A stretch of DNA of 64,000 nt from contig JAAOMT010000678.1 of NCBI GenBank assembly GCA_016748015.1, forward strand, positions 290,389 to 354,388, read 5' to 3'. The position numbers were made by a program, and so were the translations under genes. A model generated the notes under the pieces. It worked only from the letters and a program-made list of their open reading frames with translations, searched no databases and was not told the DNA's origin. The stretch is from Geosiphon pyriformis uo1 (Eukaryota; Fungi; Glomeromycota). Of the stretch, positions 1-64,000 are shown in pieces; the stretch's first letter is position 1; each line of letters opens with the position of its first letter.

Positions 1-3000
1 ACCACCAGTCTCACCAATTGCCAAACAGCAACAACAATAGCTGCAGCCACAACTTCAACAACCAAATCCACCACAACAACCTATAATTACTTCAATAGCA
101 TTTGTTTCAATCATGAAACTTGAAAAATTTACCAGCAAAGAAGACAATGTCTAAGCTTGGATAAATAATGTTGCCAAAGCAATCACAGTTAATAATTGGA
201 ATAATGCCAGAGCCCTTTAAGTAATCCCATATTTTTTACAAGATATTACGAACTTATGGTATTAAAGCTTGGCTTAGAAACCCCAAATGTTTGATGTATT
301 CAAGCTAGAATTTTTAAGATACTTTAGCAATAATAACAGCATCAATTATTTAGCTATTGTCTTCACTAACATCAAACAAAAAGATACTGAGGCTGTCATT
401 ACTTATCTAAGATGCTTCCACAGAAATCTGTGCCAAATTCAAGTTATCAATACCGATTACTTCACAGTACCCCAAATCTTAAATCAGTTCATTTATGGAT
501 TATACAACAGTATCCTGCAACATGTGCATTCATTATATTCAGTTACACTTTAAGATGCAGTCACATATATCAGAGACTTTGAATCAGCTGAACTTGAAGC
601 CAATTATGTCCAAGTCATAAATCTAATAATGAACAAATTATCTGAATTGAATTCCAAATTGAAACAATTCAATAATTCAATCAACCAAAAAATTGAAGAA
701 TACTTAGCTAATTATAGCAATCAAGCAATTTATCAGCCATTACAATGTTGTGAAAATTCAGGAAATTCCAATTAATCTCAGAATTAGTCATGTCCATCTT
801 TAGCAAATCAACAGTAACAGCACAAGATACATATTTGTCATTATTGTGGTAAACAAGAACATATAAGAATAACCAATGATCAAGAAATCAATATCACAAC
901 TTTGATCACCAGTTTTAAACCCCAAACTATGCCAATAATCAATTACTTAAACAATATTACTATTAATCCCATTATTCACTCATGATACAACAAATATACT
1001 CACTTCTTATATATCAAACTCCAGCATCTGTAATATATCAACTACAGCTACAAATTATCTATTAATCTTAACAACTTCAAACTCTGTTATGAATTACAGC
1101 TTAAATAACATTCAGAAATTAAAAATCAAGAATGATTCAAAACTGAAGATCAGCAATGATTGTTTATTAGCAAATCCCAAGTTCTTCAAACCAACCATCA
1201 AAACCATACTAGTATAGTTTAGAAACTGGATATAACCAAAACCCAAATTCTCAAAACTATTTAAGTCTTCTAATTACCCCAGAAGACATCCAATCCAATC
1301 ATCAAGAAACCAATCAAAAGCCATTTACTAATAATATACTTTTAGCAACTGTCACAAATGACAAATTACTAGCCATAATTTTTTCTTTTGAATTCAAGGA
1401 ACCAGCAATAATTTTGTTATTTAGTAGAGCCACCCTAGACACAAAATCCATTATCATGATATACACCAATGCCAAGATTGATAGTCAGTCTATCAAATTG
1501 ATCTTAGACAATAGTTTAACAGACAGCATTATCACCAAACAACTCATAAACCAATTAAGTTGCTAAGTTGATTATGCTGTTAGTGCTAAAATTATTACTG
1601 CTAATGGAGCCACCAAAACTCTAATTGGCAAAATCAATAACTTCTTAATCGAAGTTAATAGCATTAGCATACTAATCAAAGTTTTTATCATAAAAGCCAT
1701 CTAGTACCAAGCCCTTATTGGTAATAACTGGTTGTTCAAAATCAATGTAGTGTTTGACTGGAACACCCAGGAGCTACAACTTAGTCAAAACAGCCAACAT
1801 ACTCAAATATCAGCTACTTGTAATTATTTTAAGACTACCACCAATAAACAGCCACTAATCAAGTTGGAGGAAAAAAAAAAACCTACTTAAGAAATATATT
1901 AGATATCATGGGCCAAAAAAAACACAATGAATTACCACTGGTGCTTACCTGAAAAGAGAAAGGAAAAGGGAAAAAAAGAGAAAAAAAAAGAAATCTAAAC
2001 AATTACCTCTACATATATTCCATATAATACTACTACTTAATGCCAGCCAAACTATTATTGACCAAAATTAATTTGTGTTAATTGTGACAAGAAATTGTTA
2101 ACAATAGGCATATATTGTAGTGATAATAAAAAATAGCCAATGGTCACTAAGTACTACTACTGTTCATGCATCCTTGAACATTTTGGACAACCAAAAAAAC
2201 AAAAAAAATAAAACAATAAACCATATCTTGCTTGTAAAGAAACTTTTCCAGACAAAAGAATGTAAAATAACATTCCTAGTTATGGAAAAATGTGTGATGA
2301 ATTGTGTCAATACATAATTCTGATTAGCAATTGGGTGAGAAGAAGAACACCCATAGATGCTGTTTAGAAAAGAGCTGTAAAATGTCTGGACAGTTGTTCA
2401 CATGATGACAATAAAATATGGAAAATGGCAATCACCAAAATCAAAGGCATAACACCAGAAAAAATTAAAATAATAAAAAACAACCTACTAGAACTGGAAG
2501 AGATCATTTGGATTCCAAATCCAAATATTATCTTTGACATAATGAATTCTGAACAATTCCATGAACACTACCAAGAATTAGCACACACTAAAGAAAAGCA
2601 AGAACAATATTTAAAAGAATTAAACACCTGACTTTGTGACTACTGTTTAATACCATATGACTTTTAATATTGTAATGAGTGTAACCTTATTTACAACCCA
2701 CCACTGTGCATGATCTACACAATCCTTGAAGAAGAAGAACCAATCAGCAGCTGTGCTTTGAAATCAGAATTGAAGTTTAATCCTAATTCAAACTTTGACA
2801 ATGACAATAAAAACAATGATTCCAGTTCAGTCTAAAATGGCAACATTAATAATAATAATTTGGACTCCAATTCAAACCCAAAACAATATATTACACTTTC
2901 TAATCTTTCTAAAAAACAAGAACTAAAATGGTTCAGCAATAATAATAAAAATATTATGCTAGAACACATGCATAATACCAATACAGGATTTAACTTAAGA

Positions 3001-5167
3001 TATCCAAAAAAAGATGCCATTAAATTAGAACCATATTTATGCATATGTATTGATCTAAAAGTAGTACTGAAAATTCCAGCAACAACTATAATCCAATTAG
3101 TATTTAGATTTAGTTTAGCAAAAAAGAAAATCAATATTAGAGAAGGAATAATTAACACAGGATATGTAAAAAATATTATTACAATGCTACAAAATGACTC
3201 AAAAAAAGAATATAGTATTGAACCAAATGAAAAAATAGCACAGACAATATTTTTATCTCTGGTTCAGTTAATATTAGTAGAAAAAAAATAAAAATTAGGG
3301 ATGACAGCAAAAGAGATAAATGGATTTGAATTTATGAGTAGGATAGATATACTAGTTAATATGGCAGAGGAAGAAGTTATTAACAAGAAAAAAATTATTT
3401 CCACCCATCAATCAATTTTTATTCTGTCATATAACTAGTACATGTTAACCATAAAAAGGAAAATAAAGAATCAAGCTCAAATTTTTGAAGTAGAAACTAC
3501 AATTTATGAATCAGAAAAGATTGAATTTACCAATCTTTACATACCAGCCAAAAGCCTGAAACACATCAAAATTTCTATTTACAACATAACTGGAAACATT
3601 ATCAAAATACCAAAAAGAACTACCATAGGATATTTAAGCATTAAAATCAAAAAACAACTACCAAACACCATTCCAGATTTTTCACAACTGTGTGGATATA
3701 TAAACATCACATCACAAACAATATATGGATGAAAAGAATGTTATTTGCTTCAACCAGAACAATTAGAACAAATGAACTTAAAAAATCTAAATCTACTTCA
3801 AAGAATGCAGCTCAAGATATTACTCAACAATTTCACAGATATTTTTGCAAGTAAAAATAAATTTGGCAGAACTGATATCATTCAACATTAAATCTAAACT
3901 GGAGATGCAATATCAATCAAACAACAAGCATATTGAGTACCACCAGCCAGCCATGAGATAATCCAACAAGAAATCAATCAAATGTTAAACAATGGATTAA
4001 TTTAATTATCAATGAGTCTATGGTCATTATCAGTAGTACTAGTCCATAAAAAGAATAAAAAAATCCACTTTTGTGTGGATTACAGAAAGCTTAATAGTAT
4101 TACTTGTAAAGACAGTTATCTAACTTCACAAATCCAAAAATTATTTGATGCTTTTAAAGATTAAAAATAGTTCTTCACATTAGACTTAGATAGTAGTTAT
4201 TAACAAGTAGCAAATCCAGCCAACAAAAAAAAAACTGTATTCACTACCAAAAAAAGAAATTTTGAATTTAAAGTTATGTCATTCAGCTTAACCAATGCTT
4301 CAGCCATATTTCAATGGCTTATGAAAATTGTTTATACTAAAATGTTATGGAAATTAGTAGTTGTATATTTGGATAATACCAATGTGTTCTCAAGAACATT
4401 CAATGATTATTTGCATTATCTTCAACAAGTGTTCAAAAGATTAAGAAAAGCAGAATTGAAACTGAATACAACCAAGTGCTTTTTTAGCAAAATGAAATTA
4501 AAATTTTTAGCACATATTATGAGCAAAAATGATATTAAGACAGATCCAGATAAAATTGAGATAATAAAAAACTTTTCAGTATCAACAAACTTAATAGAAC
4601 TATGGACATTTTTGGGATTTATTAAATACTACTGCCACTTTATACAGAACTTCTCAAAAATAGCTCAACCACTTTACCAGTTTCAAGCCAAAAATGTGAA
4701 ATACAAATGGACTAAAGAGCAACAAAAAGCTTTTAACACTTTAAAAAGAAAGTTCATCCAAGTACCAGTATTGATTTATTCAAATTACAGCAAGTTATTT
4801 ATTATTATTATTGATACATTTAGTCAATTATTGGGAGCAGTATTATTACAGAGAGGACCAGATAGAAGAAAATATCCAGTAGTATACATCAGCCAAAGTT
4901 TAAGTCTAGCTAAAAAGAACTATAAAATACCAGCATTAGAACACTTAACTATCTATTGGGCAGTCATAAAATAAAAAAAATACTTAAGCCAGAAATTTTA
5001 TATCTATACTAATCACAAAGAATTGACATCAATCCAAAAACAAGAATTTGGAGATGACTGCTACACTAAATAAAAATAGAACTTTTACCATTTAAATATA
5101 CAGTACATTACAAAAAAGAAAAAAAAATAAAAATACTAATGATTTGTTGCAAATAAAACAAATCTAA
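1..5167 (+). pseudogene. gag-pol polyprotein (Gag, zinc knuckle, aspartic protease, Cys-rich domain, dUTPase, RT, RNase H), disrupted
   Basis: CHYCGKQEHI knuckle ~836-870; ILDNSLTDS (decayed LDSGSAGS) at 1501; dUTPase-like NTGFNLRYP/GIINTGY/KIAQ ~2975-3345; RT VVVYLDN in ORF 4276-4974; RNase H IIIDTFSQLLGAVLLQ; stop TAA 5165-5167. Confidence 0.9.
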
Positions 5168-5197
5168 AAACATTCCAGTCCAAAAATATAACAAAAA

Positions 5198-6580
5198 ATG
5201 GATACACAAAAATATTAACAACTCTAACACTATATTAATACCCAGCAGTTTAAGAAGAAATTATCTCCAAAGAAATGGAACAACATAAAACAACAATCCA
5301 AATATTTTATTACTTACCAAAATATATTATATTGAAAAAACAGAAAGAATTCAGATCAATCATTCAGAGTAATCACAGAATTAGAGAAAAACACAATACT
5401 ATACAACATATACTCAGATTTGACAACAGGACACTTTTATAAAAAAACAACCATGGAAAGAACCAGAAAAAAATATTATTGGTCATCAATGTATTCAGAC
5501 ATTATTTAGTATGTTCAAAATTGTGATGCTTGTCAAGGAAAAGGAGAAACAAGACCCAGTGAATCACTAAAACCAATTAAAGTGGAACAACCATTTAACA
5601 GAATTGGAATTAACTTAGTCAGACCATTAAAAATAACCAGTAGAAGCAATTATTATATAACAGTAGTCATAGATTATTTCACAAAATGGCCAGAGATGAA
5701 AGCAATTCAAAAAGCAAATGCAGAATCCATAGCTGAATTTGTTCACCAAAACCTGATTTGTTGACACAAATGCCCAAAAGAATTATTATCAGATTAAAAA
5801 ACACATTTTGTAAACAGAATATTGGCAAAATTAAGCCAAAAATTTGGAATCAAAAGATCATTATAATTATCATATCATCCATAAACAAATGATTTAGTGG
5901 AAAAGTTCAACAGAACATTGTATAAAACAATTGCCAAAATCAGTTAAAAAAACCAGAATAAATGAAATTTGTTTATACTATCAGTACTATTTGCTTATCA
6001 GACAATAAAGCAAAATATCACATAAGCAATACCATTTGAATTTGTTTATGATAGAACAGCAATATTACCAGTGGAGATAAAAGTCAATATGTATCTAATT
6101 GAACCAATAAATGAAACCAATTTCCAAAGAACATTGCTAAGAAGAATATACAAATTAATAGAAACATTAAAAAACAAAAAATGAAGAACAGCTGATAACA
6201 TTCAAAAGTTACAAGAAAAATAAAAAAAATGACATAATAACCAATTACCAGATAAACCAGTTGAATTTAAAATTAAAGACAAAATACTTTTATATCATAC
6301 CAAAATGAAAAAACAATGGGGTAAAAAATTTGATTCCAAATGGAATAAACCATTTTATATTTAAGAAATTCTAAGAAATAAAGCTTACAAATTAAGATGG
6401 GACAACAAAATCTTAGCCAAAGCAGCACATGGAGATTGATTGAAACTATATTATAATACAGTATCATTATATATCAGTAATATTCTATAATTAAGAGTAA
6501 AATGAATATTAGCCCAACCAGATGAAATTCTATAAGATTTGAAACCAATTATAATCATTGATTCAAACACATTAAATTAA
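5198..6580 (+). pseudogene. Retrotransposon integrase of copy A (own ATG), disrupted
   Basis: Starts MDTQKY; CDACQ zinc motif, RIGINLVRPL, DYFTKWPE, NDLVEKFNRTL core, GPF-like C-terminal region; no chromodomain seen. Confidence 0.88.
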
Positions 6581-6639
6581 TTAACCAAAAAAAAAAGTAT
6601 ATAAGGACATAGTATACATAACAAAAGAACCAAAAAAAA

Positions 6640-7281
6640 ATGGAAATACCAGATTATATCCACATCTTAGCTTAACAATTATTTTAGGTCTTAAATCAAC
6701 AATAATTAAACATAAAAATTGTTATTAGCCACCAAACAATCTGTTATCAAAACACCAAACAAGATAAAAAAGCAAAAAATACACCATATTAGTAACCACA
6801 GAATCTAACAAAATACTGGTTGGATAAAATAATAGAAAAAGTAAAAAACACTTTTGGAAAAATACCCATTATGGTTCTAACAGAAGAATTGTTAAAAGAA
6901 AATTGGAAACAGTGAATAGAATAATTTTCAATACTATACTGCTACTATCAGTTGGAACAAAAGTTAAATATTCAGAAGTTATATCTCGATAAAGCCAAAA
7001 GAATATTTAATCAAGAGATAATTCAGAACATTGAAGATATTATTGGAAAGAAAACAAATCTGACACTACATATTAAATCAATCTATTGACTACACATAAT
7101 CTTTTAAAACTACCTAAAAATATTGTTACATTTTAACATAGAAACAATAACTATTAACCAATAAAGAAGAATGAACAACTCGTAAATTGAAAATATAAGA
7201 AACAGAGTTAAACAAACAATATTAGAAAAAAAAGTTATAGACCTAATTCAAAACAAAAATTTTGATAGAGCTTAATATTAA
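6640..7281 (+). pseudogene. Accessory ORF3 of copy A (env position, unknown function)
   Basis: MEIPDYIHILA.QLF... aligns with 9080-9712, 58174-57550 and the intact ORF 52744-53397; ends at the PPT. Confidence 0.75.
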
Positions 7282-7294
7282 AAAGAAGAGATAA

Positions 7295-8205
7295 TGTTAC
7301 TTATAAAAAAAAACATACAAGAAAAATAGTAAGAAAAACAGATAAACCAATAAGAGAATAGTAGCTAATATATAAGCATATTGCTTAGCAATATGGAGTA
7401 TTGTTAAGAATTATGATATTGCTTAGCAATGTGAAGCAATATCAGAAAATCATAACACATTGCTCAGCAATATAAGCATTGCTTAAAAAATTATAACACA
7501 TTGTTCAGGAATGTAAGCAATCTCATAAAACTTAAATTATGTATATATAAAAAGAGTATTAGAAGCAAAAAAAACAAAATTTCCAGTTAGAATTGATACC
7601 AAGATCTCTCAGTTAGAAACATTTTAGTTAAAATCATCCATATTAATAAATAATTATTCACTATCTAAATTACTTTTATACTATTAACACTTCATGTTAA
7701 TAGTATTCAATATTTGATTATACTGGAACAATAGCTCTTAATTATGACATTTAATAAAATACTAACTCTTTATTGCTTTGGCTTATTTTTTTATTTTTTT
7801 ATTTTTTTATTTCTTTTATTTTTTTTATTTTACTTTTTTGTTGTGTTACTAACTGATTAAAAAGATTAAGTGCTAAGTTATTAACATCAAGAATAGCCTA
7901 GTAAAAGACCCATAAAACAAGGGTAGAGAACTCAGAAATTAAGAATTAGCTTACTAAAAGAGCATAACTACCAGAATAAACTGGCCACTATACTGAAAAA
8001 AGAAATTTGATAGAATTGCAATTTTAGAAGACTACTGAAACAACTATTGAATCTTTGTCCATTATATAAAAGACTCAACCAAAACCTTCAGATATCAACA
8101 CTTTTAGAGACCAAAAACTTCAGAGAATACCACTTGTATTAGCTATTGAGCACCAAATTATGGATTTGTTATTTGATTTGAGACCCCAAGTAATTATCTG
8201 TAACA
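7295..8205 (+). repeat. 3' LTR of copy A (~911 bp)
   Basis: TGTTAC at 7295 after the PPT, GTAACA at 8200-8205; homologous to 9726-10479 and to the reverse complement of 56720-57532. Confidence 0.9.
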
Positions 8206-10479
8206 TCAACACAGATATTCAAAAGAATTGTTATCAAATTAAGGAACTTATTTTGTAAACAAAACATTAACAAAATTAAGCCAAAGGTTTGAAATCAAAA
8301 AACCATTATTATTACTATATTATTTACAAACAAACAGTCTAATAGAAAGATTCAACAGAACACTGTGTAAAGCAATAGCCAAAATCAGTCAAGAAAACCA
8401 AAATGAATAGAATTTGTTTATACCATTAGTATTATTTGCTTATTGAATAATGAAGCAAAATACCACACAAGTAATACCATTTAAACTTGTTTATAGTAGA
8501 ACAGCGATATTACTAGTTGAGATAAAAGTCAATATGTATTCAATTAAACCAATAAATAAAGCCAATTTCCAAAAAACATTGCTAAGAAGAATGTATGAAC
8601 TAATAGAAACATTAGAAAACAAAAAATGAAGAGCAGCTGATAATATTCAAAGATCACAAAAAAAACAAAAAAAAAGACATGATAACCAATTACCAAATAA
8701 ACCAGTTGAATTCAAGATTAGAAACAAAGTATTTTTGTATTGTACCAAAGCAGAAAAACAATAGAGTAGAAAATTTGATCCCAAATGAGATGAACCATTT
8801 TATATAGAAGAAATTCTAGAAAATAGAGCTTATAAATTAAGATGAGACAACAAAATTTTAACTAAAGTAGCACATAGTGATTAACTAAAATCATATTACA
8901 ATATAGCATTATTATTTACCAGTAATATTCTACAATTAAGAATACAATAAATACTAGTTCAACCAAATAAAATCTCATGAAATCTGAAACCAATTATAAT
9001 CATTAATTCAAATGTGTTAAATTAATTAACCAAAAGAGTATATAAGGAAATAATATATGTGACAAAAGAACCAAAGAAAATAAAAATACCAGATCATATC
9101 TACATCTTAGCTCAACAATTATTTCAGATCTTAAATCAACAACAATTGGACATAGAAATTACTATCAACTATTAAACAATCTGCTATTAAAACACTAAGC
9201 AAAAAAAAAATACACTATACCAGTAACTACAAAACCAATCAAGAAACTGGTCAGATAAAATAATAGAAAAAGTGAAGAACACTTTTGGGAAAATATCCAT
9301 AATGGTTTCAACAGAGGAACTTTCAAAAGAAAATTGGAAACAGTAAATAAAACAACTTTTAATATCATATTGCTACTATTAATTGAGACAAAATTTGGAT
9401 ATTTAGAAGTTATATCTTAATAAAGCCAAAAAAATATTTAATCAAAAAATAATACAGAATATTAAAAACATTATTAGAAAGAAAACAAATCTAACACTAC
9501 ACATTAGAACAATCTATTGATTACACATAATATTTCAAAATTATTCAGAAATATTGCTACATTCTAACATAAAGACAATAATTATTAACCAGTAAAGGAG
9601 AATGAACAACTCACAAATCAAAGATATAAGAAGCAGAATTGAACAAACAATATTAGAAAGAAAAGTTATGGACCTTATTCAAAATAAAAATTTTGATAGA
9701 GCTCAATATTAAAAAAAGAAAATAATGTTATTCATAGAAAAAGCATACAAGAAAATAATAGAAAAAACAGATAGACTAATAAGAGAATAGTAGTTAACAC
9801 ATGAGCACATTGCTTAAAAAATTATAGCACATTGCTCAAGAATGTAAGCAATCTCATAAAACTCAAATTATTTATATATAGCAAAAGCATTAGAAACAGA
9901 AAAAACAGAATTGATACTAAGATCACTCTATTAAAGACATCTTAGTTAGAATCATCAATATTAATAAAATAATTATTCACCATCTAAATCACTCTTCTCA
10001 CTATTAACACTTCATGTTGATAGTATTCAATACTTAATCATACTAGAACAATAGCTCTTGATTATGGCTATTGACAGAATACTAATATAAAATTGCCTTG
10101 GCTTAAATTTTTATTTTATTTTGTTTTTTTTATTGTTATATATTAATTAATTAAGGATTAAGTGCTGAATTACTGACATTAAGGATTGTCTGGTAAAAAA
10201 CCTCTGTAAAAAGATAGACACTTGAATTTAAAGATTACTTATCAAAAAATTGCTGGCCATCAAGCTGAGAAAGAAATTGATGAAATTGTGATTTCAGAAG
10301 GCTATTGAAAACAACTATTAAATTTCTGTTCATTATATAAAAGACTTAACCAAAATCTTTAGATTATAGAAACCTTCAAATCTACCAAAACTTTCAGATA
10401 TCAACATCCATACCAGTTATTAAGCACCAAGTTATGGGTTTGTTATTTAATTCAAGACTCCAAATAATCATCTGTAATA
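8206..10479 (+). mobile_element. Ty3/Gypsy family 1 copy B, 3' part (integrase C-half, ORF3, LTR), interrupted by copy A
   Basis: Resumes mid-integrase immediately after the LTR of A; ORF3 remnant 9080-9712; PPT; LTR 9726-10479. Confidence 0.9.
9726..10479 (+). repeat. 3' LTR of copy B
   Basis: TGTTAT...GTAATA termini (decayed TGTTAC/GTAACA); colinear with 7295-8205 with fewer U3 repeats. Confidence 0.88.
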
Positions 10480-12150
10480 TTGGCTTGTTGATAAGAAAGA
10501 CAGTATGTTAAATTGAAAAACTTTTTATTGTTGGAAGAGATTGGATTTACGAGACTCTATTTCTCATTGGTTTGGAGTTATGTCTAAGTATTTGTTAAGT
10601 CAAGTTTCATTTTCATTTGGCTGTGCTAACTTTGTTCAGTTGCATGGTTTAAATATTCTGAAATCTGGTAAGCTGTTTGTTGTGAGAGATGGTTTGTACA
10701 AAATTTGATCTGGTTTTTTTGAAATATATACAAATAGTTCATTGAGAGATGCTGGCTTTGCTAATGTTGCTAGTAGTACAGCTGTGTACTTTTTAGTCTT
10801 GAATATAAGTGTTGGTGTTGTTGTTTATGGTTTTTTGTTTTCTATTATGGCTGAATTGCAAACTGTTGCTTTGTCCTTGGAGTGTGTTTTATCTTTTAAT
10901 ACAGTGATATTGCATCTTGACTGCCAAGCTGCTATTGATACATGTGTGTTGAAGTTGTCATTTGCTGTGCCTAATTTTCGTAACCAGTATTGAATTAAGA
11001 GATAACATATTTTCAATTTAATTAGAAATAAGGATCTAACTGTAAATTGAATCAAGGTTAAGGACTATTTTGGGATTGCTGGTAATGTAAAGGCTAATTT
11101 TGCAGTTGGAGTAGCTGTACAGTCTTATTTTTCATTGCTGGCTAGTGTACAGAAGTGTTTTTTGGTGGCTGATAATACAGCTGTATTTGGTAGTATCCAT
11201 TATTTTGTTAGAAATATATTTTGGTCTATTTGTTACATTCATTGGGAAGCTGGTTCTGGCTGTAGTGTGGTTTCAGATATGTTGATCAAATGTGTAGACT
11301 AGATTTTTACTGCAAAGATATATCATCTTAATTCTTATATGCTTACTGGATTTACTAGCTGAAAGTCTTCTAATTTGCACATGTATTTAATAAAAGCTGT
11401 GCATAAGCAACTACTAATAGCAGTTAAAAAAAAATTGTATGATAAAAGTTATCTTGATGTGTTGTGTTTGTTGTATAGTAAAGTAGAGTTTTTGAATCAT
11501 GCTTTCATTTGTGTTCAGAATGTTGTTGTTTATGGTAAAATTTTGGTTAAAATTTCTGCATGGTAAATTGTTTTGGCTGGTGTTTGTTTTTTTCTGTCAT
11601 TTTGTGAGTTCTCTCTCAATATTCCTTAGATGCTGGCTTGTATACTATAGTATGTAAAGGGTTTGTGTTGAAAAAATAGTATGAAAAGACTTTTGGTATT
11701 TTTGAAAATAGAAAAAAGACTGCTATTAGAGTTGTCAAATATGTAAGATTTGTTGTGAAATTGCATTATATTAAAATATAGTTGGTAAGGTCTAAGCACA
11801 GAATAAAAATAGAAAAGATTGGTTTGGCTCATAATGGTGGTGTAATTTCTGGGCTGTTTGTAATGTGTTTTTAATGTTGTCTAATGAAATGGTCAAATTG
11901 CTTGGTATTGTTGAGTTTTTTACTATTAACTTTGGTTATTATAAGTCATGTCAGTTTTTTTCTGGTCTGGATAATAATGTATGAGTTAGCATAAGTGTGT
12001 AGTGTTGCTTTGTCTGGCCTAAGTGGCTAGCCACATGTAGTAAGTGCATAAGTTGTATTTAATTTAGGTTACTTAGTTTGGCTTTATGTATTAGATAGTA
12101 ATTGGGCTTTACTCATTAAATGCGTAAATAATAAAAAAAATAAAAAAATA
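10480..12150 (+). mobile_element. LINE 3' fragment (RNase H, zinc finger, 3' UTR, A-rich tail), interrupted by copy B
   Basis: EIYTNSS (decayed YTDGS) ~10725, AELQTV, KVKDYFGIAGNVKAN, CLLYSKVEFLNHAFIC; colinear with 43320-44958; conserved tail 12000-12120. Confidence 0.88.
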
Positions 12151-13204
12151 TAGTTAAAAATTAAATAACCAATAACTTGAAAACTATTTTCTATTTTTAG
12201 ATTAAAACTTATTTTTTTTAAATAAAATTATTATTTCAAATTTATAAATCTAAAATGTGTTGTTATAATTTGATGCTTAAAAATATTGTTAATTAATAGT
12301 AGATATTAAAAACATAACCTTAACTTATTATTTTAACCATTAATTTTTAATTATAATTATTAAAAAATATTAATTTTTTATTTTTTATTATTATTATAGA
12401 TTTAACTTATTAGAAAAAATAAAAATAAAAATATAATATTATAACCAATTTAATAAAAAATACTTAAAAAGTAATCTATTAAAATTAAATAGCTTATTAA
12501 AAAATCTTAAAATTAATAAAATTAATAAAATTTTTCAAATATATTATTTATATATAGTACCAATTATAAAAACTCATTCAAAAAATACTTATAATAAAAA
12601 AAAATTGAATTATCAAATTATATGTTTATTAATTCGCCTAACGAATACGGCCCAGATGCGATATATGTTTAAATATAATGTAGATATTAATATTAAAAAA
12701 AATTACTTGTAATTATAAAGAAATATAATTTATATAATTGAACTTTATAATTAATATATTTAAAATTTTACAAAATATAAATGATTTGAAAAAAGAAAAA
12801 TCAGTCTTATAAAACAACTTTATATGATTTTAAAAAAGAAATTTGTGTTAAGAAATTAATATACCAATGTTTCGAAAATTTTCAAATTAACCAAGATAAC
12901 CATTGATAAAATAGTAGAATTTGTGTATTTTTTATAATTGTGCACAAAGAAAAAATAAAAGTACCAACTGCAAAATTGAGAACAGATAATAAGAAAAATA
13001 ACATAATTCAAAAAGTAATTCAAAAGTAAAAGTTTGTATTAATAATAACAAGTTTAATAATGCTAAATTAGAAAATAAAATTGGATTATCCGAGTTATTT
13101 AGACCTAATTGACGGTAAATTTTTTTTCAAATATTCAGTGAATGGTCAGTTAATTAATGAATTGTTGTTTAGTGTAAATTGCAAATTGATGGTAATGAAT
13201 TGTT

Positions 13205-13323
13205 GACTGGCTCGGGTGGCTGGTCACGTGCTAACAAAGCGTGAACTACGTCTACTATAAAAATATACAATTTTATGAATGTAGATAATGATTAGGCCAT
13301 ACTTCGTTAAGCAAAAAAAAAAA
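13205..13323 (+). mobile_element. Isolated LINE 3' tail (5'-truncated insertion or SINE-like) with poly(A)
   Basis: CTGGCTCGGGTGGCTGGTCACGTG...TAGGCCATACTTCGTTAAGC followed by an A-run; matches tails at 12000-12120 and 44843-44958; CpGs retained. Confidence 0.7.
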
Positions 13324-13601
13324 TTATTTTGTTGAAATTGGTTATAAAATTTACTCATTTTATCAATTATATTATTTAAAATAATAATTATGTAAAGTAG
13401 CTGTTGTCTTGTTCTATTGTTAATAATTTCATAAAATATTTAACTTTTCTAGAATGAATAGCAAAAAATTATTTAACAATTCGAACTTTTTTATATGACA
13501 GTACAAGGTCTATCTGTATAACGATCAATTGTAAACATGGCCACCTTATAGAACAATTGTCCACAAACCTCTTTATGGTTATATATGCTATACATGTCTC
13601 A

Positions 13602-16600
13602 TTATATTTGCTCTTCACTACTAGACGATTTTAGGCGCGCATTTTTCCTTTCGTGTTCAACTTCTTGGTCTGAATGGTTTTTATCGTAATTTTCCTCATT
13701 ATCAGCTTCATCTTTATATTGACCTATTTCCCTTACTATACGTTTGTCGTCATCATCATCGTCTTCACTGTCACCAAAGTGGTCTACGTCCTCTGAATTA
13801 CATAGTGGTGTCTCAATAACAAGTTCCTCCCTGTTTATAGTTTTTATAAATTCATCCATGTGAGTACTGAGGATAATTTTCAAATATTAGCAAAATATCA
13901 GATGAGCGTTGAAAACTCACATTTCACGATTCCTTAATTCGATCGCAACCTTCGCTTGATTAAACTTCTCTTTGAAGTTGAAAATTCTGCCTCGTAATAA
14001 AAAGATACTTAGACCAAGAACCGCTAATATCACTATTATCAACGTTGCGGTACCCCTGTTAATGGAATAAAGATAATTTCGTTATCAGACATTTGAAACA
14101 TATCTATTAATAAAATTCTTTCATCCTTACGCGTTATAATAACGATCCCATATCTCATCATTTGCATCGTCGAGGGTGGTCTTATTTTTATCGTTTGAGA
14201 GTGTCTTGATAAAAAAAATGGTTATTTTCCGTCTTGTAACACATAAAATGCGGTACTTTTGGGGATATTTACAATGTCTTCAATCCTCGAAGGAGTCTGG
14301 TTACCAAATTTTACATTCAACCCCATAAACCGATCCATCATATCCAAAGTTGCAGTTGGTTTGTCATATGGCACCATATGACTTGCGTTGTGTATAATAA
14401 CAAAGCTGAGGTTGCGTTCAGTTTGCCAAGTTCCGGCTAACATGTCATTAACATACCAATCTTGTGGCATTGATTCCTAAGATAGAAAATGACAATTTAA
14501 CAATTTTGCCATGATTAATTTGAAAACTTCCTTCAGACAATTACCTGAAATCCTTTTCGACCATTCCATTCCAAATTAGCCAGTAATTCCCGGGTTCCTT
14601 TCGTATTACAAATCAAGTCTTGATCGCCACTATTGGTATAAAGATAAAAGCAATAATTATGATGAAATTTCCAACTTAACCTATATTCAAAATTCTTAAC
14701 AAGAGATTAGAATACCTGAAGAGTAGTACAGGTATTTTCTTTAATATATCGGGAAGCAACTTTTGTAGCGAATAAAAAGTGAGGCGAGGTACAATATACA
14801 AAAAAGTTCTGTATAAGAAGCAACTCATATTATAAACTCGTAAGCCATAACATACCGTATTCGAAGGTAAGCTGGAATCATTCATTAAAGCAGTCCCAAC
14901 TGCTCCGCTACATTCTCTCCAACCTAATTTTTGTTGATTAGCGTGGATCGCCCCAATAACATCTGGTCTCTTAAAAGTCAAAGTATTCCAAATCTTTAGA
15001 GTAAGAATCTTATTCGGAATAACAATTTAGGTGGACATACCCTCAAATATTCGGTAATTGTTTCTAAATCATAGGGCCATTTTAAACCGCAACCGGGGTA
15101 GTTATCTCGTAATCGAATGTCATATTGATTAATGCAAGTAGCTTGGTCGTTTTCTCTATGTCGAATGAAGCCAATAAATTGGTTGAAAATGAATATTATT
15201 ATTAGGCAAAAATGAATTTCCTACATTCTATGGGATTGGTCCAGGATTTCTTGCAAAACTTCTTCACATACTTCGAGGTGAATAGAATAATTTTTTTTTA
15301 AATGATCCTGACACTCCTTTAATTTTCTTTCAGCGCGTTCCTACCAAGTTGATAATATATATTCACGAAATGTGAATCTCTAAATTTTGATGGAAAAATA
15401 ATTTATATTGAATATTACCTTGAAATCTCCTGACAAAATTTGTTTCTCAATAGCAAAGGAATAGTACGCATTGTACTAAGTTGAATTAAAAGTTCGATAG
15501 GTGAATAAACCAGTCTGAAAAGCTGAAAAATGATAATAAAAAGATCGCGACTTATTTAATTATTGTTATGACAAACCTGACTGATTGGCTCGATCCAGCC
15601 ATTTCCAATAGCGATTCCTTTCAAGTTATACTAAGGATAGGAATGGAAAAAGTGTTAAGGAGATTTAAAAAAATTGCTATCTCAGAGAAAATTAAGGTAC
15701 TTTGCGATCTTCTACTGTTTTCCGCTCATTATTCCGTTTCAAGATCGCAGAAGCTATATATGGGATGAATGTCCCAGCAAAGCTTTCACCACTGATATAA
15801 ATCTGCAAAGAACATAAGAGATTTTATTCGATTTTGATTGCTTTGTTGATTGGTGTCAGTTTAATAATTAAAATATTTCCTTCTCACTTCATCTTTGGCA
15901 TACTCTGGAAATATATCGAAAAACTTATCCAAGAATATCATCAGCTGATCAGTTGACTAAAAGAAATAATTAGGTTAATTTAAGGATATACAGCAAATAA
16001 TATCTATTATGAAAACCACATCGACTTACTTGATTCAGAGTATTTGGATATGCATTAGTCTCCCCAAAGCTGAATCCAGTACCAATCGGCTGATCCACTT
16101 ATAGGGCAAAAATTGAATTATTAAAGAGAAGTATAATTTAAAAATTAAATTTATCTGCAGCTTACCGAAAAGTATATTGGCATATTCGTCCCAAGAACCA
16201 TCAATCATTCTGAGAGTCTGATCCTTATTTATTCTCCATGGTCCAATTTCCAAAAATAGTCCATCCATGCTGAATGAAGAAATGAATCAAACTTTGGTTT
16301 GTTTTTTTGTTTTTAAGCTTTTTTATGCAACATTCAACCGTAACCCTTTTCTTAAGCCAAAAATTAGTGTTAAAAAATTAATAATTCATACCTGGAACTG
16401 GTATCACACCAAAGGATCAGTTTAATCAAGAAATTGAAATTAGATCCCGTTCACAAATTTACCAAAATTGCTTCAAGCTCTTATACTTGCCATCCAGGAC
16501 CTGTAACAAAGAAATTTTTATTAGATTTTTTCAATGGAAAGAAAAGAGGGATGCAAAAAATTCAACCATTTACCTCCATTCAACCATATGATCTTCAAAG

Positions 16601-17092
16601 ATAATTCAAATCATAAAATAATATGTTAGAAAAGATAAACAGGTGGCTTTAGAAATTTATTCGGTCCAATATCTTACCAGCTTTCGTTCATCAGCGATGT
16701 GTCGATTATGTATTAACCAGAAAAATATATTAGCGTTTGTTGCCTCGTTTATTAGGACGTGTCTATATTTATCCGAGTTTTGTTATAAGTGGTATTCCGA
16801 AAATCACCATCGAGAATTCATAACTACCCTGCGTGCTGCCTTAAATTAATCCTGTCAGGTAAACCGGGGAGTGATTTTACATAATAATCTGCGGCTAATG
16901 ATTGAAAATGGCAAAAAGATTGGGTAGAAAACCAGTTTGGAGAGTTGATAACAAGCTTTGAGTACGACCAGAGACTTAAGACTGCTCCAACAAACACTAA
17001 CCACTTGGAGATCCATCTACACAAAAACACCACAAGAGTAGTGCGCTCGTAAGCTCGAGCACTAAGGCTAAGGGGTGAAGTTTATATTTCAT
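13602..17092 (-). CDS. KEX1: Pheromone-processing carboxypeptidase Kex1 (serine carboxypeptidase S10), multi-exon
   Basis: Signal peptide [27 protein letters not shown]; WLNGGPGCSSMDG built from micro-exons; GESFAG catalytic Ser, GDQDLIC Asp, [12 protein letters not shown] His; C-terminal TM helix [16 protein letters not shown] and acidic tail. Confidence 0.92.
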
Positions 17093-17370
17093 AAGAATGT
17101 ATTTGTAGAGACCTTTGAAATGTGCAGGTAATTTATTCAATTTTTGGATTTACTGCAATCAATCAAGTGGTGTGAACGAGCTAGCAAGAAATATTTTCCA
17201 TTTTCTATGGTTGAAGCTAGGCAAGTAATATCAATACCATTAGAGGTAAGTACTTCAAAAGCCATGTGGCTGTGCATTGTGTTCTCAAGTAACAATCCTC
17301 GATTACGGAACTTTTGTAATAACTGCCAACTGTTAGTAAATCACTGCATGTGAACGCCTAATTCACGTGG

Positions 17371-20300
17371 TCATAAATTATTCTGAGATTTGAATACATC
17401 CCATGCGTAGTTCAACGTAGAGAACACAGCGTTTGCGACAAGTTTTTGCTCAATAGTAGTTGTTGAACTGAGCTTTTTTTGTTTTGAGGATCAAAAGAGA
17501 GAAAATCGTTTTAATGAGGCTTAAAAGAATATCAAATTCCGTGATGTGTAAACCGACCTTATCAGGATGCACCTTCCCAATAGCTTTCATATAGCGCAGT
17601 TTCACCTGTGCGGGAGTAACTAATTCATGCAGCCCGATATCTTTCCAGACCAAACTATTCCAAAGAACTATATTCAAACTACTTAGCAGTGCTCGCAAAT
17701 TTGTTTCTTTTCCTCCTTTCCATAACAAGATTTTTTGATCAACTTGATCTTTATATCTCAGTTTTTCAGCATCCTCAATTTCTTGTTGGCGAGCTTTATT
17801 ACGTAAATTGGAGACCGCAGGGCTATTATGATTTGGTTGGCTCGAAAGAGAAGATAAATTGGATTGAATTGTTCTCGAAGATTTATTTATTGGATCGACA
17901 AATCCAAATGCATTCAATGGGGCTCCAAAAGTACTGAGCGAGAAAGATTGTTTTATCGAAGATTGGCCATGTTGTAAAGAAGTAGCAGGTTGACTAAACC
18001 TTTTATCAAGATTAGTAGTTGAAACCATACCCAAAACTTTCCGACACCTGCGTAACCCATCATTAACATTGTGATTGCCGTTAGGAAAAGCTTTCAGCAA
18101 TTTCTCATAATCATCTTTTGCGTGATCATACTTTTCCATTCCTTCAAAAGCAGATCCACGACGTTGTAAGGCTTTTGAGTATTGTTCTTTTAAATCAATA
18201 TCTACACCTGGTGGTGGTGGCAGAGTATAGTCATCGATTAGTCGAAGGGCTAAAGAAGAGTCCTGTACGCATCCAGGATAATCACCATTTTTGAGCTTAG
18301 TTGCCGCACGATTATTATACAAAATTACAAGGTTAAGATGTTGAGTTGGAAGAGAACTGATGGCGAGTGAATAGTATTTTTCGGCTTCTACAAATTGCCC
18401 CAGTCTGAAAAGTTTGTTTCCTTTTTCTTTATTCCCTTTATAGGCACGCATATTTTCCAATGGCACTTGAATCACTGGCCTGGGTGGCAAAGATGATTTT
18501 GCGGGTATAATATTGATATGCGCTGGAATGAATTCAGGTGATTCTTCAGCCGGTTTGATAGGACTATTGGACGCGACATGAGAGGAATCGAGAAAGTCAT
18601 ATTGAGAAATAATAGGTTTTCGACGAGCCGAAGAAGTATACACAGGTTCTTGTAACCCATAATCTTTTGAAATAGTGTGCTTCTTCTCTTCAAATCTTTC
18701 GAATGATTGATCCTTGAATCTCTCATCTGTGTTTTTTCCGCTGATACTTTTTGATAGAGGCCCTAATCTAGGATTACTCACAGAGGAATCCGCCTCTTCA
18801 TCGCTAGAATCATGATAAACATCCTGAAATTTCACGTGATTTGACTCAGCAATAAAAATTTCATTCTTTTCACTATCATCTTCATCAGAATCCAGAAAAT
18901 TGGCGTCTTGCATCCATTTTGGTCTTCCATCACCAGGAGTTGATTGCTGAAATTCTTCTAAAGCTTCTTTGACCTTATGTTTTGATTGCTGATATATAGC
19001 ATTGGCTTTCTTAAACGCACTCATTCCCAGTTCACTAGCTGAAGAAATAAGCTTTTCTTTTTGTTGTTGAAAATTTTGACCAGAAAATGAGGAGGCAGAC
19101 GAAGTTGAACGGTCACTACCTTCGCCATCGGAACTGCTTTTGCCATATGTTCTATATTTCGGAACTTCTAAATTATTATTTTTTACATAAGAATGCCGAG
19201 TCGAAGTTAAGCCTCCTTCACTGCTATCACCATCATAATGTCGTTTATAATCTCCAGTATTTGTTCGACGTCGACCAGAGACAATTGAAGATTTATTTAC
19301 ATTTCTATTAGCAAAAACCTGTTCCTCTGCCTCCTTTTGATAAATCAAAATTTCAATAGCGGCCTTTAGATCTTGACCAGTCTGAGTTGCGGCCAAGGCT
19401 GTTTGCGCTTGGATTGCAGTAAATCCCATATCTACAATTTGTGCAATGTACTTATCTGTAAGGGTATTCACTTTAGGTCTCGAGGTGCGTTCTATTGCGA
19501 CATTATCTGGATCAGCTCGTGATTGATGTCTCTTAATATTTTCTTGCCCAGTTAGTATTGATAGTTTCAATAGGAAAGGCTTCAAATATCTTTTCATTTA
19601 ACGAGAAATATGCTTACAGAGGATCTCATTGGTTTTGCGGGTGGGGTAGGATTTTCTGGCCGAAAGTAAGAAACCGGATTAGCCAATATACCGAGCGGAT
19701 GTTTATCCTGGCTTTCAATAACGTTTACCGAGGGTACAAGTTTTGTTTGTAACTCGCTTTCTGGCATTCCGAAATCTATTAGAGACATGTCTGGACCTAT
19801 TGAAGGCTCCTGGGTAAAGTAAATATCTCTCACGTTAGCAGGAAAACAATTCATTAATATATATATTAAGTAAAAAATACCATTGTTGATTGTGCCTTTT
19901 TCTCAGATAAAAAATCTAAATTCCAAAAGTTGTGAGTATTTAAAGATGGGGATTCAACGATCGGTTGGGATCTTCTGTTGAATTTGGATGAAAAATGAAA
20001 AGTAAAGTACTGTCTAAAGAATTGAAAGTTATAAGATCCGAGCCTTTTAATACTTACAAGTAATTTAGTGAATGTTCTGGTGTGGTTTTGTTTTTTAGGC
20101 TACCTAAAATGTCTCCGAAAACATCGTTCTCTAATTTTTGACTCTTTCCTTTCATTGACCCAGAAATCAGATTTGTCGATGGGACGATATCAGCCCCAGT
20201 TGTATTAATTTGAAATATCTTTTTTTTTTCAATTGTGTCCTGAAGAATAGCCTCATGATCTTTATTTTCACTTTGAGACTCTTTTAGAGGGTTTTCCGTG

Positions 20301-20803
20301 CTTGAATTCAATTTTTGAGGTTGATACCCCATGTGACGTTCGTTGTTTAATGAGATTTTAACATTTTTTGAGGGTTTGCTATTCCCCTCAAAAGAGACAA
20401 GGTGTTCGAAAAGGTCTCTATGTTTGATCGGGGGCAAATTTGGATTTGTTGACGTAAAAGAACTAGGGAAAGTAGCTGATGCTGGGTTGATGGAGCTGGA
20501 GCTTGCATAAGCCCTGCTTTGCATAGTAGGAAGAGGCGTGGGATCGGAACTTTTCAAATCTGACTCATCAAAACGCTTAAAAACGGGGGAGTTGAAATTT
20601 TTGGCCTGATAACGAAAAATGGAGTGACTTGAAGGAGTCTCTTTTGTGTCATCTGATGATGAGGCATTTTTGAAAGTTTCCGTGGGTGTTCTAGAAGGAA
20701 ACAGCGTAGAGCGAGGTAGCAAATTCGACGGGGGGTTGTTCGTTGTTGGGATGACAGATTTCTCAGGGGAAGAAAACCACTTCAGCTCATTCAAATCGTC
20801 CAT
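17371..20803 (-). CDS. SWA2: Auxilin-like clathrin uncoating co-chaperone (UBA, TPR, J-domain), about 5 exons
   Basis: UBA IAQIVDMGFTAIQAQTAL; TPR KEKGNKLFRLGQFVEAEKYYSLAI; J-domain VKLRYMKAIGKVHPDK; last exon LSSTTTIEQKLVANAVFSTLNYAWDVFK, stop at 17371. Confidence 0.9.
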
Positions 20804-22371
20804 TTTTGTCTATAAAGGGTTTGAGGGCTAGAAAATTTAAAGTCAAGCAAGGTTTACAAAAGATTTTTTATGATTTGAGTTCCAGTTTCTTCGCCATGTG
20901 GATGTTCAATATCAGAAATATTTCCGAATAAAGTTTTAGTTCTAGCAAGAAGTGATTATTAGTTGAGGACTTATTATCACGTGGGTTCCAAAATCTGCTG
21001 ATTTTATCCAGATAAAAATAGCTTTCATTTGATATGTCTGGAAATATTCTATAATAAACACAGTTATCTGAGAATGGCAATATGGTATATTTAAAGAGAA
21101 GTTGCTTAGCAAAAAGGGTTGACGAATCAAAACCGGTCCCAACAAAAGCTGATAAGGAGGAGAGCTATTTGCGGAAAGATTCTTGCAATTGAATACAACC
21201 CATGAAATACTAAAGCAATGCCTATTTGTCCAAGGTGTGGTGATTCGAACAGCACTTAAATTGCAGGAAACAATGTAATCCAGATAATCAGACACCACTT
21301 GTAGTTTCAGTAGCAGGTTCAGGGACACGAATCCAGCAGATCGAGTTTTGGGGAATAATCTATATGGACCATTAAATCCGTCTGCCCTCGATGAATGGTG
21401 AAGCTTGAGAAAGTCAAGTACCAACAAGGTGATAAATAATCGAAAACAGTAGAGACTTGAAAATTCTCAAATGGCAATAATATATAGAAGTTGCCATGAT
21501 ATGTTTCAAACGAATTTGATTTCTCTGATTCCAATTCCTCTGGAACCACAGCTAGAATATAAACTCCAAAAGGTTCACAAGAAAAAATTTCCTATCGAAC
21601 ATTAAAAAAGTAAGTCCGAAAGAGCCTCAGAGATTCAATATGTAACTGATTATCATAATCTTATACGTCATCATTTTCTCTGTTTCTGTTTTTATCCATG
21701 GCTTTTGGAGATTCATTTTTAGTTGATTCAGCATTACATCTATTAGCTAGGACCTATGTTGCCTGTTCTAACACCATAGCACTATTTGCTATAAGTGGCA
21801 ATCAAATCATACTTGGAGGCGACGCGTGGAAAAGTTCCTTTGCAATAAGTTTGCGAATATTGAAAATCAAATTAAACCTTTTTTTTAGATCAAATTAATT
21901 TAAACATAGTAGTAGCAATATTAAAGTTATTAAATAATATAAACTATTGTTTTTTAATAATTTATTATTACTATTAAAAAAATTGGTTATTAGTTTAATA
22001 TTATTAATATTTAATAATAAAACAGTATTTTATAATACTTTACAAAAGAATAATGCTTTATAATAATTTATTTTTATAATATTTTGTTTAATTGTTGTTA
22101 TTTTAGTCATAATAGCAGAGATAAATTTACAAGACTAAACGTAATATAACATTGGCATTTTTTATAACAGATTATATAATTATAATTAAAGTAATTTAAT
22201 TTTATGATTAGCCAATTAAATTTAAAGACTATGAGTCAACTTTGGTGTGTAACTTAATCCTAATGATGTAACCTTAAACATCGAGGTGATCTTTTGATGG
22301 AAAAAATCTTCATGTAAACAGCCCAATCGATTTATTATTCACCTTTAAAATTTATCAATTCGTATTTCAAA

Positions 22372-25300
22372 ATGAGAACCACCAATGGTTCTAACGAAGA
22401 ACAATATACCGACTCAAATTGTCTTCATTCAACACGACAGGCCTCAATAACTCCTAAAGATCTTCCTCATTCTACAGCTGCTCAATCAGCATCTTATCAG
22501 GTGCGGCAAGCTCAAAGAAACCAAACAGCTCTTCCAAATGTAATGTTTCAGGCTCCTCACCGTGATCTCGCAAAGAAGCATCGTCATTTCGGTCTTAGCG
22601 AAGGCAAAACTTTCTTTCCTTCCGCTGAAGAATTTGCTGATCCCTACGCTTATTTTGAACAAATTAAAGATGAGGGCGAACAATACGGAATTGTTAAAAT
22701 CGTTCCCCCAGAAGGTTGGAAACCTACCTTCTCTCTAGATGCAGAGGTGAGGATTTTTTCTTTTATTGGTTTTTATATCCTCTTGTGTGGACATTGTTAA
22801 AAAAACGCTCCTAGGCGGAGAAAAAGGGTGGACAAAAAAATAAATCAATGGGCTAAGAAATTTATAGGGTCAAAGAAATGAACGGATAAAAATATGATTG
22901 TCAACTTGGCTTCTTTTATTGAGATGAGTTTGGAGAAGGAATAATTAATTTATACAATTAATTTTTTTGGATGTTTCAGCAGAATTTCACATAAGACCAG
23001 TTTTGAAATGGTAGTTGTCCTTTATTGTTCTTAGTTCTGTAAACCGAGAAGCAAATCTGCTTTACTTCAGAATAAATAGTGATGATAAATAATTTCTAAT
23101 TTTGGTTTGTTTTTTCCTCGTACGATAGGAATTTTTGTTCAAAACACGAACTCAACGAGTCAATCTAATGGAAGGTCAAACTCGAATTCGAACCAACTAT
23201 ATAGAGCAACTTACGCGCTTTCACTCTATGTTTTCTAAGTCTCTGTTCAAGCTCCCTCATTTAGACAAAGCTCCAATAGATTTGTACTCGCTTGCTAAAG
23301 CTGTGCGGAACAGATTGGGTTATATAGAGGTATTCATACAAACCATCTATTCCCTTGTTGTCTATGATCCTCCAAGCTATAATGAAAAAATATATTCATC
23401 TATTAGGTTACCAAAAATAAGCAATGGGCCCAAGTCGCTCGTGAAATCAAACCCGGTGGATACTCTAACAAATGTACTGGTGCATCCAAGGCTATTAAAG
23501 AATGCTATATGCAGTATATTCTTCCTTTTGAAGAATATACTTTCTGGGAAAGAGAACGCCGTCATCTAGCCTATGCAAAATTGATGAATGTGAATGTCGA
23601 TAAGAAAATCGCCCCAAATATTGAGCAGCAAAGTCGATGTATTAAAATTGAGGATCCCGCTTCTCAAAGTATCGCCTCATCTTCTCAATATCAAAATACC
23701 AATACGGAATGGATGGAAATTGATCCGCAACCTACTTTACCAACATTTACAGGAACTTTCAATATTTGTGTGGATTTATCAACAAATTCGAATTTTTCTA
23801 TTGACCCATCAATAACTCCGAAACTTTGCAATGATTCTTCAACAAATTCTAACCTTCCCTTCGACCCCTCAAGGATATCGAACTTTCACCAAAATTTTAA
23901 CATATCTAACTCAGACAAACTCAACAGAACAAATCAGGTTTTATCTGATCCCCAAAGCGTCAACAACCCACTGGAGACGCCGGTTTACCTAACGCGAAGC
24001 GTTCGGAAAGCTCACCCGGGCTTGGTTGTATTAGATTATCCTGTAGAATCGAATAGTATGGAAAACATAAATGGTTCTCCTTCTAATCTCAGAGGTATTG
24101 AAACATCCTCTGCTATACAATGCTACAACTCGCCATCTAAAATGCAAAGTGGCAATCTATCAACCTCAACAATATATGATCTTCAAATATCTTCTACCAC
24201 ACCACAAATTGCCCCTTCATCTAACCTTTTACATCCTAATATATCTCACGCTAATATGGCATCATTCTCAATCGCCAGAAATGTAAACATGGCATCTCAA
24301 TCACACTCACAAAACAAAGAGAGCGACCTAGGCCCTGTGATCTCTCAAAAATCTCAAGATACTAAAATTAAATTTTCGATATCCCGATATCCAAATATGG
24401 GCAATATTAAATTCGCATTTAAGGATCAAGATAGTATAGTCTATAATACGTCCAATGTATCTTCATCAAGAATTCAAAGTTTTAATGTAGCCTCATCAAG
24501 AATGCGAAGTGTGAATGGGCCTTCGTCAAAGATGCACATTCCAAAGTTCACCCACAATTTTCAAAATCAACCAAGGGAAAATCCTGAAAGCATAAATTGT
24601 GGTATTTGTGAAGAGAGAATTCACCCTAATGAAAAGAAATTACTCTGCAAAGCTGACTGCAATAAAGAATATCATTGGGTTTGTCTCAAATTTGGCAAAG
24701 AGATCGCCCAATCCACCCAGTTTACTTGCCCATCCTGTCTTCTTGCTATTGGCAACGACTATGGGTTTGGAGAAGGCTCGGAATATACCCTCACCGAATT
24801 CCTTCAAAAAGCTAATTCATTCAAACAGCTCTATCTAAAAAAGCATCCTCCAAAACCAGGTGTTTCTCTTGAAGATCACATGGAAGCAGAATTCTGGCGG
24901 CTTGCTAATTCGATGGATGAAAATCTCGAAGTTGAATACGGTGCTGATATCAATTCAACCCAATATGGAAGGTTTGTTACATTTGATCAAGAGCTCTGAG
25001 TACATTATTAAAGAGGGATTTCAAAACTGTTTTATTTAGCCATATCTTTCATTTACTTGTTATTCCTTTTATGTAATTAGTGGATTTCCCGATCCTGAGA
25101 CAGAACCAGAAGATCCATACTCAATCAGTCCATGGAATCTTCGTAATCTTCCACGGCTCTATGATTCTCTCCTACATGTTATTCAACCAGATATCCCAGG
25201 AATGATGTTGCCCTGGGTTTATGTTGGAATGGCCTTTTCTGCCTTTTGTTGGCATGTAGAAGATCAATATACTTACTCGATTAATTACATGCATTGTGGA

Positions 25301-27029
25301 GAAACAAAGACTTGGTACGGCATCCCAGCTTCGAATGCCAATAAATTCGAAGAGGCTGCAAGATCTCTATTGCCTGAATTCTTTGAGAATCAGCCCGATT
25401 TATTACATCAGCTAACAACTATCATCAGCCCGGGTAAGCTAGTGGCCGAAGGTGTGAAAGTGGTGGCTATTGATCAAAGACCCAATCAATTTGTCGTCAC
25501 CTATCCACGAGGATATCATGCCGGGTTCAACCAGGGTGTAAGTACTCATTTCTCTGCAAAGGGTATTTTTCAACACCTGAATATCTTGTTATTATTACTA
25601 AGTGCCAACCCAGCAGATAAAATCACAAAATATTTAAATTATTAGTTCAACATAAACGAAGCAGTTAATTTTGCCCTTCCAGATTGGATTCCATACGGCA
25701 GAGACTCGGTTATGTCATACAAAAGGATTGGTCGACTTCCAGTATTCTCTCATGAGAGGCTTCTAATAGACCATGGCCTCCGAAACCATAACAATCCAAG
25801 GGTTGTTGCCTGGTAAGATAATAGTCACACGCAAATTACTCAAGTTGATGTGAATAAACTTCATATTGAATGTTTAAATCGAATCACCCTTATATTTACA
25901 CACAGGCTTAGAGAGCCCGTACAAGAAATCTGTAATTATGAAATTGCGATGCGGCAAAAAATTTTAAAACAAATTAATCAAAGAGAACCAATATATGAAA
26001 CAATCGACCGTGACGAAGATCACATTACATGCAAAGCATGTAATGCATATTGTGCCTTGTCGCAGGTTGCATCACGATGCAAACCAGAGGTCGTCTGTCT
26101 TGAACACGCAGAAAATGCGGCTACAATATGTAAATGTGGCAAAGGCTGTCAATATCTACGAGTGAGATTTGTCGACGGGCACCTTAGAAGGTAATTATAT
26201 TTTTATTATTTGAGCTTTTCAAATCGAATATATATATATTTAAATTTTACTCCTTTAATTCAATAATCATAGCCTCGTCTCGGCCCTTCAACGAACCCAA
26301 GAGGCCACTACTGAGTGGGTGGGGAAGTTCTTGAACTTTTGGGAAAACACCAGGTTTCCCACCCTCGAACAAATCCAGTGGTGGTGGCGAGAAGCCGAGG
26401 GCAAAAAAATGCCCGTCGACACATTTCAACTTGGTACTTTTGTCGACCAATGCCAAAGTTGGACCGAAAAGGCTTTTTCGATTTGCCAGCAGATCGACGC
26501 TCACATGTACCCCAAGTGTAGTGAATACCGATCTGCATCCCTTGATATCAATGCATTTTTGGGAAGATGGATGGAGCGGGTGGAGGATTGCTTGGATGAG
26601 GAGGATCAGGGGCGACATTGTGCCTGTAGGAGTAGAGAGGAGGAGTCGTGGATGGTCCAATGCGACATATGTCGCGCTTGGTACCATGGAGAATGTATTG
26701 GGGAAGGCCCTTGGTCTGTAGGAAAAGATGAGGAGTGGTATTGTGAGATGTGTCAGGCGATATCGGGAGGTTTGGAGATGCGTTCTGTGGTAGGAGGTGT
26801 TTTGGAGCTCGGGAAGGAGGCTAAACAGCTTTTGTTTACGCCTTACCTCTCCCACGAGTTTGCCCAGATTGCTTCGGCAATTCAATCGGGCTTTCTCGTG
26901 GGAAAAGATCTTCCCTCACTCAGGAGAGCCTTTGGGATGGGCCTGGTGTGGGCCATCCCAAAGGCTCTCCCGATTGAAAAGGCTTCTCCAACCCTCGGGA
27001 AGGGAGTAGAGGGGAGAAGCTGGGCGTAA
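22372..27029 (+). CDS. JARID1/KDM5-family H3K4 histone demethylase (JmjN-ARID-PHD-JmjC-C5HC2-PHD), about 7 exons
   Basis: JmjN TFFPSAEEFADP...YGIVKIVPPEGW; ARID IDLYSL...KQWAQVA; PHD CGIC..C..C..H..C..CPSC; JmjC FCWHVED...YHAGFNQG with intact HxE..H triad; C5HC2 CKAC..C..CLEH..CKC; C-terminal PHD; GT-AG junctions keep frame. Confidence 0.92.
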
Positions 27030-27495
27030 AAGAAAGCTTTAAAGTATTAGCTTGCCAGGGGTTGGGAAAATTTTTTGAACTTTCTGTGTAATTTATCTGT
27101 ATTTAACTTTAGCAATAACTCAAACAACCCTAATCTTTTTAGATTCTTTCTTCAAACAATATTGGATTGAATTTTGTATAAAATGGTTTATTATAGGTTG
27201 ATATGAACATGGAATCTCTCAAATGGTGAAAAATAAATTTCCTTTATAGTTGGAAACTTCAAATCTGTGTTAATGTTTTATATATCTGGGGAACTATGTC
27301 TTGAGTGACAATTTGATATCAAATACTTGAAAAGGTTGGAATTTCTCCAATAGATGTATTTAGAAATTAAAATCATGCTTAATGTGGATAGATTTTTTGG
27401 ACACATAAGCTGTAGATCTTTTTAGAATAAATATTCCATTTGAATGTTTGCCATAAGTGCAATTCTCACATCGTTATATTTTCCTTTCATTTTAG

Positions 27496-28023
27496 ATGGA
27501 AGCCCGACGAGGAAGACCACCGAAAGAAAAGAAAGGCCTTTTTGCCAAAGACCGTAGGTACTTATAAAAGCCTAAGCCCCATTTTTTATTAATAACGTTG
27601 CTCTCTTCGGTTTTTAGTAAGTCAGCTAATGTATGGATTTGGTGACGTACCTAATCCTGCTTCTGATACTGTGAATGTGCTTGAGGAAATGGTTATTGAC
27701 TATATCACGGAAATGGTAATTTAAATTGTTTTTACATTTTTTACTGCCTCAACTTGGAAAGTGCTCTGGTTTTTAACTTCGGATAGGGTCCTAAAAGTCT
27801 ATTGATTTCATAGTGCATAAAAGCATCACAGGTGGCAGGAACAAGAAGCAAAGTAAAGGTTGAAGATTTCAAATTCCTTTTGCGCAATGATCCTAAAAAG
27901 CTTGCACGAGTCGAAGAGCTTTTATACATGAGCGAAGATATTAAAAGAGCTCGGCAATCTTTTGATCCAAAAGAAATGGAGATTCCGTTACGAGGGGGTG
28001 AAAACTCAAAGTTCGACTTATGA
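27496..28023 (+). CDS. TAF13: TFIID subunit 13, 3 coding exons
   Basis: LMYGFGDVPNPASDTVNVLEEMVIDYITEM and KVEDFKFLLRNDPKKLARVEELL histone-fold signature. Confidence 0.93.
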
Positions 28024-28266
28024 AAAATTTTCCAAATAGGTTTGAATACTCAAAATACATTTACATTAGTTTTGTTTCAATGGATATGGTATGTAATTTG
28101 TAAAAACCCATACTGTGAAGTCTAGACTATTTATTCATAATGCATCTCATGAAATTTAAAATTTGAATCTCAGATTCAGAAACATAAAAGAACCTTATTA
28201 ATGTTGAATTGAATAGAAATAAAGAATTAAGTCTGATATTTGATTATATACTTACAAAATTAGTCT

Positions 28267-28889
28267 CTAATGGTTAACCTTTGGATTGTGAAACAGCGAT
28301 TTGTCACCATCACCCCAGGGGAAAGGCTATTTTTTATTGCAAGTATGAAGGTTACTTTTAAACTTATGGTTAAAGGAGAAAATTAGAACGACAACAAACC
28401 TTTGTCCTGAGACGTAGGTAAGGATACGGAGGAGTTTCCTCTTCATGATGATGAGCAGCATGTTCGCTAGCTATTCTATACGCGTTCCAAGCCGTTAGAA
28501 GAATCCCAGGACCTGCAACATAGAGGGAAATTTTTCTCCAAAGTTGAGCGGCGTCTTTTCTTACATAAAAAATGAAATTTATCAAGATCAGTTACACTAA
28601 TCGTTGCCCTTTGACAAACAATCGTCTTAAACAGTTCCCTGGATAGAATTCATCTTTTGATCTTTGCGGGAGGCAGGACGATGACAAATTTAGAGCACAG
28701 CTACATGTAATTCGACTTGAGGTTGATTCACTTACGCCGAGCGTGCTCTTCAATAGCCTCTTGCTCAGCAAGTAAAGGATTCACCTTTCCAGCAGGTACC
28801 TGCGCGGAAAATCCACGTCGTGAACAGCAAGAACGAGAAGGTGTTGTCAAAAGGCCCATAAAACGAGAGGTTGCAAAGCGACTGGCCAT
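28267..28889 (-). CDS. COX13: Cytochrome c oxidase subunit VIa, 3 exons
   Basis: Mitochondrial presequence MASRFATSRF; LWRKISLYV TM segment; YPYLRLRTK joined to PFPWGDGDKSLFHNP signature. Confidence 0.93.
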
Positions 28890-30422
28890 CCTCAAGCAAT
28901 TGAGAATATTAGGAATGTCAAAAGAGGGAGATTTTATTAAACAGACTACAGAATGCAATTGGGTTTAATCCCGCCATGACTGAAAATGGGATAGTAAAAA
29001 CCACGTGTTCTTAAAAGTCTTGGATTTCTAAGTAAGAATAATGAAATCTTTTGGCTGATCACGTTGGTACGCAATAAACTTTTTAAATTTTATTGTTTAT
29101 AACTAATATGTAAAATAAGTTAATTAATTATAATTCATATCAAATTAAATCGTATATATTATTAATCAGTCAAATTTGATGTGATTGATATTTAAAAAGT
29201 TAAAATTGATGCCAAATGCAAAATCGGCTGATCCAAGTCGGGACTGCCAATGAAAGAATTTGAATAATTGCTGGGCACTAAACAGAGTTCCCTATAATCT
29301 AACTACTAAAAGTTCGTTTTTTAATCTTTAATTTCCAGAAGATATGAATCTAAAAATGAAAGCAATTCAATTTTCTATCATTTTTGTGAATATCAAACTT
29401 TTAGATTTGTAATTGTGAAATTCATTATCTCGTCTTTTTTCGCCGCAGTTAGGGTTCAATCGCGTCTTAATTAGATGATTTAAAAGCTCCAATGGTAACT
29501 TACAACAATCATTGAGACACAATCTGAAAAGAAGATTCTCTGCATTGTTTCCCCTTACATATCGAATACTCTCAATCAAACTTTAAAACTATTTCTATCA
29601 AGTGGGTTGAATGACAAAATGAGAATTATGTTTTCAAACACGATTAGAAACTCGCATAAGTCGAAGTATTGAAATACAGCAAGAGGAAAACCTATTTCCA
29701 ATAAAATTACGTCGTAAATGAAATTTCTTGCGTCATTTAATGGCACATTTTTCTAAACGAATGGTATAATATCGAAAACAGTTCCTTACAGAGGCGGATA
29801 GTACTTCACAAGGTCAACAGAAAGCTGCAACGACTTACAAAATCCATTTTGGGAATTTCACAAGACGAAAACGCGTCCACTATGAAAATAATTCGGAAAA
29901 AACGCGTTGCTATTAATCAAATTTTTTTGAGGTCAAAGTTTAATATTGACATCAACTTTTTTTTTTGGTAAATTTATTTTGTCTATGATCTTTAGTTCTC
30001 CAAGATCTCCTTGATTCCAGTCAAAAAAGAATATTATTAAAGACATAATGGTAAAAGCTTTATTAACTGACACGTTACCAAATTCGCGAAAGCACTAGAT
30101 GCACAAAATGATAAAAACGTCACTCGTTGTACAATAGAGTAAATATTATTGGCACATCGGATCAATTTGGAAAAATCTACACTAAAATCGACATTTTGAA
30201 AAAATATTGCGTGCTCGCGCTCGTCAACGGCGACTTCTTTTATGAGCAATGAAAAGAAGAGATATTACTCATCCGTTAATGATAAGACGTGATTTGCCGT
30301 TGTGACTATAATATAAGTCGCGCGCAAAATTTTTTGAATGAGAAAACGGTCATAATTCAAAAAAAACCCACACATTCTTCAAAAATATAATTTTGTACAT
30401 AGTGTATACAATATATAGTTAA

Positions 30423-32922
<2,500 letters not shown>

Positions 32923-33279
32923 AAAAATCTACTATTTGATCAACATTTTCCTTACTTTATAAATATAATATAATATATGTTATCCTCTTTGGCTTGAACA
33001 TTATTAGAAAAATTTATTTGATATATTGGCATGTGATAAAGCAATTTTTTATTTCTTTACTGCCTCATACTTTGCCGAAAAGTTTATTTGGCTGACCAGT
33101 CGTTCACTTAGATAAAACACATGTAAAATATTAGCATATAGAGAAAACAAGAAATATTTTTTCAAACAAAAACACCTTATTTTTCAACCAAAATATCTGT
33201 TAGTTCGGCTTTTTTACCTTCATTTTTGCTGAACTTTTTTAAGAATCAAAAGAATTCAAGTGCTAGTTTTTACCTCATA

Positions 33280-35250
33280 ATGAATTATTTCTAAATGCCA
33301 GTATTAATTTATTAAATATTACATTTGTTTTATTAATAATATAATAACTATTGATGTTAATTTGTTTATTTATTAAATCATTGTTTTTTAACTATTTAAT
33401 TAACACAAGTTTTTATTAATTATTATAATTATATATGTATAATTTTATAAATTACAATTTTAATTGATATAATTAATATAATTAATATTACAAAATTTAT
33501 TGTCTGATTTTATTAAATTAATTAACTTGCATAAATTATATTATTTATATGTTTTTTATTTATTATTATAAATAAAAAATAAAGAATAAAATAACCAATT
33601 TTAAAATGTTTTAGTTTATAAACAATATATAAAATTAAGAATTAAGTTAAATATTTACTTTTATTTATTTTATTAACATAATTATTTAATAATTAACTAA
33701 TTTATAATAATAATTAATATTAATTAATTAATAATTCTTGTTAAATATATAAGTAATAATTTTTTAAGCTATAAAAAAATAATTATATTAATTTATTTAA
33801 AATGTAACTAAAAACAATCTTAAAATTAAAACAATTAATTTTTTAAAATATCAAAAAATTAATTTCTTTTAAAAAAAAATATTAGCTTTTTTTATTTTTT
33901 TGGTGTTTTTACTAATCTTATTATAATTATATTAATTATAGTATTTAATTTAAATTTGGTTATAAATAATAGTTTTTTTTATTGTAAATAATAAAAATAA
34001 TAATAACAATATATTTACTAAAATTAATTCATAATATAATTGCTTAATATATTAATTTTAATTATTTATTGTTAATTCTAAAAGCAAAACAAATTATAAT
34101 TAATTAAGTTATTTAAATAAAAACTAAAACACTTTTTTTATTGCTTTTTAAAAATATTATTAATATTTAAAAATTTTTTAACTAAATAATTTTTATTTTG
34201 GTATTTGAAAAAATTACAAATATTAATTGGTTTAAAATTGGTTACTAAAATAATATTATTTTAAGTTTTTTAAAGTTGTATTTATTAACTTTTTTGCTAT
34301 TTTAATTTGTTTATTATTGTAATTTTACATTATATTTTTTAAATATTTTTATTAATAAAAACAAAAATGCTCTTAATATATTTAATAAATTTTGGTATTA
34401 AATTAAAATTTACTAATTTATAATAATATATTGTTATGTATTTTAAGTTTTTTAAAATTATTAAAACTGTATTTGTTTGTTAATTGATTTATAAAATATA
34501 TTTAAAACTAAGTTAATTAATTACTTTTTAGTTATATAGTTTTTAAAATTAACAATTTGGTTTTTTAAGTTAATATTAATTATTATTATTATTAATTTAT
34601 TATTATTATTTTTAAGTTTAACTAATATTTTGCATAAAAGCTATATTTGTGATTGGGCCTTACTTGTTAATTATTTAATAAAAAAAAAAGCTATATTTAA
34701 AAAAAATTCTAGATATTAAAATTTAGATTATTTGGTTTTAAATTATAAAATTGTATTTTTTGATTTTTTAAGATATTTTTTAAATTTTTTGTTATATTTA
34801 AAGTTTTTATTAATTAAAAAATTTATTTAATTTAGTTGAATTTATAGTTATAAAAATTAAAACTTTAATAAATTAATTTTGTTTTTTTATAATTATTAAA
34901 ATAAATTCTAATATAAATATATACAGTTATTAAAACTAAAAATGCTTTTGTAAATTACTTTGATAAAACAAAAATATTAAGTGATTTTTATTTAAAAAAT
35001 AGATAAATAATATTTATTTTAAACATAAAAAAACTTTACTTGTAAAATAACTTTTTATTAAAAAACCAGTTTTAAAATAATTAAAAAATGCTTTAAATTT
35101 GTATTATTAAGAATGATATTAAAATATTTATTTAATTGTTTTTATTATTAAAAAAAATTTTAAATATTGTTTTTTGTTTAATAAAATTTATAAAATTAAA
35201 AAATATTTTTGTTATTAATAATTAAAACAAAAAAAAACTATTTAATATAA
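33280..35250. repeat. Extremely AT-rich relic DNA, probably fully decayed retroelement
   Basis: Almost no G/C; contains a LINE-tail motif TGGGCCTTACTTGTTAA followed by an A-run at 34655-34690. Confidence 0.55.
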
Positions 35251-35254
35251 AACT

Positions 35255-37540
35255 TTTTGTCTCCTTAGTTTTATAATCATGATCAGAGCAAAAGTAAAAA
35301 AGCTGTACCTAATATTTTTTTTAAGATATTTAATAAAATTTCAACCAAAAAAGCTTTTTTTGTTATAGAAGCTGCTAGACAAAACGTTTTAGAAGCATTT
35401 TTTTTACCTAGTAATCGTGAAAAGCTGCTTTTAGTAACTATTAAAACATTTTCTTTATCTTTGACTGGTTTTTTATCAATTAAAATTCTCTCAAAAAGAC
35501 ACATTTAAATTAGTCTTAGTATTGCTTTTACTTTATTTAAAAGCCCAAAAGTTTTTAATAACAAACTAGTTAACAAACTGGTTTTCTTTTCTATAGCTTT
35601 TATATTTAGTACTGCTAATACCATCTCTTCAAAAATATGATTAAAAAGATCAAAGATTCAAAAAAATGGAAACAGTTGGTTATCTTTGCTATTGTTGCAC
35701 CGAATTTTTTTGTGGTTTCTAATAAAATCTTAGATAAAATTTCTGTTATATTATTCAGCACATTGCCCAAAATAGACCAAGATTAATTACTGGCTGTATT
35801 GCCAAATATGATGTCTTTCAACAGATTATTGCTAGTTTTAAAAGCAAAGCAATTATTTTCTATGAAGTCATCTGTTTTTAAGAACTAAACTAACCAAATA
35901 GAAACTGAATTATTTCTATTGTTAGTTTTTGGTGCTACTACTGGTAATGTCTGAAAAACTATTTTTAGTTATTAAAGATTTGCTAAGTAAGTAGTCTCTA
36001 TTTTGATGCTTAATATTACTTTTAAAATAAAATTGGCTTATGTTAAGACTGGTTTTTAATTTGTACATGGTTTCTTGAATTTGAAGTCAATATTAAAAGA
36101 TAATATGAAGCTCTTTTGTATAAAGTTTGCTTCTTAAAAGTCTTTAAAAACTGCTTTTTTGGTTAAGCTTACAAGCTTTGTTTATTTAACTACTCTTAAA
36201 ATTGTTAAGTTTTTGGTGGTTTCTAATTCTGGTTCTTCTTCTGCTGTTGTTATATTGTATGATATGTCTTTAGATATATTTGTTGCTAATATTAAGATAG
36301 CTTTTGGTGTGTTTGGTAAAGTTACTTATATTATGCTAAAGCCTGCTGGCATTTGGCAATATGTGATTGTTTATTTTAAAAAACTGAACTTTGTTGTATT
36401 TACCTTAAATTATTGATCAATTTTAATGAATAAAAATAGTGTTAGAATTCTTTTTTTGGTAAATTAAAATAAGATTATTCTGTTTTGTGATAAGTTTAAG
36501 ACCAAGTTGGTCAACTTTTTTTCTAACTGTACTGCTTTTAAAATTAGTAATATGATTTTTTAAGTCAATAATTAAACATGTTTTATTCCTTATTTTCCTA
36601 ATTTTGGTTATTTTTTCCAGTTTGTTCTAATTACATTTGAATCTCAGATCAATTTAAAAACTGCTGTTATTAAAATTAATACACTAAAAAAGTATTGTAT
36701 TTGATAAAAAACTCTTGATTGTTGATGCTGTTTTAGATGTCAAAAAATAGGCCCTTTAGCTGTAGATTATAAGATTTTTTCGTTTTTTTTTTTCAAGACT
36801 TTCAAAGTATTTACTCTATATTTTGTAAATATAAAGTCTTATACTAAGATGTTTGCTTTTTTAAATTCTTCTAAATTTCTTTTATTGGTGACCTCTATTT
36901 TTTTTTCTGAGGTTGAAAATAATCTTTTGATTTTTTTTGGCTGGTGTTTTTGAAATCTGATTTAGTCAAATTGTTAACTTTGGTTAAATCTATTGTTAAG
37001 TCTATTAATATATTAATAACTACTTTTAAACAATTTATTAAAGATGATTTTATGTTAAACAACAAGCTTGAAAACAAGATTAATAAGCTTATAATATATT
37101 TAAATGCTTTTAGCAAATCTGTTGATAAGTTGAAAAAAGAAATAGTGATATTAAAAACAGAGTATGACATAAAAAATATTAATATGTTTGGTAATTCTAA
37201 AGTTTTAATTAAAGTAAGTGATAAGATGTTTAGTGAATCAATAGCATTCTGAAAATTCAAATCTCTTGAGATTAGATTCAGTCTTATAAAAACAATTGAG
37301 TAACTTGTTAGATTGGTTTCTAATAGTTTTACTTTGTTTGATATAGTTTAAAAAATATTTATTTTAAACAAGTTTTTTTGTAAGTTATTAACATAATATA
37401 GCTTAAACTGGCTTAAATAACTGGTTATATATAAAAGCACATAAATTACATTTAGTTTAAAACATTAGTTTGTTTTAAAGTACTAGATAATAGTTGGATC
37501 ATATTTATTAAATTTTAATAATAATAAAAAATTAAAATAA
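35255..37540 (+). mobile_element. ORF1-only non-autonomous LINE derivative (HAL1-like), decayed
   Basis: ORF1 remnant with RRM-like FGVFGKV...AGIWQY, WSILMNKNSV, TCFIP..PN, CFRCQKIG knuckle and coiled coil, homologous to 38203-40161; stop at 37394-37396 runs directly into the LINE 3' tail; no ORF2. Confidence 0.75.
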
Positions 37541-38202
37541 AATAAAATAAAATAATAATAATAATAAATATTAAAAAACTAAATATTATTAAAAAAACTA
37601 TTTAAAATTTTTTTTTATTAATTTAACAATATAATAATAATAAAATTTTCTTTTTTTGTATTTTTAATTTTTTAAAAAAGTTATTTCTTAAAAAATAAGG
37701 TTTTTTTTTTGTTAAAAGGTTTTTAATATTTAATTTAATATTTTTTATTTAATTATATAAGTACTACTAAATTAAATAATATAATAAATTTTAGTAAAAG
37801 TTTTAAGAGTTTAAATACTAATTTTGCTAGCAAAATTTTCTTAATAAAAAAAAAAAAAGTGTTTTTTTTAAAACTTAATAATAATAATATTAATACTTTT
37901 TTTTATAATAGTTATTTTAATTAATAATATAAATAATATAGTAAATATTAAAAGTATTAATATAGACAAAAATTTCTTGATCAAAAAACTGTTTTTAATT
38001 TAAATAATAGCAGTAAAATAAAAACAAATAATATAAATATTATTTTAAAAGTACTAAAAATTAAAATTAAAAAAAAATCTTTCGTTTGTTGATCCCTTAG
38101 TCACAATGAGAGCTTGATTTTTTTGAAGAAGTAAATTTTCTTTCCTTTCTTACCCCTATAAGTTTTGCAGTTATTTCTTCTAATGTACTTTTGTTTGTGG
38201 AT

Positions 38203-40161
38203 ATAAATCCAGTAGACTCTTTTGCTAGTGGGTCAGTGTCTATTTTGGCTGGGTTAGGAATCTGATTGGGTGTCAAAACCAAGCATCAGGTGAGTGCTCA
38301 TTTGCAAAATGCATCTTATAAAAAACCCAAGAAGCCTGTTGTTGCTAGCAGTATTATTAAGACATCTGTCGATCCTCTGGTTTTCATAAATATGCTTACT
38401 GATGGTAACAAGCCTATGAGATCGTGGGGCAACAAAGTAAACAGTGAAGCAAGCAGTATTAGCAGCATTTCAGATCTGAAAAACATGAAGAATATGATTG
38501 CAGAAGAAACAAATTATACTGATTCAAATGCTTTGAAGATCGACAATAAGATGGATGATGCTACTCCCAGGAAGACATGTACTAAGACATATGTTTTAGA
38601 TAGTAAGCTGAACAAGATTTCTTTCAATGATTTAAGCAATGGTGATGATGATGTTTTGACACTTTTGGTTTCTAAATTTTCTGGTGCTAAGCGTTTACTG
38701 GCTGCTGGGTCATGTGTCTTGGATAAATGCAATTTCAGGCCTGTCAAATCTTTTGCACTTGATGTTGAATTGTCAGCCATACCTGGAAAGACAAATAGTA
38801 ATAAATTGATGGCAATAAAAAAAATTTCTATTAAATTGATGGATTTGGAAGGGGCGTCGACTTTCTCAAAATTTCTTGAGATCATTAAATTTTCCTTTAC
38901 ATCTGAATTGAGTCTAAAGAAGATTAGAGAATTGGCAACTCATAAGAAAATTGTGGTAAATGTTGATGTTAGACAGATAAACAAACATTCAAATTGGGTA
39001 ATTGTTGTTAAAAAAATTCTGGTCAATCTTTTCAAATCAGCTGTAAAATCTGTTTTTTCTAAATTTGGAAAGATTGTATCAATCAAGATGCAATTGATTG
39101 GCCTGTGACAAAAAGCTTTAGTGGAATTTGAGTCATCTGAAATAGCTAATTTGGTCACAGCTAGATGGTCTGTTGTCATGGGAAAGAATTCAGTTCATGT
39201 GGTAAAAGCTATTGATAATAAACATACATGGGTATCCAGAGATTAACACTGAGCTTTGCTTTATATTCTTTCAGTTGGTACTATGGCTCATAATCTTTTG
39301 GACTTGTTGAAGTCATATGGTGAGAAAACCTGTTTTATTGGCTGTAATCCTAACTCTTATGTACGTGATAGATGTGCAATTGTGTGCTTTGTTGATGAGG
39401 CATCTAAATTGGCTGCTATTGGTTCTGCTTCAGTGTTTAAGAGTGTGAATTTGTACTGGGCTGGTTTTTCTTTGGCCCATTGTGCTTATTGCAAACAGTT
39501 TGGTCATATCTCTATAATGTGCTCATTGAGTGAGAATTCTGGTATTTGTAGTAAGCAGATGGTCACTCCTCAGAATCAGGTTCATTTGACCAACATATAT
39601 AGGAAGAAGCAAGCACCAATTGTTTATTCAGTTTCTTTTGGTGGGAAAACTTGGGCTCAAGTTGCTGGTGGTTCTTCTTCTCATGTGGTTTTGTTGGATA
39701 CTTTAGAATCTAGTTCATCTTTGGGCACAAAGCCTGCACCAATAGATTCTAGTTTTTTTGGTGATTTCTATTTGGTTGATTGGTTGGTCTTTCTGGAATG
39801 TTCTTTAAAGCTTCTGATGGATCAGGTTTCTGGTATTATGAAAAAATTGAGTTTTGTGGAATTGGTGCTTCTGGCATCCAAACTTCTTATTCCTCTTCCA
39901 GTTGTTCTCACATCTGTTGCACCCAATTTGAACTCTGATATGACTCTAGATGTCATGGTAGTGTCCCTTTCTCTATCACTGTCAATTGTTGCTGACCCAG
40001 TTTCTGATCTTGGTCTGAGTAGTTCTAAAGTTTTGACATCCAAAGTAGGTGGATTGGAATCCAAAATGGTGGCTTTGGAGGTGTCAGTTGATTTTGTTTT
40101 GGAAAAATTGGATCATTTGTGCTCTGGCTTGGGCTTGTCAACTTTTCTTATTTCTCAATAA
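38203..40161 (+). pseudogene. LINE ORF1 (RRM-like, CCHC knuckle, coiled coil)
   Basis: SVFSKFGKIVSIKMQLIGL.QKALVEF; CAYCKQFGHISIMC; VGGLESKMVALEVSV; start ATG inferred to have decayed to ATA at 38203. Confidence 0.85.
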
Positions 40162-43100
40162 GTGATTTTGTGTGGAATATTGTAATGTGTAATGTTTGCA
40201 GTATCAATGTCCCTGCCAAGCAGAAGGATATTGTTCATTGGCATAGGGATTCTAGGAATTTGGTTTCAATCATTACGGAAACAAAGTTGAGATCTAGCAA
40301 TAGACCTTGAATTAGAGATAAGTTCAATAGAATTAGGGTTTTTTTATCTGGATTGAACAAAAAGTTTCTTGGTACTGGTGTTGCAATTATTATGAACACA
40401 TCTCTAGCTTATTATGTTTGTAAAGTTACTGAGGTATCTGGTCAGCTCCTATTAGTCAAGTTGCTATTCAAGAACAAACTTTCTGTGTCTATTTTGGGGT
40501 TTTATGCTGGGACATTTCTGGTTGTTCATTTCTCTCAGGCTAATGATATCACTTCTATGATTGCTAAGGCAGTTAATGAATCTTCATTTGTTGTTTTGGG
40601 TAATGACTTCAATAAAGATGGCTTTCGAAAGAGTGTTAGTTTTAGAAAGTGTTTGGATCTTGGTTTAGTCAATTCTTTGGGTGGAAGTTTTTATGTCAAA
40701 ATGCCCACATGGGCTAACTCTTAAGGCATGACTAAAACTATTGATTTTTTGTTCATTTCTTTAAATTTGGCTAATGCTGTGGTGAGTCACAATGTGTTTG
40801 ATGTTGAAAAATTTTTTGATACTGACCATCAGGCTGTGTCTGTGTCTATGGGGTTGGGTGAGCTTTTGGATGTGCAACTAAACTCTCTTCACAAGCAAGC
40901 AAATAGGGACCAATGAAAGTTTGATTTCAAGGGTACTGATGATGCTAAATAGAATAATTTTGAGAATGCTATGTTGGCAAATGCTGTGATGTTCTCAGAT
41001 GAGTTTACTGCCTCTGTTAAGTTCTTGGATTTAGATGCAATGTGGGATGTTGTTCATAAAGTTATGGTTCTCTTGGCTAATGAGGTGTTTAAAAAAAAAT
41101 AGTTTAAAGGCTTTGATGATGTTTTTACCAAGAAATCTTCAAAATATCACAAATTAGAGCTGTTGGTTTCTAAAATAGTTAAGATTTTGCATAAAAAGAG
41201 TGCTGTGAATTTTGAGTTTCTTATGAAGTGCTGGGTTTTTTTGGACAGTGTTGGAGCTTTAGCTGTTCAAAACATTGTGGATTTTGGTACAGGCTCTGGT
41301 CAGGTTTGTTTTGCTCTTTGTGGTATTAGAAAAGCTTATCACACATCCAAACTTGCTGAATTTTGTAGGGCTAAGAAGGCAACCATTAGAGCTGCTATAG
41401 ATAAAAGGATAGAGAGCTTTGAGATTAATAAGAGTCATACTATTAGGAGTGTGTTAGAGCACCTATTTCATAAAGTGGTACTTGACCATCTGGTTGTTGA
41501 TAATGAACTTGTCTTGAAACTTGATTTGGTTAAGTCTAAGGTTAATGTTATCATGAAAGATTGAACTAGAAAGTGTCAAGTGGTTGATGATGTCTCTAGT
41601 GATTGGTGTTGTCAATATCAACCTTTGGAGTATGTTTTTGATGAAGCTTTTTCAGGTGTTATGTGTTTTATTGAGTTTGATAAACTGTTTGAAGTGGTTT
41701 TTTCTTTGTCTAATGATAAAGCTGTTAGTCTTTTGGGTATATTGAATGAGTTTTAGAAACATTGTGATAAAGCAGTCTTAAATATGCTTTTGGTGTTTTT
41801 GAATTTCTGTTTGTCTGATGAATCTGTACCTAGCTCTTGGAAAGAGACTTGGGTCTCAATAATTCCCAAACCATATAAATGGGAGGGTGTTTTTACGAAT
41901 ACTTGACCTATTGCTTTGATTAAGACAGCTCGTAAAATTCTCTTCAAGATTCTCTCAAATGGAATTTCATTGGCATGCAGCACTTTTGATGTTCTTTGTG
42001 GGGACAATTTTTCTGTTTTGAAAGATATATTAATTTAGTCTCCCATTTTTGCAATTGGTTCAGTTATTAAGAATGCTTTGGAGAAGAATTAGAAGCTTTA
42101 GTTGGTTTTACAAGATATGAGAAAGGCATATGATTCAGTTGGTTGGAAGCATCTTGAAAAAAATTTAACCAGGATTAAGATGTATAGCAAGTTTATTTGT
42201 TTTTTTGACAGTATTTATAAAAATTGCACCAATTGTGTTATGACAGATTTTGGTTTGATGAGTGGCTATTGGGTACATGATGATCTGGACCAGGGAGAAA
42301 TCTTTTCCCTTCTACTGTGATGCATATTCTATGACTCTTTGTTATGTGAAATCAAGTGTCAAGAGAGTGTGTGTGGGTATAGGTTGAATTCTTATTTTAT
42401 TTCCAAAAATAGTTGTGCTGAATCCTGGGCTGAACTTTCTTTTTTTTTTACTGCTGGCACTTTCGTTGATGATACAATTTGGGTTGATAGCAGTCAAAAT
42501 GCCACTTAACATATTCTTGATGTTGTTAATAAATTTTTTCAGATAAATGACATTTCTATAAATAATAACAAGACAGTGACCATTCCCATTAATAGTAAGA
42601 TTGGCAATCTGTCTCTTTCTATCAGTGGCTCGCCAATCTCTATTGCCAAAAAAAGTGAATCTCATTAGTATTTGGGTATTTTTCTTTCAACTAAGGGTCT
42701 TTCAAAGCCTAGTTTAGCTAAGGCAAATTCAAATGTTTGTTTTTTCACTAATCTGGTTCTGTGGAAGACTGTCTCAGATAAACAGCTCTTGTATTTGGTT
42801 TTGGCAGTTCTCCATCCTATAGTTAGCTATAGAACACAGTTTAGCTTTGTTCCTGTTGGAGTGTGTAACAAGTGAGATGCTCTTATTTGTAAGGGCTTGA
42901 AGCTTAAATCCAGTTTACCACTTGATTTTTCCAATGATACAATTCACTATTCTTCTTTTTATGGTTTGAAATCTTTCTTTCAGATTTAGTTTGAAAATAA
43001 GATTGCCTCTTTTGTTAGTTTTGCGAACTCTGGTGGTGTTGTGGATTGCTTATTTTCTCATAGGTTTCATGACCTGCAAGTTTTGTGTTGGCACCCTGTT

Positions 43101-44845
43101 CATCCATTAAGTTCTCTTGTTTATATTCATATTAGTGCTTCTAATAATTTCTTGGTAGGCATGGTTTGTGTTCTTCTTGACTGCAACTTATTTCTGAACA
43201 GTTTTTTGGCCACTTCCTTTCAATTCTGCAGTGGGGTTCCAATGTCTACTGTTTTGGGTGAGTCAAAGTTTCTCAGGTTTTTCCCTTCTCTTTGGCAGCA
43301 TGGTATTGCCTTTGTTAACCAACTTCATGATCATCATAGTGCTGTGTTTAATTGGTATACCTTCAAGTGTTGGAAAAAATTGGACCCTCATGGCTCTGTT
43401 TCTGAGTGGTTCAAGCTTTTTGTTACATTTCTTAATGGTATGGACTCCTCTTCTACTCTCTCCCTGTTTTTGCATGGTGTTAGTTCTTTGAACATTCTTG
43501 AATCTAGCAACTTTGTTTCTGTTTGTGATCATTTCTTACAAGCTGGTGCCAGCAGCTTGTCAGTATACACAGATGGGTCCCTTAGTAATTTGGGCACAGC
43601 CAGCTGTAAAGCTGGTGCTGCTGCATATTTTGAGGACATTGGTTTGGGTTTGGGTGTTTGTGTATTGGGTTTGATGTTATCTACTTTGGGGAAGTTGCAG
43701 GCTATTGCACTGGTTCTTGAGTGTGTTTTCCCATCAAGCTCTGTTCTATTTTTTTGGATAGTCAATCTGCTTTAGATACTTGTAAATTGGAATTGAGTCT
43801 GGCATGTTCTGACTTTTGTAATCAATATTGGGTCAAGTGTCATCATATAGTCAATGTTATTTGCAATAAGAATTTGGAGATCAGCTAGCATAAAGTGAAG
43901 GGTCACTCTGGTGTCTCGGGTAATGAATGTGCTAATGTGATTGCTGGTGCTGCTTCTCTCTCTAATTGGCACTTTTCTTTCCACCTGGATGAACACTTCT
44001 TGATTGCCAATGGTGGGATTGTTTCTGGCAATTCCAGATATTTTGTTCATGATATTTATCATTCAGTTTACCGTGTGCACTGAGAGGTTGGGTCTGGTTC
44101 TAAGTTTTTGGCTAGTTGTTTGCTCTTAAAGATTGATTGGCTTTACTTGTCATTGGTGTGACATTCTAACTCACATATGACTGCTGGTTTTACCAGCAAA
44201 CTTTCGGCTGACACACACATTTATTTCATAAAAGCTTTGTACCACTGACTGCTGGTTGCTGTTTAGAAGTGTCTTTATAGTAGGCTGTATCCTAGTGTGT
44301 TGTGCTTATATTGTGATAAGGTAGAGGTGTCAGATCATGTGTTTTCTTGTAAGGTTGATGAATCTGCTTAGCAGTATTTATTGGAATTTCATATAAGCTC
44401 TTGGAAGGCAGTTTCTGGTTTCTCTCATTTCTCTTTGGGTGTACTGCAGCTGTTGTTTTTCTGTGTTTCTGATCCTTTTGTGTCCACAGCTCTTTATAAA
44501 GATTTTGTTTTTGATGGCTGGTTTTGTAAGGCTGTCTTTATCTTCCGCGATTCCAAGATTGCTAGTTTAAAAGTTGTCAAATTTGTGCATTCTCTTGGTC
44601 TTGCTTTTAGGGCTGATATTTGGTCAGTTTATGCTAAGCATCATACTTACATGAAGAAGAATAAGTTGATTCTACTTGATGGTTTAACTCATATCTTGGT
44701 CTCTGGTTTGGCTTCAAGATTTTCTGCTGGTGTGATCAAGTTGCTTGGCATTGCTGATGGTTTTGGTATTTGTTTTGGCTTTCGCAAATCCAGTTTGTTT
44801 TTTTCTGGTTTAAGTGATCTAGTTTTGGTTTATATAGCTGCATAG
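40158..44845 (+). pseudogene. LINE ORF2 (APE endonuclease, RT, RNase H, zinc finger)
   Basis: WNIVMCNV, ITETKL, LGNDFN, TIDF, TDH (EN); LQDMRKAYDSV, QGEIFS, FVDD (RT); VYTDGS, KVKGHSGVSGNE (RNH); CLYC..DHVFSC; nearly all in one frame with nonsense mutations. Confidence 0.92.
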
Positions 44846-44958
44846 TATTGTTCTAATTGGCCTGAGTGACTGGTTATGTGTAGAAAGTGCATAATTTACA
44901 CTTAGTTTAGATTATTTCTTTGATATATAATATTAGGTTGTGTTTGAATCTTACTCAT

Positions 44959-45950
44959 TGTTACCAGTAAAATTTTAGCTATCAATTAGCATGAAATTAT
45001 CCTTATAATTTCTATAAATTAATTAGTATATTAATATCATTTCAAATTATTACTTATTATTTAATCAATTATCACATATCACAATTCAATTAAATAATCC
45101 AATTAGTATAACAGAAAGTAGGATGATCAAATTACACAATACCCTGAACTTTGTAACATTCTAAAATTTGCCGAAATTTACAGAAATTTGCCGAAATTTA
45201 TAGAAATTTGTCGAAATTATGAATAGTTTATCCAAATTAATCAATAGTTCAGCAAAATAACTTGTAGTTTATCAAAATGTATCTTTAGTTCGCCAAAATT
45301 TGAGCAAAAAGAAAAAGTGCAAGTCCATAGACTAGTACTACAACAAGTTGTATAAAAGAAGAGCTTTTCTCTTCAAGAAAATGTATCTTACTTTAGATTT
45401 ATCACTTAGAACCATTCCTATACACAAAAAAAAGAAATAAATATCAAATAATTCAAAAAACCAAATTCTTTAATTATTGCACTTGGAAAATCCCCAAAAC
45501 CCAATTAACATTTTGAAATTGATTAGCTACCAATTTCAGTAAACTGTTAATGACTTCAGGCCTGGATAGAAAACGTTTTTTTTAACAGAATTCAATTTTT
45601 TTTACATTTTTTTTACATTTTTTTTATTTTCTTATTATAATCATTAGGATAGCCTACAGACAAAATTCCTGTAGAAGAGTTGACTTTTACAGCAAAGTAA
45701 CTACACATTTTTAGTGAGCTTTCAGACAAGCAATTCTTGGAAAAGAGTTGACGTTTACTACAACATAACTACATAAAGTAACTGGCAAGAAATTGGCCAT
45801 TCCACTTATAAGCCTAGCAGTTCAAATTATAGGAGATAATTGGAAGATAAATTCAGTTACTGGAGGTTCAACTACTTCTAAAAAACGTGAATTTGCAACC
45901 AACAGACATTTAAAACATTCAAGAAAAGAGACCAAAAACCTCTGGTAATA
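44959..45950 (+). repeat. 5' LTR of element D
   Basis: TGTTACC...GGTAATA; direct repeat of 53432-54444. Confidence 0.95.
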
Positions 45951-45952
45951 TT

Positions 45953-45964
45953 TGGTGCTCTCTC
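45953..45964 (+). other. Primer binding site (TGGTGCTCTCTC)
   Basis: TGG begins 2 nt after the 5' LTR end, complementary to tRNA CCA; primer tRNA not identified. Confidence 0.75.
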
Positions 45965-45995
45965 ATAGAAATAATACAGCAACAACAAATTCAAA

Positions 45996-48900
45996 GTGGC
46001 AACCACACCAGACACAACAACTCTAGAGTATCATCAGTCAATTTACACCCACTGCAAGCAAAGATTCAACATCCCAGACGGAATTGAAGTTGTCAAGAAA
46101 TCAGTATACCAATATATTAAAAATTGCATCAACAATTATTTTTTTGGAAACTACAACATTTCAGAAGTTAGAAGCAACCTCTACAATAATTTAGTGCACT
46201 ATTCACAATTGAGAACAGAAGACCTGAACAGTGAAACACTTGCTACCTACTTCCAAGAACTTAATTTTAATATTATTGAGTATTGTGAAGAAAAATACCC
46301 AGTACAGCCCAAATATTCTTTTAACTTTGAATCAGAAATAGAGACAAAGAACAAAGGCAAACAAAAAGTGAAACAATACTTAAGAACCACTTCAAACACT
46401 CCAATACTACCAAAGACAATTGTCAAACACTTGCAAATACCTGAACAAGGAACCAGTGTCAAATTACCACTTTTTATTACACCATTTCCAATTTTACTTG
46501 TTCAACCACAAACACCAAGTTCACTACTTAACTGTTTCTCCAGATCAGAAGATTTTCAGTCACCTAAAAATTCTACTCAACAACAAGAACCAATATTAAC
46601 AAGTGCCAATATCATTGATTACTTACAGGAAAACGAAAATAATCATTCAGAAAGCTTGGAAAGTAAAGAAACTAAATTAGAACTAGAAGAAATCACAGGA
46701 AATGTAGAAGAAATAACAACTGCTTACATTGCAAAAATTCCAGAATTCACTAGTAAAGACAATGATACCAGTCCTCAAGAATGGCTTGACAAAGTTCAAA
46801 AAGCAGGAGATGCAAATAGTTGGATTGCAGCAAGAATGCTCAAAGCAATTCCTTACTTTCTCCAAGAAACAGCAGAAGAATGGTTTGAAAATTTAGAAGA
46901 ACTATTTGAGAACTGGTAAGCATTCAAAGATGCTTTCTTACAACAATTCACTGACAACAACACCTCTATTACTCTCCACAATTGCTTTCACAATATCAAA
47001 CAAAAAACATCTGAAACTGTTATGACCTATCTTGGAAGATTCAACAAACTTCTTTGACGGATTTGACAATTGGAAACCAATGATTACTATTCTGATGCCC
47101 AGATTTTGAATCAGTTTATAGCAGGATTAAAGAACAAATTAATCAAGAAAGTTTGCCCACATGCTCCAGCAGATTTAGCAACTGCCATTAGACATGCAAA
47201 GAGCTATGAAATGGCAATGGAAGAAGCAAATCACACCAAACTTGTAAACCTTGCAATTGGAGAAACCAGCTCAGCAGCTGAAGAAAAGATAGACCAACTC
47301 ACAAAAAAAGTTGAAAGCTACTTTACAAACCAACAACAACAACAGCAACAACCACAAAGATACCAACCTCCACAACACAACCAAAACAATTTTGGATCAT
47401 CATCTAACAACCATCTCAAAATTGTTATTATTGTGGAATTCCAGGACACTGGAAACGAGATTGCAGGAAATTGCAAAGAGACCAACAAAATAGAAGTAAT
47501 TAACGTTATTTTTCACCACAACAATCTTATTACCAACCTCCACCACCAACTTATTATTCACCAAGACCCCAAAATCAAAACAATTACTATCAACCAGCTT
47601 CACAACCAATGCAGCAACAATATCAGCAATCTTTACCAATTCAGCAATATTAGACACAACACACTTAACAATATCAAGTACTAGCCAGAAAATTGGTTCA
47701 ACATAACCAATTCACACCTCAAAATCAATTTCAGAATAACAACAATAGAATCAACCCAAATAACCAATTAGTTCCCCGAAATTCTGGTCAGCAAAGACCA
47801 AATTACTTTCACACTCAACCCAGTTATTTAACAATGACTGAAGAATCGAATTTTCAACAAACTGCACTTTCTGAAGATAAAGCTGCAGTACCAAGAACAA
47901 ATCTTTCCAACTATACCATTCCACCAGCTCAAATTGCTCAAAATGCCAACCTCTTAAATATATTCCCATTCGAATTTGAAGCAAATGAATCACCATTCTT
48001 GCTTAGTAATGCAACAGCTAATGAACAAAAAGCCATTACTGCCATGTACACTAAAGCTACAGTTGAAAGAAAACCCATTTGATTAATTTTAGACAGTGGA
48101 TCAGCTGGAAGTATTATCACTTACCAGTTAATGCAACAGCTTCAAAAAACTGTTAACAGACTAGCCCAAACTGTAATTGTTACAGCAGATGGTATGAAGA
48201 AGACACCAGTAGGAGAAATTGACAATTTTCTATTTACCATTGATGAAATCACCATTCCAGTCAAAGTGCTAGTCATGGATGCATCCCAATACCAAGCTCT
48301 GGTCGGAAATGATTGGCTTCTTAAAGCCAATGCAAACTTAGATTGGGAAACTCAAGAACTAAAAATCTCATACCAAGAACAATACACTATAGTACTTGCT
48401 ACTTGTGGTACTTTTAACAAACAATCAGAAAAAACCCCAGTATTTGAATTTAAAGAGAAGAAAAAAATGCCACTCACTGAAACCTACATGGCACTTGAAT
48501 CAACATCCAATTGGGCTAAGGAAACAAAATAAGAGATTTTTGAAAAATCAAGAGAATGGAAAAAAGTTAGATATTCTATACCAGAATGATAGAAACAACC
48601 ACCCTATATTCCACTCAAATGCAAAGATTGCAACAAGAAACTTTTATCAATAGGAGCATGTATTTCTCCAGAAGAGAAATATGAAACTCGTACCTGTTAC
48701 TTTTGCAAAGCATGCCATAGAGAACGATTTGGATCTCCAAAAAGAAGTGGAAAATGGGAAAACACACTTTGTCTTACATGTGGAGATATGTTACCAGAAG
48801 AATGCAACTGGATTGATGTTGCAATGAGAGGAGAAGTATGTGATCAAACCTGTCAATATGCTCTATCAATTTCGAAAAAAGTCAGAAGAGGAACATCATT

Positions 48901-51601
48901 TGATGCAGCATACAACAGTACTTTCAATAAATTTTACCACTACCCTTATAATGCTGAAATGATTTTTGACCTAGCAATGACATTGATCAATGAAGCCACT
49001 CAAGAAGATGTCTGCCAAATGAAAGAAGCTAAATATATTGAGTATACTATAAAATTAGCTGGATTTGATTATGAAGATGAAGTAGAAACCTACCACCAAA
49101 TTGCAAGCCACACATATCCAACTCAAGAAGCTCAAATTCAACAATTAGAGCAAATGAACATTCAATTGTGTGAAGAATGCATCATGCCTTGTGATGACAA
49201 ATGGTGTCCAGAATTCTATGCTCTTAGCATTCCCCTGCCAAAAAAAAATGATGAAAATGAAATTAAATTTGGAGTATCTGAACTGGTAGAAGAACTACCA
49301 ACCACTCTCATCTATTTTCTTGAAAAGCAACTACCTCTACAACTTAAATATTTTGACAACCATGGCCAAGGAATCAGACCAGAAAATGTACACGAAATTG
49401 ATGCTGGATATGACTTAAGATACCCAAGAAAAGATACTTTAGTTCTCCAACCAAAGTCTTTGACAAAAATCAATCTCAAAATCACTCTTGAAATTCCATC
49501 TGGAGTAATGATTCAAATTGCATTTAGATCATTATTGGCAAGCAAAAAAATCAATGTTAAAGGAGGAGTTATAAATGCAAGATATACTGGAGACATTACC
49601 ATCATGTTATAAAATGAAACAGACAAATCATTCAGGATTGAACATGCTGAGAAAATTGCCCAAGCAATTTACCTATCTCTAATCAACATTTTGGGATTAC
49701 AATTAGTTAAAAACAGAGAACAATTGAGAAAAAGTGAAAAAGGAACTCAAGGTTTTGGTTTAACTGGAAGATTTACAGTTCCAGTAAACATAGGTCTTAA
49801 TATACAAGATGAATCTCACCAGATTTTTCAACTTCCACAACCAATTACCATTTCACTTTTTGGAGAACATCACGAAATTTACATTTGCTCAAAACTCACT
49901 ACTACTCAACAAATCTTTGAATCCAATGAACAAATTTGTTTGAAGCATGAAATATCAATTCCAAACATTTATATTCCCAAAGGAATGAAAAAATTTCGAG
50001 TTATATTCTATAACTCCAATAATTATCCTATTGTCTTATTGAACAAACTAGAAATTGGAATCATACACAGTAACATTTTTTAAGATGAAAATCCTCAAAT
50101 TGTCTCTAATTTCATCGAAATTATAAGACATACACTACTTCCAAATCCAAACATTATTTCTACCACTGAAAACTACCACCTTTTGAAAGAAAAACTTTCT
50201 TGAATTAACATGGATCCCTTAGAACCTCAACAACAAAAACAATTGAAACAATTGATAGCTGAATTTGCAGATATATTTGCAAAAGACAACAATGACCTGG
50301 GAAAAACAGATATTGTTCAACATTAGATCCATATAGGAGATGCTCCACCAAACCATCAACAAGCTTATTAAGTGTCACTTGCCAGCCACCAATTCATTAG
50401 AAAAGAGGTCCAAAAAATGCTCAATAACGGATTGATTCAACCAACAAGAAGTCCTTAGGCCTCACCAGTAGTTTTAGTTAAAAAAAAAATGGAAAAATCA
50501 GATTCTGTGTTGATTATAGACAACTGAATAGTGTTACAATTGGAAATGTCTACTCTCTTCCAAGAATTGATGACATGCTAAATGCTCTAGGAAAAGCCAA
50601 GTTCTTCTCAACTTTAGACCTGGAAAGTGGATACTGGCAAGTCGAAATGGACCCAAAAGATAGATCCAAAACAGCATTTACTACTCAAGAAGGGAACTAT
50701 GAATTCAATGTTATGCCTTTTGGACTCTGCAACATTTCAACAACTCATGGATGTTGTATATGAAGGACTCTTGTGGCAATCAGTAGTTGTCTATCTTGAT
50801 GATACTAATGTATACTCACCAAGCTTTGAAGCCCATCTCATTCACCTGTGAGAAGTTTTTCAACAATTACAAAAAGCAGGATTAAAGTTAAATATTGAGA
50901 AATGTCACTTTGGAAAAACAAGCTTGATCTTTCTTGGACACATAGTTAGTAAAGATGGAGTCAAACCAAATCCAGGAACAATCAGTGCTATCAAAAACTT
51001 TTAAACCCCCAGAAATACCACAGAACTACGAGGATTTGTAGGATTAGCCTTTTACTATCAAAAATTCATAAAAAGATTTTCAGAAATTGCCAAACCACTC
51101 AATTATCTTACTAACAAAAACGTGCCATACAAATAGACTGAAAAACAACAAAAAGCTTTTGAAACTCTCAAAACAAAATTGACAACAGCCCCAATTCTTG
51201 CTTATCCAGACTTTAACAAACAGTTCCAACTAGCCACTAATGTTTCACATATAGCTTTTGGTGCCATTCTATTACAATTGGATAAAAATGGCCAGGAACA
51301 AGTTATTGCCTATGCTAGTAGAACACTTAAGCCAACAGAACTCAAATATGGCTCAACTGAATTAGAAGCTGCTGCAGTCATCTGGACTCTTAAACATTTT
51401 TAACAATATCTGAAGAATGAAAAAGAATTTAACATAATAATTGACAATATTGGTTTCAAATGGCTTAATAAAAAGAAAACTGAACAAAATGCCAAACAGT
51501 TTCGATAGAATGACTTCCTAGCAGACTACAGATACATTGTATATTACAAACCAGGAAAACTACACACCAATGTTGATAGCCTCTCAAAAATGACAGATTA
51601 A
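45996..51601 (+). pseudogene. gag-pol of element D (capsid, knuckle, protease, Cys-rich domain, dUTPase, RT, RNase H)
   Basis: IAKIPEF..PQEWL capsid; CYYCGIPGHWKRDC 47423-47464; ILDSGSAGS ~48086; DAGYDL...GFGLTG 49400-49768; LDLESGYWQ, YLDD 50792-50803; RNase H LATNVS..GAIL; stop 51599-51601. Confidence 0.93.
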
Positions 51602-51658
51602 CATCAACAACAATTCCACCATAACTTACCAACTTACCAACAAAATAACTAAACAACA

Positions 51659-52614
51659 ATGGATCCCAGAAACTACAGCAATCTTAAAAACTATTTGGAT
51701 GCCAGAGAATTGGTCTCCAAGTAAAAAACATTGTTTACAACACCAATCAAAGCAATATTTCATACATCACAACAAAATCTATTATAAAAATCACAAAAAC
51801 CTCAAACCAACCACTCAGATTAGTACAAAAGAATGAAAAAGAAACAATTTTATATAACATGTACACAGATCTGACTTCAGCACACTTGGGAAAAGATGGA
51901 ACAATTCAAAGAACTCTTGAACATTATTTTTGGCCTCAAATGCAAAAAGACATTCAATAATATGTAAAATCTTGTGATAGTTGTCAAAGAAAAAAAGAAA
52001 CTCGCTCCACAGAACCTTTAAATCCAATCAAAGTTGGACAACTTTTTAACAGAGTTGGAATTGATTTAGTCGGGCCATTACTTATCACAATTCAAGAAAA
52101 TTGCTATATTGCAGTAGCAGTAGATTATCTTATCAAATGGTCTGAAGCTAGCGCCATCCAAAGAGCAGATGCAAAATCAGTAGCAAATTTCATCTATGAA
52201 GACATTATTTGTAGACATGGATGTCCAATTGAACTTTTATCTGATCAAGGAACACATTTTGTGAACAGTTCAATGTCAAAAGACTTCTATCATCACCTTA
52301 TTACCCTCAAACAAATGGACTTGTAGAACGTTTCAACAAAACATTGTGTGAATCTTTAGCCAAAGTCTCAACAGATTTTGAGCAGGAATGGGATATTTTT
52401 ATTCCATTAGTGTTACTAGCATACAGAACACTAAAACAAGATACTATTAAAAGTTGTACATGGAGATAGATTGAAACACTATTATTCCAGAAACAATTCT
52501 GAACCATTAATTCCACAAATTGGTACACATTCCCCTTTAATTAATCCTGAAGATATTTCCCAAAATTTAGAACCAATAATTATAATAGAACAACAACCAA
52601 ACTTGAACACTTAA
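51659..52614 (+). pseudogene. Integrase of element D (own ATG; internal deletions)
   Basis: MDPRNYSNLKNYL; CDSCQ; VGIDLVGPL; LSDQGTHF; NGLVERFN; C-terminal region partly deleted near 52452. Confidence 0.9.
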
Positions 52615-52743
52615 ATTTTACAATAATTTTTTAATAAAAACACAAAAACAAAAATAGTAAATAATTACAAAAAAAAAAATATAAACCCCATACCCAAAAA
52701 TAATTTTCTTTATTTTCTCTTTTTATAAGTAGTCAATTTTACC

Positions 52744-53397
52744 ATGATTATTCCCCGAAATATTCAACAAATATCTCAAAAGTTAATGTTAGCCTTGAAA
52801 ACACTTCCTGACTTATTCATAACAATTAATAGAAGTCAAATTAATTACATTCAGAAAGAAACCACAGCCCCAGTAGTAAATCATCCACAGAAATATCAAC
52901 CCTATAAAAGAAAAACAAGAAGTTACTTTGAAAATAGATTACCAAGACTTTTGAAGCAAGCACTGAAAGAAAATTTTTTAATTGCCCCTATTGATATTTC
53001 ACTGAATGCTACAATGCAACAAAAACTTTTACTACTTTTCAATGAACAGAACAATGAACACACTCTTATCTATAAATACTTTCATATTAGAAAGACACTT
53101 TATGAACGAAAACTGGAATTTGAAGCAACAAATCTCACTCCTGAAGCTATACAAAAACAAATTCACAATGAATTTAAAACAGCAGCTGGACCAACAAACA
53201 CTCGCTACAAACTTAGACCAGCTTTTAGACTTTATGATTTGTTTAATACTTGTGAAAATGTTCTACAAAATCTAATACTGCAATCAATGAAAGTCCAATA
53301 CATTGGCAAACTCACAGAACTGAAATTTCAACAATTTTCAGACCAGATTACTTCAATTATTTTGGATCACTATCTCAATATCACAGATAGTGTTTAG
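52744..53397 (+). CDS. Accessory ORF3 of element D, 217 aa, open, unknown function
   Basis: Open ORF with ACCATG start between integrase and PPT; homologous to decayed ORF3s of family 1; no signal peptide or TM segment seen. Confidence 0.75.
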   Translation: MIIPRNIQQISQKLMLALKTLPDLFITINRSQINYIQKETTAPVVNHPQKYQPYKRKTRSYFENRLPRLLKQALKENFLIAPIDISLNATMQQKLLLLFNEQNNEHTLIYKYFHIRKTLYERKLEFEATNLTPEAIQKQIHNEFKTAAGPTNTRYKLRPAFRLYDLFNTCENVLQNLILQSMKVQYIGKLTELKFQQFSDQITSIILDHYLNITDSV

Positions 53398-53418
53398 ACT
53401 TTGACAGAGCTCAGTCTT

Positions 53419-53428
53419 AAGGAGAAGA
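53419..53428 (+). other. Polypurine tract of element D
   Basis: AAGGAGAAGA 3 nt before the 3' LTR. Confidence 0.8.
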
Positions 53429-53431
53429 TTA

Positions 53432-54444
53432 TATTACCAGTAGAATTTTAGCTATCAATTAGCATGAAATTATCCTTATAATTTCTATAAATTAATTAGT
53501 ATATTAATATCATTTCAAATTATCACTTATTATTTAATCAATTATCACATATCACAATTCAATTAAATAATCCAATTAGTATGACAGAAAGTAGGATGAT
53601 CAAATTACACAATACCCTGAACTTTGTAACATTCTAAAATTCGCCGAAATTTACAGAAATTCGCTGAAATTTATAAAAAATTTGTCGAAATTTATAGAAA
53701 TTCGTCGAAATTATGAATAGTTCACCCAAATTAATCAATAGTTCAGCAAAATAACTTGTAGTTTATCAAAATGTATCTTTAGTTTGCCAAAATTTGAGCA
53801 AAAAGAAAAAGTGCAAGTCTATAGACTAGTACTACAACAAGTTGTATAAAAGAAGAGCTTTTCTCTTCAAAAAAATGTATCTTACTTTAGATTTATCACT
53901 TAGAACCATTCCTATACACAAAAAAAAGAAATAAATATCAAATAATTCAAAAAACCAAATTCTTTAATTATTGCACTTGGAAAATTCCCAAAACCCAATT
54001 AACATTTTGAAATTGATTAGCTACCAATTTCAGTAAACTGTTAGTGACTTCAGGCCTAGATAGAAAACGTTTTTCTTAACAGAATTCAATTTTTTTTACA
54101 TTTTTTTTACATTTTTTTTATTTTCTTATTATAATCATTAGGGTAGCCTACAGACAAAATTCCTGTAGAAGAGTTGACTTTTACAGCAAAGTAACTACAC
54201 ATTTTTAGTGAGCTTCCAGACAAGCAATTTCTGGGAAAGAGTTGATGTTTACTACAACATAACTACATAAAGTAACTGGCAAGGAATTGGCCATTCTACT
54301 TATAAGCCCAGCAGTTCAAATTATAGGAGATAATTGAAAGATAAATTCAGTTACTGGAAGTTCAACTACTTCTAGAAAACGTGAATTTGCAACCAACAGA
54401 CATCTACAACATTCAAAAAAAGAGACCAAAAACCTCTGATAACA
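53432..54444 (+). repeat. 3' LTR of element D
   Basis: TATTACC...GATAACA; direct repeat of 44959-45950 with one extra ~20-bp U3 unit. Confidence 0.95.
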
Positions 54445-54614
54445 TTGTTAAATGAAAAAAAAAATTAAAACCAGATTAATAATTATAAAATCTTTAAATA
54501 TAATTAATTTAAATATTAATAATAATATAATAATTTTTTTTTCAAAGTTAATAAAAATATAAAAGTTAAAAATTATATATTTAAATATTAATTTATTAGC
54601 AATTAATAATAAAT

Positions 54615-56417
54615 TTTTATTTTATTTTATCAAGAATTAACAAATAAGGCCCAACTACTACCTAAAACTATAGAACAAAATTGTCTCTATATTAAGTATG
54701 ACTCATATGTTCTCTATACATGACTAGCCATTTAAGCCAATTAAGACAACACTAAGTACTAAAACTATTAACTACAGAAATATTCTATAAAAAACCAAAA
54801 CTAGGATTGAATAAATGAGAATATAAACCAAAGCAAACATGAATACCTAATCTGATACCAAAATCAAAAATTACACTATGGGACCAAATAAAAAATAAGC
54901 CAACCACAGACAGTATTTCAGATTCATTACATGGCAGAAGACTATGTTTCTTATAATATGACCTTAACTTGGTAGTTGGCAATTATATGGCAGACCTGTG
55001 ACCTTCGGTAAAATCTTAAACCAACTTAATAATAAAATCAGCACTATTGAAACCATCACTTATAAGCCACTTCACATTAACCACTCATGTCTTCAATACA
55101 AAGTCTTTAGCAAGTGCCATATACAGTCTATCTGAAAATCTAGCCTTATGCAAGGATTGGACCACCATATTGTTAACAGTTTCCACACCCAGCATCTCAA
55201 CTTATATATTAACAGTTGTCAGAATTAACTCCTCTCTAGCACCAGTATTGTGAGCACAAGAGAATATATAATCAGAATTTTTGACCAGTTTGTATTGAAT
55301 ACACATTATGCTAGGATAACTCAGATTGTATTAACACTTCTTTTTGGCCATAGGCAAATGGTAATGAAAAGCTTTTATGAAGTAGAAGTAAAATAAAGCA
55401 GAGACAAAGCTGGTAAAACCAGCACAAAATCTGCCATCAAGATATTATACATGAAATGTTCTGTTCATATTGAATGAGTTGTGTAGTATATCATTCACAG
55501 CACCAAATACACACTTGGAATTCCAACCAACAAAATTAACAGCATCAAAAAGATGCCTAACAAAATAATAAGCATTCCTGGACACAGGCCTGTCTTCGAC
55601 AGAGAGAAAGTGACAAGACATATTAATTGGCAATATAAGATCAAAATCTGTAACAGTATTAGCCAAAAAGTCAGCATGCTCATTGCCCATGATACCAGAG
55701 TGGCCCTTAATCTTATTCCAGCAAACCAACAAATTTTTAGATTTAATGATTTTATAAACATGTTTTTTCTCTATCCAACATCTATCACAAAAATCTAGAT
55801 ACATTCTGCTTTCAAATAACAAACACATATCTAATAATGCCTGACTATCCATGAACAAATTAACAGAGCTAAAAGCCGAAATGCATTCTAATACAAGAGT
55901 GATAACATGTATTTCCACCAAAGTTGAGGAAAGCAGGCTGTATATCTTAATACTAACACCAGCATCAATGTCTGGGAAGTATGCAGCAGCATCATTACAA
56001 GCACCCACAGTACCCAAGCCCTTAATTAAACCATCTGTATAAATGACCACACTATTAGAATCACACTTCAAAAGACAGTTACCAACTAACTCAAAATTGT
56101 CCAAACAACAGCTAGGAGCAAAATTAGGAGTAAGAGGGTGGCTATCAATCAAATTGTCATCCCCAATAAACTTGACTAAAAGACTAAACCAACTAAAAAC
56201 TGGTCCTCTGGGGTCCAACCTCTTCTATTTGTGGAAACCACTCCATGTAAAACATGTAACCTGATAATCCAAAAGTTGATGCACAAAAATGATACCAAAC
56301 TTTTTTAAAGCACTTACAACACCCAAATAGCACTCCAAACCTAACACATTAACAACAGTAATACCAACACCAACTCGAAAAATGTTTGGCAGATTGTTGT
56401 CCAATGAAAGTCTACAT
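54615..56417 (-). mobile_element. LINE 3' fragment (RNase H, zinc finger, tail) on minus strand
   Basis: ORF 55445-56218 with VIYTDGLIKGLG and KIKGHSGIMGNEHAD; conserved tail (reverse complement) ~54630-54755. Confidence 0.9.
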
Positions 56418-56719
56418 TATTATTGGAGATTTTTGGTCTCTTTTCTTGAATATTATTAATGTTAATTTGCTGTAAATTCATGTTCTCAAGAAGTAGTTGA
56501 ACTTCCAGTAACTGAATTTATCTTCAAATTATCTTTTATAATTTGAATTATTGGGCTTATAAGTAGAATGGCCAATTTTGTGCCAGTTATTTTGTATAGT
56601 TACATTGTAGTAAATGTTAACTTTTTTCCAGAAATTGCTCATTTAGAAGCTTATTAAAAATGTGTAGTTACTTTGTTGTGAAAGTCAACTTTTCTACAGG
56701 AATCTCATCTATAGACTAC
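56418..56719 (-). repeat. 3' ~300 bp of a family-2 LTR, inserted in the LINE and interrupted by copy C
   Basis: Reverse complement of ~45650-45950. Confidence 0.88.
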
Positions 56720-57532
56720 TGTTACAGGTGATTATTTGGGATCTCAAAGCAAATAACAAACCCATAATTTGGTGCTCAATTGATATAATTATTTTGGTTT
56801 CTGAAGGTTTTTATAATTTAAAGATTTTGGTTGAGTCCTTTATATAATGGACAAAGATTCAATAGCCTCTTGGAATTGCAATTCTGTCAAATTTCTTTCT
56901 TAGTGTGATGGCTGGTAATTCTCCTAGTAAGCAATCCTCAAATTTATGAGTGTTTTATCTTTGTTTCACAGGTTTTTTACCAGTTTCTATAATGTCTGTA
57001 TTTCAATACTTAATTCTTTAATTAATTAGTAAATAACAACAACAGAAAAAAAATAAAAATAAAAGAAATAAAAAATAAAAAATAAGCCAAGACAATAATA
57101 ATTAGTATCTTACCAATAGTCATAATCAAAATCTATTGTTTCAGTGTGGTTTTTAAGTATTCGAGATTATCAACATGAAATGTTAATAGTGGAAAGTGGA
57201 TTAAAATATCAAATAATTATTTATTAATATTTGTGAATTAGAAGGTCACTTAGATTAAATCTAAACTGAGAGGTCTGTCTTTTTTACTTCTAATGCTACT
57301 GCTATATATATATAATTGAAATTCCTTAATTTCTTAATTTTTTATACTAGGAATTCTGGAATTCCTGAAATTCTGCAATTTCTTTTAAGAGGAATTCTGG
57401 AATTCTGGAATTCTGAAATTCTTGGAATTCTGCAATTCTTCTGAAAAAAATCCTGGAATTCCACATTTACTACGGTTACTTCTGATTGGCTAATTTATAT
57501 ACTAATATACTTCCTATATTTTATGAGTAACA
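56720..57532 (-). repeat. 3' LTR of copy C
   Basis: TGTTAC at 56720 and GTAACA at 57527-57532; U5/R homologous to copies A and B, U3 carries GGAATTCT repeats. Confidence 0.88.
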
Positions 57533-60500
57533 TTATTCTCTCTTTTTAATATTAAGCTCTGTTGAGATCTTCTATTCTAATTCTCCATTTTTGAGTATTT
57601 TTTGAACTTCTTTTTTGAGAATTACTTGTACTATCTTGTCTTGTAATTCTTCAAATTGAGCATTGGTTATTTTTTCCATTTGGTTAATGGTAATGGAGTT
57701 CATAACTGAATTGAGTAAGATTTCTGGTCGATCTTGAAATCTGATGTGTAGCCAATAAATAGCTCTTGCTTGTGTGATCAAATTGTTCTTCCTCACAAAT
57801 TGTTTCAGTTGTTATAGTATTGTTGTATCAAATAATTGTTTCATTTTATCTATGTATAAGCCCTAAATGTTCAAATATTGTCCCAAATAAAAGTAACAAA
57901 AGTTTCTTGGAAATTGTTGTATCTACCAATTCCAAGTTTCTATAGTCAACTCTTAATATTGGATGACTTTTGGTTGTTTTTCTATTGCCAATTTTACTTT
58001 TGTAATTATTTTGTTAACAGTGTTTTCTGTTTTTCTCCATATTTTATCTTGTGGTCTTTTTTTGGTGTTTGTGTATCTGATAGTTTGTTGGTTGATTGTA
58101 ATTTCTACTTCTTGTTGTTGGATCAGTTGAAAGAGTTGTTGTGTTAGTGAGTAAATACTGTTAGTAATCTCCATTTTCTGCTGTCTTTTGTCATGTATAC
58201 TGTGTTTTTATATACTCTTTGGTTGTTTAATTTTATATGTTTGGTTCAATGATTATAATTGGTTCTAGATCTTATGGAATTTCATCTGGTTTAATTAATA
58301 TTTTCTGTACTCTTAATTGTAGAATATTACTGGTAGATAATGGTGCTATATGGTGATATTGTTTCAGTCGATTATCATGTGCTGCTTTGGTTAAGATTTT
58401 GTTGTTTAACCTTAATTTATAAGCTCTATTTTTAAGAATTTCTTCTATGTGAAATAGTCCATCCCATTTGGGGTCAAATTTTCTACTTTATTGTTTTTCT
58501 GCTTTAGTATGATGTACTTTGTTTCCAATTTTGAATTCAACTGGTTTCTCTGGTAGTTGGTTATTATGTCTTTTTTTTTGTTTTTTTTGTGACTTCTGAA
58601 TGTTATCAGCTGCTTTTTACCATGTGTTTTCTAATGTCTCTATTAAGTTATATGTTCTTCTTAACAATGTTCTTTGAAAATTTTCTTCTGTTATTGGTTT
58701 TGTTTAATATGTCTTGACTTCTATCTCAACTGGTAATGTTGTTGTTCTATTATATACTAATTCAAATAGTGTTGCTTGTGTAGTGTTTTGCTTCATTGTC
58801 TGATAAGCAAATAATACTGATGGTATAATCAAGTCTCATTCATTCTGGTTTTTTTGGCTAATTTTGGCAATGGCTTTACACAATGTTCTGTTAAATCTTT
58901 CAACTAGCCCATTTGTTTGTAGATGGTATAGTGATAATAATGGTCTTTTTATTCCAAATTTTTGACTTAATTCTGCCAATGTTCTATTCACAAAGTAAGT
59001 TTCTTAATTTGATAGTAGTTTTTTTGGACATCTATGTCAACAGATCAAATCTTGATAAACAAATTCGGCAACAGATTCTGTATCTGCTTTTTGAATGGCT
59101 TTTGCTTCTGGCCATTTTGTGAGATAATCCATGGTTACTGCAATATATTTGTTGCCTCTGCTGGTAATTGTTAATGGTCTGACTAAGTCAATTCTGATAC
59201 AATTGAATAGTTGTCTTACTTTGATTGGTCTTAATGGCTTATTGGGTTTTGTTCCATCTTTTTTTTGACAAACATCACAATTTTGAACATATTGAATAAT
59301 GTCTGAATACATTGATGGCCAATAGTATCTTTTTCTAGTTTTTTCTATGGTTGCTTCTTTGTGAAAATGTCTTGTTGTTGGGTCTGAGTGCATGTTAAAT
59401 AATATTGTCTCTTTCTCTGGTTCTGTAATTACTCTGGTTGGTTGACCTGGATTCTTTCTGTTTTTCTAGTAAAGTATATTCTGGTGATTGATAAAATATT
59501 TTGATTGTTGTTTTGTTCTTTTTGAGATAATTTCTCCTTGAACAATTGAGTATTTATATAATATTGAAGTTGTTAGTATTTTTGTATATTCATGTTTTGT
59601 TATATTTTTGGGTTGAAATGTTTTTAAATTTGTTTTATTTGTGACAATCCATTGGCATTTCCATTGTTTTTTCCCTTTTTATAATGTACCATATAATTGA
59701 ATGATGAAAGTTCTATTTTTTATCTGGTATGGCAATTATCTCCGAATTTTTGTTTCTGGATTGAAGTCAATTTTTTGTAATCAGTGTACACATCAAACTT
59801 TTGACTTAAGTATTCTTTCTATTTGATAACAGCCTAATAGATAGTTAAGTGTTCCAATGCTGAAGTTCTATAGTTTTTTTCAGCTGGACTTAAGCTTCTA
59901 CTAACATAAGCTACTAGATGTTCTTATCTGTCCAGTTCTTTCTGAGATAATACTGCTTTCAATGCTTGACCAAATGCATCAGTTGTGATTATGAATGGCT
60001 TGCTATGATCCAGATAGATTAGTACTGGAGCTTAAATAAGCTTTCTTCTTAATGTATCAAAAGCTTCTTGCTGAATTTCTGTCCATTCATATTTAGTGTT
60101 TTTTGTTTGGAGTTGGTGTAATGGTTGAGCTATTTTGGAAAAGTTCTTGATAAAGTGGCAGTAGTATCCAGCAAATCCCAAGAATGCTCTCAATTCTGTG
60201 AAATTATTTGGTACTGGAAAGTTTTTGACAATCTCAATCTTGTTTGGATCTGTTTGATTCCATCTTTGCTTACCATATGTCCCAAAAACTTTAACTTTGT
60301 TTTGCTAAAAAAACACTTGGTCACATTTAATTTCAATTTTACTCTTTTCAACCTTTCAAACACTTGTTGGAGATAATATAGATGGTCATCAAATGTCTTA
60401 AAGAACACATTGGTGTTATCTAAGTAAACAACTACTGATTTCCACAGTAATCCAGTATAGACAATTTCCATAAGCTGTTGGAATGTTGCTGGAGCATTCA

Positions 60501-63500
60501 TTAAGCTGAATGGCATCACTTCAAATTTGAAATTTTTTTTTTATATTGTGAAAGCTGTTTTTTTTTGTCTTTTGGTTTTATGGCTACTTGCCAATAACCA
60601 CTGTCTAAGTTTAATGTTAAAAACCATTTCTTTTCTCCAAAAGCATCAAACAATTTTTGGATCTTTGGAGTTGGATAGCTATCTCCTTTGGTTACTCCAT
60701 TCAGTTTCTGATAATTCACACAAAAACAGATCTTTCTATTCTTCTTCTGAACTAGTACTACTGGTAATGACTATAGACTTATTGATAACTGAATTAGTCT
60801 GTTGTTAAGCATCTAATTGATTTCTTGATGAATGATCTCATGGCTAGCTGGTAGTATTCTGTATGCTCTCTGCTTAATTGACATAACATTTTTAGTCTTG
60901 GATGATGTTAGTTCTGCCAAATTTGTTTTTGCTGGCAAAGATGTTATTGAAATTGTTGAGTAACATTTTGAGCTGCATATGTTGTAATGGATTTAAGTTT
61001 CCTATGTTTATTTGTTTCAGTTGTTCTGGTTGGAGCAAATAATATTCATTTTGTCCATATATTGTTTGTAATATAATATCCACATATTCGCAAAGTTATG
61101 GAAAGTCTGGAATGATGTTTGGCAATTGGTTTTCAATTTTGGTGGTTAAGTATTCAATAGTTGTTCTTTTTGGTATTCTAATAATATCTCCTGTGTTGTT
61201 GTAGATGGGAATTTTTATGTGACTGTGGTTCTTGGTTGGTATGTGTAAATTGACTAATCTAATCTCTCCTGATTCACAAAATGTTGCTTCTGTCTCAAAA
61301 ATTTGAACTTGATCTTTTATTTTTTTTTCTATAACTATTATGTACTGGTCATATGGTAGAATAGAAATTGGTTGATGGGTGGAGATAATTTCTTGTCAAT
61401 AATTTTTTTTTCTGCTATATTGACTGGTACATCTATTCTACCCATTGATCCGAATTCTTGTATCCTTCTTGCTGTTATTTCTAATTTTTTTCTGTTTCCT
61501 ACTGATACAAACTGAGTTATTTTCACTAGAAGTAATAATATTGCCTGTGTTATCTTTTTGTTTAGATCTATGATATATGCCTTTTCTGAATTATTTTGTA
61601 GCATAGCAATAATATTTCCTATGTATTCTGTGTTAATTATTCCTCTCTTGATGTTGATTCTCTTTTTGGCCAAGCTACTCCTAGATGCTAACTGAACCAT
61701 TGTTGTTGCTAGAATTTCCAGTACTATTTTAAGATCAATGCAGGTGTGCAAATGGGGTTCCAATTTGATGAGATTTTTTCTCAGATATCTTAGATTAAAT
61801 CTTGCATCAGTATTATGTACATGTTTTGGCATAATATCTTCATTATTATTACTGAATCATTTTAGTTCTTGCTCCTTGGTGAGATTGAAGAGCATAATAT
61901 ATTGTTTGTGGTTTAAATTGAAGTTTGAATCTGAGTCTAGATCATTGCCATTTTTATTGCCATATGAAATGGAGCTGGAATCATTGTTTTTGTTATCATT
62001 GTTGTTGGAGTTTAAATTGGGATTAAAATTTGATTCCAATTCTGATGCACAGCTGCTAATTGGTTCTTCTTCCTCTGAGATTGTGTAGATTATGTGGATT
62101 GGTGGATTGTAAATAAGGTCACACTTATTACAGTATTGAAAGTTACAGAAAATTAAGCAATATTGACATAATCAAGTATTTAACTGCTCTAAACACTGCT
62201 CTTATTTTTTCTTAGTGGGTGCTAATCATTGGTAATGTTTGTGGAATTTTTCCAGATTGTCTTTAATGTTACTAAAGATGTCGAAGATGAAGACATATTC
62301 AGGTTTGGGCAGTAAGAGTGAGTTATTTTTAATTTCTAATAACTTACTGGTAGTGGTGCTTTCTGCTTTCGCACTTGCCATTCTCTAGATTTCATGTTTG
62401 TCATGAGGATATCCTTCCAACTGTCACAACACTTTTTTTCAGATGTTGTCAATTGAAGTTCTTTTGCATACTCAGTTTTTTATCAGGATGGTATACTGGC
62501 ATGTCTTGTCACATGTTTCTCCTTGTCCAGAAATGTCATTTCACATTTCTTCATTGGAGAAAATAGTTCCACATGCGAAACAAAGTTTGTTATCCTATTT
62601 TCCTTATCTTTTTGGGCATCTAAACTGTTCTATGATATATAGGCGACAATAAAACTTTGTTGTTGTGGAGTATTCCTCGTCATCGCCACAGCATGTGCCC
62701 ATTGATGACAATTTCTTGCTGCAATCTATGCATACTAATTTTGGTTAGCAATAGTTAAATGGCAGTGGTAAAAAGTAAGCATATAGACTATAAGTGGTGG
62801 TTGGTATTGAACCTTCTTCCTCTTTTTTCCCTTTTCCCTTATTGTTATCTTCTTTCTACTCCCAAGTTGTTAGTTTGTTCTAATCATTGTCAGTTACTCA
62901 GGCTTGGTCAGCATTCCAGGTAGGTTCTTCCTTTCATTTTTTTTTTTTTTGTCATCCCAAGAGAGTATTAATAGTAGCTCATTGTAATCTTTGTCAGCCC
63001 AGAACACTTGATAGGCTTTCTAAATAGGTTTCTCCTTTTTTTCCTCAAATTCAATCAATAGTGCTGGCAGAGTGGTAGTCTTGAAGTGGCCACATATGGC
63101 TGGTACATGTGTGTATTGATTGTTTTGACTAAGCTGAAGCTTTTGGGTGTTCTAATTAAGCATTGCATTGGTTTTGAACAGCCAGTTGTTGCCAATGAGT
63201 GCTTGGTACTGAGTGGCTTCCATGACTAATACCTTGATCAGTACAATAATACCATTGACTTCAATGGGTAGGGCATTTATTTCACCAATTGAAGTCTTAG
63301 TGGTTCTATCAGCAGTAATTATCCTTGCACTAGCAGCTTGATCAACTCAGCAATCTAATTAGTCTATGAGCTGTCTTGTGATGATGCTGCCAATTGATCC
63401 ACTATTTAGGATCAGTTTGATAGCATGGCCATCTACTTTAGTGTCAGTGTACATGGCAGTGATTGGTTTTTTCTCAAATACAGCTCTATTGAACAAAGAA

Positions 63501-63895
63501 GTTGCTGACAATTCTTTAATTTTGAAGGGAAATATAGCTGCAAGTGACTTGTCTTCTGTGATGGTGGCTGGTAATATGTTGCTGATAAGTAATTTCTGGT
63601 TTGTCTCTAAGTTGTTGGATGAGGCATCTTCTGGGGTAACCAGAAGACTTAAATAGTTCTGAGAACTCGGGTTTTGGGTATAACCAGTTCTTGAACTCTG
63701 CTGGCATGATTTTGATGGCTGGTTGGCTGAACTGAAAATTGGTTGGTAAACAACTATTGCCAATCTCCAGTTTTGGGTGACTCTTGACCTGAGATTTCCT
63801 GATGTCATCTGAATTAAGTTTAATAACAGAATTGGAATTGGTGATTGTTGATATATTACTTGTGACTATGGTTGATAAATAACTGGTACTGCCAG
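56720..63895 (-). mobile_element. Ty3/Gypsy family 1 copy C (decayed), minus strand
   Basis: 3' LTR 56720-57532, PPT ~57537-57546, ORF3 ~57550-58174, integrase ~58228-59593 (HSDPTTRHF, CDVCQ, DYLTKWPE), RT 60190-60719, dUTPase 61338-61832, protease ILNSGSIGS ~63400. Confidence 0.93.
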
Positions 63896-64000
63896 TGTTA
63901 CAGTTTAAGAATTTAGCAAAAAGAATCATAAAAATAATACAAACTATTCAATCATAATATAGTACAGTAATAATCTTAGAAAGGTAATGATTAACATAGT
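63896..64000. mobile_element. Possible terminus of a further LTR element inserted in the gag of copy C
   Basis: TGTTACAG where the T/G-rich gag sequence switches to A-rich unrelated sequence; only 105 bp visible. Confidence 0.4.

What the first reader, a model, noticed from the sequence alone, without database searches (positions are those of the whole stretch)
51540..51700. Gypsy integrase apparently encoded as a separate cistron behind a conserved TAA-N6-ATG junction
Seen: in all three copies covering this junction, pol stops right after RNase H. An A/C-rich, nearly G-free spacer follows, with a second in-frame TAA exactly 6 nt before an ATG that opens integrase (MDPRNY, MDTQKY, MNIQKY). 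D: TAA 51599, TAA 51650, ATG 51659 (57-nt spacer). A: TAA 5165, TAA 5189, ATG 5198 (30 nt). C (minus): 59626, 59602, 59593 (30 nt). Established: Ty3/Gypsy integrase is normally cleaved from Gag-Pol and packaged through that fusion. Inference: these are ancestral stops, making a tricistronic element (gag-PR-dUT-RT-RH / IN / ORF3) that needs reinitiation or a subgenomic RNA and another way to package IN. Caveat: the spacer is in frame and CAA-to-TAA decay is common here, but two stops with the same spacing in two divergent families argue against chance.
Basis: partly seen in the sequence, partly recalled or inferred. Interest (0 to 1): 0.82.

Follow-up and report, generated by a model that had tools for sequence, protein, structure and literature searches.

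The report
Fungal retrotransposons with separate integrase gene
These decayed jumping genes of a mycorrhiza-type fungus belong to a large lineage in which the integrase is its own gene behind a real stop codon instead of the tail of the usual polyprotein, so it is likely made by ribosomes restarting after that stop and would need a new way into the particle; the proposed 'TAA-six bases-ATG' signal is not conserved.

Summary
The first stop is ancestral. In 40 of 40 related loci that hold both the RNase H end and the integrase start, Pol stops before an integrase ORF with its own conserved Met. Spacing runs from -20 to +727 nt in all three frames. Of 18 largely intact elements, 15 have integrase out of frame. 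The second stop is not a signal: in family D it is CAA in 94% of sister-copy depth, and only 3 of 40 relatives have TAA at -9. A conserved ORF3 follows integrase. Stop/start overlaps (13 of 40) and inserted ORFs that keep the overlap favour termination-reinitiation on the genomic RNA (about 0.55); a subgenomic RNA or internal initiation remains open. A subclade carries a covarying 40-nt RNA structure just 5' of the integrase AUG, absent from the window. One fused relative nests inside the clade. The host is Geosiphon-like. I found no description in ten paper searches. The scan had found this split before on other DNA (4 notes). No RNA evidence was available.

The parts
44959..45950 (+). 5' LTR of element D (TG start; terminal CA read as TA)
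   Evidence: 94.8% identical to the 3' LTR
45953..45970 (+). PBS-like site starting TGG; primer tRNA not identified
   Evidence: sequence
45975..51601 (+). decayed gag-protease-dUTPase-RT-RNase H reading frame of D (internal stops and frameshifts)
   Evidence: Pfam Retrotrans_gag, Asp_protease, dUTPase, RVT_1, RT_RNaseH
51599..51601 (+). Pol stop of D, ancestral
51602..51658 (+). 57-nt G-free A/C-rich spacer; its TAA at 51650 is CAA in 94% of sister-copy depth
51659..52614 (+). separate integrase ORF of D, decayed (stops, frameshifts, internal deletion)
   Evidence: Integrase_H2C2 and rve; start matches the M[DEN]xxx[YL] start of 102 of 120 homologues; extent
52744..53397 (+). ORF3 of D; homology runs on across the PPT to 53439
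   Evidence: tblastn with ORF3 of L006, E=9e-17; ORF3-family HMM E=2e-4
53419..53428 (+). polypurine tract
   Evidence: sequence
53432..54444 (+). 3' LTR of D
5165..5200 (+). copy A junction: Pol TAA 5165, 30-nt spacer with TAA 5189, integrase ATG 5198
5198..6451 (+). integrase ORF of copy A, decayed
   Evidence: tblastn
59591..59626 (-). copy C junction: Pol TAA 59626, 30-nt spacer with TAA 59602, integrase ATG 59593
58317..59593 (-). integrase ORF of copy C, decayed

Best explanation
These are dead copies of a Ty3/Gypsy-derived LTR retrotransposon lineage whose gag-pol frame ends at a real stop after RNase H and whose integrase is a separate gene with its own start codon, likely translated from the same genomic RNA by ribosomes that restart after terminating, and likely packaged by binding the RNA or RT rather than by fusion. 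Shown: the split layout, the conserved integrase Met, a third conserved ORF, variable frame and spacing, and AUG-poor spacers. Inferred: that the full-length RNA is the message, that reinitiation makes integrase at low ratio to Gag-Pol, and that the window's short unstructured A/C-rich spacers let the terminated small subunit reach the AUG. Inferred and untested: packaging in cis through RNA or RT/Gag contact, or loading on the cDNA after uncoating. The split itself I put at about 0.95; the confidence given is for the reinitiation mechanism.
For: 40 of 40 scorable loci (of 80 fetched) are split; phases 0/+1/+2 = 10/19/11, and 7/8/7 over 22 clusters at 70% identity. 18 of 40 have at least 400 open Pol codons and an integrase ORF of at least 380 aa, 15 of these out of frame; L015 has a 1621-codon gag-pol ORF, a stop, then a 424-aa integrase. 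102 of the 120 best near-length homologues begin M[DEN]xxx[YL]. Purine at -3 in 60 of 67 and G at +4 in 53 of 67 starts. For coupling: 13 of 40 have stop/start overlaps (ATGA, TAATG, ATGnnTAA and longer) and 17 of 40 lie within 30 nt. Where an extra ORF sits before integrase its stop again overlaps the integrase ATG (L049 -4, with its own start also at -4; L054 -8; L038 -4, only 44 codons). The integrase-ORF3 junction shows the same overlaps in L016 and L030. ATG is depleted in 23 spacers of 20-170 nt: 9 seen, 20.9 expected, P=0.0014, near-duplicates included. Stop/start overlap reinitiation after long ORFs is known in caliciviruses, CHV1 and the retrotransposon SART1 (PMC10275272, passages).
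Against: No RNA or ribosome data were seen. 23 of 40 gaps exceed 30 nt, including D (57 nt), whereas TURBS-type reinitiation falls off beyond about 30 nt. L071 (727 nt, 12 ATGs) and L025 (365 nt; a 67-codon ORF ends 103 nt before the ATG) do not fit simple coupling. A TURBS-like TGGGA (motif recalled) lies before the stop in only 4 of 40. AUG depletion and a good start context also fit the leader of a subgenomic RNA. Overlaps can arise passively when the Pol frame runs into the A-rich integrase start. One continuous RT-RH-IN protein (P0125) nests inside the clade, so the split is not obligatory.
Confidence: 0.55

Rival explanations
1. Integrase is a separate gene but is made from its own subgenomic RNA, from an internal promoter in RNase H or the spacer, or by processing of the full-length RNA.
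For: Long gaps with several ATGs (L025, L054, L071) and T-rich spacers of 60-100 nt. Good start context and AUG depletion fit a 5' leader. Foamy viruses make Pol apart from Gag from a spliced RNA (PMC3705302, passages).
Against: Overlapping and chained stop/start junctions are not needed under this model. Six spacers of 24-82 nt contain no AG, so no splice acceptor lies in them.
Confidence: 0.25
2. Integrase is made by internal ribosome entry or another structure-driven start on the genomic RNA, independent of Pol termination.
For: 23 of 80 loci carry a covarying RNA structure ending mostly 2-11 nt before the integrase ATG: 97% of cells paired, 7 of 12 pairs with two-sided changes.
Against: The motif is absent from the window and from the overlap-type junctions; the window's spacers fold to no structure. 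The motif could equally serve reinitiation, repression or packaging.
Confidence: 0.12
3. Integrase is still made as a fusion, by readthrough, frameshift or splicing across the stop.
For: The window's junctions are in frame; L002, L006 and L067 have a single in-frame stop; two database gene models join RT-RH to integrase.
Against: Frames are spread over all three phases. L002's near-twin L066 differs by one spacer base (63 versus 64 nt). In 24 of 40 the integrase frame is closed at or after the Pol stop; a slippery heptamer is in 1 of the other 16; a donor-like site lies before the stop in 3 of 40. The two gene models delete the RNase H end and the integrase start, as predicted-intron joins would.
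Confidence: 0.06
4. The stops are decay (CAA to TAA) in dead copies of an ordinary Gypsy element.
For: The copies are heavily decayed: 5-15 stops per coding segment of about 190-880 codons in most segments, CpG observed/expected 0.03-0.18 against 0.85 in the gene region. True for D's second TAA.
Against: Intact relatives with 400-1600 open codons stop at the same place and mostly change frame; sister contigs keep the first stop.
Confidence: 0.02

Closest known systems
Ty3/Gypsy LTR retrotransposons (Metaviridae), e.g. yeast Ty3
   Same: LTRs, PBS-like site, PPT, domain order gag-PR-RT-RH-IN, H2C2-rve integrase. dUTPase between PR and RT is known from fungal and rotifer elements (PMC6431247, passages).
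   Different: Integrase is described as the last domain of the pol ORF (PMC3248453, PMC4974528, passages); here it is a separate ORF, followed by a conserved small ORF3 with no family or fold match.
Termination-reinitiation in caliciviruses, influenza B, hypovirus CHV1 and the non-LTR retrotransposon SART1
   Same: Stop/start overlaps such as AUGA and UAAUG after a long ORF (PMC10275272, passages; CHV1 abstract).
   Different: Here in an LTR element and for integrase; many gaps exceed 30 nt; no TURBS-like motif; function untested.
Foamy virus Pol
   Same: An enzyme made apart from Gag and packaged through RNA contacts (PMC3705302, passages).
   Different: Foamy viruses separate all of Pol by splicing and package only the uncleaved PR-RT-IN precursor; here RT stays on Gag and integrase alone is separate.
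Ginger1 DNA transposons
   Same: Stand-alone Gypsy-like integrase of about 400 aa (PMC2836005, passages).
   Different: Ginger1 has terminal inverted repeats and no RT; these integrases lie inside LTR elements behind RT-RH. RT-less animal relatives branch apart in the integrase tree.

Membership tests
Ty3/Gypsy (Metaviridae) | Direct LTRs with TG...CA ends | tested here: met
   D: 44959-45950 and 53432-54444, 94.8% identical; one end base pair of each decayed
Ty3/Gypsy (Metaviridae) | PBS and PPT | tested here: inconclusive
   PPT present; TGG-led PBS-like site present, primer tRNA not identified
Ty3/Gypsy (Metaviridae) | Domain order gag-PR-RT-RH-IN | tested here: met
Ty3/Gypsy (Metaviridae) | RT and integrase related to those of Gypsy elements | tested here: met
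   nearest fused relatives are Gypsy-type polyproteins at 31-42% integrase identity; trees
Ty3/Gypsy (Metaviridae) | Integrase encoded within the Pol polyprotein | tested here: not met
   0 of 40 loci continuous. So it is filed as a Gypsy-derived variant, not a canonical member
Ty3/Gypsy (Metaviridae) | Placement among named clades (GyDB/Repbase references) | not testable with these tools
   no reference set on hand
Chromoviruses | Chromodomain at the integrase C-terminus | tested here: not met
   none in the window integrases or in the precomputed domains of the 120 near-length hits
Ginger1 DNA transposons | Terminal inverted repeats, no RT | tested here: not met
   RT-RH upstream in all 40 scored loci, LTRs in D; loci too short to show RT were not classed
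TURBS-type termination-reinitiation | Stop and start within about 30 nt | tested here: inconclusive
   17 of 40 relatives and copies A and C (30 nt) yes; D (57 nt) and 23 of 40 no
TURBS-type termination-reinitiation | 18S-complementary motif upstream of the stop | tested here: not met
   TGGGA (recalled motif) in 4 of 40 within 100 nt
TURBS-type termination-reinitiation | Downstream translation depends on upstream termination | not testable with these tools
   needs a reporter assay
env-bearing Gypsy elements (errantiviruses) | ORF3 is an envelope glycoprotein | tested here: inconclusive
   ORF3 family is about 140 aa and predicted all-helical; no family or fold match; env is not suggested, but a missing match excludes nothing

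The most novel reading that the evidence does not exclude
A large, long-lived clade of LTR retrotransposons in Glomeromycotina runs as a polycistronic, operon-like RNA (gag-pol / optional cargo ORFs / integrase / ORF3) chained by stop-start coupling, delivers integrase without polyprotein fusion, and in one subclade uses an undescribed 40-nt structured RNA beside the integrase AUG as a fungal reinitiation or internal-entry signal.
Probability: 0.4. Interest if true: 0.85.

Novelty: new variant of a known kind. Interest (0 to 1): 0.7.

Why it matters
LTR retroelements are taken to deliver integrase into the particle as part of Pol. A successful clade that has dropped this shows the fusion is dispensable. 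It gives a natural system to ask how integrase dosage is set and how integrase finds its cDNA. It offers dozens of natural stop/start junctions and a compact candidate RNA element for polycistronic translation in fungi. It also means that annotation of mycorrhizal fungal genomes will misread these elements as broken, as stand-alone integrases, or as intron-joined genes.

Tried and rejected
No whole genome was held, so family-wide counts rest on contigs of one DNA run; the two other runs laid nothing. No RNA holder was listed, which is no evidence on expression. The viral contig scan gave one distant, fused locus (L081). Rfam: no match at E<=1 on 10 loci, 6 of which carry the RNA motif. The motif model found nothing in the window. 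A 2-bp pseudoknot in the motif is compatible with the alignment but rests on one one-sided change; RNAalifold prefers another pairing. ORF3: Pfam nothing below E=0.013; atlas hits unnamed or with low shared-feature counts, including a translation-repressor cluster at 0.93, a lead only; Foldseek nothing at E<=0.001; VIA-align best Z 4.7, rmsd 3.3 over 69 residues. No ORF3 match was found in copies A and C. The RT-RH trees leave the split elements as an unresolved polytomy. The first integrase tree held a mistranslated outgroup row, so it and its AU test are set aside; it was redone. Rejected: TAA-N6-ATG as a signal; decay as the source of the first stop; frameshift, readthrough or splicing as the general route; Ginger identity. 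No complex was predicted.

Full report
Observation. Element D is a full-length, decayed LTR element: LTRs at 44959-45950 and 53432-54444 (94.8% identical), a PBS-like site, gag, protease, dUTPase, RT, RNase H, integrase, ORF3 and a PPT. Copies A and C are one family (76% over 4.1 kb) and 64-69% identical to D. All copies carry many stops, and CpG is nearly gone from them (observed/expected 0.03-0.18 against 0.85 in the gene region), so the window alone cannot separate ancestral stops from decay. A host gene in the window matches a Geosiphon pyriformis protein at 98%, the next hits being Ambispora and Rhizophagus. LTR elements cover 41% of that genome (PMC11952901, passages).

Sister copies. 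No assembly was held, so I laid contigs of one DNA run on two junctions. In family D, position 51650 reads C in 72,482 of 77,167 depth units (46 contigs), so the second TAA is a decayed CAA. The first stop is kept in the loose-end line of 28 contigs (agreement 0.78). No T-to-C row for 51599 was among the 40 rows shown; 98 rows were not shown. In family A/C no variant of 8% or more is listed at either TAA or the ATG, and a loose-end line of 10 contigs ends RNase H in the same column as family D. That table also lists nothing at the TAA in integrase codon 7, which A and C share and which I cannot explain, so missing rows are weak evidence. Five backward joints in the same call read as spacer duplications of 31, 31, 32, 32 and 63 nt (my inference).

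Relatives. The 120 best near-length integrase homologues (of 599) are 359-438 aa; 102 begin M[DEN]xxx[YL] and the other 18 begin at a Met further in. The few named ones are Rhizophagus. That search excludes fused forms, so I fetched DNA by integrase patterns, which does not select for or against fusion: 80 metagenome loci. Forty hold both the RNase H end and the integrase start; the other 40 are too short or lack one side. For 6 of the 40 I set the ATG by hand, and for L031 the Pol stop. All 40 are split. Gaps: 13 overlaps (-1 to -20), 4 of 0-30 nt, 17 of 31-100 nt, 6 longer. Phases are 10/19/11, and 7/8/7 over 22 clusters at 70% identity. Eighteen have at least 400 open Pol codons and at least 380 aa of integrase; 15 of these are out of frame. 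TAA at -9 occurs in 3 of 40. The window's families group with L006 in the integrase tree (SH-aLRT 99). L006 has a TAA and a 24-nt G-free A/C spacer. In the RT tree L024, with an ATGA overlap, joins them (93).

Fused forms. A search for longer proteins gave 1013 hits, 120 listed. Only three reach 48% identity or more, all fungal gene models. Two join RT-RH to integrase but lack the RNase H end and the integrase start; the third has no RT domain. The rest are at 42% or less. One of them, P0125, is a continuous RT-RH-IN protein that nests among the split elements (98). With it the split elements form one clade in the integrase tree (SH-aLRT 95, two changes of state). I read this as one origin and one re-fusion. 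The loci were picked by integrase similarity, and the RT-RH trees are unresolved, so a single origin is not shown.

Mechanism. Fusion by recoding is unlikely as the general route: frames vary, the integrase frame is closed at or after the Pol stop in 24 of 40, a slippery heptamer is in 1 of the other 16, and a donor-like site precedes the stop in 3 of 40. True initiation is suggested by the conserved Met with a purine at -3 in 60 of 67 and G at +4 in 53 of 67, and by ATG depletion in spacers (9 against 20.9, P=0.0014). Coupling to termination is suggested by the overlaps and by inserted ORFs that again end on the integrase ATG (L049, L054, L038); L025 and L071 do not fit. Such overlaps drive reinitiation after long ORFs in viruses and in SART1, with TURBS-type cases needing under about 30 nt (PMC10275272, passages). 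Many gaps here are longer and the TURBS-like motif is rare (4 of 40). I therefore put reinitiation at 0.55, a subgenomic RNA at 0.25 and internal entry at 0.12. Packaging is wholly inferred; foamy virus Pol shows that RNA-mediated packaging without Gag fusion can work (PMC3705302, passages).

A structured RNA in one subclade. Twenty-three of 80 loci (22 strong, L020 partial) carry a motif of about 40 nt that ends mostly 2-11 nt before the integrase ATG (34 nt in L032). In 19 aligned copies 97.4% of cells pair and 7 of 12 pairs show two-sided changes, above shuffled and slid controls; the structure was derived from these same sequences. It has no Rfam match and is absent from the window.

ORF3. 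An ORF of at least 100 aa starts within about 270 nt of the integrase stop in 23 of 38 loci with enough flank. Eighteen match one profile at E<1e-8, 16 of them by construction. D's ORF3 is homologous to that of L006 (E=9e-17) and weakly to the profile. A family member folds confidently as an all-helical domain (pLDDT 94) of unknown function.

Literature. Ten full-text searches gave no description of a Gypsy-type lineage with a separate integrase ORF. I read passages of 10.64898/2026.05.21.726589, PMC6431247, PMC11952901, 10.1101/2021.03.30.436303, PMC10275272, PMC13468544, PMC3248453, PMC3705302, PMC4974528, PMC11943222 and PMC2836005, and parts 1-2 of 5 of PMC12440569 (Troyka, mostly single Gag-Pol). 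No supplements were read. Repbase, GyDB and subscription journals were not searchable and could hold an earlier mention. The scan's own notes report the same split in this genome and two others; they are not independent support, and my reading was recorded before I saw them.

Verdict. The separate integrase gene is real and clade-wide; the TAA-N6-ATG signal is not. New variant of a known kind, interest 0.7.

Noticed in passing
L015:5193-5229, L029:4464-4500 and 21 more loci: Conserved, covarying 40-nt RNA structure just 5' of the integrase ATG; no Rfam match; not in the window.
   Followed up: partly
window 44955-44958 and 54445-54448: The 4-bp flanks of element D read TCAT and TTGT, which would be one CpG-centred target duplication decayed on opposite strands (inferred).
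   Followed up: partly
window 5216-5218 (+) and 59573-59575 (-): Copies A and C share a TAA at integrase codon 7, and no sense variant of 8% or more was listed in sister contigs. Either a blind spot of the table or a family that spread with a dead integrase.
   Followed up: partly
L015:4348-5166, L029, L031, L032, L042, L045: Pol carries a 235-340 aa acidic and Cys/His-rich extension after RNase H with no Pfam match; it goes with the RNA motif in most of these loci (not L045).
   Followed up: no
L055:2357-3016; L049:521-1237; L044:1945-2889; L011:6546-6944: Cargo in relatives: a nucleotide-kinase-like extension and a restriction-endonuclease-like ORF (both by eye, untested), a NUDIX ORF3 and an HTH ORF3 (Pfam).
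   Followed up: no
window 56418-56718: The end of element C shares 82% identity over 301 nt with the 3' part of D's LTR, although their coding regions are only about 65% identical.
   Followed up: no
window 8207-9816: A second copy of the integrase 3' half and downstream region lies in tandem behind copy A (82% identity).
   Followed up: no
window 38266-44845 (+) and 55445-56224 (-): Decayed LINE-like elements with RNase H-like motifs flank element D (by eye, untested).
   Followed up: no
window 17450-32730: Host genes: an auxilin-like UBA/TPR protein, a gene with ARID and PHD domains, and ATP sulfurylase/APS kinase.
   Followed up: partly
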